In this document: in pieces, positions 1 to 64,000 of the stretch
How the letters are laid out: every line of letters begins with the position of its first letter
Numbering within the stretch: position 1 is the first letter of the stretch
Origin: Actinomycetota bacterium
GTDB lineage: Bacteria; Actinomycetota; UBA4738; HRBIN12
Assembly: GCA_035512775.1 (NCBI GenBank)
Contig: DATKDI010000024.1
Location: forward strand, 18,077-82,076
Length of the DNA stretch: 64,000 bases
Direction of reading: 5' to 3'
Notes under the pieces: generated by a model
Told to the model about the DNA's origin: nothing
Seen by the model: only the letters and a program-made list of their open reading frames with translations
The model's database searches: none
Position numbers and translations under genes: made by a program

Positions 1-153
1 TAGGTTCTTGCTTCGAACAAGGCGAGCTACCCGCAAACGCTGTGCAAGCACTGCACCTCGCCGCATGGAGCACGCGTGGGTCACAATGATCCCTAGCCCT
101 GGACCGTCTTCCAGTCCAGCGATTTCAACGTCATCGAGTACGTCCCCCTGCAT
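1..153 (-). CDS. Hypothetical protein, 5' part only. The ORF starts at ATG 153-151 and runs off the left edge of the window.
   Basis: The minus-strand frame is open from 153 to position 1 with no stop (MQGDVLDDVEIAGLEDGPGLGIIVTHACSMRRG...). No family was recognised. It lies in the lower-GC island at the window start. Confidence 0.2.
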   Translation of the reverse strand, partial: MQGDVLDDVEIAGLEDGPGLGIIVTHACSMRRGAVLAQRLRVARLVRSKNL

Positions 154-243
154 CAAGGGACGGTCGGCGCTGACTTCTGCTCCTCTAGATAAGAAGAGGT
201 CGACTGGTTTCCCGGGGAATTCCAGCCCACGCGTCAAGTTGCT

Positions 244-864
244 TCACCGCTCGCGGGGCCGGGTCACCAACTGCCCGTCATGCCAACGGCTGACCTCAAA
301 GTCTGAGGCATACCGCTCGCGCCAATCGGGCATGCTTTCGTCCAGAACTGCAGTTGCCTCCATCCTGTGGCTTGCCCAGTCCAGCACCAAATCGGTCCGA
401 TCCAGAGCATAGAGATCGCCCGGCGAAATCGGGGCCTCCGAGGAAATTGGCACTTCCATCCAGCTCGCAGGATCGTCGACGAGGTAGTCCTTAGCGAGGA
501 ACTCGACCATGGCCAGAAGCTGGGCAAGCCGCCGACGGTTGGGCCCTGTGGGCGTCTCGCCGTTTCGCCACTTACGCAACGCCGGCACGCTCACACCCAC
601 CATTCGGGCAATGGCACTCCAAGCGAACCCATAACCAGACAGCGCTTCAAGGAGCTCGGTTACAGCCCTCTGAGCGTGGGGAGCGGTTCTGGTGTCCAGG
701 TTATGCAACAGAGCTCGCCTGTGGAGATCCTTTGCGTCATCGCTGAGCATGTTGGATTCGTCGCGAAGTCCCGCCGCTGCCCGCACCAACTGTCGGACGG
801 TAGTCTCGGTGCTGGTGGGCCGTGCCACCTCGGTTGATGTCGACGTGGGAGCCTGGTCGCTCAT
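244..864 (-). CDS. Helix-turn-helix DNA-binding protein (XRE/MerR-like HTH), 206 aa.
   Basis: HTH-like segment WSAIARMVGVSVPALRKWRNGE. Its ATG overlaps the stop of the upstream gene by 4 bp (ATGA coupling at 861-864). Local GC is lower than in the rest of the window. Confidence 0.55.
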   Translation of the reverse strand: MSDQAPTSTSTEVARPTSTETTVRQLVRAAAGLRDESNMLSDDAKDLHRRALLHNLDTRTAPHAQRAVTELLEALSGYGFAWSAIARMVGVSVPALRKWRNGETPTGPNRRRLAQLLAMVEFLAKDYLVDDPASWMEVPISSEAPISPGDLYALDRTDLVLDWASHRMEATAVLDESMPDWRERYASDFEVSRWHDGQLVTRPRER

Positions 865-1694
865 GTGCTCACCACCTTCCTGAGAACGTCATCTCTGAGT
901 TTGTCTGTAATCGCCGCTTCAAACAAGTCTCTGATAGGTCGATGAAGTTGAACGGAGAGGTTCATCAACCAGTCCAAATCCATTCCATTTGTGACCTCAG
1001 CGGCCGCCCAGAAGCTATCGATATCAATGAGAAAGAACGGGCCAGGGGAAGTGCGCTTGGGTACTCGGAGTGGTCCATCCTGATTCACGGCGAAGCCCTC
1101 CATGGCCCCGTATCTCAGGACAACAGACTGATTCTCCTCGGTCGAATAGTTGACAGCACCCTGCCATGATTGGGGAATGAGCTGGGCGGCGTTCACTCCG
1201 AGGGCGATTTGGTCGATCAGAGCGCTCTGGACATAGGGAGTCCACATATTGGGTCCACTTTCTAGAGACGGAACCCTTATCTCGTCGATATAGCGAAGTC
1301 CCACTCGCTCCATACCGACGATAAGCCCCGATTCGGCCAGGACGCCGAACACACGATTCGCCAAAGGGAGGAACGAGGTGAAACTGCGGTATGAGGTGGT
1401 CTCAATTGTTGTGTTGGTCCCCGAGACCGTGGCAACGGTCGTGCGATCCCGGGACGCGAGCTTGAACACAGACCTGATTGGAGGAGTACTCACCGAGGAA
1501 GCCCCTCCGACGGAGAGAACGAACCCCTGTTCCCCGCCCATCTCCGCCACGGGAAGCAGATCGTCCAGGGCCTCGAGAAAAACCGCCAGCTGGTCTTGTG
1601 TGCCCAGCCGCGGCGACAGGGGATAACGCACCTCATGGGCTACGAGCCGGAGAGGGGCGTTGGGATAGACTTCGTGCTCATCCAACGAAACCAC
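861..1694 (-). CDS. Conserved hypothetical protein, 277 aa, with no recognisable catalytic motif. It is the first gene of a two-gene operon with the HTH protein.
   Basis: Long ORF with protein-like composition. It is translationally coupled to the downstream HTH gene. An AT-richer putative promoter region lies at 1695-1885. Confidence 0.5.
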   Translation of the reverse strand: MVSLDEHEVYPNAPLRLVAHEVRYPLSPRLGTQDQLAVFLEALDDLLPVAEMGGEQGFVLSVGGASSVSTPPIRSVFKLASRDRTTVATVSGTNTTIETTSYRSFTSFLPLANRVFGVLAESGLIVGMERVGLRYIDEIRVPSLESGPNMWTPYVQSALIDQIALGVNAAQLIPQSWQGAVNYSTEENQSVVLRYGAMEGFAVNQDGPLRVPKRTSPGPFFLIDIDSFWAAAEVTNGMDLDWLMNLSVQLHRPIRDLFEAAITDKLRDDVLRKVVST

Positions 1695-1885
1695 TACTCA
1701 TACTCCTTCCGAAACCGATTCATGAACCAGATGTTATACTGGTGGGCTCATTTTGTCCATACCGAACTCGGCTCAGTTTCCTGGCTCAGAAATAGCTCCA
1801 CTGCAAGCGATACCCCACGCCGGACCGGTCCACCCCGTCGGCGGCCAAGCTGACGGATGTCTCTGTCGGCTCCTAGGGTCGAGGG

Positions 1886-2596
1886 ATGACGAAGCCGCTG
1901 ATCATCCTCGTTCCTGGGTTCTGGCTCGGTGCGTGGGCGTGGGACGAGGTGACCGACGCGCTTCGCGCGAAAGGCCACGACGTCACCGCGCTGAGGCTTC
2001 CCGGTCTCGAGTCGGCCGATGTCGATCGGTCCTCGATCGGCTTGTCCGACCACGTCGACGCGATATGCGAGGCGATCGAGGCGGCGGGCGGTCCGGTCGT
2101 GCTCGCCGTGCACAGCGGTACCGGATTCTCCGGCTACGTCGCGAGTGATCGGGTCCCGGAACGGATCGCGGCGATGGTGTACGTCGACACCGCCCCGGGC
2201 ATCCCACCCCTCGACCCCGACTTCGAGGGCGCGGAGAAGCCGATGTCGTGGGAGGAGCTCGCGGCGGAGGAGAACCTCGACGGGCTGAGCGAGGAGCAGC
2301 TCGAGACGTTCCGGCAGCGGGCGGTCCCGGAGCCGGGCGGCGTCCTGCGCGACACCGTCGAGCTGACGAACGACGCGCGGCTGGACATCCCGAGCACCCT
2401 CATCTGCACCGGGTACTCGTCCCAGGAGTACAAGGAGGCGATGAACGAGGGCTACGCCTGGCTCGCCGGTCTCAAGGAGGTGCGCAACATCACCTGGGTC
2501 GACCTGCCGACGAGCCACTGGCCGATGTGGTCACGCCCGAAGGAGCTCGCCGAGCTCATCGGCGACGTCGCGAAGGCGCACGCCTCCGACGGCTGA
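1886..2596 (+). CDS. Alpha/beta-fold hydrolase.
   Basis: 236-aa ORF. Nucleophile elbow AVHSGTG (G-x-S-x-G-like). Architecture typical of small esterases/hydrolases. Confidence 0.7.
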   Translation: MTKPLIILVPGFWLGAWAWDEVTDALRAKGHDVTALRLPGLESADVDRSSIGLSDHVDAICEAIEAAGGPVVLAVHSGTGFSGYVASDRVPERIAAMVYVDTAPGIPPLDPDFEGAEKPMSWEELAAEENLDGLSEEQLETFRQRAVPEPGGVLRDTVELTNDARLDIPSTLICTGYSSQEYKEAMNEGYAWLAGLKEVRNITWVDLPTSHWPMWSRPKELAELIGDVAKAHASDG

Positions 2597-2611
2597 TCGA
2601 ACTCGAGCGGA

Positions 2612-3352
2612 TCAGGGCGTGTCCGCTCCGGTCGGCTCGGAGCTCCAGCGTCCCTGGAGCCAGCGGCGCTCGTGAGGGCTGCTCATCGGACGCAGAGGGA
2701 AAAGGCTCGGCATGACACGGGGAAGGACACGCTGGATCGAGTTCGCCGCCTGCAGCAGCTGCAACATCTCCACCCCTGGGAGCTCCGGGGCCCACAGGAG
2801 GAGGACCTCGTCGTTCACGTCCGCGACGACGTCGTGCGGGAGTCGAAGGAACCCCTCCATCACGCGTTGATCGAGGAGCGCCGAAGCCGCGCGGGCGTCC
2901 TCGGCCTCCACGCGGAACCGCCGGTTGAACTCCTCGAGCTCGAGGGTGACGAGCGGGAGCCCGATCGCGTCGGCGATCTCGTGCACGAGGTCCCGAGAAG
3001 CGACGCGAAGCCGTGGGGAGGAGAACGGGAGTGGCACCGCTGCGCAGGTGATGGTCCGCCGGAGGCCGGGTCCGCCGTCCTCGCTCTTCTCCCGATACCA
3101 GAAGTCGAAGGCGCGAACGCCACCATCGCGTCGCGGATCCCAGACCACGTTGGAGGTTCCGCTCGGCGTCCGCCCGAACATCTCGAAGGGGAGAAATCCG
3201 GTTCCGGGGAACGTGTCCAGTGGGGCGAACCCGAGACCGGCCACCTCGCAGAGCAGCATCAGCTTCCGCTGCCGGTCGTGACGGCGCCGTACCCGGTACC
3301 AGGCCCAGGCGGCCACCGCCACCAGCACCACCGCCGTCAGCGTCCACCGCAT
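2612..3352 (-). CDS. Membrane-anchored hypothetical protein.
   Basis: 246-aa ORF with an N-terminal hydrophobic helix (LTAVVLVAVAAWAWY). No catalytic motif was recognised. Confidence 0.5.
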   Translation of the reverse strand: MRWTLTAVVLVAVAAWAWYRVRRRHDRQRKLMLLCEVAGLGFAPLDTFPGTGFLPFEMFGRTPSGTSNVVWDPRRDGGVRAFDFWYREKSEDGGPGLRRTITCAAVPLPFSSPRLRVASRDLVHEIADAIGLPLVTLELEEFNRRFRVEAEDARAASALLDQRVMEGFLRLPHDVVADVNDEVLLLWAPELPGVEMLQLLQAANSIQRVLPRVMPSLFPLRPMSSPHERRWLQGRWSSEPTGADTP

Positions 3353-3406
3353 GACTCAGACGTCGGGAGGGCAGGTTCGCACCTTGAATCGCCTAGGGTC
3401 GGCCAC

Positions 3407-3908
3407 ATGACCACGATCCGACCGGCATACAGCACGTGGCCCCTGTACAACTCACGCTTCCGCGACGCCATCCGCGGGATGACGGAGGAGCAGCTCGCGA
3501 TCCAGCCGACACCGGAGCGATGGCCGCTCTGGGCGAGCGTCGGCCACATGGCCTGTCAGCGCGTGTTCTGGCTCTGTGACTTCGCCGGCGAACCCGGCGC
3601 CGAGACGACGCCGTTCACGAACGCCGGATACGACTGTCCCGGCGACGACGACCTCGAACACGTACTCAGCGGCGGAAGCGCTGGCCGAGGCACTCGACTC
3701 GACGTTCCGCATCATCGAGGGCTTCCTCGACCGATGGACGATCGACGACCTCGAGGAGGAGCTTCGTCGCCCCGAGTGGGAAGGCTCCTGGGTCCACACC
3801 CGCGGCTGGGTGATCCAGCGGGTCTTCACCCATGACGTCTGGCACGCGGCCGAGATGAACGAGTCCCTCGGGAACGCCGGGCTGCCGCAGATCGATCTCT
3901 GGGCCTGA
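3407..3908 (+). pseudogene. DinB-family (DinB_2/YfiT-like) protein, copy 1, carrying a +1 frameshift.
   Basis: The N-terminal part (MTTIRPAYSTWPLYNSRFRDAIRGMTEEQLAIQPTPERWPLWASVGHMACQRVFWL..DDDLEHVLSG) is in frame 2. The C-terminal part (AEALAEALDSTFRIIEGFLDRWTIDDLEE..HDVWHAAEMNESLG) is in frame 3. The two parts are joined if one G is removed from agcggcGGaagcg near 3668. A paralogous copy lies at 16728-17250. Confidence 0.65.
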
Positions 3909-3928
3909 GGAGGGGGGAAGGAGCGATA

Positions 3929-4804
3929 GTGTTCGAGATCATCGAAGTACCGTCGGGGCTGGGATTGCTTCCCCAGGGCGTTGACCAGGCGCCTGCTGCG
4001 CTCCGGCACGCCGGGCTCCCGAGCAGGCTCGGAGCCACAGCTGTCCACACGGTGACGTGCCCCGATCCCGACCCCGCCATCGATGAGGAGACCGGACTCA
4101 TGAACGTGTCCGGCCTCGTCGACGTGGCCACGCGGCAGGCGGAGGCGATCGAGGAGGTGCTGGATCGTGGTGCGACTCCGTTCGTCGTCGGCGGGGATTG
4201 CAGCATCCTGCTCGGTTCGATGCTCGCGCTCCGTCGTCGCGGACGTCACGGCCTGCTCCACGTCGACGGTCATGCGGACTTCTGCCATCCGAGTCAGGAT
4301 CCGCTCGGCGAGGCTGCGTCCCTCGACCTCGCCCTGGTGACCGGCCGCGGCCCCAAGGTCGTCACCGACCTGGAGGGCCGGGGTTCGCTCCTGCGCGATG
4401 AGGATGCCGTCCAGCTCGGCTACCGCGCGAAAACCCTCGATCGATTCCTCGATGAGCACATCCGGGACACGGCGATCACCGTCCTCGATCTCGACGACAT
4501 CCGTCAGCGCGGGATCGAGGCGTGTACGCAGCAGGCGCTCGCCGTGGCCGCTCGCCCGGAGCTCGATGGCATGTGGCTGCACCTCGACGTCGATGCGCTC
4601 GACGACGCCCTCATGCCCGCGGTCGACTACCACGACGCGGATGGCCTGAGCTGGCAAGAGGTCGAGCACGTCCTCAGAGCCGCCAGCGGCACGGACCGCC
4701 TCGTCGGGGCGCAGATCGCCATCTACAACCCGACCCTCGACGGCGACGGCGCGCCCCTCGCGGCACGGATCGTCGACCTCCTGGCGGCCGCGTTCATGTC
4801 ATGA
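3929..4804 (+). CDS. Arginase/agmatinase/formiminoglutamase-family ureohydrolase.
   Basis: Arginase-family metal-binding motifs GGDCSI, HVDGHADF and DVDALD, with an overall length of 291 aa. Confidence 0.75.
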   Translation: MFEIIEVPSGLGLLPQGVDQAPAALRHAGLPSRLGATAVHTVTCPDPDPAIDEETGLMNVSGLVDVATRQAEAIEEVLDRGATPFVVGGDCSILLGSMLALRRRGRHGLLHVDGHADFCHPSQDPLGEAASLDLALVTGRGPKVVTDLEGRGSLLRDEDAVQLGYRAKTLDRFLDEHIRDTAITVLDLDDIRQRGIEACTQQALAVAARPELDGMWLHLDVDALDDALMPAVDYHDADGLSWQEVEHVLRAASGTDRLVGAQIAIYNPTLDGDGAPLAARIVDLLAAAFMS

Positions 4805-5082
4805 CCGGGCGATCTCGTCGCCGCTGGCCCCGGCGTCTGGCGGCAGCCGTCGGCGTCGTGGTTCTCCTTCTGGCCGCGGTCTACGCGTGGGCGTTGACAT
4901 CCGTGGACTCGTCCACGGATGCGCGGGCGATGGTCTGGAGGGACGCCGACGTCGGCGACCAGCATCGGTTCCCGTCTCGCGTCATCCCGGCCGGCACCGC
5001 GGCCTCCAGGTGCCGAAGCGCGTCCACGGTCGAGCGCATCTGCCGATCGCACCAGTCGCCCCCACAACGAAGACCTTCATGA
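4801..5082 (+). CDS. Small membrane-anchored hypothetical protein (94 aa), possibly a truncated N-terminal fragment.
   Basis: The ATG at 4801 overlaps the arginase stop (ATGA). Arg-rich N-terminus followed by a TM helix (LAAAVGVVVLLLAAVYAWAL). The rest of the long frame looks non-coding. Confidence 0.3.
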   Translation: MTGRSRRRWPRRLAAAVGVVVLLLAAVYAWALTSVDSSTDARAMVWRDADVGDQHRFPSRVIPAGTAASRCRSASTVERICRSHQSPPQRRPS

Positions 5083-5205
5083 CGACCTCCTCTGAGATGG
5101 TTCTCGTCTTCTCACCCCCGAGACGCCTGAGGAGGCCGGGCTGTGACAGTTCGCCCCCAGCGGTACGGTGGGTGGAGGTCTCCGGGCGGAAGAGAAGGAG
5201 CCACG

Positions 5206-5928
5206 ATGGGTGCCGATGATCGACAGGTAGTCGAGGACCTCGTTGCGGCAGATCCGCGGAAGGGCTCGGCCGACAGCCGCTCGTTCGCGATGGGCGATCC
5301 CGAGGAGACCACCACCTGGGAGCGAGCCAGAGAGCGCGGCATCACGGACGAGCAGTGGGCCCGCTTCGAGGATGCCGTGGCGGAGATGTTCGGCGCGTTC
5401 GGGATGGACCTCGGCACGGAAGGCACCGAAGCCACACCTCGTCGGTTCGTCCGCGCGCTCTTCGAGGCAACGGCCGGCTACGAAGGAGATCCGAAACTGT
5501 TGACTGCCTTCCCCACGGAATGCCGCGGCGGGCCGGATTGCTCGATCAGCCAGGTGATCGAAGGACCGATCCCGTTCTTCTCTCTGTGCGAGCACCACGC
5601 GTTCCCGTTCTACGGCGTCGCGCACGTCGGCTACGTCGCCCACGAGCAGATCATCGGCATCTCCAAGATGACCCGGCTGGTTCGCGTGTACGCGCGGCGC
5701 TTCACGGTGCAGGAGCGAGTCGGCCAGCAGATCGCCGACCACCTGAACGAGATGATGCAGCCGCACGGCGTCGCGGTGCATCTCCAGGCAGCTCACCTGT
5801 GTACCCAGATGCGCGGGGTGCGCGAGGAGCGTTCCCGGACCTCGACATCGTTCTGGCGAGGGAACTACGAGCGCGACCCGGAGATGCGTCGAGAGTTCCT
5901 GACGGTCGCGCAGCGATCGCTTGAGTGA
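5206..5928 (+). CDS. folE: GTP cyclohydrolase I.
   Basis: Conserved FolE motifs CEHHAFPFYGVAHVGY and IGISKMTRLV. Start is the internal Met MGADDRQ; the upstream in-frame extension is unlikely to be translated. Confidence 0.85.
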   Translation: MGADDRQVVEDLVAADPRKGSADSRSFAMGDPEETTTWERARERGITDEQWARFEDAVAEMFGAFGMDLGTEGTEATPRRFVRALFEATAGYEGDPKLLTAFPTECRGGPDCSISQVIEGPIPFFSLCEHHAFPFYGVAHVGYVAHEQIIGISKMTRLVRVYARRFTVQERVGQQIADHLNEMMQPHGVAVHLQAAHLCTQMRGVREERSRTSTSFWRGNYERDPEMRREFLTVAQRSLE

Positions 5929-6770
5929 CCTCGGCGCACGCCTCGAAGTGCTGTACGAGGAAGCGCCCTCTTCTGACGGGCTCTCTCTGCCGTCCGAGCT
6001 GGAGGTCGCTTACGGCGGCCCGTTCGCACTCGCGGACCAGATCGTCTACGGGAACTTCGTAGAGTCGATCGACGGGGTCGCCGCGATCCCGGGCGTGAAG
6101 GAGTCCTCTGCCGTGATCAGTGGAGGAGCGCCGGCCGACCGGCTCGTGATGGCGCTCCTTCGCGCGGTGGCCGACGCCATCGTGATCGGGGTCGGGGACG
6201 TTCGCGGAACACGGTGGTCCCTGGACAGCGGAGCGGGCGTACCCGCCCACCGCCGACCTGATCCCCCGCGCACGAGAGATGGTCTCGGCGAACGGGACGG
6301 CGCCCACCCTCGTCGTGGTCACGGCGAGCGGCGGACTTCCAGCGGATCATCCGGCTCTCGCGTCGGCGCTCATCGCCACGACCTCGGCCGGGGCTCAAGC
6401 GATCGCCGAGAAGGAAGTGGCGTGCGCCGGCGTGATCGATGTCGGCGCGTCGGACGACGTGGATCCGGCGACGGTGATCGAGCGCCTGCGCGAGCGCGGG
6501 TATCGACGCATCCTCACCGAAGGGGGGCCCTCGCTGATGGGGTCGATGCTCGAGGCATCCGTCGTCGACGAGCTCTTCGTGACGATCTCGCCGAAGCTCC
6601 TCGGCGGAGGAGAAGATCGCCCTCCACTGACCGGTGAGGCCGATCTCCTCGGGAAGGCTCCCGATCCACGTCTCGTGAGCGTCCGCCGGGCGGATGATCT
6701 CCTCTTCCTGCGATACCGGCTCGGCGCGAAACGGTCTGACGCGCTGCTTGTCACGGATGAGGGGCGTTAG
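5921..6770 (+). pseudogene. RibD C-terminal-domain / dihydrofolate-reductase-like reductase carrying a +1 frameshift (G3 to G4 at about 6194-6197).
   Basis: N-terminal part in frame 2 (..SSAVISGGAPADRLVMALLRAVADAIVIG). C-terminal part in frame 0 (GTFAEHGGPWTAERAYPPTADLIP..ILTEGGPSLMGSMLEA..LFLRYRL). Deleting one G from gtcGGGGacg restores a roughly 278-aa protein. Confidence 0.6.
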
Positions 6771-6796
6771 AGGGACCCTGAACTCTTGGCGACCCG

Positions 6797-6847
6797 CCTT
6801 ATCTATGGAAGACTGCTGGATAAGGAAAAGGCAGTTCCCTTATCTAA
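6797..6847. promoter_or_regulatory. AT-rich palindromic operator-like site upstream of the Fic gene. CCTTATC-N15-GATAAGG, with an extra direct copy of CCTTATCTA at 6839-6847.
   Basis: Read directly from the sequence. It lies in a local low-GC island in a roughly 70% GC background, followed by a GGAGG RBS before ATG 6877. Confidence 0.45.
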
Positions 6848-6876
6848 GAGCGCCCGGAGGAAAAGGGAGGAAAAGG

Positions 6877-8031
6877 ATGACGAGCACCAGGGCCGGTCGG
6901 TACGTCCGGCAGCCGGGGGGATATCAGGCTTTCATCCCCTCGCCTCTTCCTCCGCCCGCTATGACGACCGACCCCCGGCTCCTGTCCTTGCTGTCGACGG
7001 CCGACTTGGCCCTGGGGCGGCTCGACGGGGCGACGAAACTACTCCCCGACCCCGACTTCTTCGTGCTCATGTACGTCCGCCGCGAGGCTGTCGTGTCCAG
7101 CCAGATCGAGGGCACGCAGGCATCGCTGATGGACGTCCTCGAGTTCGAGGCGGAGATGGATCAGGCCGAACGTCGAGTGGACGTCGTCGAGATCGCGAAC
7201 TACGTCACGGCGATGAACCACGGGCTGGCGAAGCTCCCCCAGTTGCCGATCTCGCGACGCCTGCTGTGCGAAGTGCACGCCGTCCTGATGACGGACGTCC
7301 GCGGCGGCGAACCGCAGAAGACACCCGGGCAGTTCCGGAAGTCCCAGAACTGGATCGGGGGGGCGTCGCCGGCTACGGCGCGCTTCGTGCCGCCTCCTTG
7401 GGAAGAGGTGGGGCCGGCCTTCGCCGACCTCGAGCGGTTCCTCCATGACACTGAGCCGATGCCAGCCCTCATCAAGATCGGCCTGGCGCATGCGCAGTTC
7501 GAGACCATCCACCCGTTCCTCGACGGGAACGGGAGGATCGGCCGGCTACTGATCAGCTTCTGGCTCGTCGAGCAGGAGATCATCCAGCGCCCGATCCTGT
7601 ATCCCTCGCTCTTCTTCAAGGAGCACCGGGAGGACTACATCGACCGCCTCCAGGCGATCCGTGACGACGGTGCCTGGGAGGACTGGTTGGCATTCTTCGT
7701 CGATGGGATCGGTCAGGTGGCGGAGGAGGCCACCGGGCGCGCCTACGAGATCGTTCATCTGCGCGAGGACCATCAGCGGCTCGTCGCCGAGAAGCTCGGC
7801 AAACGGGCGCCGAATGCGCTCGCCCTGCTCGGGCATCTGTTCCGTCAGCCGGTCGTGAGCGCCAAGCTCGTGGAGTCGATGGTGGACGTATCCCAACCGA
7901 CGGCGTCAGCGCTGGTGCGAGATCTCGAGGAGATCGGGATCCTTCGAGAACGAACGGGGAAGCGGCGGAACCGGCTCTTCGCCTACCAGCCCTACCTCGA
8001 CCTGTTCCCGGGCGCGACGTCGAGGAGCTGA
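6877..8031 (+). CDS. Fic-family protein (AMPylase/Fido domain) with an N-terminal inhibitory helix (class II) and a C-terminal winged-helix-like domain.
   Basis: Fic motif HPFLDGNGRIGR (HxFx[D/E]GNGRxxR). Inhibitory motif SSQIEG ([S/T]xxxE[G/N]). 384 aa. RBS GGAGGAAAAGG before the ATG. Confidence 0.85.
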   Translation: MTSTRAGRYVRQPGGYQAFIPSPLPPPAMTTDPRLLSLLSTADLALGRLDGATKLLPDPDFFVLMYVRREAVVSSQIEGTQASLMDVLEFEAEMDQAERRVDVVEIANYVTAMNHGLAKLPQLPISRRLLCEVHAVLMTDVRGGEPQKTPGQFRKSQNWIGGASPATARFVPPPWEEVGPAFADLERFLHDTEPMPALIKIGLAHAQFETIHPFLDGNGRIGRLLISFWLVEQEIIQRPILYPSLFFKEHREDYIDRLQAIRDDGAWEDWLAFFVDGIGQVAEEATGRAYEIVHLREDHQRLVAEKLGKRAPNALALLGHLFRQPVVSAKLVESMVDVSQPTASALVRDLEEIGILRERTGKRRNRLFAYQPYLDLFPGATSRS

Positions 8032-8090
8032 TCCGAGCCCGAGTCACCGGCTCCGCAGTTGGCGATCCGACGTCCTGCGAGCCTCTCTCG

Positions 8091-9302
8091 CTAACCGACA
8101 AGCAGAGCGCGCGCCTCGTAAGCCTCGATCGGCGAGCTCATCCCCTTCAACCTGACCTCGCCGATGCTCTTGAATCGGAGGTCCTCGCGCTCGCCCGTCA
8201 GCCGGACGACCTCGGCGTCCACCAGCGTCTGGCCGGGGTCCGCCGCCCCGGCGAGACGTGAGGCGAGGTTCACCGTCCGACCGTAGTAGTCGCCGTCCTG
8301 GAAGATCACCGGACCCGCGGCGACACCGGCGTGGGCGGGCGGCAGGCCGACGTCGGCGGTGCGGCGACCGACTTCGATCGTCGCGAGGACGGCCGCGGCG
8401 GGATCGCGGAACGAGAACATCACGCCGTCGCCGAGCCACTTCACCGCCCTGCCGTCGCGGCGCCCGACCTCCTCGTGGACCAGCAGCGCGAGGCGGGCGC
8501 CCAGCTCCGCCGCCGCCTCGTCGCCTCGTTCCTCCGTCAGGCGCGTGTAGCCGGTGAGGTCGAGGAACGCGAACGCGGTCGGCCGCTCGGTGCGTTCGTA
8601 CAGCCCCATCGCTTCGATCGCGCTCTCCATGTGCTGGACGCCGTCGTCGGTCCAGACACGCTCCTGCTGGCGCCGGAAGATCGCCATCACGAGCTCCTCC
8701 CTCTGCAGGTCGAGCTCGGCGCCGATCTCGTTCACGATGCCCAACATCTCGCCGTGACTGCGGCCGGCGTCGAGGAGCGGCATCTCGATGTGTCGATGGA
8801 AGACATCCGCGTCCGTCTCGACGACCCGGCTGAGCGCTTCGGTGAAGACCCGAACGAGCCGCAGCTCCACGTCGGCGCCGACCCCTGCGGCGATCGCCCG
8901 GCGTGGCGCCTCGAGCATCCCCGGGAGGTCCGCCGGCGCGGGATCATCCGGCCCGGGCCGGACCTTCCCCAGGGCCTCCTCGAACGCGAGGACGAACTCG
9001 ATCGGCAGGTCCATCTCGTCCGCCACCTGCCGGTACGTCCGCGCGGACAGCGGCGCCCAGCGGTACTGCGGTTCGTCCAGGAACGCGAAGGAGAAGCGGC
9101 CCTCCTGGATCGAGCGCGCGATCGCGTCGATCGACAGTCCCCCTCGATCGGATGCCCGGACGAACCGCACGCGGTACACGTCCGATCGGAAGAACGCGCC
9201 GTCGTCGCCGGAGCGCAGGATCCCCAACTCGACGAGCCGGGCCACGTAGGACTCGTCGACGCCTGCCTGCTCGGCGAGCTCCTTCGGGTCGCGGGCGGTC
9301 AT
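8091..9302 (-). CDS. Adenylate/guanylate cyclase (class III CHD) protein with an N-terminal HTH-like region.
   Basis: C-terminal cyclase motifs FLDLTGYTRLTEERGDE, KWLGDGVMFSF and YGRTVNLASRLAG. The N-terminus LAEQAGVDESYVARLVELGIL is HTH-like. Confidence 0.75.
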   Translation of the reverse strand: MTARDPKELAEQAGVDESYVARLVELGILRSGDDGAFFRSDVYRVRFVRASDRGGLSIDAIARSIQEGRFSFAFLDEPQYRWAPLSARTYRQVADEMDLPIEFVLAFEEALGKVRPGPDDPAPADLPGMLEAPRRAIAAGVGADVELRLVRVFTEALSRVVETDADVFHRHIEMPLLDAGRSHGEMLGIVNEIGAELDLQREELVMAIFRRQQERVWTDDGVQHMESAIEAMGLYERTERPTAFAFLDLTGYTRLTEERGDEAAAELGARLALLVHEEVGRRDGRAVKWLGDGVMFSFRDPAAAVLATIEVGRRTADVGLPPAHAGVAAGPVIFQDGDYYGRTVNLASRLAGAADPGQTLVDAEVVRLTGEREDLRFKSIGEVRLKGMSSPIEAYEARALLVG

Positions 9303-9379
9303 CGAGGCCGGATGATAGGCCGCACGCGGCCGACGGATGTCCCGACGCACCTCGGGGGTCGGGTGAGAGCCCGGACGAT

Positions 9380-10153
9380 CTACTTCGGGACCGAGGGCGA
9401 CGGCGTCAGCCGCGACATCGTCGCCGGCTCGACGTACGCGATCTCGGCGCCGGGCGAGCGATCGAGGACCGCCTTGGCCCGGGCGTACATCTCGTCCTGC
9501 CGGCGCACGAGCGTCTCCTCCTTCTCCTCGGGATCGTAGGCGCCGGCCACCGCCCAGTGATCCCTGAGCTCCTTCACCGATGAGGCGTGGGTGCGCAGCT
9601 CGAGCCTGCGACGCTCGTCGATCGCGAACACCCCTCGCCCGACGACCGTCGCGACCGCTGCCTCCGCATGCCGGAGGTCGTCCTCGTAGTCGAACCCGGG
9701 ATCGTCCTCCGAGAAGAGCAGCTCCCCGTTCGACCTGATCTCGACGGATGGGACCTCGAGGGCGGGATGGACCTCGATCAGCGATCCGGCTGGCCTTAGC
9801 AACCGGTGGATCTCCTCAAGGGCATGGACCATGCCCTCGTGCTCCATTCAGCAGAGCGACCAGGACAGCAGCGCCACGTCGAAGACGTCGGCGTCGCTGG
9901 CGGCGGCGAATCCCTCGAAGGTGATGTTGCGGAACTCGATCCGCTCGTTCGGCGCTTCCGAGAGCCGCTTCTGCGCCCTCGCGATCGAGTCCGCGAAGGG
10001 CTCGATCGCCGTCACGTGGGCGGCTCGGTCCGCGTAGCGCCACGTGAGGCGGCCGTCGCCGCACCCGATCTCCAGGACCTCGCGTCCCTCCAGCTCGACG
10101 AGTTCGAACAGCGCGTCGGTCTCGTTGCCTTCGGGATCGGTCCGGATGGTCAA
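9380..10153 (-). pseudogene. Class I SAM-dependent methyltransferase interrupted by an in-frame TGA.
   Basis: Motif I LEIGCGDGRLT. The reading frame is ...ALLSWSLC-TGA-MEHEGMVHALEEIHRLLRPAGSL, i.e. post-motif II continuity across a TGA at 9845-9847 (plus-strand tca). Possibly a TGG to TGA change, or a consensus error. Confidence 0.55.
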
Positions 10154-10231
10154 GGCACGACCCTACCGCCCTGAGCTCCGCCCTGGGTTCACCGGTCCGC
10201 GACGACCTCCAGGCGTAGAGTCCAGCCGAGG

Positions 10232-11521
10232 ATGGACGCGGCGAAGTCACGCACAGGAGCGTTCCGGCGGCTCATCGAGATCGGCTCTCAGCCCGAGGAC
10301 GACGAGGCCGAATCGCTTCGGAAGCGGGTTCTTGTCCTCGCGGCGAGCATCATCACCGGGCTCGCGACGGTCTGGGTCGTCAGCTACGCACTGATGGGGC
10401 TATACGTATCGGCGCTGATCCCGTTCACGTACCAGGTCGCCTCCGTCGCGAACCTCGCGGTCTTCGCCAGGACGAAGCGATACCGCCTGTTCAGGTTCAG
10501 CGAGCTCGCCCTCAGCCTGATGTTGCCGTTCCTGCTGCAGCTCAGCCTCGGCGGCTTCTTCCCGTCCAGCGCGGTCGTCCTGTGGTCGTTCACGGCGCCG
10601 CTCGGCGCGCTCCTGTTCGCGGGTCGACGTTCCGCCGCCCGGTGGTTCCTGGCCTTCCTCGGCGTGGTCGCGGCTGCGGCGCTGCTCGATCCGATCGTCC
10701 CCGACCGGACCGCGATGATCCCCGACTGGGTGATCGTCCTGTTCTTCGCCAACAACATCCTGGGAGTGACGGGAACGAGCTACCTGCTGCTCTCGTACTT
10801 CGTCCGCGAGCGCGATCGTGCCGCCGAGACCCTCGCTGCCGAGCGGGAGCGGTCCGAGCGACTGTTGTTGAACGTGTTGCCGGAGCCGATCGCGGCACGG
10901 CTCAAGAGCGGAGAGCCGCTGATCGCCGACGGTATCCCCGAGGTAGGAGTCCTGTTCGCGGACATCGCCGGCTTCACGCCGATGGCGGAACGGATCACGC
11001 CCCACGAGGTGGTCCGGCTGCTCGACCGGATCTTCAGCCGGTTCGACGCTCTCGCGCTCGAGCACGGCCTGGAGAAGATCAAGACGATCGGCGACGCGTA
11101 CATGGTGGCGTCGGGATTGCTCGAACCACGGCGGGACCACGCGGAGGATCTCGCTCGCATGGCGCTGGCGATGCAGGACGAGGTCCGGCGGTTCGACGCG
11201 CTCGAGCTCCGGATCGGCATCGACATCGGGCCGGTCGTCGCGGGCGTGATCGGCCAGCGGAAGTTCAGCTACGACCTGTGGGGCGACACCGTGAACACGG
11301 CGAGCCGGATGGAGTCGCACGGCGTCATCGGGGGCATCCACGTCACCGAGCGCGCCCGGAGGCGGCTCGCCGACGCGTTCGACTTCGAGAGCCGCGGCGT
11401 GATCGACGTCAAGAGCAAGGGACCGATGACGACGTACCTCCTCGTCGGAGCGCGGCCGTCCGGTGACGAGGCGCGCTCGTCCGTCTCGACAGGCGAGCGC
11501 CACCCGGGAACGACCGACTGA
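10232..11521 (+). CDS. Membrane-anchored class III adenylate/guanylate cyclase.
   Basis: About six N-terminal TM helices followed by a CHD domain (VLFADIAGFTPMAE, KTIGDAYMVASGL, WGDTVNTASRMES). Confidence 0.8.
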   Translation: MDAAKSRTGAFRRLIEIGSQPEDDEAESLRKRVLVLAASIITGLATVWVVSYALMGLYVSALIPFTYQVASVANLAVFARTKRYRLFRFSELALSLMLPFLLQLSLGGFFPSSAVVLWSFTAPLGALLFAGRRSAARWFLAFLGVVAAAALLDPIVPDRTAMIPDWVIVLFFANNILGVTGTSYLLLSYFVRERDRAAETLAAERERSERLLLNVLPEPIAARLKSGEPLIADGIPEVGVLFADIAGFTPMAERITPHEVVRLLDRIFSRFDALALEHGLEKIKTIGDAYMVASGLLEPRRDHAEDLARMALAMQDEVRRFDALELRIGIDIGPVVAGVIGQRKFSYDLWGDTVNTASRMESHGVIGGIHVTERARRRLADAFDFESRGVIDVKSKGPMTTYLLVGARPSGDEARSSVSTGERHPGTTD

Positions 11522-11582
11522 GGCGAGATGACCACCTCGGAGCTCGAGCGAACTGCGACCCGGGCTGACCTAGACTCGCCCC

Positions 11583-14500
11583 ATGGCGGTGTGTACCTCC
11601 TGCGGAACCGTCAATGCGTCGGATGCGAGCTACTGCTCGAAGTGCGGCTCGGCGCTCGAGCCGCCCACATCCCCGGCAGAGGAGGTCCGCAAGACCGTCA
11701 CCGTCCTGTTCTGCGACGTCACCGGGTCGACGGAGCTCGGTGAGCAGCTCGACCCGGAGTCGATGCGGAAGGTCATGGGGCGCTACTTCGACGGCATGCG
11801 GGCCGAGATCGAGCGCCACGGTGGCACGGTCGAGAAGTTCATCGGGGACGCGGTGGTGGCCGTGTTCGGGATCCCCACGCTCCACGAGGACGACGCCCTG
11901 CGCGCAGTTCGAGCGGCAGGAGCCATGCGCATCGCGCTCAGAGAGCTCAACAAGGAGCTCGAGCGCGACTTCGGCGTGCGCCTCGCGGCCCGCATCGGGG
12001 TCAACACCGGCGAGGTCCTCGTCGGACCGGAGTCGGCCGAGTTCGGCCGCGTGACCGGGGACCCGGTCAACACCGCGGCTCGGCTCGAAGCCGCGGCGCA
12101 GCCGAACGAGATCCTCATCGGTGGCGACACGTACCGGCTCGTCCGCGAGGTCGTGGAGGCCGAGCCCCTCCAGCCGCTCTCCCTGAAGGGCAAGGCCGAG
12201 CCGGTCCCCGCCTACCGGTTGCTCGGCGCTCCGGTCGGGACCGCGCCGCCGCCACGAGCGTTCACATCCCCGATGGTGGGACGTGAGCGTGAGCTCGACG
12301 ACCTCCTCCGGGCGTTCGAGCGCGCGGTGCAGGATCGCACGGCCCTGCTGTTCACCCTGCTGGGGTCGGCCGGAGCGGGGAAGTCGAGGCTGGCCGAAGA
12401 GTTCCTGGAGCGGGTCGGCGGATCGGCCGAGGTCGTCGTCGGTAAGTGCCTGCCGTATGGCGAAGGGATCACCTACTGGCCGGTGGCGCAGGCCCTCCGG
12501 ACGGTGCTCGACGTCCACGACTTCGACGAGCCGGAGGAGGTCCTGGCTCGTCTGGGGCGCATCCTCGAGGGACACGAGCACGCGAACGCCGTGTCGGCGC
12601 GCATCGCCGAGCTCCTCGGGATCGCCGAAGGCCACGCTTCACCGGAAGAGATCGCGTGGGCCATCCGTCGGTTCCTGGAGATCCTCGCGACCGACCGGGC
12701 GGTGATCGCGGTGTGGGAGGACATCCACTGGGCCGAGCCGGCGTTCCTCGATGCGATCGACCACGTCGCGGACTGGGCCCACGACGCGCCGATCATGCTG
12801 CTGTGCACCGCCCGGCCCGAGTTCATCGACGGGCGGCCCTCATGGGGCGCCGGGAAGCTGAGGGCATCGGCCCTGTCGCTGCCGCCCCTCGACACGGGAA
12901 CGTCCGCGGAGCTGATCACGAACCTCCTCGGCGGCGCTCGGCTGCCACCTGACGCGACCGATCGTGTCATGGAGGCTGGCGGCGGCAATCCGCTCTTCGT
13001 CGAGCAGATGGTCTCGATGCTGATCGACGACGGCCTCGTCGTCCGGAACAACGGCGGATGGAGACCCACCGGCGACCTGTCGACGGTCGCCGTCCCGCCG
13101 ACGGTCGCGGCCCTGCTGGCCGCCCGGCTGGACCGGCTCACGGGAGAGGAGCGGCAGGCGATCGGAGCCGCCTCGGTGATCGGCAAGGTGTTCTATCTCG
13201 GCGCCGTTCGCGACCTCCTCCCCGAGTCGCTTGGCGAGCAGGCCCGACCGCTCGTCCTCTCGCTGGTGCGGAAGGAGCTCGTCCGGGAAACGCGCTCGAC
13301 GATCCCCGGCGAAGACGCCTTCGAGTTCCGACACATCCTGATCCGCGACGCCGCCTACGCCGCGATCCCCAAGGAGCGGCGCGCCGACCAGCACCGCGGG
13401 TTCGCCGAGTGGGGGCTGCGCATCGCCGGCGAGCGGGTCGAGGAGCAGGAGGAGATCGTCGGCTACCACCTCGAGCAGGCCTTCCGGTACCGCGAGGCGT
13501 TGGGGCCGCTCGACGACGACGCCCGGAGCCTCGCGAAGGAGGCGTCGGCCACGCTCGAGGACGCGGGGATGCGCGCGTTCGATCGGCCAGACATGTTCGC
13601 TGCGGCGAACCTCCTCGGCAGGGCGGAGGCACTCCTCGAGCCGGACGATGCCCGGCGGGTCGGGCTCCTGCCTTCGCTCGCGTACGCCCTCTTCGAGACG
13701 GGCCGGCTCGACGAGATACGCGACATGATCGACGAGGCGGAGGCGCGAGCGGGATCGCTCGGCGATCCGACGGCACTCGCGCATGCGTCGATCGCTCGCT
13801 GGTCGCTGGTGGAGGGACCGGCACACCGCCACTCGGCGAGGGAGGACGCGACCGCGGCGGTCCGCGTGTTCGAGTCGGCACGCGACGAGCGCGGGCTCGC
13901 CCGAGCGTGGAACCTGATCGCGAGGATCGAATGGGACCTGGGCCAGGGGGGGCCCCAGCTGCAAGCTATCTCGCGGGCGCTACAGCACGCGCGACGCGCG
14001 TTGGCCGGCTACGAGGAACACGAGGCGCTGCTGGAATTCACGGCGGCGCTCGTCCGCGGGCCGACGCCCGTGTCTGAGGGCATCGCGCGGGCGGAGGCGA
14101 CGATCGAGGAGTACGCGTCCAGCCGCGAGGTGGAGGCGATCATGTGCCACGGGCTGGCTCACCTGCGGGCGCGACTCGGCGGCTTCGACGCGGCGCGCGA
14201 GGCGATCGACCGGTACCGGTCGTACCTGTCCGACACCGGGCAGACCGTCAGTCATCTGCGGTCCGTGGAGGTCGTGTTCGACATCGAGATGCTCGCGGGC
14301 GAGGCCGAGCGCGCGTGCGATGCACTCGAGCGGGCATGGGAGTCGATGGCCGCGATCGGCGATCGATGGCCTTACCTCTCGGCGTTCCTGGGGCAGGGAC
14401 GCTACGCGGTCGGTCGGTACTCGGAGGCCCGGGACGCCGCGGCCTTCGCCGCCGAACACGGCGACGCGATCGAGGGGTCGTTGGGTCTCGGCGTGATGGC

Positions 14501-14750
14501 GAAGGTCGCCGCGAGGGATCGGGACGCCGAGCGAGCCGAGGCGACGATCCGTGAGGCGGTCGAACGCGTGGACCGGACCGACTTCCTGTTCGATCGAGGA
14601 ACGGTCCATGCGGACCGAGGCGAGACGATGCGACTCCTCGGACGCGAGGACGAGGCGGCCCTCGCGTTCGACGAGGCGACCAGGCTCTTCGATCTGAAGG
14701 GTGACCGCGTCTCGGCCGACCGGATCCGCGCCCTTCGCGACGGACGCTAG
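11583..14750 (+). CDS. Large signal-transduction STAND protein: Zn-ribbon, adenylate/guanylate cyclase domain, AAA/NB-ARC-type ATPase and TPR-like repeats.
   Basis: CxxC..CxxC at the N-terminus. CHD motifs VTVLFCDVTGST and KFIGDAVVAVFG. Walker A GSAGAGKS. A long helical repeat C-terminus. 1055 aa. It is a paralogue of 56295-59099. Confidence 0.8.
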   Translation: MAVCTSCGTVNASDASYCSKCGSALEPPTSPAEEVRKTVTVLFCDVTGSTELGEQLDPESMRKVMGRYFDGMRAEIERHGGTVEKFIGDAVVAVFGIPTLHEDDALRAVRAAGAMRIALRELNKELERDFGVRLAARIGVNTGEVLVGPESAEFGRVTGDPVNTAARLEAAAQPNEILIGGDTYRLVREVVEAEPLQPLSLKGKAEPVPAYRLLGAPVGTAPPPRAFTSPMVGRERELDDLLRAFERAVQDRTALLFTLLGSAGAGKSRLAEEFLERVGGSAEVVVGKCLPYGEGITYWPVAQALRTVLDVHDFDEPEEVLARLGRILEGHEHANAVSARIAELLGIAEGHASPEEIAWAIRRFLEILATDRAVIAVWEDIHWAEPAFLDAIDHVADWAHDAPIMLLCTARPEFIDGRPSWGAGKLRASALSLPPLDTGTSAELITNLLGGARLPPDATDRVMEAGGGNPLFVEQMVSMLIDDGLVVRNNGGWRPTGDLSTVAVPPTVAALLAARLDRLTGEERQAIGAASVIGKVFYLGAVRDLLPESLGEQARPLVLSLVRKELVRETRSTIPGEDAFEFRHILIRDAAYAAIPKERRADQHRGFAEWGLRIAGERVEEQEEIVGYHLEQAFRYREALGPLDDDARSLAKEASATLEDAGMRAFDRPDMFAAANLLGRAEALLEPDDARRVGLLPSLAYALFETGRLDEIRDMIDEAEARAGSLGDPTALAHASIARWSLVEGPAHRHSAREDATAAVRVFESARDERGLARAWNLIARIEWDLGQGGPQLQAISRALQHARRALAGYEEHEALLEFTAALVRGPTPVSEGIARAEATIEEYASSREVEAIMCHGLAHLRARLGGFDAAREAIDRYRSYLSDTGQTVSHLRSVEVVFDIEMLAGEAERACDALERAWESMAAIGDRWPYLSAFLGQGRYAVGRYSEARDAAAFAAEHGDAIEGSLGLGVMAKVAARDRDAERAEATIREAVERVDRTDFLFDRGTVHADRGETMRLLGREDEAALAFDEATRLFDLKGDRVSADRIRALRDGR

Positions 14751-14946
14751 ACGAGGAGGGGCCTGGCCACCCGGGTCGATGCTCAAGCCGATCCGCCCGG
14801 TCCTCAGCACACTGCTCGACACGAGAGGGTCGTCCCGCTCGAGTCGAGCCTCCCGCACCTGTCCTCGACCGTAGCGCGGGATGGATATCCACTGGTCGGG
14901 GGATGGCACGGGTCGCAGAACCCGGTACGGTCGGCCACCGGGACGG

Positions 14947-15504
14947 ATGCCGATCGGAGACGACTTCCCGCAGGTCCTTGCCGCCGCCCGGCTGGGAGCC
15001 GAGTGGGCGTGGACCGCGCTGTACCGGGACCTGGTGCCGTCGGTCCGCGGCTACCTCCGAGCGCGCGGAGCGATCGAGCCGGACGATCTGCTCGGCGAAG
15101 TCTTCCTCCAGCTCGTCCGCGACCTCGGCAGGTTCGAGGGCGACGAGCGGGATTTCCGCACGTGGGTGTTCACGGTCGTCCATCACCGCCTGATCGACGA
15201 CCGCCGGCGGCGGAGCCGCCGGCCGGTCGAGGCCTCACCGGACGAGGTGCTCGAGGCGTTCGGAGAGCTCGGCGACGTCGAGGATGAGGCGATCGCCGGC
15301 CTCACGGCCGCTCGTGTTCGGCAGCTCGTCGGCAGGCTATCCCCCGAGCAACAGGACGTGCTTCTCCTGCGCCTGTTCGGCGACCTGGCGACCGAAGAGG
15401 TCGCCTCGATCGTGGGCAAGCGCCCAGGGGCCGTGAAGGCGCTCCTTCGACGAGGCCTCGCCTCGCTCAGGAGGGAGATGTCCAGGGAGGGCGTATCCAT
15501 CTGA
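14947..15504 (+). CDS. ECF (sigma-70 family) RNA polymerase sigma factor.
   Basis: Region-2-like LGEVFLQLVRDLGRFEGDERDFRTWVFTVVHHRLID and region-4 HTH VLLLRLFGDLATEEVASIVGKRPGAVKALLRRG. The stop overlaps the next ATG (ATGA at 15501-15506). Confidence 0.8.
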   Translation: MPIGDDFPQVLAAARLGAEWAWTALYRDLVPSVRGYLRARGAIEPDDLLGEVFLQLVRDLGRFEGDERDFRTWVFTVVHHRLIDDRRRRSRRPVEASPDEVLEAFGELGDVEDEAIAGLTAARVRQLVGRLSPEQQDVLLLRLFGDLATEEVASIVGKRPGAVKALLRRGLASLRREMSREGVSI

Positions 15505-16403
15505 TGCAGCCGGACGCTTACCAAGACGATATGGCCCGCTTCCTTCGCATGAGTGACGAGGACGTCCAGCGTCTCTTCCGCGGACTCCCCCCGGGGCGCG
15601 ATGAGGACCTGCGTGACCTCGCCGACTTCCTGGCGGATGCCACCCAGGCCCTCTCGCGCCCGCCGCGGAACGATGTGGAAGCCGGGCACCTAGCGCTCAT
15701 CGCGGAGGCCGTCCGGCCTCCATCCGACGAGGCCCTGGCACCGACCCCCGCCGCGACCAGCGCGGGGACGCCGATGGCCCGGTCCACCGAGAGGAGAGGC
15801 CCCATGCGTCTACGCACCGTCCGTTGGGCAGTCAAGGTCGCCGTCGCCACCGCATCCGTCGTGTTGATGACGGCGACGCTCGCGTTCGCCGGCGTGGATC
15901 TGCCCGGCACCGCAGCCGAGACCGCCTTCCTGAAGGTCTTCGGGGTCGACCTTCCGAATCAGGCCGACGAGCATGCCGGCGCCGTTCCGGAGGAGCTGCC
16001 GGAAGCCGCCGCCGACACAGCGCTGGCCGTCCTGGCCGTGATCAGAGAGTGGCGCTCCGGCTTGGAGTGGAGTGGATGTGAGTTCGGTGCGCGTGTCTCG
16101 GCGGCGGCTCGGGGGCTCGAGGGTGAACCCGACACGTCCCACTGCGCCGGTTCTGACGGGGGTGGCTCGGATGCTGCCGGTGGCTCGGAGAACGCCTCGC
16201 ACGCCGACGAGGGCCTCGAGACGGCCGACGAAGCATCCGGCGGCGCGGCGTCCGGCGGCGCGAGCAACGCCGACGACGGCCTCGGGACCGCGGACGGGGC
16301 GTCGGATGGCGCCGGGTCTGACGGATTGAGCAACGCCGACGACGGCCTCGGAACCGCGGACGGGGCGTCGGATGGCGCCACCGGCGGAGTGGGCGGCCCT
16401 TAA
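15504..16403 (+). CDS. Putative anti-sigma factor: membrane protein with a C-terminal acidic Gly/Asp/Ala-rich tandem-repeat region.
   Basis: Translationally coupled to the ECF sigma gene. One TM segment (AVKVAVATASVVLMTATLAFAGV). The C-terminus contains three copies of a 22-aa repeat (SNADDGLGTADGASDGAGSDGL). Confidence 0.6.
   Translation: MQPDAYQDDMARFLRMSDEDVQRLFRGLPPGRDEDLRDLADFLADATQALSRPPRNDVEAGHLALIAEAVRPPSDEALAPTPAATSAGTPMARSTERRGPMRLRTVRWAVKVAVATASVVLMTATLAFAGVDLPGTAAETAFLKVFGVDLPNQADEHAGAVPEELPEAAADTALAVLAVIREWRSGLEWSGCEFGARVSAAARGLEGEPDTSHCAGSDGGGSDAAGGSENASHADEGLETADEASGGAASGGASNADDGLGTADGASDGAGSDGLSNADDGLGTADGASDGATGGVGGP
16196..16393 (+). repeat. 66-bp tandem repeat, two near-identical units plus one diverged unit, inside the anti-sigma gene.
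   Basis: Units at 16262-16327 and 16328-16393 (gagcaacgccgacgacggcctcgg[g/a]accgcggacggggcgtcggatggcgcc...). A diverged unit lies at 16196-16261. Confidence 0.8.
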
Positions 16404-16439
16404 GGGTTCCTCGGTTCCTCCTATCCGAGCGCGTCGTTA

Positions 16440-16682
16440 GGGGCACCTGAGCTACGTCTGGCGCGATCTGCTCCAGGAGGCGCCGGATCCTGGCGTCGAG
16501 CTCGTCGCGGATCGGCCGTACCTGCTCGAGCGTCTTCCCGGCGGGATCTTCGAGCTCCCGGTCCTCGTACCGCTTCCCCGGGTAGATCGGGCACGCGTGC
16601 CCGCTCCCCATCGTGATCACGACGTCGGACGCCCGAACGGATCCGTCCGTGAGCAGCTTCGCGGCTCCAGCGTGCCGGGAAA
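16440..16682 (-). pseudogene. arsC: Arsenate reductase (LMW-PTP/ArsC family), C-terminal fragment only.
   Basis: LLTDGSVRASDVVITMGSGHACPIYPGKRYEDRELEDPAGKTLEQVRPIRDELDARIRRLLEQI matches the C-terminal half of thioredoxin-type ArsC. The frame is closed by a TAG immediately upstream (16683-16685), abutting DinB-repeat copy 2. The listed ORF's extension down to 16042 is an artefact. Confidence 0.6.
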
Positions 16683-16742
16683 GCTATCGGCCGGCGCCTC
16701 CGAGGCCTGACGGACGTCACGACCCGCGCCTAGGGTCGGGGC

Positions 16743-17257
16743 GTGGCGACGATCCGACCCCCGTACAGCACGTGGCCCCTGTACAACTCGCGCTTCCGCG
16801 ACGCCGTCCGCGGGATGACCGAGGAGCAGCTCGCGATCCAGCCGACGCCGGAGCGATGGCCGCTCTGGGCGAGCGTCGGCCACATGGCCTGTCAGCGCGT
16901 GTTCTGGCTCTCTGTGACTTCGCCGGCGAACCCGGCGCCGAGACGACGCCGTTCACGAACGCCGGATACGACTGTCCCCGGGACGACGACCCTCGAACAC
17001 GTGCTCAGCGGCGAAGCGCTGGCCGAGGCACTCGACTAGACGTTCCGCATCATCGAGGGCTTCTTGACCGATGGACGATCGACGACCTCGAGGAAGAGCT
17101 GCGCCGCCCCGAGTGGGACGGCTCCTGGAACCACACCCGCGGCTGGGTGATCCAGCGGGTCTTCACCCATGACATCTGGCACGCGGCCGAGATGAACGAG
17201 TCCCTCGGGCACGACGGCCTGCCGCAGATCGACCTCTGGTCGTCGCCTAGATCGTGA
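16743..17257 (+). pseudogene. DinB-family protein, copy 2, with multiple lesions.
   Basis: About 94% DNA identity to 3407-3908. Relative to copy 1 it carries +ct (ctggctctCTgtgac), +c in ccccgggacgacgaccctcg, an in-frame TAG (cactcgacTAGacg) and -c (ggcttcttgacc). Confidence 0.7.
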
Positions 17258-18220
17258 TGACGATCTTGCCGGCGGCGTGTCCTTCCTCGAGGTACCGGAT
17301 CGCGTCCGGGGCCTCGATCAGCGGGTAGGTGCGGTCGATCACCGGGATGAGCGTGCCGGCGTCGATCAGCTCCGCGAGGGTGACGAGGTCCTCGTGCTTG
17401 ACCTTCGAGGCCAGCCCGCGGAGCTTCTGACCCACGAGCAGGGACACCAGCGGCGCTCGCAGCACGCCGCGGAAGAAGCCACCGGTCCAGCGTCCACCTC
17501 CGTCGCCACCCACGATCACGAGGGTTCCCTTCGCGGTGAGTGCGCGGCGCAGCTCCGACAGCGGACGACGGCCGGCGGTGTCGACGATCACGTCCCAGCG
17601 TCGCGCGCCGTTCGCGAAGTCCTCGCGCGTGTAGTCGATCACGTCGTCTGCCCCGATCGAGCGGATCAGGTCCATCTTCGAGGTGCTGCCGACGCCGGTG
17701 ACGGCCGCGCCGTACGACTTGGCGATCTGCACCAGGAGTGAGCCCACCCCCCGGCCGCACCGACGACCAGGACGTTCTGCCCCGGCTGCACCTTCCCGAT
17801 GTCACGTACAGCTCGCAGGGCGGTGGTACCGGAGATCGGCACCGCGGCCGCCTGCTCGAAGGTGAGGTTCGCGGGCTTGAGGACCAACTTGTCCGGGCGG
17901 GCGATCACGTGCTCGGCGAAGGAGCCGCCTTCGGAGGCGCCCATCACCTCGTCGCCGGGCCGGAGGCCGGTCACGTTCGCGCCGACCGCTTCGACGGTTC
18001 CCGCGACGTCCCAGCCCCGGACGTTGAGCTTCGGTCGGCGGAGGCCGATCGCGGGGCGCGCCATGTACGGCATGCCGGTCATCAGGTGCCACACGTCGGG
18101 GCCGCAGCCCGCCGCGTGCACCCGGACGAGCACGTCGCCCTCGCCGACCTTTGGCTCGTCGATGTCTCGGAACTCCAAGACGTCTGCCGAGCCGTATCGA
18201 TCCTGCACGATGGCCTTCAT
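17247..18220 (-). pseudogene. Zinc-type alcohol dehydrogenase/quinone-oxidoreductase (MDR family) with a -1 frameshift in a G-homopolymer.
   Basis: N-terminal part MKAIVQDRYGSADVLEF...VLVVGAAGG. C-terminal part in another frame (VGSLLVQIAKSYGAAVTGV...). The run G7 has become G6 at about 17745-17750 (plus-strand cccccc). An intact paralogue lies at 20280-21332. Confidence 0.6.
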
Positions 18221-18253
18221 CCGGATCCCCTCCCTTGCCCAGGATGTTCCTGT

Positions 18254-18302
18254 GTGTACGCCGTACACTTCGGGGGGTGGAGACTACGTGTACGGCGTAC
18301 AC
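18254..18302. promoter_or_regulatory. Two 15-bp palindromic TetR-type operator candidates (GTGTACGCCGTACAC at 18254-18268, GTGTACGGCGTACAC at 18288-18302) in the divergent intergenic region.
   Basis: The two sites are exact reverse complements of each other and each is near-palindromic. They lie between the divergently transcribed ADH pseudogene and the TetR gene. Confidence 0.5.
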
Positions 18303-18339
18303 TTGTCAACCGGGGGAGAGGCTGCGGAGGTGTGACGGT

Positions 18340-19023
18340 ATGAGCACCGATATCGAGCTCGGGGCAGAAACCCGGATACCCCTGACCAGGGAACGGGTGC
18401 TGCGCACCGCGGTCGACCTGGCCGATCAGGGAGGCATCGAGGCGCTCAGCATGCGGAAGCTCGCGCAGGCACTCGACGTCGTCCCGATGGCGCTCTACCG
18501 GCACGTGGCCAACAAGGAAGAGCTCCTGAACGGCTTGATCGACGTCGTCGTCGATGAGATCGACCCGCCGCTCGAGGGAGCCGATTGGAAGACGGCGGTC
18601 CGAGCGAGGATCCTCTCGGCTCGGCAAGCCCTCCTCCGCCATCCGTGGGCGTCCCGGGTGATGGAGTCGCGGACCGTGCCGACCCCCACTGTCCTCGCGT
18701 ACATGGACTCGATGATCGGGATGTTCCGGGCCGGGGGGTTCTCGATTGACCTCACCCACCACGCCATGCACACGATGGGCAGTCGCCTGATGGGGTTCGC
18801 GCAGGAGTTGTTCAACGACAGCGGCGATGCGGACCAGGAGATGGAGGCGGAGTTCTACGAGGCGATGGCCGCCATGTACCCCTCGATCTACGAGCTCTAC
18901 CTGACGGTCGTCCACGACGACTCCACGACCGTCGGTCCCGGATGCGACGACCAGTTCGAGTTCGAGTTCGCCCTCGACCTGGTGCTCGACGGCTTGGAGA
19001 AGCTCAAAGACCGACACGCTTGA
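18340..19023 (+). CDS. TetR/AcrR-family transcriptional regulator.
   Basis: N-terminal HTH RVLRTAVDLADQGGIEALSMRKLAQALDVVPMALYRHVANKEELL. 227 aa. Confidence 0.8.
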   Translation: MSTDIELGAETRIPLTRERVLRTAVDLADQGGIEALSMRKLAQALDVVPMALYRHVANKEELLNGLIDVVVDEIDPPLEGADWKTAVRARILSARQALLRHPWASRVMESRTVPTPTVLAYMDSMIGMFRAGGFSIDLTHHAMHTMGSRLMGFAQELFNDSGDADQEMEAEFYEAMAAMYPSIYELYLTVVHDDSTTVGPGCDDQFEFEFALDLVLDGLEKLKDRHA

Positions 19024-19166
19024 TCCCCGGCGGCAGGACTACGGAGAGCTCACCGGGAGGGTGTCGCTGGCTGGAGTACGAGCGGTACCAGACGAGGACC
19101 ACTCGCGAGATCCCCGCGGTCATCCTCGAGCGGCTCGAGGACGCCGCCTCGAAGTAGCATCGCGAC

Positions 19167-19637
19167 ATGGAAGCCGCGACGATCTGGAAGTTCCTGCACA
19201 TCGCCTTCATGTTCGTCGCCGTCTCGATCTTCGTCGGCCAGGGGATGCTGTCGGGGGCCGTCGCCCGCTCGGGGAACGTCCGCGCCCTCCGCGGTGTGTT
19301 GGCGGCGGAGGACCGGTTCGCCCCGATCGGCGGCGCGATGTTCCTCCTCGGCGTCGTCTTCGGGTTCCTCACGGCGATCACCGGTGACTTCGACCTGACG
19401 CAGACGTGGTTGTTGATCGCCTACGCGCTCACGCTGTTCATCCTCGTGAACGGCGTCACGTACCACCGCTCGCAGGCCGAGAAGCTGAAGGCCGCCGCTG
19501 CCGCGAGCCCGGACGACCAGCCCTCCGACGAGCTCCGCGCGATCGCCGGGGCCCCGAGTGTCGCGGTGATGAACACGATCGACGGGCTCGCGTGGCTCGC
19601 GGTCATCTACGTGATGGTGGCGAAGCCCTTCAGCTAG
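19167..19637 (+). CDS. Integral membrane protein (DUF2269-like).
   Basis: Four predicted TM helices. 156 aa. Confidence 0.5.
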   Translation: MEAATIWKFLHIAFMFVAVSIFVGQGMLSGAVARSGNVRALRGVLAAEDRFAPIGGAMFLLGVVFGFLTAITGDFDLTQTWLLIAYALTLFILVNGVTYHRSQAEKLKAAAAASPDDQPSDELRAIAGAPSVAVMNTIDGLAWLAVIYVMVAKPFS

Positions 19638-19655
19638 CGGGACATCCCTCCTTCT

Positions 19656-20207
19656 ATGGCGAAGCTGATCTACTCGGGGATCATGTCGCTCGACGGCTAC
19701 ATCGCGGACGAGAACGGCAACTTCGATTGGGCCGAGCCGGACGAGGAGGTGCATGCCTTCGTCAACGACCTCGAGCGGCCGATCGGCACCTACCTCTACG
19801 GACGTCGGATGTACGACGTGATGGTCGCGTGGGAGTCCATCGAGGACGAGCAGCCTTCCATCAAGGACTACGCGGAGATCTGGCGGGCTGCCGACAAGAT
19901 CGTCTACTCCCGGAGACTGGAGAAGGCCTCCAGCGCGAGGACGCGCCTCGAACGAACCTTCGACCCCGACGCGATCCGGGAGATGAAGGCCGCGGCGGAA
20001 CGCGACATCAGCGTGGGTGGTCCCGAACTCGCGGCGCAGGCGATCCGGGCGAGCCTGGTCGACGAGATCCATCTGTACCTCTCGCCCATCGTGGTGGGAG
20101 GCGGCACGAAGGCGCTTCCGGACGAGGTCCGCGTAGAGCTCGAGCTCCTGGCCGAACACCGATTCCGCGATGGCGTCGTGTACCTCCGGTACGGCACCAA
20201 GAACTAA
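19656..20207 (+). CDS. Dihydrofolate-reductase-family / RibD C-terminal-domain protein.
   Basis: MAKLIYSGIMSLDGYIADENG...RRMYDVM...VGGPELAAQAIRASLVDEIHLYLSPIVVGGG, typical of YwjB/RibD_C-like reductases. Confidence 0.7.
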   Translation: MAKLIYSGIMSLDGYIADENGNFDWAEPDEEVHAFVNDLERPIGTYLYGRRMYDVMVAWESIEDEQPSIKDYAEIWRAADKIVYSRRLEKASSARTRLERTFDPDAIREMKAAAERDISVGGPELAAQAIRASLVDEIHLYLSPIVVGGGTKALPDEVRVELELLAEHRFRDGVVYLRYGTKN

Positions 20208-20279
20208 CGGTGATCAGAGGACAGGCTCCATCTGTTCCTGCCGCCTCCATCCCTACACTTCCTCCGCCACCCCCGATGC

Positions 20280-21332
20280 CTAGCTGACCTCCGCTCTGCG
20301 AAAACGGACCGGAAGGCAACGTCGTTCCACGGTGATGACGACTTTTCCTTGCACCTGCCCTGTTTCCAGGTAGCGGATCGCCTCCGGAACCTCGCTCAAG
20401 GGGAAGGTCCTGTCGATGACCGGAGTGATCTTCCCGGCTTCGATGAGCTCCTTCAGGACGACCAAGCGGTCGCCCGGATCCTTGGCGCCGCGGAAGGGAT
20501 GCAGCTGGCTCACGAACGGGGCGATCACCATCAGCTTGAAGAATCGACCCAGGCTTCCGACCCAACGATGGCCCGAGCCTCCGTACTGATCGTGCCCGAT
20601 CAAGACGTAGATCCCCTCAGGAGTGAGCGCGCGCTTGAGGTCCGACCACGGATGGTTCCCCGCGATGTCGAGGACGAGGTCGTAGCGCTCGGCGCTCCGA
20701 GTGAAATCTTCCTGCGTGTAGTCCAGGACCCGGTTCGCGCCGATAGATCGGAGCATGTCGAGCTTCCCGGGGCTGTCCACTGCGGTCACGTCCGCTCCGT
20801 ACGCCTTGGCGAGCTGCACGGCGGTGGTCCCCACACCTCCACCCGCTCCGTTGATCAAGACCTTCTGTCCCGACTGGACCCGTCCCTCATCGCGGATGCC
20901 CTGGACCGCGATCTGACCCGAGGTGAGGACGGCCGCGGCCTGTTCGAACGTGAGGTTGGCCGGTTTCCGCTCGAGCCCAGCTTCGGGAACGGCCGCGTAC
21001 TCGGCATAGGTGCCACCGTTGCGCCAAAGGTTGGCCCCGATGCTCGGTCCGAACACCTCGTCCCCCGGTCGGAAGCGCATCACGTTCCGGCCCACCGACT
21101 CGACGGATCCCGCCAGATCGGTACCCGGGACGGCGTTCTTCGGTCTGCGCGATCCGGATCCCATGATGCGGAGCACGTAGGGCACCCCTCGCAGGGCGTG
21201 CCACACATCAGGATGGACCGAGGTCGCGCGGACCCGGACCAGCACCTCGTCATCTCCGGCGGTCGGCCTGTCGATCTCTCGGAGCTCGAGGACGTCGGGC
21301 GAGCCGTACCGCTCCTGGACGATCGCCTTCAT
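20280..21332 (-). CDS. Zinc-type alcohol dehydrogenase / NAD(P)H quinone-oxidoreductase (MDR family), intact.
   Basis: MKAIVQERYGSPDVLEL... with the cofactor motif LINGAGGGVGTTAVQLAK. The ATG overlaps the upstream methyltransferase stop (ATGA at 21329-21332). Confidence 0.75.
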   Translation of the reverse strand: MKAIVQERYGSPDVLELREIDRPTAGDDEVLVRVRATSVHPDVWHALRGVPYVLRIMGSGSRRPKNAVPGTDLAGSVESVGRNVMRFRPGDEVFGPSIGANLWRNGGTYAEYAAVPEAGLERKPANLTFEQAAAVLTSGQIAVQGIRDEGRVQSGQKVLINGAGGGVGTTAVQLAKAYGADVTAVDSPGKLDMLRSIGANRVLDYTQEDFTRSAERYDLVLDIAGNHPWSDLKRALTPEGIYVLIGHDQYGGSGHRWVGSLGRFFKLMVIAPFVSQLHPFRGAKDPGDRLVVLKELIEAGKITPVIDRTFPLSEVPEAIRYLETGQVQGKVVITVERRCLPVRFRRAEVS

Positions 21333-22057
21333 CGTCCGTAGACCGACACGACGTTGCCCGTCGAGGTGAACGGCTCCCGGTTCCAGCCGTCCCAACGCTC
21401 CTTCAGACGCAGCCCGGCGATCCGCGCCATCAGGTCGAGCTCGCTCGGCCACGTGTATCGCTGCACGATCGGGAAGAGCCGTACGCCCTCGTTGGTCAAG
21501 CGAACGTGAGTCTCCTCGTGCCGCTGAGCCACCGGGTCGTGTCGACCGACATCGAACCAGACCTCATCGACGCCGATGGACTCCGCATGGACGTATCGGT
21601 CGTCGTACACGCGGTAGAGGAAGTTCGGGACGCCGGCCTCCACGAGGAACGATCCGTCGTCGGTGAGATGGGCGGCGACGCTCTCGAAGCAGCGCACCTG
21701 GTCCTCCTGGGTGAGCAGGTTGTGGAACGTGTTGTACACCACGTAGATCAACCGGTACTCGCCCGAGGCCGGCACATCGGCGAAGTCGCCCATCGTGACC
21801 GAGATCTGGTCACCACCCGGCTTCTCGCGCAGCCTGGCCACCATCGCGGGTGAGATGTCGATGCCGTCGACGCGGATCCCCCGCGCGGCGAGAGGCAGCG
21901 CGATCCGACCGGTGCCGATCGCGAGCTCGAGAGCGGGGCCACCGCCTGCGAGTTGCTCCAGGAATGAGACGGCCGCCTCCTCATCTCCCCGTGGCTCGTC
22001 GTCGTAGCTCTCGGCGGTCTCCTCGCCGAAGCTCATAGCCGGATCGTAGTTCTCCAT
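21329..22057 (-). CDS. Class I SAM-dependent methyltransferase.
   Basis: Motif I LELAIGTGRIALPLA and an overall MT fold. It is co-operonic with the ADH. Confidence 0.75.
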   Translation of the reverse strand: MENYDPAMSFGEETAESYDDEPRGDEEAAVSFLEQLAGGGPALELAIGTGRIALPLAARGIRVDGIDISPAMVARLREKPGGDQISVTMGDFADVPASGEYRLIYVVYNTFHNLLTQEDQVRCFESVAAHLTDDGSFLVEAGVPNFLYRVYDDRYVHAESIGVDEVWFDVGRHDPVAQRHEETHVRLTNEGVRLFPIVQRYTWPSELDLMARIAGLRLKERWDGWNREPFTSTGNVVSVYGR

Positions 22058-22101
22058 GTACCAACCTTATCCACGCGACGGTGCGCATCGGAAGGAGACT
22101 T

Positions 22102-22130
22102 GCGCCGGGGCGAACGTCCAGTGTTTCGAC
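22102..22130 (+). repeat. Intergenic ~28-bp repeat family, diverged copy.
   Basis: gcgccggggcgaacgtccagtgtttcgac, compared with the consensus GCGCCGGGGCGCGTGGACATTTAGCCCC. Confidence 0.4.
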
Positions 22131-22163
22131 ACTTCTCAAGAGCGGTACTGTCGCCGCCCTCAC

Positions 22164-22188
22164 GCGCCGGCGCGTGGATGTGATCGGG
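22164..22188 (+). repeat. Intergenic ~28-bp repeat family, copy.
   Basis: gcgccggcgcgtggatgtgatcggg. Confidence 0.45.
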
Positions 22189-22247
22189 CACACAACAGCC
22201 CAACTCACAGGCTAGGCTTCAGCTACACGAGCGGAAAGGAATCATGC

Positions 22248-23108
22248 ATGAGCGATGTCCCCGGCGGGCCAACGCCGCCGACTCCCCCTCCACCGCCGCC
22301 GATGATGGGCGGACCCCAGGGCGGCATCCCGCCGAAGACGGTGGGCGACATCCTGTCCGCAGCCTTCAACATCTATAAGGCGAACGCGTCGCAGCTGATC
22401 CTGGTCGTCGCGGTCGTGGTCGTCCCGCTGTCGCTGATCGGCGCTCTGTTCTCCGGAGTGGTGTTCGCTCCCGAGCGGATCCGAGTTACCAACACGGGAG
22501 ACGTGGTTGTGTTCGATTACGCTGGGCGTGGCCTCGGTGTCTTCCTCCTCGTTGGGGCGATCGGCGCATTAATCGGGGTGCTCATCTCGGCCATCCTGCA
22601 GGCTGCCATCCTGCGCGCCGCCGCGCAGGCCACGATCGGTGACCCGGTCGATGTCGAGGCGAGCTACCGATACGGGCTCAAGCGGTTGTGGAGCGTGATC
22701 CTTGTGTCGCTTCTGGTGGGCCTGATCGTCGCCGTGGGTTTCGTGCTGCTGGTGATCCCCGGGATCATCTTCCTCGTGTTCCTGTCGGTGTCGATCCCGG
22801 TGCTGATCGTCGAGGGCCGGCGCGGCACCGAGGCGATGGGACGATCGTGGAACCTGGTGAAGGGACACTTCTGGCATGCGCTCGGCGTGATCGTGGTCGC
22901 GGCGTTGATCGTCGGGGTCATCTCCGGGGTCATCGGGGCGATCGGCGGCAACAACTGGGCCGTGCGATGGATCTTCACCACCATCGCACAGATCCTGACG
23001 GTTCCGTTCGCGTCGCTCGTCTCGGTCCTTCTCTACCTGGACCTCCGCGCGCGGAGCGAGACGCTGTCCGCAGAGACCCTGCGGCGGGAGCTAGCTTCGG
23101 GCACCTAA
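22248..23108 (+). CDS. Polytopic membrane protein with a Pro-rich N-terminus.
   Basis: MSDVPGGPTPPTPPPPPPMMGG... followed by about six TM helices. RBS GGAAAGGA. Confidence 0.6.
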   Translation: MSDVPGGPTPPTPPPPPPMMGGPQGGIPPKTVGDILSAAFNIYKANASQLILVVAVVVVPLSLIGALFSGVVFAPERIRVTNTGDVVVFDYAGRGLGVFLLVGAIGALIGVLISAILQAAILRAAAQATIGDPVDVEASYRYGLKRLWSVILVSLLVGLIVAVGFVLLVIPGIIFLVFLSVSIPVLIVEGRRGTEAMGRSWNLVKGHFWHALGVIVVAALIVGVISGVIGAIGGNNWAVRWIFTTIAQILTVPFASLVSVLLYLDLRARSETLSAETLRRELASGT

Positions 23109-23220
23109 CGTTCGGGTGCGGTGTGATGCTCGACCTGCCCGGCAAGGAGCGCCCTCGAAGCCCTTGGCTGACTTGGGGTGAGACAGTCGCTCACCTTCCA
23201 ACACTAGATGCAGGCTCCTG

Positions 23221-23248
23221 GCGCCGGAGCGCGTGTCAAATCAGAGCA
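23221..23248 (+). repeat. Intergenic ~28-bp repeat family, copy A.
   Basis: gcgccggagcgcgtgtcaaatcagagca. Confidence 0.5.
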
Positions 23249-23283
23249 TGTGAGGCAACGGACGCCACCGGTGTAAACGCCGG

Positions 23284-23547
23284 GTGACTCTAACGTCGGG
23301 GGCTCGGCTTCGCGGCCTCAGGCCCCTGGCATCCGGGCGAGTGAAGCGACTCTGGGATGCGCGAGTGTTCGGACATACTGAAGGTCATGACCATGGGGCG
23401 CTCGAGGCGTTCGGTGGCTCACCGGGCGTCCTCGAGAGGTTGATCCGCCGAGAGGACCTCTCTGGTGAAGAGGCGGCCGCGGCGCTGTTGCGCTCGCTCA
23501 GGTTCGAGAAGGTGACGGTGGTGTTCGAGCGGCCACCGGCGACGTGA
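23284..23547 (+). CDS. Small hypothetical protein (87 aa).
   Basis: Its stop overlaps the GTG start of the downstream phosphotransferase gene (acGTGAac). No domain was recognised. Confidence 0.35.
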   Translation: MTLTSGARLRGLRPLASGRVKRLWDARVFGHTEGHDHGALEAFGGSPGVLERLIRREDLSGEEAAAALLRSLRFEKVTVVFERPPAT

Positions 23548-24389
23548 ACCGCGCACGGCTGCGCGAACTGGGCTTCGAACTCGGCGCTCGCGCCGAGGGC
23601 GGTGTATCCGACGACGGTGCGTGGTTCGCGACGGCGCCGGACGGCGCGCCGGTGGTGCTCAAGTGGTTCCCGGACGAGACCGTCGCCGAGCGCTATGCGG
23701 TCCTGCTCCCCGGCCTCGACGAGCTCCGATCACGCGGCGTCCCGGTACCGGAGTACCCGCACGTCCTCGCCGTCGACGGCTGGACGCTGTCGGCGCAGCA
23801 GGTCCTGCCGGGTGCGTCGGTACGCAACCCGTCACGGGCGGTGGTGGAGCAGGTGGTCGAGTGCGTCGCCGCCATGGCCGGTGTCGCCTGTCCGCTGCCG
23901 GCGCCGGACCTGCGCCCATGGGGTGCGTCCGTCGTGCACACGCTCACCGTCGGCGTGGACGGGTGGGCGATGCACGAACCGCTGCGCACCGGGGGTCGTC
24001 GCAGCGCGGCGGTGCTCGACCGAGTGGAGGCCGTCGGCGCCGACGCCGACCCGGCGTGGTTCCCGACCGACGGGCTCGTGCACCTGGACCTGCACACCGA
24101 CAACATCCTCGCCGGCGACGACGGCACCCTCACCGGGATCATCGACTGGGAGGGCGCGTGCGCCGGCGATCCCCGCTTCGATCTCGTCAGGTTCGCGTAC
24201 GACCTCGACGGGCACGATCAACCGGTCTGGGACGTCGTTGAGGCCACCGGCATCGAGCGGCGCGTGCTTCGAGCCTACGTCGCCCACCACGCGCTGCGGT
24301 GCACGTCCTGGCAGATCCACCACCACACCGATGACGTGCCCCGCCAGCTCGACCGCGCCGAGCGCGTCCTCGATCGGTACGAGGCCTAG
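23544..24389 (+). CDS. Aminoglycoside/small-molecule phosphotransferase (APH-like kinase fold).
   Basis: Catalytic-loop motif HLDLHTDNIL and IDWEGACAGDPRFD. Confidence 0.75.
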   Translation: MNRARLRELGFELGARAEGGVSDDGAWFATAPDGAPVVLKWFPDETVAERYAVLLPGLDELRSRGVPVPEYPHVLAVDGWTLSAQQVLPGASVRNPSRAVVEQVVECVAAMAGVACPLPAPDLRPWGASVVHTLTVGVDGWAMHEPLRTGGRRSAAVLDRVEAVGADADPAWFPTDGLVHLDLHTDNILAGDDGTLTGIIDWEGACAGDPRFDLVRFAYDLDGHDQPVWDVVEATGIERRVLRAYVAHHALRCTSWQIHHHTDDVPRQLDRAERVLDRYEA

Positions 24390-24411
24390 GAGACGGCGGC
24401 CGTGGCCGAAC

Positions 24412-24439
24412 GCGCCGGGGCGCGTGCACGTTATCAACC
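24412..24439 (+). repeat. Intergenic ~28-bp repeat family, copy B.
   Basis: gcgccggggcgcgtgcacgttatcaacc. Confidence 0.55.
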
Positions 24440-24531
24440 GTAAGGGCGGTGCTCCAGAGGAGGGCAGACGCAGTCACGGCCCCGACCAAAGGGACACTCC
24501 GACGGCACGAATCCCCGCCCGTGTAGGTTCG

Positions 24532-25009
24532 ATGGCGATGGGGGCGAAGGCTAGGGCCGCGATCGAGGACGGGAATCGCGTGGCGGTGGATCGGCTGCGG
24601 GCATTTGGCGCGCTCTCGGATGAGGAGCTCACCCGGGTGATCGATGCGCCGTGGAGCGCCGCCGCACTATTCGCACATATGGCGTTCTGGGATCGCTTCG
24701 TTCGTCGCCAGGTGGCTGCTCGCCGCCACCACCGGGAGTCGTACACCTCTTCCGATCGACAACGCTGTTCAGGAACTCGTTCAGGCACTGGTCAATGATG
24801 CGTCCCAGCAACAATGGGCCGTCATGCCACCCCGGACCGCCTTCCAGGATTGCCTCGCGGCGGCTGCTGAGATCGATTCCCTGATCGCGTCGCTCGGAGC
24901 GGATGTCGTCTCGGAAGTAATGCGGGCGGGGCGAGAGCGTCTGGTGGACCGTTCGCTCCACCGAGATGAACACCTCAACACACTCGAGACTGCGTTCCCC
25001 CTCTCATAA
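24532..25009 (+). pseudogene. DinB/DUF664-like protein disrupted by a 4-bp tandem duplication.
   Basis: The N-terminal frame (..DEELTRVIDAPWSAAALFAHMAFWDRFV) and the C-terminal frame (ARWLLAATTGS...SLHRDEHLNTLETAF) are joined by removing one ttcg from cTTCGTTCGtcgcc at about 24694-24701. Confidence 0.5.
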
Positions 25010-25064
25010 CGCCTGAGTGGCAACGCCTTAATCGCAGATCCGGTAACCCGCTTCGCGGCGGCGG

Positions 25065-25094
25065 CCGCCGGGGCGCGTGGCCAATTTAGCCTCC
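25065..25094 (+). repeat. Intergenic ~28-bp repeat family, copy C.
   Basis: ccgccggggcgcgtggccaatttagcctcc. Confidence 0.55.
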
Positions 25095-25115
25095 GATAGG
25101 CGTCCACTGACGGTC

Positions 25116-25574
25116 GGTAGTGGGTCAGTTTGAATCTGAGGGGTGATCCTGGGCGTCAGTTTCGAGGAGGTCGCTGGCGCCGGCGACGGTGAGCACCCGG
25201 TGCGCGGCGCGCGACGGGTTGCGGAGGACTAGTGAGCCGCCGTTCTTTGTGAGTCGACCGCGCGCTTGGACAAGCACGTGCAGGCTCGACGAGTCCATGA
25301 AATCGACCTCGGAGAGGTCCAAAACGATGGTCTGCTTGGGACCCATGTGGGGTTCGATGGCGTCTCGCAGCCGTCCCGCGGTCGCCATGTCGATCTCGCC
25401 GCGGACGTGGATGACCGTCGCCTCGTCCGTTGCGTTGACCTCGGTCGAGAAGTCTTCGGCCATCAACCGGAATTTAGTGGCCCTATCGGGCGGGTGGCAA
25501 TTCTCCGTCGGTCCCGGGTGGTGTCTCAGCTCAAGCACGTCAACGGGGGGACTCATTCAAACTGACCCACTACC
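25116..25574. mobile_element. MITE-like mini-element, copy 1. A 459-bp unit carries a STAS-domain gene and is bounded by perfect 19-bp terminal inverted repeats (GGTAGTGGGTCAGTTTGAA / TTCAAACTGACCCACTACC). An 8-bp direct repeat TGACGGTC lies immediately outside both ends.
   Basis: The inverted repeats and flanking direct repeats were read directly from the sequence. A second copy lies at 28412-28866. Confidence 0.45.
25125..25463 (-). CDS. STAS-domain anti-sigma-factor antagonist (SpoIIAA-like).
   Basis: MAEDFSTEVNATDEATVIHVRGEIDMATAGRLRDAI...IVLDLSEVDFMDSSSLHVLV, a canonical STAS fold with the conserved phosphorylatable Ser region. Confidence 0.8.
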   Translation of the reverse strand: MAEDFSTEVNATDEATVIHVRGEIDMATAGRLRDAIEPHMGPKQTIVLDLSEVDFMDSSSLHVLVQARGRLTKNGGSLVLRNPSRAAHRVLTVAGASDLLETDAQDHPSDSN

Positions 25575-25808
25575 TGACGGTCGGGGAGGAAGGCACGCTA
25601 TCGTCCGGACATGCCCACCGACGACCACGCCCTCGTGAACAGAGCCACCTGGGACGAGGACGCGCGAAACTGGGATCCAGCGAGGACGAGCCAGCCCTAC
25701 GTTCCGCTGGAATGGGCGAGGCGATGGCCGAGCGCGGAGGCGTGGAAGGTGCGCAAGCTCCGCTAGCTGGTCCTGGCCCTGGTCGTGCATGTGCAACTGG
25801 CGGCCGAT

Positions 25809-25836
25809 CACGCCGGGGCGCTTGGACTTATTCGCC
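25809..25836 (+). repeat. Intergenic ~28-bp repeat family, copy M.
   Basis: cacgccggggcgcttggacttattcgcc. Confidence 0.5.
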
Positions 25837-25860
25837 ACACCCCAGGACTTGGGCTCCAGG

Positions 25861-26781
25861 CTACAGGGTGCTAGACGCGCTCCGCTCGGGCTCGCTCTCG
25901 GGCACGCGAACGAGGTCCCCCGATCGCGATTCCCCGAGCGTCAGCTCGGCCGTTACCGCGAGCCCCAGGTGCAGGGCCAGCGACGAGAGGAAGGACCACA
26001 GAAGGAGCGCGATGACCGAGAGCAACGACCCGTAGGCGGCGTTGCCGCTCAGTGAGAAGTACAGACCGAGAGCGAGGCTGAACAGGAACCAAAGCGCGAC
26101 CGATGCCGCCGTCCCCGCGGCGAGCGCCGCGCGAGAACCAATGCGTTCTCGCGGCGCCGTTCGAAACAGGAGGTAGATGCCGACAGCGGCCACCGCGACC
26201 CCAAGGGGCCAGCGCACTATGGTCCAGACCGTCAGCGCCGCACCCCCCCAGCCGAGGCCCTCGGAGATCGCCCGGCCGCCGGCGAGCGCGAGCCCCCCGG
26301 CTGCCAGGAGCACCCCCGCGGACAACGAGAGAACGAACGCGACGCCGTAGCGCTTCCCGAATGGTCGATCCTCGGTCCTACCGGCGAGGCGGTTGGCGGA
26401 TCGCTCGACCTGCGCCATCGCCAGCGTGCCCGCTAGCAACGCCGCCAGCAGCCCGAGGACCATCGCGGTCGTCCCTCCGTTGGCGCCCTGACGTGCCGCC
26501 TCTCGAAGCAGCTGGCCCGACGGACCAGGAGAAAGCGTGTCGGCCATCTGCTCGACGATGCCTCGGATCCGCGGCAGATCGAACGCGCTGGCCAGGCCCA
26601 CCAGCCCAATGAAGCCGGAGAGCAGCACGAACATCGACTGGTATGCGAGCGCCCGTACGTGACTCGAGCCGTCGGTCTCCCGGAACCGCTTCAGGGAGAA
26701 TCTCGCGATCTCACCCCCGCCCCGCCGGCGGACCGGTCGCCACGCCGCGCCGAAGCCCCGCTCCTTCCCGGGCGTGTCCAT
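25861..26781 (-). CDS. YihY/BrkB-family membrane protein.
   Basis: HVRALAYQSMFVLLSGFIGLVGL... and six TM helices, typical of the YihY family. Confidence 0.7.
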   Translation of the reverse strand: MDTPGKERGFGAAWRPVRRRGGGEIARFSLKRFRETDGSSHVRALAYQSMFVLLSGFIGLVGLASAFDLPRIRGIVEQMADTLSPGPSGQLLREAARQGANGGTTAMVLGLLAALLAGTLAMAQVERSANRLAGRTEDRPFGKRYGVAFVLSLSAGVLLAAGGLALAGGRAISEGLGWGGAALTVWTIVRWPLGVAVAAVGIYLLFRTAPRERIGSRAALAAGTAASVALWFLFSLALGLYFSLSGNAAYGSLLSVIALLLWSFLSSLALHLGLAVTAELTLGESRSGDLVRVPESEPERSASSTL

Positions 26782-26975
26782 CAGCCGCCGTCGACCATCT
26801 GCGTATCCCTATCGGTCATCCAGTCCTCTTGGAGTCAGTCTCCTTCGAGATATTCCCCTCGTCGAATTGGCAAGAGCAAGCCTACGTGGGCAATGGCCCC
26901 ACGTGCCCCGGGAGGACGTCGGCAATGGAGCCTAGAGGGGGTCAGCGGCTGCGTGGCCTCGTCGCGTGGGCTCCA

Positions 26976-27003
26976 GCGCTGGGACGCGTGGACATTTAGC
27001 CCC
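26976..27003 (+). repeat. Intergenic ~28-bp repeat family, copy N (near-consensus).
   Basis: gcgctgggacgcgtggacatttagcccc. Confidence 0.6.
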
Positions 27004-27031
27004 CCGGCAGGCCCATCCGCCTGGCCTCCGG

Positions 27032-27511
27032 TCAGACAGGAGTGAACGTTACGGTGATCTCAGCGGCGGTGGGCCGGCCGGACGCGTTGCGAACGTGGAG
27101 TGTCCACCCGCCTCCGCGCTGAGCTTCGAGGGCCGGGAACTCCTGGAGGCAAACGATCTGATCGGTCTCCTCGACACAGCCCTCGTCCGTGGTACTGCTT
27201 CTCACTAGATCGAGCCGCTGTCCGTAGGGCGCGAGGAACCAGAGGCTCAGCCTGGCCGAAGGCTTCACCACGAGCCGAACCTCGAACGTGTGGGTCGGCG
27301 GATCGAGCGCCTCCACCAGGTATGCCTGATGCTCTCGGGCATCTAACGCCAGCGTTCGGGTCATGCCGTTCGGCTGCTCGGGAACTCCGGGCACGGAGGA
27401 CTCAGAGACCGTCGGAGAGTGAACGACCTCAGTCCCGGTGCAGGACGTTGCTGCGATGATCGCGACCCAAGCACCAAGTACCCGGTATCGAGTCCTGGGT
27501 TCGAGGAACAC
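27032..27511 (-). CDS. Putative lipoprotein / secreted hypothetical protein.
   Basis: Signal peptide with a lipobox-like AATSCTG. 159 aa. Confidence 0.5.
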   Translation of the reverse strand: MFLEPRTRYRVLGAWVAIIAATSCTGTEVVHSPTVSESSVPGVPEQPNGMTRTLALDAREHQAYLVEALDPPTHTFEVRLVVKPSARLSLWFLAPYGQRLDLVRSSTTDEGCVEETDQIVCLQEFPALEAQRGGGWTLHVRNASGRPTAAEITVTFTPV

Positions 27512-27571
27512 GCTCCGTAACCTCTCCCGTTGGAGGGTAGTCGCGTTCTGATACGCGAGGGCGGCCCTCGG

Positions 27572-27599
27572 GTGCCGGGGCGCGTGGCCTTTACACCTA
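27572..27599 (+). repeat. Intergenic ~28-bp repeat family, copy D.
   Basis: gtgccggggcgcgtggcctttacaccta. Confidence 0.55.
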
Positions 27600-27665
27600 G
27601 GCTAGAGGTATCGCGCTGAGCGATCCTCAGGCCTCCTGGCTCGACCTTCCGCCGAGTACCGGCCT

Positions 27666-28232
27666 CTACAGCTTCACCTGATCCCGCCCAGCGCCGGCGC
27701 CCGAAACCTCTTGTGAGACGGATGGCCGTTGGACCCTTCGTATCTCACCCAACCCGACGATGACGAGCCCGACTGCAATGAGGAGCACCGACACTTGGAA
27801 CGCGACGCGAAGGCCGTCGCTCAGCTCGGGAGCGTCTTCCATACCGACCCTCGCGCCAAGGACATATGTCGCGAGGAGCACCACGGAGCCTGCCGTCGCG
27901 ACGACGGCCCCAATCCTGTCTCGTCCGGCCAACACGAGACCGATCACGAAGATCCCGAAGCCCACAGGAATCAGCGGGAAAACGGCAAGCAGCCCGGCAA
28001 TCGCCACCGCAGCCCCCGCCCTGGTCACCCAAGAGCCGACGATCGGTTGTGTGACGTAGCGTGCCGTCAGGACGAGTCCGATCGAGAGCAGCACCATCGA
28101 CATGCCGTGCACCGCGAGCGCCACGGGCCAGGGGATGGCGTCATTGACGGATGTAGGAGCGGCGCCCCAGAAGATCAAGAACGCGAATGACCCCAGGACA
28201 AGGGACCACCCACCAATCCCGTATCCCTTCAT
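27666..28232 (-). CDS. Polytopic membrane protein (hypothetical).
   Basis: About six TM helices. 188 aa. Confidence 0.5.
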   Translation of the reverse strand: MKGYGIGGWSLVLGSFAFLIFWGAAPTSVNDAIPWPVALAVHGMSMVLLSIGLVLTARYVTQPIVGSWVTRAGAAVAIAGLLAVFPLIPVGFGIFVIGLVLAGRDRIGAVVATAGSVVLLATYVLGARVGMEDAPELSDGLRVAFQVSVLLIAVGLVIVGLGEIRRVQRPSVSQEVSGAGAGRDQVKL

Positions 28233-28346
28233 CCGGCGAGCGTAGCAGTACGACGTTCCGTAACTTCAGAGCGGCGCATTGAGGCGCCTCGCTACCGCGG
28301 ACCTTGCCGACGATAATCCGGTCCGGCCGCGTCGCGGGCCCCGCAC

Positions 28347-28374
28347 GCGCCGGAGCGCGTGACCCATTACAACT
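28347..28374 (+). repeat. Intergenic ~28-bp repeat family, copy E.
   Basis: gcgccggagcgcgtgacccattacaact. Confidence 0.5.
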
Positions 28375-28411
28375 TATTCAGCCGCGCCCCCGCAAGCCCG
28401 ACAGCTCCGTC

Positions 28412-28866
28412 GGTAGTGGCTCAGTAATCTGAGGGGTGATCCTGGGCGTCAATTTCGAGGAGGTCGTTGGCGCCGGAGACGCTGAGCACCCGGTGCGCGG
28501 CGCGCGACGGGTTGCGGAGGATCAGTGAGCCGCCGTTCTTTGTGAGTTCACCGCGCGCTTGCACAAGCACGTGCAGGCTCGACGAGTCCATGAACTCGAC
28601 CCCGGAGAGGTCCAAAACGATGGTCTGCTTGGGACCCATGTGGGGTTCGATGGCGTCTCGCAGCCGTCCCGCGGTCGCCATGTCAATCTCGCCGCGGACG
28701 TGGATGACCGTCGCCTCGTCCGTTGCGTTGACCTCGGTCGAGAAGTTTTCGGCCATCACCGGAATTTAGTGGCCCTATCGGGCGGGTGGCAATTCTCCGT
28801 CGGTCCCGGGTGGTGTCTCAGCTCAAGCACGTCAACGGGGGGACTCATTCAAACTGACCCACTACC
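28412..28866. mobile_element. MITE-like STAS mini-element, copy 2.
   Basis: Same right arm TTCAAACTGACCCACTACC. The left arm is GGTAGTGGCTCAGTAATCTGA, with a 4-bp deletion. The internal approximately 100-bp upstream region is identical to copy 1. Confidence 0.45.
28421..28756 (-). CDS. STAS-domain anti-sigma-factor antagonist, paralogue of 25125-25463.
   Basis: MAENFSTEVNATDEATVIHVRGEIDMATAGRLRDAIEPHMGPKQTIVLDLSGVEFMDSSSLHVLVQARG, about 92% identical to copy 1. Confidence 0.8.
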   Translation of the reverse strand: MAENFSTEVNATDEATVIHVRGEIDMATAGRLRDAIEPHMGPKQTIVLDLSGVEFMDSSSLHVLVQARGELTKNGGSLILRNPSRAAHRVLSVSGANDLLEIDAQDHPSDY

Positions 28867-28916
28867 CAACTCGTCAGCCACCGCTTAGGCAAGCGCTTCC
28901 AGGACCCGGCAAGATT

Positions 28917-28948
28917 GCCCCGGGGCATCGGCGCGGATTTAGTGTCGC
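28917..28948 (+). repeat. Intergenic repeat family, degenerate copy.
   Basis: gccccggggcatcggcgcggatttagtgtcgc. Confidence 0.35.
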
Positions 28949-29184
28949 CTGTCCTCCGGCGGGTTCGGGTCGCGTCCGGGTGGCACGGTATCCTTGTCAC
29001 GGATGCGCCCATCCTGTCCGTGAATCACGACTTCTCCGCCGCCTGCGTTGCCAACGATCTCCTTCGCTCGGCGCTCGGCCTGTGCCTGGGTCTCGTGATG
29101 CGACGACGCGCGGTCAGCCTTCGGCGCCTTCACGTCCCACCCGCCTTCAGGGTTCTTCACGACGTGTCGATCCTTCTCGCCCAT
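28939..29184 (-). CDS. DUF2188-domain small protein.
   Basis: MGEKDRHVVKNPEGGWDVKAPKADRASSHHETQAQAERRAKEIVGNAGGGEVVIHGQDGRIRDKDTVPPGRDPNPP, a typical DUF2188 sequence. Confidence 0.65.
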   Translation of the reverse strand: MGEKDRHVVKNPEGGWDVKAPKADRASSHHETQAQAERRAKEIVGNAGGGEVVIHGQDGRIRDKDTVPPGRDPNPPEDRRH

Positions 29185-29198
29185 TCCTCTACTCCTGC

Positions 29199-29246
29199 TC
29201 CCGGATCTGTTGCCCGGCTGACTCCCGGATCTGTTGCCCGGCTGAG
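29199..29246. repeat. Perfect 24-bp tandem direct repeat (TCCCGGATCTGTTGCCCGGCTGAC x2), 15 bp upstream of the DUF2188 start.
   Basis: Read directly from the sequence. Possible regulator-binding direct repeats. Confidence 0.6.
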
Positions 29247-29380
29247 CACCAGAGTAGGGAGCGGGTCTGACACCGCAGCGGCGTGATTTGCGCAACCCCT
29301 TTGACCTGCGACTTTGCGGCGGATATGTGAGGGGCGGTGAGGGGTGAAGGGCAACGGATGATCGGTGGGGGCGGTGCTCT

Positions 29381-29407
29381 GCGCCGGAGCGCGCGGACAT
29401 TATCCCG
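29381..29407 (+). repeat. Intergenic ~28-bp repeat family, copy F.
   Basis: gcgccggagcgcgcggacattatcccg. Confidence 0.5.
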
Positions 29408-29455
29408 ACCATGCCTCTCTCACAGCGTCTGCTGCATGTCAGGAGACGAGGTCGA

Positions 29456-29936
29456 TTAGTCCCCGGCGATCGTGAGCCAAAGGGGCGCGCCTGCTATGCC
29501 GAATCCAGCTCGTTCGTAGAAGATCGTGGAGCGTTCGCTCGGCCAAACGACCACGCCATCGACTCCGCGTGTGTTCGCGAAGCCCAGCGCTTCGTCGAGC
29601 AGGCGACGACCGAGTCCCGCGTTCCGGAGTTCGGGTGCAACGTACATGTTCGTCACATAAGCGACCGGTCGTTCCCAGCGGTCTCGGCTGGGGTGGGGGA
29701 TCCTCTCGACGAGCTGCAGCCAGACGCACCCCACGAGCTGGTCATCCTCCTCCGCAACCCAGGCGCGCCACGGCCCGCCCTGAGTGAGGGCGTCGTCCAC
29801 GAACGCTCGAAACCCGTCCAGGAAACTCTCGAACGTGAGCGCGGCCTTCGTGTTGTGCTCGCACCGGAAGTCCCACCGGAGACGTGCGAGCTCCATCGAG
29901 TCGGTTGCGACCGCAGGGCGAACCGAAGGCGTCACG
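29456..29936 (-). CDS. GNAT-family N-acetyltransferase.
   Basis: ...VRPAVATDSMELARLRW...LVGCVWLQLVERIP...NMYVAPELRNAGLGRRLLDEALGFA, an acetyl-CoA binding motif. The start is uncertain: GTG at 29936 or ATG at 29896. Confidence 0.7.
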
Positions 29937-30075
29937 GTTGCCAGGCTAGCGGGTCGCTCTGGCGACCTGTAGGAGGCGGCTCGGAGATCAGTGCGCTGCG
30001 CGCTGTTGATTCGAGAGCGCCGGCTGGGAACGGGGTTCATGCCCGGGCCCACTGCGGTGCCCAGGCGGGCAGCAG

Positions 30076-30103
30076 GCGCCGGGGCGCGTAGCCTTTAGTG
30101 GCC
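30076..30103 (+). repeat. Intergenic ~28-bp repeat family, copy G.
   Basis: gcgccggggcgcgtagcctttagtggcc. It abuts the stop of the methyltransferase gene. Confidence 0.55.
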
Positions 30104-30105
30104 TT

Positions 30106-30903
30106 CTACTGCCTATGTGATACGGCGAGGAAGTGCAAACTCACGCCAATCACCGTGGTTTCGGTCTCGACCGCCCGTGCCACTCGCAGAATGTTCTCGC
30201 GGTCCTGTTCGTCGTCCCACCGCTCCCACAGCAGCCATCCTGGTCCTTCCACCCCATACATCGCCTCGAGCGACAACCCAGCGGCCTGGATCTCCTCTCT
30301 GAGCTCGTCCGGATGATGGAAGAACGCGGTCGTGAACCACTCCGGTCGCTCGGTTGGGTTGTCGTGCTGCCCGGACGCTAGATCACCTTTCACTATCGCC
30401 CGAAAATCGGGATTGGTGAGCGCGGCCGTCTTGAGACCGTCGAGTAGGGATCCGAACCGGGAGATGGCAGCCGCGAAGACAAGGCCGCCGACGCGAACAA
30501 CTCGACGAGCTTCGGATAGGGCTTGCACCCTATCTTCTTGTTCCGACAGGTGGTACAGCGGACCCATCAAGAGGACTGCGTCGTATCTCTCGTCTGCGGC
30601 GGAGATGTTCCTTGCGTCTCCCAATTCGGCCGTGAAGCGCGGACCCGACGCCGCCCGCGCTGTGGCTTGCTCTACATGAAGGGGAACAACGTCGACAAGA
30701 TGGGCGTCGTAGCCGCGATCCGCCAACCACGAAGAGTAGCGGCCTGGTCCGCCTCCGACGTCGAGGATCTGTGCTGGTGGCCCGGGAAGATGCCGAGCCA
30801 GCAGCTCTTTGGTCCGCGCAAACTCGATCCGTGAGGAGCCGCCCTCAGTCAGTCTGGGCTCTTCGATCCCCAGCGTGTAGTGGGCGAGAACTTCGGGGTC
30901 CAT
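30106..30903 (-). CDS. Class I SAM-dependent methyltransferase.
   Basis: Motif I ILDVGGGPGRYSSWLA. 265 aa. Confidence 0.75.
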   Translation of the reverse strand: MDPEVLAHYTLGIEEPRLTEGGSSRIEFARTKELLARHLPGPPAQILDVGGGPGRYSSWLADRGYDAHLVDVVPLHVEQATARAASGPRFTAELGDARNISAADERYDAVLLMGPLYHLSEQEDRVQALSEARRVVRVGGLVFAAAISRFGSLLDGLKTAALTNPDFRAIVKGDLASGQHDNPTERPEWFTTAFFHHPDELREEIQAAGLSLEAMYGVEGPGWLLWERWDDEQDRENILRVARAVETETTVIGVSLHFLAVSHRQ

Positions 30904-30980
30904 GCTGGAACGATAGGGCGCATCAGTTCGGTTGGGAACCCATGACTACTCACCGCTATCGCGTCTTGTAGAGGCCGCAC

Positions 30981-31008
30981 AAGCTGGGGCGCGTGGACAT
31001 TTAGTCCC
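30981..31008 (+). repeat. Intergenic ~28-bp repeat family, copy H (near-consensus).
   Basis: agctggggcgcgtggacatttagtcccc. Confidence 0.6.
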
Positions 31009-31010
31009 CG

Positions 31011-31262
31011 TTATGGGTGTGCGGCGTGCCGTTGGTTGGCGGACACTCCGCGAAATGCGGCGCGAACGGCCTGGAACACCAGAACTCCCACGGTCACGTT
31101 GATGAAGCCAAGCGACGCTGCGCCGGCAAAGTGGGCGAGGTCGGAGACGATGCCCGTCGCAAGGAGCAGCACTGCCCAGCCAATGGTCGCGGCCGGGATC
31201 GAGACTCGCCACCATTTGCCGAATACGAGGCCAGCGAGCAGCAACGTCGGAATCACACACAC
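31011..31262 (-). CDS. Small membrane protein (83 aa, two TM helices).
   Basis: MCVIPTLLLAGLVFGKWW...AVLLLATGIVSDLAHF. Confidence 0.45.
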   Translation of the reverse strand: MCVIPTLLLAGLVFGKWWRVSIPAATIGWAVLLLATGIVSDLAHFAGAASLGFINVTVGVLVFQAVRAAFRGVSANQRHAAHP

Positions 31263-31313
31263 AGCTTACGTGCATGGATGCAGGGACGCAGATCGTGTGA
31301 GGCGCGGGCCGCG

Positions 31314-31341
31314 CGCGCCGGGGCGCGTGGACGTTTTTACA
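31314..31341 (+). repeat. Intergenic ~28-bp repeat family, copy I.
   Basis: gcgccggggcgcgtggacgtttttacat. Confidence 0.6.
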
Positions 31342-31366
31342 TGTCTCGGAACAGAGGCGGAAACCC

Positions 31367-32203
31367 CTAGGTGCGCCCCCGTATGACCGCGATGATGTGC
31401 GTCCCGCCGTCAAGCGCACCGGGCTCCGAGCTTGCGGAGACCTCCCAATCGAGGAATTGCTCCCATCTCGCGGGGTCGGGGAGCCAAGCCTCGGAAAGAT
31501 CGCCGGTACCTGCCGACAGGAAGTTCGCCGCCGAGGCTGCGACCACGTCTGCCCCGTGGCGCTCGAGCAGATCCCGCAACTCGGCCCACCTGTACATGTG
31601 CATCCGGCCCGTACTCGACTGCTCGGCAGGGAGGTCTCCGGTCTCGAATATCGCCTGCCATCTCTCAGCCCCGTAGCTCTCCCATTCCTCAGCCAGGCTA
31701 CCGAGGTAAGCACGCAGCGTTCCCATGTTTGACATGACGCTCACCAGAACCAGCCCACCCGGCTTTGTCACTCGGAGCAGTTCATGAACGGCGTCGTCCA
31801 CGCGATCCATCGCGTAACTGAGCGGACCGCCGAAGCACGACGTCACGTCGAACGATCCATCGGCGAAATCGACTAGATCGACCACGTCAGCCTCAGCCCA
31901 TGCCTCGATCTGGTCCTCGAGCCCGGCCTCCGTCACGTGCATCCGGTTCAGGTCCAACTGGACGCCGGATATGTCAGTTGCGGTCACTCGAGCGCCGAGT
32001 CGCGCTAGCTCTACCGTGAACCGCCCGGCGCCAGCCCCCACTTCCAACACAAGGTCGCCTTGCCTCACGAACTGCCGCAGGTAGTGCAAATGGATGTGGA
32101 ACGAGACGCGCGCCATCGGCGACGATTCGTGCCTGTTCCACTCCTGGTCACCATACGCATCGAACACTCGAGCGATGTGTTCTTTGTCGTAGAGGTCGCC
32201 CAT
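31367..32203 (-). CDS. Class I SAM-dependent methyltransferase.
   Basis: Motif I LEVGAGAGRFTVELARLGARVTATDIS. 278 aa. Confidence 0.75.
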   Translation of the reverse strand: MGDLYDKEHIARVFDAYGDQEWNRHESSPMARVSFHIHLHYLRQFVRQGDLVLEVGAGAGRFTVELARLGARVTATDISGVQLDLNRMHVTEAGLEDQIEAWAEADVVDLVDFADGSFDVTSCFGGPLSYAMDRVDDAVHELLRVTKPGGLVLVSVMSNMGTLRAYLGSLAEEWESYGAERWQAIFETGDLPAEQSSTGRMHMYRWAELRDLLERHGADVVAASAANFLSAGTGDLSEAWLPDPARWEQFLDWEVSASSEPGALDGGTHIIAVIRGRT

Positions 32204-32250
32204 CGACCGATGGTATACGGGGAACCATCCCGATGATGTCGGCGGCTCCT

Positions 32251-32278
32251 AGCGCTGGGGCGCGCGCCACCGCCACCC
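32251..32278 (+). repeat. Intergenic repeat family, degenerate copy J.
   Basis: agcgctggggcgcgcgccaccgccaccc. Only the left half is conserved. Confidence 0.35.
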
Positions 32279-32502
32279 GCCCGCGGTGCGGGAGAGTGCG
32301 CCGGAAGCTCCCGGCAGTTCGCCCGAGGATCTGGGTTGCCAGCCCTTCCTCAGAGCGCGGCTTCGGGAGCAGCGGAACCGGTCCGGCGTCTCCCCCAGCC
32401 GCCGCCCCACGCAGCGCACCCTCCCGGCTTATCGTGAAACCGGGCGCGGGCGCCAGGGGCTCTTCGTTGCCCTGTCCCGCTGCTCCTGCTCTCCGGTTTC
32501 GC

Positions 32503-32530
32503 GCGCCGGGGCGCGAGGACGTATCGACCC
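32503..32530 (+). repeat. Intergenic ~28-bp repeat family, copy K.
   Basis: gcgccggggcgcgaggacgtatcgaccc. Confidence 0.55.
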
Positions 32531-32612
32531 CTTAGAGGCGAGCCACCTACGATGCGGCAGCTTGCTGACGGTTGCGGAGGACTCTGTGCAGCGTCAGGCG
32601 TCTGGAGCTGCT

Positions 32613-33005
32613 CTAGGGGGTCAACGCAGCATCAGCGGCTGTTTGGTCCTGTCCCATGAGCCACGCCTCGGTGGCGATGCCGTCCTTCACGTGCCAGACG
32701 TGGACGCCCTTGCCCCGGAACGGATGCGGCTTCTCCCACCAGCTCTCGACCATAACGACCGAATGCTCGTCGTTGGCGAGCAGGTCGTGGATCTCCTGGC
32801 CGAACGTTCCCGCCGTGAGCTCGGCGAGCTTCGCGAAGTTCCCGAAGACCGCGTCCTTACCCGCGAAGTCTCCCGAGAGTGGGCCGCTGCCCGCTTGATG
32901 CCAGGCGATGTCGTCGGCGAAGAGCGCCGCGACCGTCTCCACGTCCCCGGCCGCGAACGCCTCGTATCCCTTCCGCAATGCCTCAGCGTTCGGATGATCA
33001 CCCAT
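32613..33005 (-). CDS. SnoaL-like / NTF2-fold (ketosteroid-isomerase-like) protein.
   Basis: MGDHPNAEALRKGYEAFAAGDVETVAALFADDIAWH... 130 aa. Typical NTF2-like N-terminus. Confidence 0.65.
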   Translation of the reverse strand: MGDHPNAEALRKGYEAFAAGDVETVAALFADDIAWHQAGSGPLSGDFAGKDAVFGNFAKLAELTAGTFGQEIHDLLANDEHSVVMVESWWEKPHPFRGKGVHVWHVKDGIATEAWLMGQDQTAADAALTP

Positions 33006-33275
33006 GGCCCCTCCCTTTCCTCCTGTGGACAGGGCCCGACGCTACTGCCAGACGAGACATGAACGCAAACCGTCAGCGGCTTATGCCCTCGCGCAGCTTC
33101 GCGACGAGCACTGCTTTCGAGCGCCGGGACTCCTCGAGGTCGATCCGAAAGTCCGCGATCGCCGGTCGGCCTTAGAACTCCCCGATCCTGCCGCGCGGTC
33201 GTAGTCGGCGGGCAGCATGAGGACATGGAGCAGCTCGGCGCGCGGCGTCGGCCGGCCTAGTTGCGCGGGCTGCCT

Positions 33276-33303
33276 GCGCCGGGGCGCACGCCGCCGCCCT
33301 CCC
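33276..33303 (+). repeat. Intergenic repeat family, degenerate copy L.
   Basis: gcgccggggcgcacgccgccgccctccc. Confidence 0.35.
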
Positions 33304-33324
33304 ACCGGATCTGGAGGCGAGGGC

Positions 33325-33723
33325 GTGCAACCTGATCACGATCGACTGAGAGCCATCCCGCTGTTCAGTGAGCTGACGGACGAGGAGCACGACAAACTCG
33401 CCTCCTGGCTGACGGTCGAAGACGTGAGCGAAGGGAGGCGGCTCACACCTGAGGGCGCCTCCGGCTACCAGTTCTACGTGATCGACGGCGGCACGGCGAA
33501 GGTCCGCCGGCACCAGGAGCCGATCGCCACGCTCGGCCCCGGTGACTTCTTCGGCGAGATGGCCATCATGGGCGATGGTCACCGGATCGCGGACGTGGTC
33601 GCGACCTCGCCGATGACGATCTTCGCGATGTTCGGCACCTCCTTCCGTGAGTTCGAGGCGACCCTGACGGGCGTCGCGGCGGAGGTGCGGGCGAAGATGC
33701 AGGAACGCCTGCCGGCTCCTTAG
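33325..33723 (+). CDS. Cyclic-nucleotide-binding (cNMP/CAP-family effector domain) protein.
   Basis: GTG start with RBS GGAGGCGAGGG. IPLFSELTDEEHDKLASWL...GPGDFFGEMAIMGDGHRIADVVA, a cNMP-binding beta-roll signature. Confidence 0.7.
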   Translation: MQPDHDRLRAIPLFSELTDEEHDKLASWLTVEDVSEGRRLTPEGASGYQFYVIDGGTAKVRRHQEPIATLGPGDFFGEMAIMGDGHRIADVVATSPMTIFAMFGTSFREFEATLTGVAAEVRAKMQERLPAP

Positions 33724-33816
33724 ACAGCGCGGGTCGCTCCCGAAGGCCTTGCCAGCTATGCAAGATGAGCGGGAACGTGCAAGCATCGCGCTGCGGTTGG
33801 ACCCCGGGGAGGTTGC

Positions 33817-34059
33817 GTGAGCACGGATCAGGATCCAGGCGGGCAGTCTGTCAGGGACCCGCTTCCGAGCCTACGGAGGCAGCTCGCCGACGAGTACGGC
33901 GGAGACGTCCCGCAGGAGACGATCGAGAAGGTGGCGGAGCAGTCACTCGGAGAGTTCCAAGGCGCCAAGGTGCGGGACTTCGTTCCCGTCTTCGCGTGGC
34001 GCCGGGCGCGTCAGCGCCTCCGCCGTACCCCTGAAGCCAGGTCCGTCACGAGGACCTGA
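33817..34059 (+). CDS. Small hypothetical protein (80 aa). Its 3' end overlaps pgl by about 49 bp.
   Basis: Sequence ...IEKVAEQSLGEFQGAKVRDFVPVFAWRRARQRL. No solid family assignment could be made. Confidence 0.35.
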   Translation: MSTDQDPGGQSVRDPLPSLRRQLADEYGGDVPQETIEKVAEQSLGEFQGAKVRDFVPVFAWRRARQRLRRTPEARSVTRT

Positions 34060-34682
34060 TCGAGGACGGCGACCTGCGCTGCAGGGATCGAGCGATCGCC
34101 CGCGAGGAGCGCCCGCAAGGCGTCCCGCTTCTCGGACTCGGTCACGACCCAGATCGCCCGCTCGGCGCGCGAGAGTCCCGGGTAGGTGAGCGTCATCCGC
34201 CGCCGGCCTTCGTAGAGACCCGTCACCGCGACGTCACGATCCCGCTCGTCGAGGACGGGGTCGCCGGGCACGAGAGACGCCGTGTGGCCGTCGACGCCGA
34301 GTCCGAGGTGCACGACGTCGAACCGATCGGGGAGCGTCGCCGCGTATCGAGCAGCCGCCGTCTCCAAGTCGTCGTCTTCGACGGGCATCCACCGGATCCC
34401 GTCCAGCGCCTCGGCGGGTAACGCCTTCGCCTGCAGTGAGCGGTTCCGGTCCGGATCGTCAGGCGGCGCGACGCGCTCGTCCACCTGCCACGTGTCGATG
34501 AGGTGCCACGGAAGCGCGAGCCCGCCCAGTCGTCGGAACATCGGGACCGGGGTCTGGCCACCGCTGATCGCCCACGCGAACCGACGCCCCTCGGAGATCG
34601 CTCGGCGAACCGCTTCGGCGATCAGATCGGCGGCATGCTCGCCCACCGATCCTGGATCCGGGAGCACCTCGACGCGGATCAT
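34011..34682 (-). CDS. pgl: 6-phosphogluconolactonase.
   Basis: DLIAEAVRRAISEGRRFAWAISGGQTP...HLGLGVDGHTASL, glucosamine-6-P isomerase/6PGL family. Its ATG overlaps the gnd stop (ATGA at 34682). Confidence 0.8.
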   Translation of the reverse strand: MIRVEVLPDPGSVGEHAADLIAEAVRRAISEGRRFAWAISGGQTPVPMFRRLGGLALPWHLIDTWQVDERVAPPDDPDRNRSLQAKALPAEALDGIRWMPVEDDDLETAAARYAATLPDRFDVVHLGLGVDGHTASLVPGDPVLDERDRDVAVTGLYEGRRRMTLTYPGLSRAERAIWVVTESEKRDALRALLAGDRSIPAAQVAVLDQVLVTDLASGVRRRR

Positions 34683-35659
34683 CAGTCGGCCACGTGGCCC
34701 CCGAACTCACGCCGCATGGCCGAGAGCACCCGGTTGGCGAACGACGCCTCGTCGCGCGACGCGAACCGCGCGTACAGGGCCGCGGTGAGCACCTCGGCGG
34801 GTGTGCCCGACTCGATCGCAGTGATCGCGTTCCACCTCCCCTCACCGGAGTCGGAGACCTGGTCCTCGGATCCCTCCAGATCGGTGTCCTCGTGGAGGGC
34901 GGCAGCCGCGAGGTCGAGCAGCCACGATGCGACCACGCTCCCCCGACGCCAGACCTCGGCGACCTCGGCGACGTCGATCCGGTACGCGGCGCCTCCGTCC
35001 TCGGCGTGTCGCAAGATGTTGAGGCCCTCGGCGTAGGAAGCCATCAGCCCGTACTCGATGCCGTTGTGGACCATCTTCACGAAATGCCCAGCGCCGGCCG
35101 GGCCGCAGTGGAGATATCCCTGCTCGGCCGGAGAGGGGTCTCCTTCTCGTCCCCGGGTCCTGGTGACGGCCCCGACGCCCGGCGCGAGCGATGCCAAGAT
35201 GGGCTCCACGTGCTCGAAGACATCGGCGTCGCCGCCCACCATCAGGCAGAACCCTCGCTCCAGCCCATGAACCCCCCCGCTGGTGCCGCAGTCGACGTAC
35301 CGGATGCCCCGCTCGCCGAGCTCGCCGGCTCTCCGCACGTCGTCGCGGTAGTAGGTGTTGCCCCCGTCGATCACGACGTCGCTCGGTTGCAGTCGATCGC
35401 CCAGCTCGCGAACCACCGCCTCGGTCGCATCACCCGCCGGCACCATCACCCAGACGGCCCTCGGCGGAGCGAGGGCGGCGACGAGCTCCTCGACGCTCGC
35501 GGCGCCGACGGCGCCTTCGCTCGTCAGCCGCTCGACAGCGGCCGGGTCGAGATCGAAAGCGACGCACCGGTGCCCATCTCGCATCAGCCGCCGCGAGATG
35601 TTCGCGCCCATCCGGCCGAGCCCCACCACCCCGAGCTCCATCGGTCGATCGGTCGTCAT
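34682..35659 (-). CDS. gnd: 6-phosphogluconate dehydrogenase, decarboxylating (short form, Gnd-like).
   Basis: Rossmann motif GVVGLGRMGANISRRL, plus VIDGGNTYYRDD and MVHNGIEYGLMASYAEG. Confidence 0.85.
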   Translation of the reverse strand: MTTDRPMELGVVGLGRMGANISRRLMRDGHRCVAFDLDPAAVERLTSEGAVGAASVEELVAALAPPRAVWVMVPAGDATEAVVRELGDRLQPSDVVIDGGNTYYRDDVRRAGELGERGIRYVDCGTSGGVHGLERGFCLMVGGDADVFEHVEPILASLAPGVGAVTRTRGREGDPSPAEQGYLHCGPAGAGHFVKMVHNGIEYGLMASYAEGLNILRHAEDGGAAYRIDVAEVAEVWRRGSVVASWLLDLAAAALHEDTDLEGSEDQVSDSGEGRWNAITAIESGTPAEVLTAALYARFASRDEASFANRVLSAMRREFGGHVAD

Positions 35660-35718
35660 CCGGGCCTCCTTCGATATCCGGTCGTGCGGCCGGCCCGTCT
35701 CTCCCCGGGCCTTCGGCC

Positions 35719-37134
35719 ATGACGGAGCCTATGGACAAGACGGCGGATGCGCTCGTCGTGTTCGGGATCACGGGCGATCTCGGGCGCCGGATGACCATGC
35801 CCGCCCTGTACCGGCTCGAGCGGACAGGGGAGCTCCCATGCGATGTGATCGGTCTGGGCAGGCAGGAGCTGACGACCGAGGAGCTTCGAGCGATGGCTCG
35901 CGAGTCTGTCGAGCGCGCGGAGACCTCGGTCGACGAGGACGCGTTCGATGGGTTCGCCGAGCGACTCTCTTACATCGCGTCCGACGCCACCGACCCCTCC
36001 TCCGGCGAGCGACTGGCGGAGGCTCTGGGCTCCGCGCAGAGGCCCGTCTTCTACCTCGCCACCCCTCCCTCGCTGTTCGCTCCGATCGTCGAGATGCTCG
36101 GCAGCGCGGGTCTCGCCGAAGGAGCTCGTGTCGTGATCGAGAAGCCGTTCGGGCACGACCTCGCCTCGGCCCGTTCGCTGAACGAGCGGCTCCTCCAGGT
36201 GCTGGACGAGGATCGGATCTACCGGATCGACCACTTCCTGGGGAAGGAGCCGGTGCAAGACATCGTGTACCTGCGCTTCGCGAACGAGATCTTCGAGCCG
36301 ATCTGGAACCGGAACCACGTCAAAGCCGTGCAGATCACCCTCGCGGAGTCGTTCGGTATCGAGGGCCGAGGCAGCTTCTACGACGGCGTGGGAGCGTTGC
36401 GAGACGTGGTCCAGAACCACCTCCTTCACGTCCTGGCTCTGGTCACGATGGAGGCACCGGCGGGAAGCAGGGACGCGATCGCCGATCGTCGCCTCGACGT
36501 GCTCCACGCGATCCCAGCAGCGGATCCCACTCGATACGTGCGAGGTCAGTACGAGGGCTACGCGGACGAGGACGGGGTGCGTCCCGGATCCAACACCGAG
36601 ACGTTCGCGGCTCTCCGCCTGCGGATCGACAACTGGCGATGGTCCGGCGTTCCGTTCCTGATCCGGGCCGGGAAGATGATGGCCACGACGATGACCGAGG
36701 TCCGCGTGCTCTTCCGGCGGCCTCCGCCGATCCTGCTCGGCGACCACACGGAGCAGGCCCGACATCACAACCACATCTCGATCAGGATCGGGAAGGATGC
36801 GGGCGCCAGCATCGGTGTCCTCGTGAAGGACGCCTCGGGCGAATCGGCGGAGCCCGTGCATCTGGACGTCTCGTTCCAGGAGCATCTCGCCAGAAGTCCG
36901 AGCCCGTACGAGCGCCTGCTCGGTGACGCCCTGGTCGGCGATGCCACCCTGTTCCCGCACCAGGCCGTGGTCGAGGAGATGTGGCGGATCGTCCAACCCC
37001 TGCTGGACGATCCGCCCCCTCTCGAGACGTACGCGCCGGGGTCGTGGGGACCCACGTCCGCCGATCGACTGGCCGAGCCGTTCGGGGGTTGGCGGCCCAC
37101 GGCACCCGAGCAGACGCGGGCCGAAGAAGCGTAG
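35719..37134 (+). CDS. zwf: Glucose-6-phosphate 1-dehydrogenase.
   Basis: ALVVFGITGDLGRRMTMPALYRL, IDHFLGKEPVQDIVYLRFANEIFEPIWNRNHV and NHLLHVLALVTMEAP, diagnostic G6PD motifs. Confidence 0.9.
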   Translation: MTEPMDKTADALVVFGITGDLGRRMTMPALYRLERTGELPCDVIGLGRQELTTEELRAMARESVERAETSVDEDAFDGFAERLSYIASDATDPSSGERLAEALGSAQRPVFYLATPPSLFAPIVEMLGSAGLAEGARVVIEKPFGHDLASARSLNERLLQVLDEDRIYRIDHFLGKEPVQDIVYLRFANEIFEPIWNRNHVKAVQITLAESFGIEGRGSFYDGVGALRDVVQNHLLHVLALVTMEAPAGSRDAIADRRLDVLHAIPAADPTRYVRGQYEGYADEDGVRPGSNTETFAALRLRIDNWRWSGVPFLIRAGKMMATTMTEVRVLFRRPPPILLGDHTEQARHHNHISIRIGKDAGASIGVLVKDASGESAEPVHLDVSFQEHLARSPSPYERLLGDALVGDATLFPHQAVVEEMWRIVQPLLDDPPPLETYAPGSWGPTSADRLAEPFGGWRPTAPEQTRAEEA

Positions 37135-37140
37135 GGCTCG

Positions 37141-37650
37141 TCAGGACGTGGGCGGGATCTCCACGACGCGGCCATCCTGCCAACCGAAGTCCCAGACATC
37201 GATCGCCGGCGGTTCCACGCCGAGCGTCGTGAGGGCCGTGCAGATCTGGCTCCGGTGATCGGTCCCGTGGTGCAGCGCCTGCGCGAGCCGGATGCTGAGC
37301 GGGGCGTGGGTCTCGGAGCCGTCGTCACGGTGTCTCTCGAGAACCGCATCCGGATCGAGGTCATCTCTGAGGACTCCCGACCACGCGGCGCCGTGGCTCT
37401 CGATCACGGCCCGCAGCTCCGGGAGCTCCATGTGATCCTCGTCGATCAGGGGTATCAGTCCGCCACTCAGAACGAACAGGTAGGAGGAGTCGGCCCCGAC
37501 GGTATGGCGCACGGTGTCGAGGATCGAGCCGTACGTCCCCGGAACGGCGGTCTCCAGTTGCTCGGGGGTGAGTTTCAGACACTCGTCGATTACCCGCAGC
37601 GTCGCCCACACGTGATGGGCGAAGGCGTCTCCCATCACCGACGTGCTCAT
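37141..37650 (-). CDS. DinB-family (DinB_2/DUF664) protein, intact.
   Basis: MSTSVMGDAFAHHVWATLRVIDECLKLTPEQLETAVPGTYGSILDTVRHTVGAD...ALHHGTDHRSQICTAL, with the conserved His triad. Confidence 0.7.
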   Translation of the reverse strand: MSTSVMGDAFAHHVWATLRVIDECLKLTPEQLETAVPGTYGSILDTVRHTVGADSSYLFVLSGGLIPLIDEDHMELPELRAVIESHGAAWSGVLRDDLDPDAVLERHRDDGSETHAPLSIRLAQALHHGTDHRSQICTALTTLGVEPPAIDVWDFGWQDGRVVEIPPTS

Positions 37651-38011
37651 GAGCTCACCGTAGCAAACCTCTGTCGCACGGTCGGAGGGAGAGGTCGAAG
37701 CGCCAGTCGTTGCACCGGGCGACGATGGTGCCCCGCCCGCGCCAGGTCGACGACCTGAGCGGTCGCCGAGCTCGCGATGCCCCGTCCCTGGAAGCTCGGA
37801 AGCACAGCCCACCCGATCTCCCAGACCTGCTCATCGCTCCAGGCACTCAGTCACGCGGTACCTAAGGTGACGGCATGAAGACGACAGGAGCTGCGATCCA
37901 CTACGTCACCACGGAGGATCGGCGGAGCACGCGGGTCGCGAAACTGATCGAGGAAGGGCGGATGACCGAGGCCGGCCTCGCCGAGGTCGAGAGGGTCAAG
38001 CAGGACGGCCG

Positions 38012-38431
38012 ATGGGGCGGTCGATGAGCGCGTTGATCGCTGCCGCGGCGACGGCTCGAGGTGTTGCCGTTGCCGCGGCCGTCGGCTTCCTCGTGATCGC
38101 GATCTTCCAGGCGGCGCTGGCCCTGGGCGCACCACTCGGACGGGCCGCGTGGGGCGGGACCCGGACCCACCTGCCGACGGGCCTCCGCATCGCCAGTGCG
38201 GCCGCGGTGGTCTTCTGGTTGTTCGCGGCGCTCATCGTGCTCGGGCGCGCAGGGTTCGACGCATCTCCCATATCGGGCACGCCCGCGCGATGGGGAGCCT
38301 GGATCCTCGTGGGCGTGCTCCTGGTCGGCGCCCTGATGAACTTCGCGTCCTCGAGCCCGTGGGAACGATTCCTCTGGGGGCCGCTCGCGCTCGTGCTGGC
38401 CGTGCTCTGCTTCGTCCTCGCGCGTAGCTGA
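38012..38431 (+). CDS. Small polytopic membrane protein (hypothetical).
   Basis: Four TM helices. 139 aa. Confidence 0.45.
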   Translation: MGRSMSALIAAAATARGVAVAAAVGFLVIAIFQAALALGAPLGRAAWGGTRTHLPTGLRIASAAAVVFWLFAALIVLGRAGFDASPISGTPARWGAWILVGVLLVGALMNFASSSPWERFLWGPLALVLAVLCFVLARS

Positions 38432-38477
38432 GCCTGCAGCTCGCGGACCGAGGCGAAGTCTGACCGACCGCCGTGGG

Positions 38478-39227
38478 TCAGGTACGAGGCTTGGTGGCGT
38501 GGACGATCGCGCCGTACATCTGATCGGTCTCCTCGTGGGTGGGCTCGATCGAGATCCCGTCGAATCCCACAGCGGTGAGCTCCGTCTCGTATTCGGCGAA
38601 CGAGAGCGCACCGGCGATGCAACCGACGAAGCTCCCACGCTCGGCGCGCTCGGCGGGTGACAGCACGTCCGCGGCGACCACGTCGCTGATCCCCAGGCGT
38701 CCGCCGGGGCGAAGCACGCGGAACATCTCGCGGATCACACGGGGCTTGTCCGTGGACAGGTTGATCACGCAGTTCGAGATGACCACGTCCACGCTGGCGT
38801 CGGGCAGCGGCACGTCCTCGATGTATCCCTTCACGAACTCCACGTTGGTGGCCTTCGCCTCGCGGGCGTTCTCGCGGGCGAGATCGAGCATCTCGTCGGT
38901 CATGTCCAGGCCGTACACGTGACCTGAAGGGCCGACACGCCGGGCGGACAGAAGGACGTCGATCCCACCGCCGGACCCGAGATCCAGGACGGTCTCACCC
39001 TCCCTCAGCTCGGCCACGGCGGTCGGGTTCCCACACCCGAGGCTCGCGAGCACCGCCTCGTCGGGAAGCTTCCGTCGCTCGTCGACGTCGTAGAACTTCA
39101 CGCCGCAACCGTCGGCGGGGTCGCAACACCCCGCGACCTCGCTCCAGTCGTCGGCAGCCTTCCCCACCTTCACCGAAAAGGCGGCGGCCGCGTAACGGTC
39201 CCGCACCGTGTCCCGGAGCTCAGCCAT
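38478..39227 (-). CDS. arsM: Arsenite S-adenosylmethionine methyltransferase.
   Basis: Conserved Cys residues (GCCDP, SLGCGNP, VISNCVINL, VGCIAGAL) with MT motif I VLDLGSGGGIDV. Confidence 0.8.
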   Translation of the reverse strand: MAELRDTVRDRYAAAAFSVKVGKAADDWSEVAGCCDPADGCGVKFYDVDERRKLPDEAVLASLGCGNPTAVAELREGETVLDLGSGGGIDVLLSARRVGPSGHVYGLDMTDEMLDLARENAREAKATNVEFVKGYIEDVPLPDASVDVVISNCVINLSTDKPRVIREMFRVLRPGGRLGISDVVAADVLSPAERAERGSFVGCIAGALSFAEYETELTAVGFDGISIEPTHEETDQMYGAIVHATKPRT

Positions 39228-39606
39228 CGTCTTCCTCCTCAAAGGTCAGGATCGCGCCGAGACGACGCCTCGCGTCGGCCCGAAGCGAGTAGAACGCCCA
39301 CACACCACGCTGCTGGCGATCCAGCAGGCCGGCGTCCACCAACTTCCTCATGTGGAAGCTCACGGTGGGCTGCGAGAGCCCCAGCAGGTCGGTCAGATGG
39401 CACACGCACACCGGTTCTCCGGAGGCCGCGAGCAGGTTGAGCACGCGCACCCGCGCCGGGTCGGCCAAGGCCTTGAACACCGCGGCAGTGGCCTCGGCGT
39501 CGATCTTGGACATCCCGGTCCGTGCGATCGGCACACAGGTGGCTGCCGGTGAGGAAGTGTCCTGCACGGTCAGCTCTCTCACCGTGGTCACTCCGACCGT
39601 CGCCAT
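39220..39606 (-). CDS. arsR: ArsR-family metalloregulator.
   Basis: FKALADPARVRVLNLLAASGEPVCVCHLTDLLGLSQPTVSFHMRKL, with the CVC metal-binding site. The start is possibly the internal Met at 39513. Confidence 0.8.
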   Translation of the reverse strand: MATVGVTTVRELTVQDTSSPAATCVPIARTGMSKIDAEATAAVFKALADPARVRVLNLLAASGEPVCVCHLTDLLGLSQPTVSFHMRKLVDAGLLDRQQRGVWAFYSLRADARRRLGAILTFEEEDDG

Positions 39607-39626
39607 CCATCGACTTTCATCCCATC

Positions 39627-39670
39627 GACGTTCATCGATGTCAGGCTAACGACATCCATCGATGAACGTC
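39627..39670. promoter_or_regulatory. Perfect 14-bp inverted repeat (GACGTTCATCGATG-N16-CATCGATGAACGTC) in the arsR promoter region, a candidate ArsR operator.
   Basis: Read directly from the sequence. The local region is AT-richer. Confidence 0.5.
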
Positions 39671-39853
39671 AATCTCTCCGTGCCAAGGCCATGAGACGTC
39701 GGTTCCCTGGGCGAGCGAGCGTGTCTCAGACGTCGTGTTGCTCGAGGGTTTCCACCGGATCGTCCTCGTGCGGATCGTCCTCGTGCCGGACCTGCTCGCG
39801 AAGTTCGGAGTACTGCACGGCCTCTGAAGCGATCATCGCGACCAGGACCACGG

Positions 39854-40594
39854 TCAGCACTCCGAGCGCGCGAGGGCGGGCAGGTTCCCCGCGACCGGTA
39901 TCAGCAGGCCGAGCAAGACCGCGACCGCGAGCCGCCGCCCGGTCACCTTGTGCCAGGTTCGGTACTTGAACGCCGAATGCGCGAGCAGGTAGAGCGTGAC
40001 GCCTCCGTAGAGCCCGATGAGAGGCAGGAGAGGAAGCGGGTCGGACAACTCGTGATCACCCGACCCACCGACGGACTCGAGCACCTTCTTCATCCCCAGC
40101 GCGACGAGGACGACGCCGGCGATCATCGGCATGTGGAGATAGCTGTAGGCATCGCGAGCCAGCCGCGCCCGCTCCTCGCCCTCCGCCCGGCGGAGCATGC
40201 GCTCGGCCACGATCGACACGACGTCGAAGTACGCCCACCACAGACATCCCGCGACCGTCAGCCCGAGGACCGACGCCACGATGATCGGCCACGAGATCGC
40301 CTCCTGCGCCACGCCGACACCGATCGCGACGATCGACTCACCGAGGGAGACGATCAGGATGAGCCCGTGACGCTCGGCGAAGTGGGAGGCTGAGCGGACC
40401 CGCCATCCGGACGCGCCCCCGAGGATCGTGCCGAAGTAGTCCACGACCAACGCGGCGATCCACGTGAAGGTCTGTGCCCACCCGTCCAGCTGTGAGGCGA
40501 CCAACAGCACGGCGGTGCTGCCGATCACCGACGGGGTGAACCTCCACAGCTGTCGTCGAAGGCCCGGGTCGTCGCCCGACAACAGGAAGAACAT
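39854..40594 (-). pseudogene. LtrA-like (low-temperature-requirement A family) membrane protein lacking its N-terminal third.
   Basis: LtrA-like TM segments (..AYLAVRLLHLVMFFLLSGDDPGLRRQLWRF...). The in-frame upstream extension runs antisense through the confidently called DUF2461 gene, so the N-terminus is missing or overlapped. Confidence 0.4.
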
Positions 40595-40675
40595 GACGAG
40601 ATGGAGGAGCCGCACCGCGAGGTAGGCGAACGCGACCACGACCGGTCCGTCGAGCCCGTCGCGTAGGGTCGCGGC

Positions 40676-41320
40676 ATGACGTTCCGCGGCTGGCCGGTGG
40701 AAGCCGTCGAGTTCTTCGAGGGCCTCGAGGCCGACAACTCCAAGACCTACTGGCAGCGGAACAAGGAGATCTACGACTCGATGGTCCGCGCCCCGATGGA
40801 GGAGCTTCTGGCGGAGCTGGAGCCGGAGTTCGGCGACGGTCGGATCTTCCGGCCGTATCGGGACATCCGATTCAGCGCCGACAAGTCGCCCTACAAGACC
40901 AACATCGGAGCGACGGTCGGCGACGGCTACGTCCAGCTCACGTCCGACGGTCTGGGCGCGGGAGCCGGGATGTGGGAGATGGCGCCGGACCAGCTGGATC
41001 GCTACCGGGAGGCCGTGAGCGCCACGCGGTCCGGCGGCAAGCTCGTCAACGTGGTGCGGAAGACGCGCGAGGGGGGGATCGACGTCTCCGGCCACGAGGC
41101 GCTGAAGACCGCCCCGAAGGGCTACCCCAAGGATCATCCCCGGATCGAGCTCCTCCGGTTCAAGGGCATCATCACGTGGCGGGAGTGGCCTGCAGGGGCG
41201 TGGTTGGGGAACCGCAAGGCCAAGGATCGGGTCGTCGAGTTCCTCCGCGCGTCGAAGCCGCTCAACGATTGGCTCCGTGCCCACGTCGGTCCCTCGACCT
41301 TGCCCGAGCGGCGACGGTAG
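40676..41320 (+). CDS. DUF2461 (TIGR02453) family protein.
   Basis: YWQRNKEIYDSMVRAPMEELL...IFRPYRDIRFSADKSPYKTNIGA, a family signature. Confidence 0.7.
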   Translation: MTFRGWPVEAVEFFEGLEADNSKTYWQRNKEIYDSMVRAPMEELLAELEPEFGDGRIFRPYRDIRFSADKSPYKTNIGATVGDGYVQLTSDGLGAGAGMWEMAPDQLDRYREAVSATRSGGKLVNVVRKTREGGIDVSGHEALKTAPKGYPKDHPRIELLRFKGIITWREWPAGAWLGNRKAKDRVVEFLRASKPLNDWLRAHVGPSTLPERRR

Positions 41321-41360
41321 GTTGGGAGCTCACGGGCACCATCGAAGAAACGGAGGAAGC

Positions 41361-41744
41361 ATGGACTTGAACAGCATCCTGATCGGGTCCGAGGATCCCA
41401 AGCGTCTGTCGGACTACTACACCAAGCTCTTCGGGGAGCCGGGCTGGGACGACGGCGGCTACACCGGCTGGCAGATCGGCACCGGCTGGGTGACCGTGGG
41501 GCCGCACGACCAGGTGAAGGGGAACAACACCCAGCCCGGCCGGATCCTCTGGAACATCGAGACGGCCGACGTGAAGGGTGACTTCGAGAAGTTCAAGGCC
41601 GCCGGCGCAACGGTGGTGCAAGAGCCGTACACCCCCGGCGAGGAGGGCGAGGAGATGGAGGGTCAGATCGCCACGTTCTCGGACCCGGACAACAACTACT
41701 TCCAGTTGATGAGCCCGATGGGGCCACCGCCCGAGGGCTCGTAG
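41361..41744 (+). CDS. VOC (glyoxalase/bleomycin-resistance fold) family protein.
   Basis: RBS GGAGGA. MDLNSILIGSEDPKRLSDYYTKLFG... 127 aa. Confidence 0.6.
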   Translation: MDLNSILIGSEDPKRLSDYYTKLFGEPGWDDGGYTGWQIGTGWVTVGPHDQVKGNNTQPGRILWNIETADVKGDFEKFKAAGATVVQEPYTPGEEGEEMEGQIATFSDPDNNYFQLMSPMGPPPEGS

Positions 41745-41751
41745 GGAACGG

Positions 41752-43290
41752 ATGCTCCTGGAGGAGGTCGCGGCGGCGTCGGCAGACGTCGCCGCGACCT
41801 CGTCCCGACTGAAGAAGGTTGAGCGACTCTCGTCGGTGCTGTCGGGACTTCGTCCCGACGAGGTCCCCATCGCGGTGGCCTACCTGTCCGGCGCGCTCCC
41901 GCACGGTTCGATCGGGGTGGGGTGGGCGTCGCTCCGAAACGTGCCCTCGCCGGCGACGGATGCGACGCTCGAACTCGTCGAGGTCGATGAGACCCTCGAC
42001 CGGATCGGCGGCCTCGGTGGCACCGGGTCGCAGGCGGCTCGCCGAGAAGCGCTCCACGATCTGTTCGGGAGGGCCACCGAGCGGGAACACGACTTCCTGC
42101 GCAGCCTCCTGATGGGTGACATCCGCCAGGGTGCCCTCGAAGGCGTGATGGTCGACGCCGTCGCACGAGCCGCGGAGGTGCCCACTCCCGAGGTCCGCCG
42201 GGCGGCGATGCTGGCCGGCGACCTGGGCGCCGTCGCCGCCGCGGCGATCGAAGGAGGCAGCGCCGCTCTCACCCGATTCCGACTCTCGCTCCTGACCCCA
42301 CTGAAGCCGATGCTCGCCCAGTCCGCCGAAGACATCCGCGCCGCATCCGAACGGATCCGGCCTGGCGCCGTCGAATGGAAGCTCGACGGCGCCCGGATCC
42401 AGATCCACCGGCTCGGGGACGAGGTCCGCGTGTTCACGCGGAACCTCGCCGATGTGACCGGTCGGGTGCCGGAGATCGTGGGGACGATCCGGCGGCTCCC
42501 GTTGGAAGCGGCCGTCTTCGACGCCGAGGCGATCGCCCTTCGGCCCGACGGACGTCCGCATCCCTTCGGCCTGACGATGAGCCGGTTCGGGAGCCGCAGC
42601 CGACGTGACCTCGAGGAGCTCCGCGCGGACTACCCACTCTCCGCGTTCGTCTTCGACGTCCTGCATCTCGACGGGCAGGACCTGATCGACCAGCCCGCCG
42701 CCGAGCGGTTCGCCGCGCTCGAGGAACGGCTTCCCGATGAGTTGCGCGTGACGAGGATCGTGACCGGCGATGCCGACGAGGCCGAACGCTTCCTCGACGA
42801 CGCGCTGGCACGCGGTCACGAGGGTGTGATGGTGAAGGCGCTCGACGCGCCGTACGAGGCAGGGAGGCGCGGGGCAAGCTGGATCAAGGTGAAGCGTGCG
42901 AACACACTCGACCTCGTGATCCTCGCGGCCGAGTGGGGGCACGGTCGCCGGCAGGGATGGCTCAGCAACCTGCACCTCGGCGCGCGCGACCCGGCGACCG
43001 GCGGGTTCGTCATGCTCGGCAAGACCTTCAAGGGCATGACCGACGAGATGCTCACCTGGCAGACGGAACGCTTGCAGCAGATCGAGACGAGCCGCGAGGG
43101 CATCACCGTGCATGTGCGCCCGGAGCTCGTCGTCGAGGTCGCGTTCGACGGTCTCCAAACGAGCACGCGCTATCCCGGAGGGGTGGCCCTTCGCTTCGCG
43201 CGCGTGAAGGGCTATCGGCCCGACAAGGGTGTCGAAGAGGCCGACACCATCGAAACCGTCCGAGAGATCCACGCTCGATCGGTGAGTTGA
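41752..43290 (+). CDS. ATP-dependent DNA ligase (LigB/LigC-type).
   Basis: Adenylation motif EWKLDGARIQIH (KxDG), motif V WIKVKR, and an OB-domain C-terminus. 512 aa. Confidence 0.8.
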   Translation: MLLEEVAAASADVAATSSRLKKVERLSSVLSGLRPDEVPIAVAYLSGALPHGSIGVGWASLRNVPSPATDATLELVEVDETLDRIGGLGGTGSQAARREALHDLFGRATEREHDFLRSLLMGDIRQGALEGVMVDAVARAAEVPTPEVRRAAMLAGDLGAVAAAAIEGGSAALTRFRLSLLTPLKPMLAQSAEDIRAASERIRPGAVEWKLDGARIQIHRLGDEVRVFTRNLADVTGRVPEIVGTIRRLPLEAAVFDAEAIALRPDGRPHPFGLTMSRFGSRSRRDLEELRADYPLSAFVFDVLHLDGQDLIDQPAAERFAALEERLPDELRVTRIVTGDADEAERFLDDALARGHEGVMVKALDAPYEAGRRGASWIKVKRANTLDLVILAAEWGHGRRQGWLSNLHLGARDPATGGFVMLGKTFKGMTDEMLTWQTERLQQIETSREGITVHVRPELVVEVAFDGLQTSTRYPGGVALRFARVKGYRPDKGVEEADTIETVREIHARSVS

Positions 43291-43292
43291 CG

Positions 43293-43772
43293 ATGCCGAA
43301 GCTGAGCGCCGGTCTCCTGGTGTGTCGGTTGGTCGACGGCGAACCGGAGGTGCTGCTGGTGCATCCCGGGGGTCCCTACTGGACCAGGAAAGACGACGGC
43401 GCCTGGTCCATCCCCAAAGGGGAGCACGGGTCCGGCGAGGATCCGCTCGAGGTGGCGTCCCGGGAATTCCGCGAGGAGCTGGGGACCGATCCGCCCGATC
43501 TCGGATCGCCCATGTTCCTCGGCGAGCTGCGTCAGCCGAGCGGGAAGATCGTGAGCGCCTGGGCGGTGCAGGGAGATGTGGACGTCAGCGACGTGCACAG
43601 CAACACGTTCACGATGGAATGGCCGCCCGGCTCGGGCCGGACGGGCGAGTTCCCGGAGGTGGACCGAGCAGGATGGTTCGACCTGGAGACCGCTCGGATG
43701 AAGCTCCTCCGGGGTCAGCTCGGGTTCATCGATCGACTCTCGGAGCTGTTGGACGACGGCTCGGCGGAGTGA
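43293..43772 (+). CDS. NUDIX hydrolase.
   Basis: Nudix box GEHGSGEDPLEVASREFREELG. The ATG lies 3 bp after the ligase stop. Confidence 0.7.
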   Translation: MPKLSAGLLVCRLVDGEPEVLLVHPGGPYWTRKDDGAWSIPKGEHGSGEDPLEVASREFREELGTDPPDLGSPMFLGELRQPSGKIVSAWAVQGDVDVSDVHSNTFTMEWPPGSGRTGEFPEVDRAGWFDLETARMKLLRGQLGFIDRLSELLDDGSAE

Positions 43773-43781
43773 ACCGGAACG

Positions 43782-44167
43782 CTAGACGGTCTCCCAGAGA
43801 CCCATCACGTTGCCTTCTGAGTCCTTGAAGTAGGCGTACGCGCCATGCCGGGCATCTCCGTCCGCGCGTGGACGGTGCTGCCGCCGGCGGCCTCGATCTT
43901 CTTCAGCGCGTCGTCGATCCCATCGACCTCGATCGTGATCACGGGTGAAGGCGTATCCGCAGCGCGCTTCATCAGTCCACCGTTGATCGCGCCGGGCTCC
44001 GTCGGCGCCTGCGTCTTGTCGTCGACCGGCGTCGTCAGCGCGAGGGTGTAGAGACCCATGGCCTCCCCCTGCATGTCCTGCAGCTGCCATCCGAAGATCG
44101 AGCCGTAGAACTCCTTGGCCCTCGGGATGTCGTCCGTCGGGATCTCGAAGTGCACGACCTTGCCCAT
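43782..44167 (-). pseudogene. VOC/glyoxalase-family protein with a -1 frameshift.
   Basis: MGKVVHFEIPTDDIPRAKEFYGSIFGWQL...TEMPGM in one frame, then GAYAYFKDSEGNVMGLWETV in another. One G is missing from atgGgcgcg at about 43853. Confidence 0.5.
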
Positions 44168-44251
44168 ATCCGACTCCTCTCTTGGAGCTCTTGGAGCTGG
44201 TCCCCGACGATGTCTCACCCTAGTCAGGGAAACCGACGCCCGTCGAGGTGG

Positions 44252-44803
44252 TCAGCTGAGCGCGGCGATCCCCGATGACCAGGCCGCGTGGAGATCCGCA
44301 TCCGGAGGGAACCGGCCGTCGAGCTCCAGGATCGTCATCCCGTGAGCGAACGCCCAGAGGGCACGAGCGCGGTCCGGGTCGCCACCGGCGGCCATGACCA
44401 CCGGCTCCGCGGTCCATGCTTCGAGGCCCTGTGGCAACCGCTCGCGCGGAAGCGGCCCGCCCGTCACCAGGCGGTAGAGGTGCGGGTGCGCGAGCGCCCA
44501 CCGCCGATAGACGCGCGCCAGCTCTGTGAGCGCCTTGTGGCGCGAGCCGCCATTCCGCAGCGAGCCGACCGCGTCGTGCAGCTGCTGCCCGAGCTCGCGG
44601 AAGGCATCGGCCATCAGGAGCACCTCGAGCTCTTCCTTCGAGTCCACGTGCTTGTAGAGGGAGGGCGCGCGGATCCCCATCCGCGCGGCGACGCGCCGCA
44701 TCGTGAGTCCATCGGGTCCTTCGCGTTCGAGGAGCACCCGCGCGGCCGCGACGACGTCGCGGACGCGCGGGGATCGGAGTTCGGGCGCCTCGATCACGAG
44801 GCG
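44252..44803 (-). CDS. TetR-family transcriptional regulator.
   Basis: RVRDVVAAARVLLEREGPDGLTMRRVAARMGIRAPSLYKHVDSKEELE, an N-terminal HTH. Confidence 0.75.
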   Translation of the reverse strand, partial: RLVIEAPELRSPRVRDVVAAARVLLEREGPDGLTMRRVAARMGIRAPSLYKHVDSKEELEVLLMADAFRELGQQLHDAVGSLRNGGSRHKALTELARVYRRWALAHPHLYRLVTGGPLPRERLPQGLEAWTAEPVVMAAGGDPDRARALWAFAHGMTILELDGRFPPDADLHAAWSSGIAALS

Positions 44804-45249
44804 GCCGGCTTGCGAACCTCGGCGACCCGGCGAGCGAGCGCCTCGTTCATCGCGCGGAATCCCTTCGCCGTCCCGCCGTCGCGGAGCTTCTTCCAGAGCA
44901 ACGGCACCAGGACGCCGCCGAATCGTTCGGTCTGGGCGAACCGCACACGGCCCGGCCCCGCCTCTTCGATCCGGAAGCGATGCTCTCCATCGAAGATCCA
45001 CGGGATCATCAGGTGCCCGATCCATCGAAGCTCGCGACCGGGCTCGACGGCCAGCACCGTCGGATGCATCGTGATCCCTCGTTCGTCCATCGGTTGGAGC
45101 CGGACGTCGAGCTTCGCGCCGACGCGGAGCTCGCCCTCGACCTTCTCGATGAACGGATTCCACTCCGGATATGCCTGCAGGTCCGTGAGGACCGTCCACG
45201 TCGCCTCGGGCGTCCCGTCGAACTCGATCTCCGTGCTGAGCTCTCTCAT
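44794..45249 (-). CDS. SRPBCC-superfamily (polyketide cyclase/AHSA1-like) protein.
   Basis: EIEFDGTPEATWTVLTDLQAYPEWNPF... 151 aa. Co-operonic with the TetR gene. Confidence 0.65.
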   Translation of the reverse strand: MRELSTEIEFDGTPEATWTVLTDLQAYPEWNPFIEKVEGELRVGAKLDVRLQPMDERGITMHPTVLAVEPGRELRWIGHLMIPWIFDGEHRFRIEEAGPGRVRFAQTERFGGVLVPLLWKKLRDGGTAKGFRAMNEALARRVAEVRKPAAS

Positions 45250-45292
45250 CTCGTCCTCCTCCGTCGGCTAACGGCGTTAGCCTAGGCGAACG

Positions 45293-46417
45293 GTGTTAGC
45301 TTGTCGATCGGTACTTCGCGAACCCAACGGGCCGCCATGGCAGGCTGTCGTGGTGACCACCTGGCACGTTCGAGCGGTACGACTCCCGGACGGTCAGACC
45401 GTCGAAGACTCTTGGCTCACCGTCGGCGGATGGAGCGACCAGCCCGGTCCGGGGGCCGAGGAACTGCCTGGGCGATTCGCGCTGCCAGGCTTCGTGGATG
45501 CCCATAGCCACGTGAGCTTCGGAGACGGCGGCGACGGACCCGTGCCATCGGATCGCGACGGAGCGGAGGCGAACCTCGAGCGATACGCGCGCGCCGGCGT
45601 CGCGGTGATCCGCGACGCCGGCGGCGATCCGAACGTCGTCCTGCGGCTGCCGCACGCGGCCGGCCGCCCCCACGTGGTCGCGGCAGGCCGCCATCTCGCT
45701 CCCACCGGGTACTACTTCGAGGCGGTCCACGACCCCGTCGAAGCCTCCGACCTCGTCGAGGTCGCGCTGCGCGAGCTCGACGCCGGCGCTCGATGGGTCA
45801 AGCTTGTCGCGGACTTCACGTCCCCCGCTGCGCGCGCGGCATCGGGGTCGGCCGTGTCCGAGCCGACCTACGAGAACGGTGTCGTGCGGGACTTGATCAC
45901 TGCGACGCACGACGCGGGGGGCCGCGTCGCCGCGCACGTGACGACGGAGCTCGTCGCCGATCTCGTGGCGCTGGGCATCGATTCCGTCGAACACGGGACC
46001 GCTCTGAACGAGGACACGGTGACCGAGATGGCTCGACGTGGCACGGCGTGGACGCCCACACTGTGCGCCACGCTGTCGATCGCGGACGATGCGCCCGAGG
46101 AACGCAGGCGGCGCGTGGCCGATCGCCGTGATCGCTTCCGCGAGCTGCTCCCGATGGCCGTCCGCCTGGGTGTGCCGGTGCTCACCGGAAGCGACGTGGT
46201 CGGCTCGATCCCACGCGAGATCGCACTCCTCGTCGAGTGCGGTCTCGATCCCGTCGACGCGCTCCGCGCCTCGACCGACACGGCCACGCGGTTCCTCGGC
46301 GCCGACGCCGCCGACGTACCGCCTTCGGTCGTGACCTTCGATGAGGATCCGCGTGAGGATCCGGGCGCGCTCACGTGGCCGGCAGCGATCGTGATCGGCG
46401 GCGTCCGCGTCGGCTGA
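45293..46417 (+). CDS. Amidohydrolase-superfamily metal-dependent hydrolase.
   Basis: PGFVDAHSHV metal-binding motif and C-terminal TGSDV. The GTG start is tentative. Confidence 0.65.
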   Translation: MLACRSVLREPNGPPWQAVVVTTWHVRAVRLPDGQTVEDSWLTVGGWSDQPGPGAEELPGRFALPGFVDAHSHVSFGDGGDGPVPSDRDGAEANLERYARAGVAVIRDAGGDPNVVLRLPHAAGRPHVVAAGRHLAPTGYYFEAVHDPVEASDLVEVALRELDAGARWVKLVADFTSPAARAASGSAVSEPTYENGVVRDLITATHDAGGRVAAHVTTELVADLVALGIDSVEHGTALNEDTVTEMARRGTAWTPTLCATLSIADDAPEERRRRVADRRDRFRELLPMAVRLGVPVLTGSDVVGSIPREIALLVECGLDPVDALRASTDTATRFLGADAADVPPSVVTFDEDPREDPGALTWPAAIVIGGVRVG

Positions 46418-46426
46418 CGCGATCAC

Positions 46427-47206
46427 CTACGTCGGCTCGGCTGGCTCGCGGCTCTCGAACGTGAGCGAGTAGACCTCCTGGCCCTTCGGGTACTCCTTGG
46501 TCGGACGGCTCTCCCGGGTGGCGGTCATGCCCAGCGCTTCATAGATCCCGTCCTGCTCGTCGTGGAGATGTTCGCCCAGATAGACGTTCGCGAAGATCTC
46601 TTGCGGCCGCGTCGCCGCGTTCACCATCCGCACGGCGCCCACGACGGGCGGTCCCACCACCGTGAGCTCCCCAGCGATCTCCACGAGGAACCCGGGGCCG
46701 GCATCGAGGCCGATCGAAAGACCGACGCCGTCGGAGAGGTTCCGCGAATTCCGGCGGAAGTCCTCGAGTACGCGTCGATGGAAGAGCTCGATCAGCTCGT
46801 GCGCGGTGTGCGCGAGGTTGCCCGCCGCCTCCACGAATCGCCGCTGGTACTCCTCCTTCGGCGTCGAGGGCGCGATCCAGTACGCGAGGAACCCGTCGCC
46901 GGTGAACTTGTCGAACCAACCGCCCGGCGTCCCGATCCCGCTCCGAACGGCGGAGACGAACTTGTCCATGATCTTCGCGAACTGCTCGAACCGAACGGCT
47001 TCCTTCATCAGCAACGTGGACTCGCGGATGTCCGCGGCCATCACGAACACCTGCAGCGGCGTCGTGTCGATGATCGCGTCCAGCAGTTCATCCCGCTGGA
47101 AGCGTTCCTCCCAGTCCGGCGGCGCATGGGACTCGAGGAGACCGGCGATCCGCGCTCGTTCCTCGTCGCGGTTCGGTTCCGGCTCGGTCGCCTCTTCGTC
47201 GGCCAT
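46427..47206 (-). CDS. Adenylate/guanylate-cyclase-like (CHD-like) domain protein.
   Basis: VFVMAADIRESTLLMK...FTGDGFLAYW...VVGPPVVGAVRM resemble CHD motifs. The catalytic competence is unclear. Confidence 0.5.
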   Translation of the reverse strand: MADEEATEPEPNRDEERARIAGLLESHAPPDWEERFQRDELLDAIIDTTPLQVFVMAADIRESTLLMKEAVRFEQFAKIMDKFVSAVRSGIGTPGGWFDKFTGDGFLAYWIAPSTPKEEYQRRFVEAAGNLAHTAHELIELFHRRVLEDFRRNSRNLSDGVGLSIGLDAGPGFLVEIAGELTVVGPPVVGAVRMVNAATRPQEIFANVYLGEHLHDEQDGIYEALGMTATRESRPTKEYPKGQEVYSLTFESREPAEPT

Positions 47207-47236
47207 GCCGAAGGAGCCTAGCCGTGAGCTCCCGGA

Positions 47237-47667
47237 TCAGCGAGGGCGGCCCTCCCGCAACGCGGCGACCGACTTCGCGATGCGCCGCTGACGGGTCTCG
47301 TCGGTCTTGGCGCCCTCGATCGAGGACACGTGCCATCCCTTGTTGCTGTTGGACAACGCGTCGAACGTCTTCTTCGCCTTCGCGTCCTTCTTGAGCGCCG
47401 CGGCGAAGTCCCTCGGCAGGGTGACCACGCGCGGCGCCGTGTCGAGCTCGAGGTCGACGTCGATCACGTCGCCGGCCGGCGACCTTGGCGCTCACACGGT
47501 TCTCGGCACTCACGCCAACCATGAACCGCCCATCCATCGAGGCGATCGTGTTCCGATACGTGAAACCGTTGATCGTGACGCGGACTGGGGAGCGCTTCCC
47601 GGCGCCGAGTCCCTCCACGACGGTGGATGGGACCTCGAAGCCGGTCGCGGTCTTGCCGGCTTGCTCA
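47237..47667 (-). pseudogene. DUF1905/YdeI-OmpD-associated family protein with a +1 frameshift.
   Basis: The GTG start overlaps the upstream hydrolase stop (gcGTGAgg). MRFRTTLEQAGKTATGFEVPSTVVEGLGAGKRSPVRVTINGFTYRNTIASMDGRFMVGVSAENRVSAKVAG, then DVIDVDLELDTAPRVV... in another frame. An extra C sits in gccggCcggcga at about 47478. Confidence 0.5.
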
Positions 47668-47683
47668 AGCGTGGTGCGGAACC

Positions 47684-48469
47684 TCACGCGAGCGCCCTCT
47701 CGAAGAACTCCTTCAGTGCCGGCGCCAGGTCGGTCGGGTCCACGTTGTGCCCCTGTCCGTCGAGGAACTTCACCTGACCGTCCGGAAGCGCATCCGCGAG
47801 CGCCTGCGCGGTCTCCCGCATGAACGGCATGTCGGCTCCACCCGCGATGACGATGGTAGGGATCTTCACGGCCGAGGCCTCGTCGGTCGGCAGCGAATAG
47901 TCGCCCATGATCCTCGCGTCGTACGCGAGCGTGTGGGCGAGCGCCTGCTGCGACGGCCACCACGGCTCGTTCCGCGCCTGCGCGGCGAACTCGGGCGGCA
48001 TGCCCACGACCTTCGTCATGAAGTACTCCGCGGCGTCCCCTCGACGCCCCTCGGCGACCATCGTTTCGTACTGCTCCACCTGGTCCTTGGGCGGCCGGGC
48101 TTCCTCGTCCAGGATGTACGGCGGCTCCCAGAGCGCGAGCTTCGTGACCGGGAGCCCGGCCGCCGCCGCCTGAAGGGCTAGGGCCGCGCCCGAGGAGGTG
48201 CCGAAGAGGTTGGCCGAGCCACCGGCGGCCTCGAGCACCGCCTCGATGTTCTCGATCTCGCGCTCGATCGCGTACGGAGGTGTGTCGCCGCTGGGGCCGC
48301 GGCCGCGACGGTCGTAGTTGAGGACCGTGAAGTCGGACGCGAGCTCCTGTGCGAGCGGTGCGTTCGACATGCGATCCACCGAGCCCCCGGTCACCAGGAT
48401 GACCGGCGGTCCCTCGCCCATCCGATCGAACGCGATCGCGGTGCCATCTCTCGACGTGACGGTTTCCAT
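47684..48469 (-). CDS. Alpha/beta hydrolase.
   Basis: Nucleophile elbow GTSSG. A strong RBS GAGGAGG lies 9 nt before METVTSRDG. Confidence 0.75.
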   Translation of the reverse strand: METVTSRDGTAIAFDRMGEGPPVILVTGGSVDRMSNAPLAQELASDFTVLNYDRRGRGPSGDTPPYAIEREIENIEAVLEAAGGSANLFGTSSGAALALQAAAAGLPVTKLALWEPPYILDEEARPPKDQVEQYETMVAEGRRGDAAEYFMTKVVGMPPEFAAQARNEPWWPSQQALAHTLAYDARIMGDYSLPTDEASAVKIPTIVIAGGADMPFMRETAQALADALPDGQVKFLDGQGHNVDPTDLAPALKEFFERALA

Positions 48470-48495
48470 CTCGACATCCCCTCCTCGATCCGTGA

Positions 48496-49248
48496 CTACG
48501 AGAACAGCTTCGTGAGCCACGAGTCCCAGGCTTCCTCGGTCTCCTTCTGGTCCAGCCCCTCGTTGAAGATGTGGTGACCGACGCCGACGGGACCACCGAA
48601 CACGCTGATGTGCATGAAGCGGTAGATCCCGTCGTCGGTGCGAACACCGAGGAAGTCCCGGGAGAGCCAGTCCACCTCACCCTCGAGCTGCGGCAGCCCT
48701 TCGGGCGTGAGCTTGACCCGGTCGCCGAGCTGGGGCGGACCCGCGAGCCCGAGTCCCCGATAGAACGTCGCCCACGCCTCGTCGCGATCCGGGACCACAG
48801 GGCCACCGAACACGTCCACCGATGTCGCTTTGCGGCCGCGGAAGTACGTGAGGTAGATGCGCAGCTTGTCGAAGTACATCGGGTCGCCCTCGGACAAGCC
48901 CTCGTACTCCTTCTCCCAGTTGTCACCGAGGAATCCGCTGTGGACCCAGCGAACGACGGTGCTGCCCTTGTCCCGCCCCTCGACGAGGTACTCGAACGCG
49001 TGGAGCGCGCCGTCCTCACCCTCCGGCGAGCGACTCGCGAACCGTGTCGGCGGCTCCCACGCCGTCACCGTGGCCTCCTCCGCGGAGCCGCGGAGCATCA
49101 TCCGGGTCGCGCCGCCCTCCCGAGGCTCGATCTCGTTCACGCCCATGAACCAGGCGTCGACCCCGGGTCCGGTGGCGATCGCGTCCCACACCTCCTCGGG
49201 AGTGGCGTCGACCTGGAACTCGTCGGTCACCTCGAACGGGTGCGGCAT
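48496..49248 (-). CDS. SRPBCC/AHSA1-like (activator-of-Hsp90-ATPase homologue fold) protein.
   Basis: 250 aa, duplicated AHSA1-like architecture. Confidence 0.6.
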   Translation of the reverse strand: MPHPFEVTDEFQVDATPEEVWDAIATGPGVDAWFMGVNEIEPREGGATRMMLRGSAEEATVTAWEPPTRFASRSPEGEDGALHAFEYLVEGRDKGSTVVRWVHSGFLGDNWEKEYEGLSEGDPMYFDKLRIYLTYFRGRKATSVDVFGGPVVPDRDEAWATFYRGLGLAGPPQLGDRVKLTPEGLPQLEGEVDWLSRDFLGVRTDDGIYRFMHISVFGGPVGVGHHIFNEGLDQKETEEAWDSWLTKLFS

Positions 49249-49249
49249 C

Positions 49250-49870
49250 TCAGGACTCCTCTCTCGTGTCGTGTCCGTCGGTCTCGAGATCTGTCTTCAG
49301 GGTCGGATGTACAGCGACGATCACACGGTGGTCGCGTCCGCCTTTGGCCGACTCGTCGTGGTACTTCCCGACGAGTCTGGTCACCGCGCTCGCCAGCTCT
49401 TCGGCGAACGCGGCCCGATCGGCCGCCGAGGCGAACCGGATCTCGCCGTCCATCGCGAACGTCGCCAGCCGTTTCCGGGCTTTGGAGGCGCCGGCGACGA
49501 GCTCGCCCATCTCCCGGACGAGCCGCGAGGCGACCGCGATCAGCCAGCGAGCGGACAGCCGGTCCGGCGCGCGGGAGGGGTCGGGCTGCACGGCGGCGAG
49601 CGCCGCCGGAGAGATCACGTACGAGGCGGCTGTCGCGGCGAACAGCCGCTCGGTCATGTTGCCCTTGCGGCGCTCCTCGACGAGCTCGATCAGCCCGTGC
49701 TGCTCGAGCGACTTCAGGTGGTAGTTCACCTTCTGCCTCGCGAGTCCGACCCTTCCGGCCAGCATCGTCGCCGACGCGGGCTCGGTCAGCTCGGCGAGCA
49801 GCCGGCTCCGCAGCGGATCCAGCGACACCTCGGCCGCGGCAGGATCCTCGATCACCGCCACCTCCAACAT
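49250..49870 (-). CDS. ArsR-type winged-helix transcriptional regulator.
   Basis: ATMLAGRVGLARQKVNYHLKSLEQHGLIELVE. Confidence 0.7.
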   Translation of the reverse strand: MLEVAVIEDPAAAEVSLDPLRSRLLAELTEPASATMLAGRVGLARQKVNYHLKSLEQHGLIELVEERRKGNMTERLFAATAASYVISPAALAAVQPDPSRAPDRLSARWLIAVASRLVREMGELVAGASKARKRLATFAMDGEIRFASAADRAAFAEELASAVTRLVGKYHDESAKGGRDHRVIVAVHPTLKTDLETDGHDTREES

Positions 49871-49988
49871 GGCGCCAGTTTGCCACCGACAACTTTTCTT
49901 GTCAAGATATGAGTCGTCAGCGAGAGGCTCGATCGATAGGCCCACCAGCCGCGCGAGATGTCAGGCAACCTATAGAAGGAGCGCTCCG

Positions 49989-51375
49989 ATGAAGACCTCG
50001 TCCCCCCTTTCGATCCCGAAGCTCCGCGAAGACCTGACCGGGCGCGTGATCGCGCCGGACGACGCCGACTATGACGAGGCTCGCACCGTCTTCGTCGGCG
50101 GGATCGACCGCCGTCCGGCCGTCATCGCCCGCGTCGCGAACGCGACCGACGTCTCTCGTGTCGTGTCACTCGCGCGCGAGACGGGGCTGGAACTCGCGGT
50201 GCGAAGTGGCGGGCACAGCGGCGTGGGTCATTGCGTCTCCGAAGGCGGGATCGTCCTCGACCTGACCGAGATGAAGGCGTTGGACATCGATGTCGAAGGA
50301 CGCACCGCGTGGGCCGAAACAGGGCTGACCGCCGTCGAGTACTCGACCGCGGCAGCCATCCACGGTCTCGCCACCGGGTTCGGCGACACCGGCTCGGTCG
50401 GGATCAGCGGGATCACGCTCGGCGGCGGCGTGGGGTTCCTGGTTCGCAAGTACGGCCTCACGATCGACGACCTCCTCGCCGCGGAGATCGTCACCGAGGA
50501 CGGCGCGGTCCTCCAGGTCGACGCCGACACCGAGCCGGATCTCTTCTGGGCGATCCGGGGAGGAGGCGGCAACTTCGGCGTCGCGACGCGCTTCCGGTTC
50601 CGGCTGCACGAGGTCGAGACGATCGTGGGCGGGATGCTGTTCCTGCCGGCGACGCCGGAGGTCGTCGCCTCCTTCATCGCCGCGGCAGAGACCGCGCCGG
50701 AAGAACTGTCGACGATCGCCCACGTTCGCCCACGTGATGCCCGCGCCGCCGATGCCGCTCGTGCCAGAGGAACAGCACGGCAAGCTCGTGGTCTTCGCGC
50801 TGATGGCGTACGCCGGTGCACCGGAGGAGGGCGAGCGAGCTCTCGCTCCGTTCCGCGCGCTCGCGGAGCCGATCGCCGACATGGTCCGGCCGATCCCCTA
50901 TCCGGAGATCTGCATGCCGAACGAGGAGGACTACCACCCCGTCGCGGCCGGGCTGACCATGTTCGTCGACGCCGTCGGCCCCGGTACGGCGGGGACGATC
51001 CTCGACCATCTCGAGACCTCGAACGCGTCGATGCGGGTGGCGCAGCTCCGAGTGCTCGGTGGCGCGATGGGTCGGGTGCCCGTCGAGGCGACCGCGTTCG
51101 CTCACCGCAAGAGCCGGATCATGGTGAACCTGGCCGCGCTGTACGAGGATCCCGAGGAAGCGGCGACGCACCAGGCGTGGGTTACCGGTTTCGCCGGAGC
51201 GCTACGCCAAGGTGACAAGGGGGCGTATGTCAACTTCCTCGGTGACGAGGGCGAGGCGCGCGTCCGCGACGCCTACCCAGGACCGACGTGGGACCGCCTC
51301 AGCGAGATCAAGGGGACGTACGACCCCGACAACCTCTTCCGCCTCAACCAGAACATCCCACCGGCGGGTTCGTAA
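49989..51375 (+). pseudogene. FAD-linked oxidase (PCMH-type FAD-binding domain plus BBE C-terminal domain) disrupted by a perfect 10-bp tandem duplication.
   Basis: N-terminus VVSLARETGLELAVRSGGHSGVGHCV..., C-terminus ...YVNFLGDE...GTYDPDNLFRLNQNIPP. The frames are joined by removing one tcgcccacgt from the tandem copies at 50714-50733. Confidence 0.65.
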
Positions 51376-51388
51376 AGCGGCCTGCTCT

Positions 51389-51895
51389 TCAGGAGGGCTC
51401 CTCGGTGAGCTGGTCCGCGAGCAGCTCCATCAGGAGGCCGTCGTGCCAGGTGCCGTCCGGACCTCGTTCGTACGACCGCATGACGCCGACGGCGCGGAAG
51501 CCCACCTTCTCGTAGGCGCGGATCGCGGCCGCGTTGTCGGCGGCCGGGTCGATCGTCAGGCGATGATGACCTCGCTCCTCGATCAGATATCGGGCGAGGA
51601 CCCGGACCGCCTCGCTGCCGAAACCCTGGGCGTGCTGCGACGTCGTCAGGAAGATGTCGATCCCGGCGCGGCGGTACATCGGGTCGGTCTCCTCGTCGTA
51701 CTGGATCGCCCCGATGATCTCGCCGTCGGTTTCGATCACGAAAGTATTCTCGTCCTGCAGGAACTCCTCGAGCTCGCCTCCCTCGAGAACACCCCATCGA
51801 GTCTCCACCTCGGGCTCGTACCGGATCGAGGCAACCTGCGCCATGTCCTCGAGGGTGGAGTTCCGAAGAGTCGCTCGACGGCCGGTGAGTCGCAC
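51389..51895 (-). CDS. GNAT-family N-acetyltransferase.
   Basis: ...GIDIFLTTSQHAQGFGSEAVRVLARYL..., an acetyl-CoA binding region. 168 aa. Confidence 0.7.
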   Translation of the reverse strand: MRLTGRRATLRNSTLEDMAQVASIRYEPEVETRWGVLEGGELEEFLQDENTFVIETDGEIIGAIQYDEETDPMYRRAGIDIFLTTSQHAQGFGSEAVRVLARYLIEERGHHRLTIDPAADNAAAIRAYEKVGFRAVGVMRSYERGPDGTWHDGLLMELLADQLTEEPS

Positions 51896-51899
51896 GACG

Positions 51900-52040
51900 C
51901 TAGGGCCTGATGTTCTGATTCAGACGGAAGACGTTTTCGGGGTCGTACATCCGCTTCAGCCCGACCAGTCTGTCGTACTTCGCGTCTCCGGAGATCGAGC
52001 GCACGACGTCGTCTCCGGACTCGACCATGTCGTTCACGTG
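51900..52040 (-). pseudogene. C-terminal remnant of a second BBE-type FAD-linked oxidase.
   Basis: ...DAKYDRLVGLKRMYDPENVFRLNQNIRP* matches the BBE-domain C-terminus. No upstream remainder is present. Confidence 0.45.
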
Positions 52041-52290
52041 ATGACCCTCGGCGGTGAACGGGGCAAGCGCATCCATCGTATCGTGAGGTTCCCCGATTCC
52101 GCGCCCGAGTCGTCCGGATCCGGCCGAGCCGGATCGTGAGCTGGGGCATCGAGCGAACCGCCACGGCGGCCAGGGCGACGGGAAACGGGATCGAGCACAA
52201 CGCTCGCGACGTGGACTGACCTGCGCCTTTGCCAAGAAGGGACGGTGCCCGCAAGAATCCTCAAGTCCCCACCCTCGAAGGAGGAGCATC

Positions 52291-55200
52291 GTGCGTCTCC
52301 GCCGTTCATTCGCGCTCGTGACGGGTCTGTCCCTCGTGCTGATGATGCAGGGAGGCATCGGACGGTCGGCCCCGCAGGCCCCGGGAGCGAGCGATCGTTC
52401 CCAGCGGGTCGCCGAGACCACGTTGCCCGATGGCTTCGTTCCGGCTGCGATCCGAGCCAAGCAGCTCGGGCGCTACTTCGTCGAGATGAAGGCTCCCGCC
52501 GTGGCCGATGCGATTCTCAGTCGCGGAACAGCGGCCTCCGACCAGACGAGCGCGCCGCAGCAACAAGCGGCCGCATCGGCAGCGCTCCGAGCGCAGGAAG
52601 CCGCGATCGCCCAGGCCAGGTCCCTCGGGGGACAGGTCACGTTCCGTTACAAGATCCTGGTGAACGCGTTCTCCGCACGCCTGTCGGCGCAGGCCGCATC
52701 GGCACTCGCCCAGCGCGCGGACGTCCGATCGGTCCAGCCCGTCTCCATCGTGACGAAGTCGCTCTCCACGAGCGTGCCCTTCATCGGCGCTCCGCAGGTG
52801 TGGAGCAACTTCGGGGTGAACGGCAGGGGCATGCGGGTCGCGATCGTCGACACCGGCATCGACTACACGCACGCGTCGTTCGGTGGCGCCGGCACGGTCG
52901 CGGCCTATGAGGCCAACGACCCGACGTTCATCGAACCAGGGACGTTCCCCACCACGAAGGTGATCGGCGGCTTCGACTTCGTCGGCGAGGACTACGACGT
53001 GCTGGACGACGAGACGGGCAACGACATCCCGAGGCCGGACTTCGACCCGCTCGATGAGGACGGCCACGGCACCCACACCGGCAGCACCGTCGCGGGGATC
53101 AACGTCCCCGGTGAGGTCGGGAGAGGCGTCGCCCCGGCGGCGAAGCTGTACGCCTACAAGGTGTGGGACGTCGGCAACTCGACCGACGACGTGCTGGTCG
53201 CCGCCTACGAGCGCGCGGTCGATCCCAACCAGGACGGCGACGTCTCGGACGCGGTGGACGTCCTGTCCTTCTCGGGAGGCGTCACGTACGGCACGCTGAA
53301 CTCGCTCGAGGCGAGGGCGGCGCAACGCGTCGTCGACCTCGGAACGGTGTTCGTGGCCTCCGCCGGGAACTCCGGCAACCAGGCCGCGAACGCCTCCGCC
53401 TACGTCGCCGGGACCCCGGCGACCGCGCGAGGCGTGGTGGCCGTGGCGGCCTCCATCGACCAGTTCCTGGCGCTCGTGCTGACGATCAACACGACGACGG
53501 ATCCGCCCGCACCGGCACTTCCCGACAGCGGGCAGACCGTGCATCAGGCGTGGTCGGCACCCATTCCCTCGGGAGGGTGGACGGACGACCTGTTCGACGG
53601 CCGCGAGGTCGATCCGAACACGGCGGCGCAGTTCTGCAACCCGCTGCCGGCCGACTCGCTCACCGGCCTGACGGTCCTGGTCCGCCGTGGCACGTGTGCC
53701 GGGTCGCTGAAGACGTTCAACGCCGAGACCGCCGGGGCGGACGCGCTGATCATGATCAACAACGTGCCCGGGGCACCCATCGGGCTGGGAAGCGGCGGTG
53801 AGACCGTCACGATCCCGGCGTTCATGATCTCGCAGGCCGACGGGGCCGCGCTCCTCGGGGAGATCAGCCCCAACGCCGGCACCAGCGTCTACAACGAGGT
53901 CACCGTGAACGCGACGATCGGTGACGTCCCGCAACCGGTGCCAGGCTTCGAGGACGCTCTGACCGGCTTCACGTCCGAGGGCCCCGCCCGGCTCACGAAC
54001 GACCTGAAGCCGGACATCTCGGCACCGGGCTTCAACATCGCGGCTGCGGCCGTGGGCACCGGCAACGAGTCGATCGAGTTCTCGGGGACCTCGATGGCCG
54101 CACCCCACGTGTCGGGCGTGGCCACGCTGCTCCGGCAGCTCCACCCGAGCTGGAACCCGGCGCAGATCAAGGCTGTACTGATGAACCAGGCCCAGATCAA
54201 CATGAAGAACGCGGACCAGACCACGCCCGTCTCCGCGACCGCGATGGGAGCCGGGCGGGTCCAGGCGTTCCAGTCGGCCCGGGCCGTGTCGGTGGCCTGG
54301 CCGCCGAGCCTCTCGTTCGGGTTCGCTCCCACGCCGACGACCTGGTCCGACGTGCGGAGCTTCCGGGTGAAGAACTTCGACAACAAGCGGCACGGCTACA
54401 CGGTCACCGCCGCCGACCGCTACTCGGACTTCGATCCGGCCGTGACGTCGCTGGCCGTCTCGCTGAACGGCTCGTCGTTCGGCGCGAGCCGGTCGTTCAA
54501 CCTGAACGGCGGCCAAGCACGGCGGGTGTGGATCCGGCTCACGGTGAACCCGGCCCCGATCTCTGAGCTCGAGCAGGAGTTCGGGTGGTACTACTTCCAC
54601 CCCAACATGGACGGCACCGTCCGGGTCCAGCAGAGCGGGGCCCCGACGGACGTGCTCCGGCTCCCGTGGCACGTGGCGCCGCTCGCGACGTCGGACAACG
54701 GGCTCTCGGAGTCCTCGCTCGACCTCACCGGCGGGCCCGCCACGATGGAGCTGACCGAAGGGACGGCGGCGGGGATCTCCTACGCCGACCTCTACCACCT
54801 CGGGACGACCGACCCGGTCGGGAACCGGACGGAAGGAGACATCGTCGCGGTCGGCGCCCGTTCCTTCACCGGTGCCACGATCGACGGGATCGCCGAAGGG
54901 GTGCCCACCGGCACTGACGAGCTCGCCGGCATCACGTGGCTCCAGTTCCTCACGAGCAACGACGAGCCGACGGAGCCGGTCGAGATCGGCGTGCAGACCT
55001 GGGGCGTGCACAACGTCACGGAGACGCTCGAGGTCGACGTCTTCATCGACGCCGGCGCGGACGGCGTGTTCGCCGACGACGAGCTCCAGGCCGACTACAT
55101 CGCGGTGAAGCTCGCCGCTCCCGGAGGGGAGGTCTGCCTCTTCGACCTCTCCCTAGCGGATCCGTTCGATGACTGCGCCGCCCTGTACTTCCCCGACTAC

Positions 55201-55584
55201 AACAACTACAACGGCAACCTCGTCGGGGTCGTGCTGGATGCCCAGGCGATCGGCCTGGCGGACGGTGCCTCGTCGTTCTCCTACCGGGTCGAGGCGTGCA
55301 CGGGCACGTTCACCGGTGACGTGCCGGGCTTCATCTGCGACTCCGCGGGTGAGTTCGACGACGGCACCGGAACGTGGGACCTCGTGTTCGACGCGGCCGC
55401 CCCGCCCCTCGTGATCGATCCGCTGGTCTGCCAGGGGTTCTGGGACGGAGGTCCGTGCGACGCCGCCGATCCGATCGAGGTGAGCGTCGGATCGGCCGGG
55501 ACCGGCGACAACCCCTCGATCCTGGCCCTGTTCCCGAACGACGCGCCGCATCGCACGGCCACCGTCGTCGAGACGACCACGTAA
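52291..55584 (+). CDS. Secreted S8-family subtilisin-like serine peptidase with PA and C-terminal accessory domains.
   Basis: Signal peptide. Catalytic triad contexts VAIVDTGID, DGHGTHTGSTVAG and GTSMAAPHVSGVATLL. 1097 aa. Confidence 0.85.
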   Translation: MRLRRSFALVTGLSLVLMMQGGIGRSAPQAPGASDRSQRVAETTLPDGFVPAAIRAKQLGRYFVEMKAPAVADAILSRGTAASDQTSAPQQQAAASAALRAQEAAIAQARSLGGQVTFRYKILVNAFSARLSAQAASALAQRADVRSVQPVSIVTKSLSTSVPFIGAPQVWSNFGVNGRGMRVAIVDTGIDYTHASFGGAGTVAAYEANDPTFIEPGTFPTTKVIGGFDFVGEDYDVLDDETGNDIPRPDFDPLDEDGHGTHTGSTVAGINVPGEVGRGVAPAAKLYAYKVWDVGNSTDDVLVAAYERAVDPNQDGDVSDAVDVLSFSGGVTYGTLNSLEARAAQRVVDLGTVFVASAGNSGNQAANASAYVAGTPATARGVVAVAASIDQFLALVLTINTTTDPPAPALPDSGQTVHQAWSAPIPSGGWTDDLFDGREVDPNTAAQFCNPLPADSLTGLTVLVRRGTCAGSLKTFNAETAGADALIMINNVPGAPIGLGSGGETVTIPAFMISQADGAALLGEISPNAGTSVYNEVTVNATIGDVPQPVPGFEDALTGFTSEGPARLTNDLKPDISAPGFNIAAAAVGTGNESIEFSGTSMAAPHVSGVATLLRQLHPSWNPAQIKAVLMNQAQINMKNADQTTPVSATAMGAGRVQAFQSARAVSVAWPPSLSFGFAPTPTTWSDVRSFRVKNFDNKRHGYTVTAADRYSDFDPAVTSLAVSLNGSSFGASRSFNLNGGQARRVWIRLTVNPAPISELEQEFGWYYFHPNMDGTVRVQQSGAPTDVLRLPWHVAPLATSDNGLSESSLDLTGGPATMELTEGTAAGISYADLYHLGTTDPVGNRTEGDIVAVGARSFTGATIDGIAEGVPTGTDELAGITWLQFLTSNDEPTEPVEIGVQTWGVHNVTETLEVDVFIDAGADGVFADDELQADYIAVKLAAPGGEVCLFDLSLADPFDDCAALYFPDYNNYNGNLVGVVLDAQAIGLADGASSFSYRVEACTGTFTGDVPGFICDSAGEFDDGTGTWDLVFDAAAPPLVIDPLVCQGFWDGGPCDAADPIEVSVGSAGTGDNPSILALFPNDAPHRTATVVETTT

Positions 55585-55656
55585 CCGGGAGATCCGTCGG
55601 CGGCCCGGGAACGGCTTCGGCCGTTCCCGGGCCGCCACCCGTGCCTTACATAGCAG

Positions 55657-56230
55657 TCACGGCGTGAGGGGCGGAACGCGCCTCCCAGCGGCGGAGTCCT
55701 CGACCAACGTTGCGAAGCGCCGTTCGCGCGTCTCTTCCTTCTTCCCGGTCATCACCCAGCGGATCGCGGCCTGCCGATAGGACTTCGGCATCGCTTCGAA
55801 CGAGGCCCACGCCTTCTTCTTCGCGCGGAAGCGCTTCTCGAACGCCGGATCGAACACGGCCTTGTCGCGCTGCTCATAGGAGTAGATCCCTGAGCGGCCC
55901 TCGCGCCGTGCCTCGAACGCCTTCAGACCGGCAGGATGCATGCGGTCGGCTTCCGTGAGAGCGGCGACGCGCCCGATGTTCACCGCGCTCCAGTTGCTCC
56001 CGACCCGTCGGGGCGTGAACCCGTTCATGTACCGCTCGGCGTCGATGCTCTTGCGGATGCCGTCGATCCAGCCGAAGCAGAGCGCCTCGTCCACCGACTC
56101 CAGCCACGTCATGCTGGGCTTGCCAGACGCCTTCTTGTAGTAGACGACCCACAGGCTCTGGCTCGCTGTCGTGGTATCGCTCCAGCCACGCGCGGAAGTC
56201 CTCCGGGCGTCGGAACGTTGTGGGTTCCAT
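55657..56230 (-). pseudogene. YdeI/OmpD-associated (DUF1801-type) protein with a +1 frameshift.
   Basis: N-terminus MEPTTFRRPEDFRAWLERYHDSEPE. The other frame reads LWVVYYKKASGKPSMTWLESVDEALCFGWIDGIRKS... An extra C sits in gagCctgtgg at about 56155. Confidence 0.5.
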
Positions 56231-56294
56231 GACGATCGAGTCCCCCATCGGAGTGACACCGTTGGGGTCGGCGGCCGCCCCTATGCTGACCGCC

Positions 56295-59099
56295 ATGGAG
56301 TGTGACTTCTGCGGCCAGCCCCTCCCCGAGGGCGCTCGCTTCTGCCCCAACTGCGGGACGCCCCTGTCGACGACCCTCGGCACCGAGGAGCGGAAGATGG
56401 TCACGGTCCTGTTCGCGGACCTGGTCGACTCGACCGGGCTCGCGCAGCGGCTCGACCCCGAGCGAGCCCGGGAGGTGCTCGGTGGGTTCTTCGACGCCGC
56501 GAGCGAGGAGCTGCGCGCCCTCCGTGGTCACCCTGAGAAGTTCATCGGCGACGCCGTGATGGCGGTGTTCGGCCTCCCCCACGTCAGCGAGGACGACGCG
56601 GTGCGGGCCGTCCGCGCCGGCCTCGCGATCCGCGACCGGATGTTCCGCCTCCAGCAGTCCCTCGGCCTGGACGAGCCGCTCGAGATCCGCGTCGGGATCG
56701 AGACCGGCGAGGCGGCGACGGGCGTCGGTCCCACCGGGCAATTGCTCGTCACCGGCCAGGTGGTCAACGCCGCCGCTCGTCTCCAGACCGCCGCCCAGCC
56801 GGGACAGGTGCTTATGGGTGCGACCACGCACGCGCTGACCGAGGACGCGGTCTCCTGCGGCGACAGGCAGGAGATCGAGGCGAAGGGGTTCGCCAACGCG
56901 CTGCCGGCCTACCCGGTGGAGGCGCTGACCACCCGGTCGGCGCGTCGCACGATCCCGTTCGTGGGCCGCGCGAACGAGCTGGACATCCTCCGCGGGAGCG
57001 TCGCGAGGGTGAACGCCATCTCCAGCCCGCTCCTCGTCACCATCCTCGGAGAACCGGGCGTGGGCAAGTCCCGGCTGGCCGACGAGTTGATCGCCGGCCT
57101 GGGCGAAGACGTCACCGTCCTTCGAGGGCGCGCGGAGGCCTACGGCGACACCGCCACGTTCGCGCCCGTGACCGCGATCGTCCGCGACATCGCCGGCATC
57201 GACGACGAGATGCCGCCCGAGGAGGCGATGCGACGCCTGCAGGAGGTCGTCGACGGCTGCTGCGAGCCGAGTGAGGCGGAACGGGTCGCCGGTCGGCTCG
57301 GCCTCACGATCGGGCTCGGCGCGCCCAAGCGCGAGGAGTCGGTGTTCGTGCAGGACGTCCAGAGCGGATTCCTGAGCCTGGTGGAGGGCTTGTCCGCTCG
57401 CGGACCCGTGGTCCTGGTGTTCGAAGACGTCCACGGGCTCCACCCGCCGATGCTCGACCTGATCGAGCGCGTGGTCACGACGACGAGGAACGGCCCCCAG
57501 CGCGCGCTCACGATCGCCCTCGGGCGGCCGGAGCTGCTGGAGGAGCGGCCTGCGTGGGGATCGGGTGTGGTGAACGCCGTCACCCTTCGTCTCGACCCGC
57601 TCCCGGCCGCCGAGGCGATCGAGCTGGTCCGCGAGGCGGCCGGGGGACACGTCAGCGAATCCGAGGCCGCCGAGATCGCGGACAGGACCGGCGGCAATCC
57701 GTTCTTCATCGTCGAGACCACCGGCATGGTGCTTCGCGCTCGCCAGGACGGGGCCGCCACCTCGGGGCGAGCCCTCCCTCCGACCGTGCAGGCCGTCGTG
57801 GCCGCGCGCCTCGACAGCCTCCGTCACCGGCTGCGCGACCTCGCACGACGTGCGTCCGTCTTCATCTACTCCTTCGACCTCGAGGAGCTGGCGACCGTCT
57901 CGGACGCCGACGCCGACGACATCCGCGGCCTCGAGGACGCGGAGATCCTCGTGCGCGAAGACGGCAGGATCTCGCGCTGGCGGTTCCGTCACGAGACCGT
58001 CCGCGAGGTCGCGTACGCGAGCCTTCCCAAGCGCGAGCGCCTGAGCTTGCACGAGCGGATCGCGGACGCGCTCATGGAGTCGGGACACCGCTCGTACGCC
58101 GCGGACCATCTCGAACGCGCCGCGCAGGCCTCGATCGACCTCGATCCCGCGGATCGCCGCGTGCCGAACCGGGCGGTCGACGCGTTGATCATGGCCGGGG
58201 ATCGCGCCCGCCGACGGATGGAGAGTCGGTCGGCAGTGGACTTCTACGAGCGAGCGCTTGCGATGGCGGGGCCCGAGAGCTCTTGGGGGGCACGGGAAGG
58301 GCGAGCGCTCGCGGGAACGGGCGAAGGCCATTACTGGCTGGGGGAGTATCCGGCCGCCAGCGAGGCGCTGTCGCGCGCCGTCGAGCTCGGGGAGAAGTTC
58401 GACGACGCCTGGACGCTCACGCTCGCCCTCCGCTACCAGGGGGACATCGCGATCAACGTCGACGGCGATCTGGAGAAGGCCGAGCAGCTCCTCGCAGACT
58501 CGCTCGCCGCGGCCGGTGAGCTGGATGATGCCTGGGCGATGTCCCGGTCACTGCTGTTCGCCGGCTGGGTGCCGTGGACCCGGGACGACTTCGAAGAGGC
58601 CGATCAGATCTGGCGACGGGCGCTCTCGCTGGCGGAGGAGCACGACGACACCTGGTCGCGCGTGCGGGCGCTGACCGCGCTGTCCATCAACTTCTCGCAA
58701 CAGAACAACACCGAAGAGGCCGCCGCCCTGATCGAACAGGCGAGGGAGCTCGCCGATCAGATGGGCGATCGCTTCAGCGTGGCGGTGACGATGGTGCAAC
58801 GCGGACGGCTCGACGAGGATCTCGGGAACCTCGAGGAGGCCATCCCCCAGTTCGACCACGCCATCGAGATCTTCAAGGAGCTCGGCGCTCGCTGGGAGGT
58901 GGCGGACGCGCTCGCGGAACGCGGGATCAGCTACCGCGACCTCGGACGACTCGACGAAGGCGAGGAGGATCTCAGGAGCGCGATCCGGATATCGGGCGAG
59001 CTCGGTGAACAGCAGATCGCCGGGTGGGGTGGTCGTGCGCTCGACCGTCTCGCGCAGATCCGCGCCGAGAGCGCCGACGAGCGCGTCACGGGCGGCTGA
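56295..59099 (+). CDS. Second Zn-ribbon, cyclase, AAA-ATPase and TPR STAND signal-transduction protein.
   Basis: CDFCGQ...CPNCG. CHD motifs MVTVLFADLVDSTG and KFIGDAVMAVFG. Walker A GEPGVGKS. 934 aa. A paralogue of 11583-14750. Confidence 0.8.
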   Translation: MECDFCGQPLPEGARFCPNCGTPLSTTLGTEERKMVTVLFADLVDSTGLAQRLDPERAREVLGGFFDAASEELRALRGHPEKFIGDAVMAVFGLPHVSEDDAVRAVRAGLAIRDRMFRLQQSLGLDEPLEIRVGIETGEAATGVGPTGQLLVTGQVVNAAARLQTAAQPGQVLMGATTHALTEDAVSCGDRQEIEAKGFANALPAYPVEALTTRSARRTIPFVGRANELDILRGSVARVNAISSPLLVTILGEPGVGKSRLADELIAGLGEDVTVLRGRAEAYGDTATFAPVTAIVRDIAGIDDEMPPEEAMRRLQEVVDGCCEPSEAERVAGRLGLTIGLGAPKREESVFVQDVQSGFLSLVEGLSARGPVVLVFEDVHGLHPPMLDLIERVVTTTRNGPQRALTIALGRPELLEERPAWGSGVVNAVTLRLDPLPAAEAIELVREAAGGHVSESEAAEIADRTGGNPFFIVETTGMVLRARQDGAATSGRALPPTVQAVVAARLDSLRHRLRDLARRASVFIYSFDLEELATVSDADADDIRGLEDAEILVREDGRISRWRFRHETVREVAYASLPKRERLSLHERIADALMESGHRSYAADHLERAAQASIDLDPADRRVPNRAVDALIMAGDRARRRMESRSAVDFYERALAMAGPESSWGAREGRALAGTGEGHYWLGEYPAASEALSRAVELGEKFDDAWTLTLALRYQGDIAINVDGDLEKAEQLLADSLAAAGELDDAWAMSRSLLFAGWVPWTRDDFEEADQIWRRALSLAEEHDDTWSRVRALTALSINFSQQNNTEEAAALIEQARELADQMGDRFSVAVTMVQRGRLDEDLGNLEEAIPQFDHAIEIFKELGARWEVADALAERGISYRDLGRLDEGEEDLRSAIRISGELGEQQIAGWGGRALDRLAQIRAESADERVTGG

Positions 59100-59538
59100 C
59101 TCCGGCCGGGCCGGAGCCGACGTCGGGCTGGGCCCCCGCCGCCACTTCGACGAGTCGACCCACGTACATCTGCCAGCCCTCGCGGTGGAGATCCGCGTCC
59201 GCCTCCGACGGGAACCCCGTATGTCTGAGGCGGAGCAACGTCCCGTCCCCGTCCGCGTGCAAGGTGATCTCCACCGTGGTGGAACCGGGGGGCACGTCCC
59301 CGCTCCCCTCCCACCCCCAGGTGAACACGACCCTGCTCGGCGGCTCGACCTCGACGTATTCGCCGAGCGCGACGGCCTCGGGCCCCATGCGCACCCGGTA
59401 GCGCCCGCCAGGACGAGGGTCGAGCTCGGCCTGCTGGCCCTTCCACCGCGTGTACTTCTCGGGATCCGTGAGGTACGTGAAGACCTCATCCGGGGTGGCG
59501 GCGATACGCCGCTCGACCTCGACGACCGGATCAGCCAC
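59086..59538 (-). CDS. SRPBCC/AHSA1-like protein.
   Basis: 150 aa. Co-operonic with the ArsR gene. Confidence 0.6.
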   Translation of the reverse strand: MADPVVEVERRIAATPDEVFTYLTDPEKYTRWKGQQAELDPRPGGRYRVRMGPEAVALGEYVEVEPPSRVVFTWGWEGSGDVPPGSTTVEITLHADGDGTLLRLRHTGFPSEADADLHREGWQMYVGRLVEVAAGAQPDVGSGPAGVSRP

Positions 59539-59833
59539 GTCGGTCCCGCCGGATCGTCCGCTGGAGCGCGTCCAGGTCTTGCTCCCACATCTGGCGAAGC
59601 ACGTCGCCCACCGGACCGAGGGCCTCGCGGTCGGCGCGGTAGAAGCGCTTCGTCCCCTCGCGGCGCTCCCGAACGAGGCCGGCCGTCCGCAGGACCTTGA
59701 GGTTCTGCGACATGGCAGGCCAACTCACGTCGAACTTGCCCGCGATCTCACCGGACGAGAGCTCCTCGTCCCAGACCAAGCGGAGGATCTCGCGTCGCCG
59801 TGGACTGCTGATCGCATCGAGTACCGCCTGCAC
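59531..59833 (-). CDS. ArsR/SmtB-family transcriptional regulator.
   Basis: RREILRLVWDEELSSGEIAGKFDVSWPAMSQNLKVLRTAGLV. Confidence 0.75.
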   Translation of the reverse strand: MQAVLDAISSPRRREILRLVWDEELSSGEIAGKFDVSWPAMSQNLKVLRTAGLVRERREGTKRFYRADREALGPVGDVLRQMWEQDLDALQRTIRRDRRG

Positions 59834-59839
59834 GCTGCG

Positions 59840-59891
59840 TATTTAAGCACCTCCTTCGGGTTGACACGACTCTTAAGCCTAGGCTTAAATA
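59840..59891. promoter_or_regulatory. Nested palindromes (TATTTAAGC...TTAAGCCTAGGCTTAAATA) in the AT-rich divergent intergenic region, a candidate ArsR/SmtB operator.
   Basis: A 16-bp perfect palindrome TTAAGCCTAGGCTTAA at 59873-59888, plus outer arms TATTTAAGC and GCTTAAATA. Confidence 0.5.
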
Positions 59892-59919
59892 GCGGGCTCA
59901 CACGCCAGAGGGGGACGAG

Positions 59920-60354
59920 ATGGGACGAGAGATCCTGCTGGGAGCTGAAGCCCATGCCGACGCCGCCACGATCGTGGATGCGCTCACCACGAAGGAGGGT
60001 CTGTCTTCGTTCTGGACGTCGGACTCGATCGCGGAGCCGGCGGTCGGCAGCGAGGCTCGGTTCGGCTTCCAGGGAGCGCCGGTGCCGTTGCGGATGCGCG
60101 TCGACCGGATCGAGCCCCGCGAGGTCACGTGGACCTGCCTCGGCGACTTCCCCTACTGGGAGGGCACGACCGTCGCCTGGTCGCTCTCTCCTGAAGAGGA
60201 ACACGGTGGGACGAAGGTCCTCTTCCGGCAGGCCGGATTCCCCGACGAGCAGCCGGAGTGGGAGTTCGCGTCGGTCGCATTCACATGGGCGGGGATCCTC
60301 GGCAGGCTGAAGGCGCTCGCCGAAACGGGAGATGCCGAGCCGTACCTCGGCTAG
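59920..60354 (+). CDS. SRPBCC/AHSA1-like protein.
   Basis: 144 aa. Confidence 0.6.
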   Translation: MGREILLGAEAHADAATIVDALTTKEGLSSFWTSDSIAEPAVGSEARFGFQGAPVPLRMRVDRIEPREVTWTCLGDFPYWEGTTVAWSLSPEEEHGGTKVLFRQAGFPDEQPEWEFASVAFTWAGILGRLKALAETGDAEPYLG

Positions 60355-60360
60355 CACCCC

Positions 60361-60807
60361 ATGGCGATCGACGTCACCGCGCGAACCGTCATCGCTCGCC
60401 CTCGCGAGGACGTCGCCGCCTACGTGGTCGACCACCGCAACGATCCCTTGTGGATCGGAGGTATCAGCGAGTCCGAGCTGCTCGGCGACCCGCCGCTCAC
60501 GGAGGGATCGCGCGTGCGGCGCGTCGCCTCGTTCCTCGGGAAACGGATCCGCTACGTGAACGAGGTCGTGCGGCTCGTCCCGGGCAGCGTGCTCGAGATG
60601 CGGTCGGTGGAGAGCCCGATACCGATGCACATCACGTACGCATTCGCCGACGCACCCGAGGGGACGCAGGTGAGCGTCCGCGTGGAAGGCGAGCCGGAGG
60701 GCCTGTACCGACTCGGGGGAACGATGATGAGGCGCGCAGTGCAACGGTCGATCGATCGGGACGTCCTCACGTTGAAGGAAACGCTGGAACGATCGGCAGC
60801 GACCTAG
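60361..60807 (+). CDS. SRPBCC (polyketide_cyc2-like) protein.
   Basis: 148 aa. Confidence 0.6.
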   Translation: MAIDVTARTVIARPREDVAAYVVDHRNDPLWIGGISESELLGDPPLTEGSRVRRVASFLGKRIRYVNEVVRLVPGSVLEMRSVESPIPMHITYAFADAPEGTQVSVRVEGEPEGLYRLGGTMMRRAVQRSIDRDVLTLKETLERSAAT

Positions 60808-61089
60808 AGCAGCGAGGACTGACCGCGCGTCGGCTTGCGGCCCCTGGGTCGGCCCATCGCCGGCTCGTCCTCGGCCGGATGGTCCACGAGCGCGACCACG
60901 CGGGCCGACATGAAACGGCCCGTCCGAACGGCCTTGCCGCCCCGCGTCACCTCGGAGACTTCCACCACGCCGCGTCCGGTGGAGACCTCGACCCGGCGAC
61001 CCGCGCGGGTCGCCTCGATCTCATAGGTCTGGACGCCGTTCCCGATGTCCACCACGATCTCGACGCGGTCGCCCCTCATGCCGACCATG
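60804..61089 (-). CDS. Hypothetical small protein (uncertain).
   Basis: MVGMRGDRVEIVVDIGNGVQTYEIEATRAGRRVEVSTGRGVVEVSEV... No family was recognised and the RBS is weak. Confidence 0.25.
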
Positions 61090-61218
61090 ATAGGCGCGGA
61101 CCCTGACCCGATGTTCGGGAGGTCTTCCGCCGACGCGGTTTCAGCGGATCCGCGTTCGGAGATGAACCGTATCGGGCTCGCCGGGTACGTGGTCGGGGAC
61201 CGACCCGAGGAGGCAGCG

Positions 61219-61452
61219 ATGACAAACGCCGACGGATCCGAGCGTGACGCGATGGATGTCGGGCAGCCCGAGGAGGCCGAGCTGGCCGACGAGGAGCTCA
61301 CGCACGCGAAGCCGACACCGGCCGAAAAGCCCGACGAGGACAAAGCCGACGAAGAGCTCGAGCCGCTCGAGGGCGGAGCCGAGACGATGGCCGATCTCGA
61401 CGAAGAGGCCGGTCAGGCGAACCGACCGGGGACGGAGCGACCGCCCGTCTAG
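61219..61452 (+). CDS. Small acidic hypothetical protein (77 aa).
   Basis: A strong RBS GAGGAGG lies 6 nt upstream. The protein is Glu/Asp-rich. Confidence 0.35.
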   Translation: MTNADGSERDAMDVGQPEEAELADEELTHAKPTPAEKPDEDKADEELEPLEGGAETMADLDEEAGQANRPGTERPPV

Positions 61453-61506
61453 CGGGCTCCTTGCGGTTCGCTTGCACTTGCGTTCTGCTTGCGGTACGCT
61501 CCCCGC

Positions 61507-62187
61507 ATGGCTGTCGCGACGATCGAGTTGCCCGTAGGCCTCGTCCAGGAGGTCGAGCGTTCGTTGCCGAGAGCGCTCCGCGGGGAGTCGGCAGCCGCGC
61601 GCCGCTACGCCCGAGCGTGGCGTGAGCTCGTCCGGTCGCTGCTCGCCTCCCAGGACGCGGCCGCGGCCGCCGCGGACGTGCTGGATCACGTCGCCCTCAC
61701 CGCTCCGTTCCATCCCGATGGACCCATCCGCGCCCTGCTGTCGGCGGCGGCCGGCATCATCCCGGGTATGCGCCCCTCCGCGGTCTCCTCGCCTCCGGCA
61801 TCGTTGCCGGCGCCGCTCCACTACGAGCGCTTCACCCTCGCGGTCCTCGACGAGCTATCCGGCCGTGGTTCGGAGCTGGCCCGGCTCATGGCCGGCTGGC
61901 AGCTCTCCGTCTCCGACGTCGCTCGTCTCTTCGGGGTCACGCGCCAGGCCGTGCAACAGTGGCTGGACGACGGCGTCCCTACCGCGCGGCAGCCCAAGCT
62001 CCTGCAGATCCTTCGGATCGGTGACCTGCTCGAACGCAACCTGCAGCCTCCACGGATCCCGGCGGTCGTGCGCTCCGACGCCGGTGCCTACGGCGGGCGG
62101 TCGATGCTCGAGCTGATCGCCGATGACCGGCACAACGAGCTCCTCGAGTCCGTCGAGCGCTCCTTCGACTGGGCGAGCACCGCGTAG
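61507..62187 (+). CDS. Xre/MbcA/ParS-type antitoxin (DUF2384 toxin-binding domain) of a RES-Xre TA pair.
   Basis: VSDVARLFGVTRQAVQQWL HTH and C-terminal GGRSMLELIADDRHNELLE. It lies immediately upstream of the RES gene (3-bp gap). Confidence 0.65.
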   Translation: MAVATIELPVGLVQEVERSLPRALRGESAAARRYARAWRELVRSLLASQDAAAAAADVLDHVALTAPFHPDGPIRALLSAAAGIIPGMRPSAVSSPPASLPAPLHYERFTLAVLDELSGRGSELARLMAGWQLSVSDVARLFGVTRQAVQQWLDDGVPTARQPKLLQILRIGDLLERNLQPPRIPAVVRSDAGAYGGRSMLELIADDRHNELLESVERSFDWASTA

Positions 62188-62189
62188 TC

Positions 62190-62720
62190 GTGCGGTTCCG
62201 CCACATCGCCCGTTCCGGACGGTTCGTTCGGGTGGCCCATCCGGACTGGCGCCGACCGCTCGATCCCTCGTTCGCCGCGGCGAGGGGAGGCCGGTGGAAT
62301 CCGCCCGTCTCGTTCCCGGTCCTCTACCTGTGCGCGACCCCTGCTGTCGCGCGCGAGGTGGTTCTGGGCCGCTTCGAAGGGCTTCCCTACGGGCTCCTCG
62401 ACCTCCGCTCCGATCGCAGACCGGTCTTGATCGACACCGATGTGCCTCTGCATCGCGCCGTCGACGTCGTGACGGAGGCGGGATGCCGCGCCGCCTCGCT
62501 TCCCGTCAGCTACCCCTACGACGCACGCGGCCGGAAGATCGGATGGGAACGAACCCAACCTCTCGGGGAGACCGCCTGGGGCCAGGGAGAAAGGTCGATC
62601 GCCTGCCGCAGTGCGGCTCTGCCGAAAGGCGGGGACGGCGAGGAGCTGGCCTGGTTCGTTCGAGAACGGAACGACCGTCTCGCCGTCGCCGCTCGGCGTT
62701 CCTTCGACGACTGGTTCTAG
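62190..62720 (+). CDS. RES-domain toxin (MbcT/Res-like NAD+-targeting family).
   Basis: RES-domain signature GGRWNPP..FPVLYLCATPAVAREV. 176 aa. Confidence 0.7.
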   Translation: MRFRHIARSGRFVRVAHPDWRRPLDPSFAAARGGRWNPPVSFPVLYLCATPAVAREVVLGRFEGLPYGLLDLRSDRRPVLIDTDVPLHRAVDVVTEAGCRAASLPVSYPYDARGRKIGWERTQPLGETAWGQGERSIACRSAALPKGGDGEELAWFVRERNDRLAVAARRSFDDWF

Positions 62721-62916
62721 CCCGAACGCTCGGGGGAGTCGGGAAGGTTCCTAAGCCCGCCGGGCCGGGTAGGGGGCGTAACGGTGAACGCACCGGCGTA
62801 CATCGCCTCCGACACATGGCAGTTCGCGTGTCCGGTGACCAGCGTCTCCGTGGGGTAGTCGAGTCGCCTCTTCCGGGACCTCTACTCCACGCGTTCATCC
62901 CCGATATCGTCCGTCC

Positions 62917-64000
62917 ATGCGCTTCGCGCCGACGGAAGTGGGGTTCATCGCGGACCCCTACCGCGACTACGCGGAGCTCAGGCGATCCGCACCCGTCGTC
63001 TACGACGAGGCGACCGATCACTGGCTGATCTCCCGATTCCGGGACGTCGACGCGCTCCTGCGGGATCGACGGTTCGGCCGAACCTATCTCCACATGTCGT
63101 CCCACGAGGAGATGGGCAGGCCGGTGCCTCCGGAGTGGCACACGCCGTTCTGGGACCTGATCAATGCCGGGATCTTGGATATGGAGCCGCCCGACCACAC
63201 GCGGGTTCGGAAGCTCGTATCCAAGGCGTTCACCCCGAGGTTCGTCGAAGCCCTGCGCCCCCGGGTGCAGGAGATCTTCGACGGACTGGTCGACGAGGTC
63301 GAGGGCGCGGGAGCGTTCGACATGCTGCCGACGCTGGCCGAGCCGCTGCCCGTCACCGTGATCGGGGACATGCTCGGCGTCCCCACCTCAGACCATCACC
63401 TGCTGCGGCCGTGGTCCGCCGACATCGTGAAGATGTACGAGCTGAACCCGTCACCGTCATCGCAACAGGACGCCGTTCGGGCCAGCGTCGAGTTCTCCGA
63501 GTACCTGCGAGGGCTGGCCCGTGAGCGTCGGATGGACCCCGGCGATGACCTGATCTCGGCGCTCGTCCACGTGGTCGAGGAGGGCGAGCACCTCACCGAG
63601 GATGAGCTCGTGGGCACGTGCGTGCTGCTCCTCAACGCCGGCCACGAGGCGACCGTGAACTCCACCTTGCTGGGATGGTGGGCGCTGTTCCGCCATCCCG
63701 ATCGTCTGAAGGAACTCCGCGCCGATCCGTCGCTCCTGCCGACCGCGATCGAGGAGCTGCTTCGGTTCCAGACGCCGCTCCCGATGTTCGAGCGATGGGT
63801 CCTGGAGCCGTTCGAGCTTCACGGCGTCGCGATCCCGAAGGGCGCCGAGCTCGGACTGCTGTTCGATTCCGCGAACCGCGACGAGGACATCTTCGACGAT
63901 CCGGACGAGCTCCGTATGGATCGGAAACCGAACCCGCATCTCACGTTCGGCGCGGGGATCCACTTCTGCCTCGGCGCGGCTCTCGGCCGGATGGAGCTGC
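62917..64000 (+). CDS. Cytochrome P450, 3'-truncated by the window edge.
   Basis: [13 protein letters not shown]-helix, ELLRF (ExxR) and [15 protein letters not shown] haem-binding loop. Confidence 0.85.

Follow-up and report, generated by a model that had tools for sequence, protein, structure and literature searches.

The STAS cassette and its passenger gene

The window, which is the whole 64,000-nt stretch of DNA that was analysed, comes from an uncultured actinobacterium and contains two copies of a short inverted-repeat element bearing a STAS-domain gene, and the original observation of this twin element is confirmed as real. Copy 1 (25116–25574, 459 bp) is intact and is bounded by perfect 19/20-bp terminal inverted repeats. 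The gene-3´-side repeat on the + strand, GGTAGTGGGTCAGTTTGAA (25116–25134), contains the STAS stop codon, and the promoter-side repeat on the − strand (25556–25574) matches this left arm in inverted orientation. Read as a 20-mer, GGTAGTGGGTCAGTTTGAA(T) occupies 25116–25135, with its exact reverse complement at 25555–25574, and 419 nt separate the two arms. When as many as 3 mismatches are tolerated, the 20-mer occurs only 3 times in the 64 kb, compared with 0 expected from shuffles. The octamer TGACGGTC abuts the outer edge of both arms and can be read directly as left and right target-site duplications at 25108–25115 and 25575–25582. The match is exact over 8 bp, for which the chance in a given pair of flanks is ~1 in 65,536. 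Both the 459-bp element with perfect inverted ends and the 8-bp direct repeat, as the preliminary description had assigned them to copy 1, are borne out.

The gene content of the 459 bp is the STAS ORF alone (25125–25463, − strand), which encodes a 112-aa anti-sigma-factor antagonist (MAEDF...PSDSN*). The product matches Pfam STAS with 78.5 bits (E=3.7e-22) and the NCBIfam model ant_ant_sig (TIGR00377) with 81.8 bits, above the cutoff of 53.45. Like SpoIIAA and RsbV, it has the STAS fold signature and an MDSS phospho-serine motif; Ser58 in FMDSSSL aligns with YMDSTGL of RsbV (6m36) and FMDSSGL of SpoIIAA (1th8). A longer reading frame of 143 aa in copy 1 is broken in copy 2, and the ATG at 25463 is therefore taken as the start. 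A promoter-like site, TTGCCA-N18-TAAATT (25471–25500, − strand), ends 7 nt before this ATG. It is the sole match in 1 kb, compared with 0.1 expected, and STAS loci without an upstream arm conserve this stretch as well. The STAS mRNA would thus be leaderless, starting from an ATG 7 nt past the −10 hexamer. Judged from its sequence, the passenger is a self-contained expression unit composed of a putative sigma-70-like promoter and a SpoIIAA/RsbV-type antagonist of 112 aa. Unlike SpoIIAA and RsbV, it rides a transposable cassette, and no gene for a cognate anti-sigma kinase, phosphatase or sigma factor adjoins it. Pfam scans found no HATPase-type kinase in the scanned ORFs of the 64-kb window; the nearest sigma gene is of the ECF type and lies 10 kb away. 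A partner might still be encoded elsewhere in the genome. No terminator-like site was found.

Copy 2 (28412–28866, 455 bp) has a damaged left arm. Its right repeat (28848–28866, − strand) is a perfect match to the arm, whereas the degenerate left repeat (28412–28426, + strand) reads GGTAGTGGCTCAGT----AAT, with a G>C change at position 9 and a 4-bp deletion. A comparison of the flanks GCTCCGTC and CAACTCGT revealed no match, and hence no target duplication at this copy. The deletion and the missing duplication agree with the preliminary description, which did not mention the G>C change. Owing to the arm deletion, the STAS ORF of copy 2 (28421–28756, − strand) encodes 111 aa with the C-terminus ...PSDY*. 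The two ORFs are 96% identical and differ by 9 non-synonymous and 3 synonymous codon changes (dN/dS about 1.1); across the STAS family dN/dS is about 0.31, which indicates purifying selection. The 109 nt upstream of the ORF are identical between the copies except for a 1-nt indel beside the ATG, and this block includes the promoter-like site of copy 2 (28763–28792, − strand), identical in sequence to that of copy 1. The arms had been described as enclosing the gene and an identical upstream region of ~100 bp; the upstream part holds, with 109 nt, but the gene is not wholly enclosed, as its last three codons and its TGA stop (TCA on the + strand, 25125–25127) lie within the left arm. In the pairwise alignment, the similarity of the copies stops exactly at the right arm, and on the left it runs just 3 nt (GTC) past the arm. 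A duplication running past the inverted repeats, named beforehand as evidence against an element, is absent. Because the similarity ends at the arms, the copies are not a segmental duplication. Copy 2, with its damaged arm, absent duplication and drifting ORF, is probably immobilised. Copy 1 looks competent to move; the damage to copy 2 and its missing duplication leave copy 1 as the only insertion that looks clean and still movable.

Both copies sit within a 10-kb array in which a repeat separates small genes that are unrelated to one another, and the claim that the element lies in two different array units is correct as a description. The unit of copy 2 is nearly all element: apart from it, ~104 bp lie between the two motif cores. 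In other samples, array units shuffle at the motif.

The 19-bp arm in an IS1-family lineage

The exact 19-mer GGTAGTGGGTCAGTTTGAA occurs at more than 119 loci in genomes of many phyla, and the conservation across these loci spans exactly 19 bp. The 55 arm pairs enclose between 32 bp and 4.6 kb. Perfect 8-bp duplications flank 20 of them, a further 9 have 7/8 matching positions, and a few have duplications of 7 or 9 bp. The arm end GGTAGTG fits the form GGnnnTG, an end motif common to IS1-family elements and found in the IS6/IS26 family too (PMC6807381). At least 15 arm-bearing loci contain a full-length gene for a 277-aa transposase, located between or beside the arms in those that were checked. 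The protein matches Pfam DDE_Tnp_IS1 weakly (28.4 bits with a cutoff of 24.1, over only 40 residues) and NCBIfam transpos_IS1 below the cutoff (50.8 bits with a cutoff of 100, E=2e-13), and the NCBI and JGI annotations name it 'IS1 family transposase'. It is best read as a distant but consistent member of the IS1 family that matches the IS1 models weakly. More than 8000 homologues exist, many from Solirubrobacterales, and related soil Actinomycetota are very rich in such cognate transposases.

Classical IS1 encodes insA/insB with a programmed −1 frameshift. The 277-aa transposase, in contrast, is a single ORF, so its carriers appear to lack the insA/insB frameshift arrangement of the E. coli element; it presumably fits the single-ORF IS1 subgroup of ISfinder's classification. 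An example from a cultured organism is the complete plasmid p_1 of Mesorhizobium loti 582 (CP050295.1; locus L156), in which a 3370-bp element has perfect repeats and the 8-bp duplication CGCTGGTG. This element and its relatives in Nitrospira (L089) and Solirubrobacterales (L098) are IS1-family single-ORF/transporter ISs that share the identical 19-bp repeat and the 8-bp duplication with the STAS cassette, and their repeat-adjoining ORF likewise stops at a TGA inside the repeat. They carry a gene for the 277-aa transposase, in many cases along with further cargo, whereas the element in the window has lost that gene. At six loci (L089, L056, L013, L058, L060 and L123), the transposase has the C-terminus ...SN* and its ORF stops at the TGA within the repeat, and the STAS ORF ends ...DSN* at this same TGA and in the same frame. 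A search for an autonomous partner, as had been proposed, found autonomous relatives: many genomes have IS1-family transposase genes flanked by the identical arm. These loci identify the arms as the conserved ends of an IS1-family lineage that makes 8-bp target duplications.

The STAS cassette itself recurs elsewhere, so the other outcome named beforehand as refuting, a lack of any further copies or empty sites, did not arise either. With both arms it was found in other flanking contexts in soil metagenomes at five loci (L124, L127, L128, L129 and L130). Two of these have target duplications, of 9 bp (L127) and 8 bp (L129); none was found at L124, L128 and L130, though both arms are there. At L124, a cassette 98% identical, with perfect arms, occupies a different site. 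The apparently independent insertions with duplications at L127 and L129 suggest, indirectly, that the cassette may be mobilised in trans. The filled site of copy 1 also occurs in two near-identical strains (L001 and L155). The search revealed no empty site, and L001, L151 and L155, which come from the same strain or nearly identical ones, are all filled. Approximately half of the close STAS homologues have the gene-3´ arm only (L002–L004, L125, L126, L131 and L132), with no upstream arm within 4 kb, which makes many members of the STAS family fixed genes and not mobile units. STAS cassettes at other locations show no association with the array motif.

A probable mobile insertion cassette and its alternatives

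The STAS cassette is very probably a mobile insertion cassette (MIC), i.e., a transposase-less derivative of an IS1-family single-ORF/transporter IS that kept both 19-bp repeats and carries one passenger. No transposase was found in the 64-kb window by tblastn with the cognate transposase or by Pfam scans of the sizeable ORFs, and the element is thus non-autonomous. An autonomous copy elsewhere in the genome would supply an IS1-family DDE transposase, which would bind both repeats and move the cassette. A staggered 8-bp cut of the target would produce the TGACGGTC duplication at copy 1, whose predicted empty site reads ...GGCGTCCAC-TGACGGTC-GGGGAGGAAGG.... Since the STAS ORF ends ...DSN* at the stop codon of the transposase in the same frame, the cassette most likely arose by transposase replacement. 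An internal rearrangement of a cargo-carrying IS would have swapped out the transposase gene and fused the STAS ORF to the last transposase codons. In the host, the passenger would add an extra antagonist to the partner-switching network, which might titrate an anti-sigma kinase and shift sigma-factor activity.

The location of both copies inside the 10-kb array raises the question of whether the STAS units are array cassettes that recombination at the motif, and not transposition, has relocated or duplicated, with the inverted arms as relics. The shuffling of units at the motif in other samples, the copy 2 unit that consists of nearly only the element, with the ~104 bp between motif cores, and the lack of a target duplication at copy 2 are consistent with this explanation. 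However, the similarity of the copies ends at the arms and not at the motifs, the 8-bp duplication lies exactly at the arm ends of copy 1, and elsewhere the cassette has arms and duplications with no array motif, which renders such an origin very unlikely. Slightly less improbable, and still quite unlikely, is the explanation that both copies are fossils, in which the STAS gene is an ordinary, vertically inherited paralogous regulator, the repeats are non-functional and nothing is mobile today. The window without a transposase, the damaged arm of copy 2, the inter-copy dN/dS of about 1.1 and the loss of the upstream arm in many homologues fit this explanation, as does the family-wide purifying selection on the STAS ORF, which is expected for a domesticated gene. 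Against it stand the two perfect 19-bp repeats and the undecayed duplication of copy 1, the perfect-armed cassette at the different site of L124 and the abundance of cognate transposases in related soil Actinomycetota. A simple segmental or paralogous STAS duplication, with palindromic flanks that act in regulation or as a terminator, would account for two similar copies 3.3 kb apart and for an arm that overlaps the 3´ end of the gene, a possible terminator location. Arms that lie 419 nt apart and match exactly the termini of transposase-carrying elements from many phyla, the 8-bp direct repeat of copy 1, the end of the duplication at the arms and the failure to find a terminator-like site leave this explanation with a negligible probability.

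As a MIC, the STAS cassette is a real but fairly ordinary sort of mobile element, of which the kind is already known and the member is new. The concept of MICs, MITEs and solo repeats that move with the help of a transposase supplied in trans is established (PMC3129680). The preliminary description, 'MITE-like, non-autonomous with a passenger regulatory gene', was right about the missing transposase and the STAS passenger; for an element with a gene inside it, MIC and not MITE is the accepted name. MITEs are alike in being non-autonomous, with IS-type repeats and a flanking duplication, but they are non-coding by definition, whereas the 459-bp cassette contains an expressed-looking ORF of 112 aa. 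True MITEs of 32–300 bp are common in the same 19-bp repeat family. A known MIC is the IS231-derived MIC231 of Bacillus cereus, which is alike in its IS-type repeats, passenger gene(s), absent transposase, duplication and presumed mobilisation in trans. Copy 1 has IS-family repeats, no internal transposase, a passenger gene and an 8-bp duplication; copy 2 lacks the target-site duplication. The parent of MIC231 is IS4/IS231 and that of the STAS cassette is IS1. Unlike MIC231, the STAS cassette carries a regulatory protein with its own promoter, and its ORF stops inside the repeat at the stop codon of the transposase.

Regulatory cargo and the surrounding array

MICs are seldom recorded in genome annotation, and here the cargo that IS ends would carry between sites and genomes is regulatory, not a gene for resistance or metabolism. 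The comparison also brings to light an IS1-family lineage with 19-bp ends that are invariant across many phyla, yielding a whole range from 32-bp MITEs to 4.6-kb cargo carriers. Because these ends are invariant, they are a handy annotation key, and they explain the location of these STAS genes on short, broken metagenome contigs. Each insertion would change the antagonist dose in the sigma-factor partner-switching circuit of the host by one, which is a testable copy-number change.

The array behaves like shuffled cassettes and may be a more novel object than the STAS cassette. Integron gene cassettes are likewise small single-gene mobile units in a repeat-punctuated array of unrelated small genes, but they are bounded by attC sites, whereas the STAS cassette is bounded by inverted repeats and a duplication, with no integrase nearby. 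An attC site is an imperfect hairpin of about 60–140 nt with complementary R''/R' boxes (GTTRRRY). The array motif has ~30–35 conserved nt with a 5–7-bp hairpin and no extended hairpin, and 90-nt windows at 12 array sites folded no better than shuffles (z between −2.05 and +1.8, with most values close to zero or positive). The sizeable ORFs that were scanned across the window contained no domain of an integrase or a recombinase. The array was rejected as an attC/integron array on the ~35 nt of conservation, the weak hairpin and the lack of an IntI tyrosine recombinase among the scanned ORFs. To our knowledge, Actinomycetota essentially lack integrons, and the array could therefore be a landing pad for such units. 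A joint reading, in which the STAS cassette is a horizontally spreading 'plug-in regulator' and the array an undescribed cassette-shuffling landing pad that uses neither attC nor an integrase, is speculative and rather unlikely. If true, an IS1-derived unit with a leaderless promoter would multiply in soil Actinomycetota because its extra antagonist copies rewire the partner-switching stress response of the host. Within the array, the flanks of the STAS units outside the arms span 50–230 bp.

Ends and passenger gene of the two STAS cassettes

Copy 1 of the STAS-gene cassette (25116-25574) ends in the 19-bp repeat GGTAGTGGGTCAGTTTGAA(T) and its exact reverse complement, and the 8-bp direct repeat TGACGGTC (25108-25115 and 25575-25582) abuts both ends. 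Copy 2 (28412-28866) has a perfect right end, a left end with a 4-bp deletion and non-matching flanks. These coordinates and features, as given in the preliminary description, were borne out by direct reading of 24800-29200, a repeat finder and a mismatch-tolerant search, and the left arm of copy 2 was found to carry an additional G>C change. In the mismatch-tolerant search the arm 20-mer occurs three times in 64 kb, against zero expected from shuffles. A duplication reaching well past the inverted repeats had been named as evidence against a mobile element. In a pairwise alignment with 75-nt flanks, the likeness between the copies stops exactly at the right arm and 3 nt beyond the left arm, which excludes a segmental duplication. 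The flanks of copy 2 (CAGCTCCGTC and CAACTCGTC) were considered as a possible decayed duplication of 9-10 bp, but the evidence for it was too weak. The proposal that copy 2 is a recombinant of two lineages is unsupported, as both of its halves are closest to copy 1; across the family, the 3´ half is more variable.

The arms had been described as enclosing the STAS gene. An ORF is indeed present in each copy, but in copy 1 the left arm, on the 3´ side of the gene, itself contains the final three codons (D-S-N) and the stop codon (TGA). The copy 1 ORF (25125-25463, minus strand, 112 aa) matches Pfam STAS (E=3.7e-22) and the NCBIfam anti-sigma-factor antagonist model (81.8 bits; cutoff 53.45), and the copy 2 ORF (28421-28756, minus strand) encodes 111 aa. 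A 143-aa frame reading from the right arm is open only in copy 1 and is broken by a 1-nt indel in copy 2; since the homologues are 112 aa long, this longer frame was ruled out as the real gene, and the start was placed at the ATG at 25463. The only sigma-70-like site within the surrounding 1 kb, TTGCCA-N18-TAAATT (25500-25471, minus strand), ends 7 nt ahead of this ATG, which suggests a leaderless transcript. The FMDSSSL segment of the protein aligns over the phospho-serine motif of RsbV (6m36) and SpoIIAA (1th8).

Across the STAS family, dN/dS is ~0.31 (105 pairs), and the passenger is therefore a working gene. The two window copies differ by nine non-synonymous and three synonymous changes (dN/dS ~1.1), which, together with the damaged arm, suggests that copy 2 is decaying. 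The additional STAS copies may have a physiological effect.

The 19-bp repeat family and its IS1-family transposase

The exact 19-mer was found in at least 119 loci when one genome per species was searched. The hosts among the matches listed include Acidobacteriota, Alpha-, Gamma- and Deltaproteobacteria, Actinomycetota, Planctomycetota, Chloroflexota, Gemmatimonadota, Nitrospirota, Verrucomicrobiota and others. Among these matches, conservation spans exactly 19 bp and extends no further inward or outward, and 55 inward-facing arm pairs (three or fewer mismatches) span 32 bp to 4.6 kb. Perfect 8-bp flanking repeats accompany 20 of the 55 pairs and a 7/8 match accompanies nine, while a few duplications look 7 or 9 bp long; the 20 perfect duplications among the matches listed have no obvious target-site consensus. 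The arm pairs listed range from micro-elements of 32 bp and 68 bp, through MITEs of 100-300 bp and gene cassettes of 0.4-2 kb, to 1.5-4.6-kb elements with a transposase and cargo. True MITEs (32-300 bp) are frequent among these matches, as are other mobile insertion cassettes (MICs), the cargo of which includes SnoaL-like, methyltransferase and ChaN-like genes and, in one three-gene case, FMN reductase, MerR and DUF4440. In four loci, two elements stand end to end with their outer repeat ends facing over 7-8 bp (L051, 1917-1962; L123, 5859-5904; L093, 4345-4390; L025, 1835-1879); these could reflect insertion beside an existing end or tandem-dimer-like junctions.

At least 15 loci with the 19-mer contain a full-length 277-aa ORF, located between or beside the arms in those checked. 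This ORF scores above the gathering threshold of Pfam DDE_Tnp_IS1, but the match is only ~40 residues long, and its match to NCBIfam transpos_IS1 (E=2e-13) is under the model cutoff. More than 8000 database homologues are known, named 'IS1 family transposase' by NCBI/JGI, and many come from Solirubrobacterales, which belong to the phylum of the window's host. The repeat end GGTAGTG matches GGnnnTG, which has been reported as an IS1-family end motif (PMC6807381). Cultured hosts carry the transposase on plasmids of Mesorhizobium loti, Hoeflea and Acidiphilium; the element on M. loti 582 plasmid p_1 is 3370 bp long, with perfect 19-bp repeats, the 8-bp duplication CGCTGGTG and three extra genes. 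The 19-mer is invariant over many phyla, though the transposases are 58-73% identical to the copy in a Nitrospira locus (L089). The exact repeat sequence and the name 'ISMhu11' occur in no searchable paper.

A transposase of the 277-aa type is absent from the window, domain scans of the window's sizeable ORFs revealed no other transposase or recombinase domain, and no transposase lies within 3-4 kb of the cassette at any STAS locus.

Distribution, classification and origin of the STAS cassette

Actinomycetota metagenome bins contain, mostly on short contigs, over 400 close homologues of the STAS protein; these are 70-94% identical and almost all 112 aa long. The window comes from an uncultured actinomycete, and the best match of its DNA ligase is 92%. 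Every fetched STAS locus has the gene-3´ arm, and homology stops directly past ...CTACC. The further copies that the preliminary description had called for were found, with both arms and in unrelated flanks, at five loci: L124 (STAS protein 98% identical, perfect arms), L128 and L130 have no duplication, L127 has a 9-bp duplication (TACTTCCTC), and L129 has an 8-bp duplication (CGCCGCCG) and an internal deletion. Adjacent deletion and intramolecular replicative events are known for IS1, and either would explain the missing duplications at copy 2, L124, L128 and L130. No upstream arm was present within 4 kb at L002-L004, L125, L126, L131 and L132, which look like immobilised one-ended remnants. 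Upstream of STAS, the one-armed loci L125 (~1400-1527) and L126 (~2870-3000) share a common coding end (…GAGCGGATC…CTGT.CGGGTGGCC…), suggesting a fixed, syntenic chromosomal copy that lost its upstream arm.

The predicted empty site is GATAGGCGTCCAC-TGACGGTC-GGGGAGGAAGGCACGC for copy 1 and the join 28411|28867 for copy 2. The suggested comparison yielded none: exact-protein look-ups of the flanking genes returned only filled sites (L001 and L155, both the copy 1 site, and L151), from strains that are the same or almost identical, or different neighbouring units (L150, L152-L154), and the 121-aa and 51-aa flank ORFs had no matches in these look-ups. The strain is present in sequencing runs SRR8556377 and SRR24833397.

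The label MITE does not strictly apply, because a MITE is non-coding, whereas the STAS cassette codes for a protein. The cassette is instead very probably a MIC: it is bounded by the repeats of an IS family, lacks a transposase, carries a passenger unrelated to transposition and has a duplication typical of the family, and it would be mobilised in trans. MICs, MITEs, solo repeats and transporter ISs are established concepts (PMC3129680; PMC9330008), and the cassette is thus a further case of a known element type. No paper connecting anti-sigma antagonists to MITEs or MICs was found in the literature.

The shared 3´ end bears on the origin of the cassette. In the autonomous relatives L089, L056, L013, L058, L060 and L123, the repeat contains the end of the transposase ORF, ...SN*, whose stop codon is the TGA of TTCAAACTGACCC; the STAS ORF ends ...PSDSN*, with identical TGA and frame. 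A resident gene beside a later IS insertion would be located on the outer side of the arm, but STAS lies on the inner side of its 3´ arm. In the simplest reading, STAS was originally cargo of a transporter IS, in which the transposase gene would have been replaced, through internal deletion or recombination, while its last codons and the repeat were spared.

The surrounding array and the rest of the window

The repeat-punctuated array noted earlier is real. The motif GCGCCGGGGCGCGTGGAC(A)TTTAG occurs in ~14 same-strand copies between 23221 and 33291 (cores at 23221, 24412, 25065, 25810, 26976, 27572, 28347, ~28922, 29381, 30076, 30981, 31315, 32252, 32503 and 33276), each near the 3´ end of a small gene; these genes are unrelated, lie in either orientation and include APH, BrkB, DUF2188, two methyltransferases and SnoaL. 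Logan contigs of four other sequencing runs (L150, L152-L154) contain the unit with a 188-aa membrane protein gene (27566-28369), 98-99% identical but next to different genes. On either side of this unit the homology ends within the motif core, so that the units shuffle at the motif in a cassette-like manner. An integron/attC reading was rejected: the array has no second conserved box, extended hairpin or Rfam match, and the window has no integrase. Complete integrons are reported to be lacking in Actinobacteria (PMC9024848), and it would be unusual for Actinomycetota to have a cassette system. Both STAS cassettes are located in gene-poor units. STAS cassettes elsewhere showed no association with the motif, and the array therefore more probably serves as a permissive landing zone than as a specific target.

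Immediately to the right of copy 1, a 51-aa ORF (MPTDDHALVNRATWDEDARNW…KVRKLR; 25610-25765, plus strand) fills the remainder of its unit and resembles a methyltransferase remnant with an internal deletion. At 29198-29245, CTCCCGGATCTGTTGCCCGGCTGA is repeated in tandem as a perfect 24-bp duplication, either upstream of the DUF2188 ORF region or in its 5´ part.

At the window edge, positions 1-2000 have a GC content of 0.59, compared with ~0.68 elsewhere, and may be foreign DNA; the ORFs at 244-864 and 861-1694 (both minus strand) have no Pfam match. An HTH/Cro-like ORF and the RES-domain ORF that comes after it (61489-62720, plus strand) look like an Xre-RES toxin-antitoxin pair. The regions 8091-14750 and 56220-59099 are unusually rich in cyclases, with at least four adenylate/guanylate cyclase-domain genes, two of which encode large cyclase-AAA ATPase proteins, one also with a TPR region.
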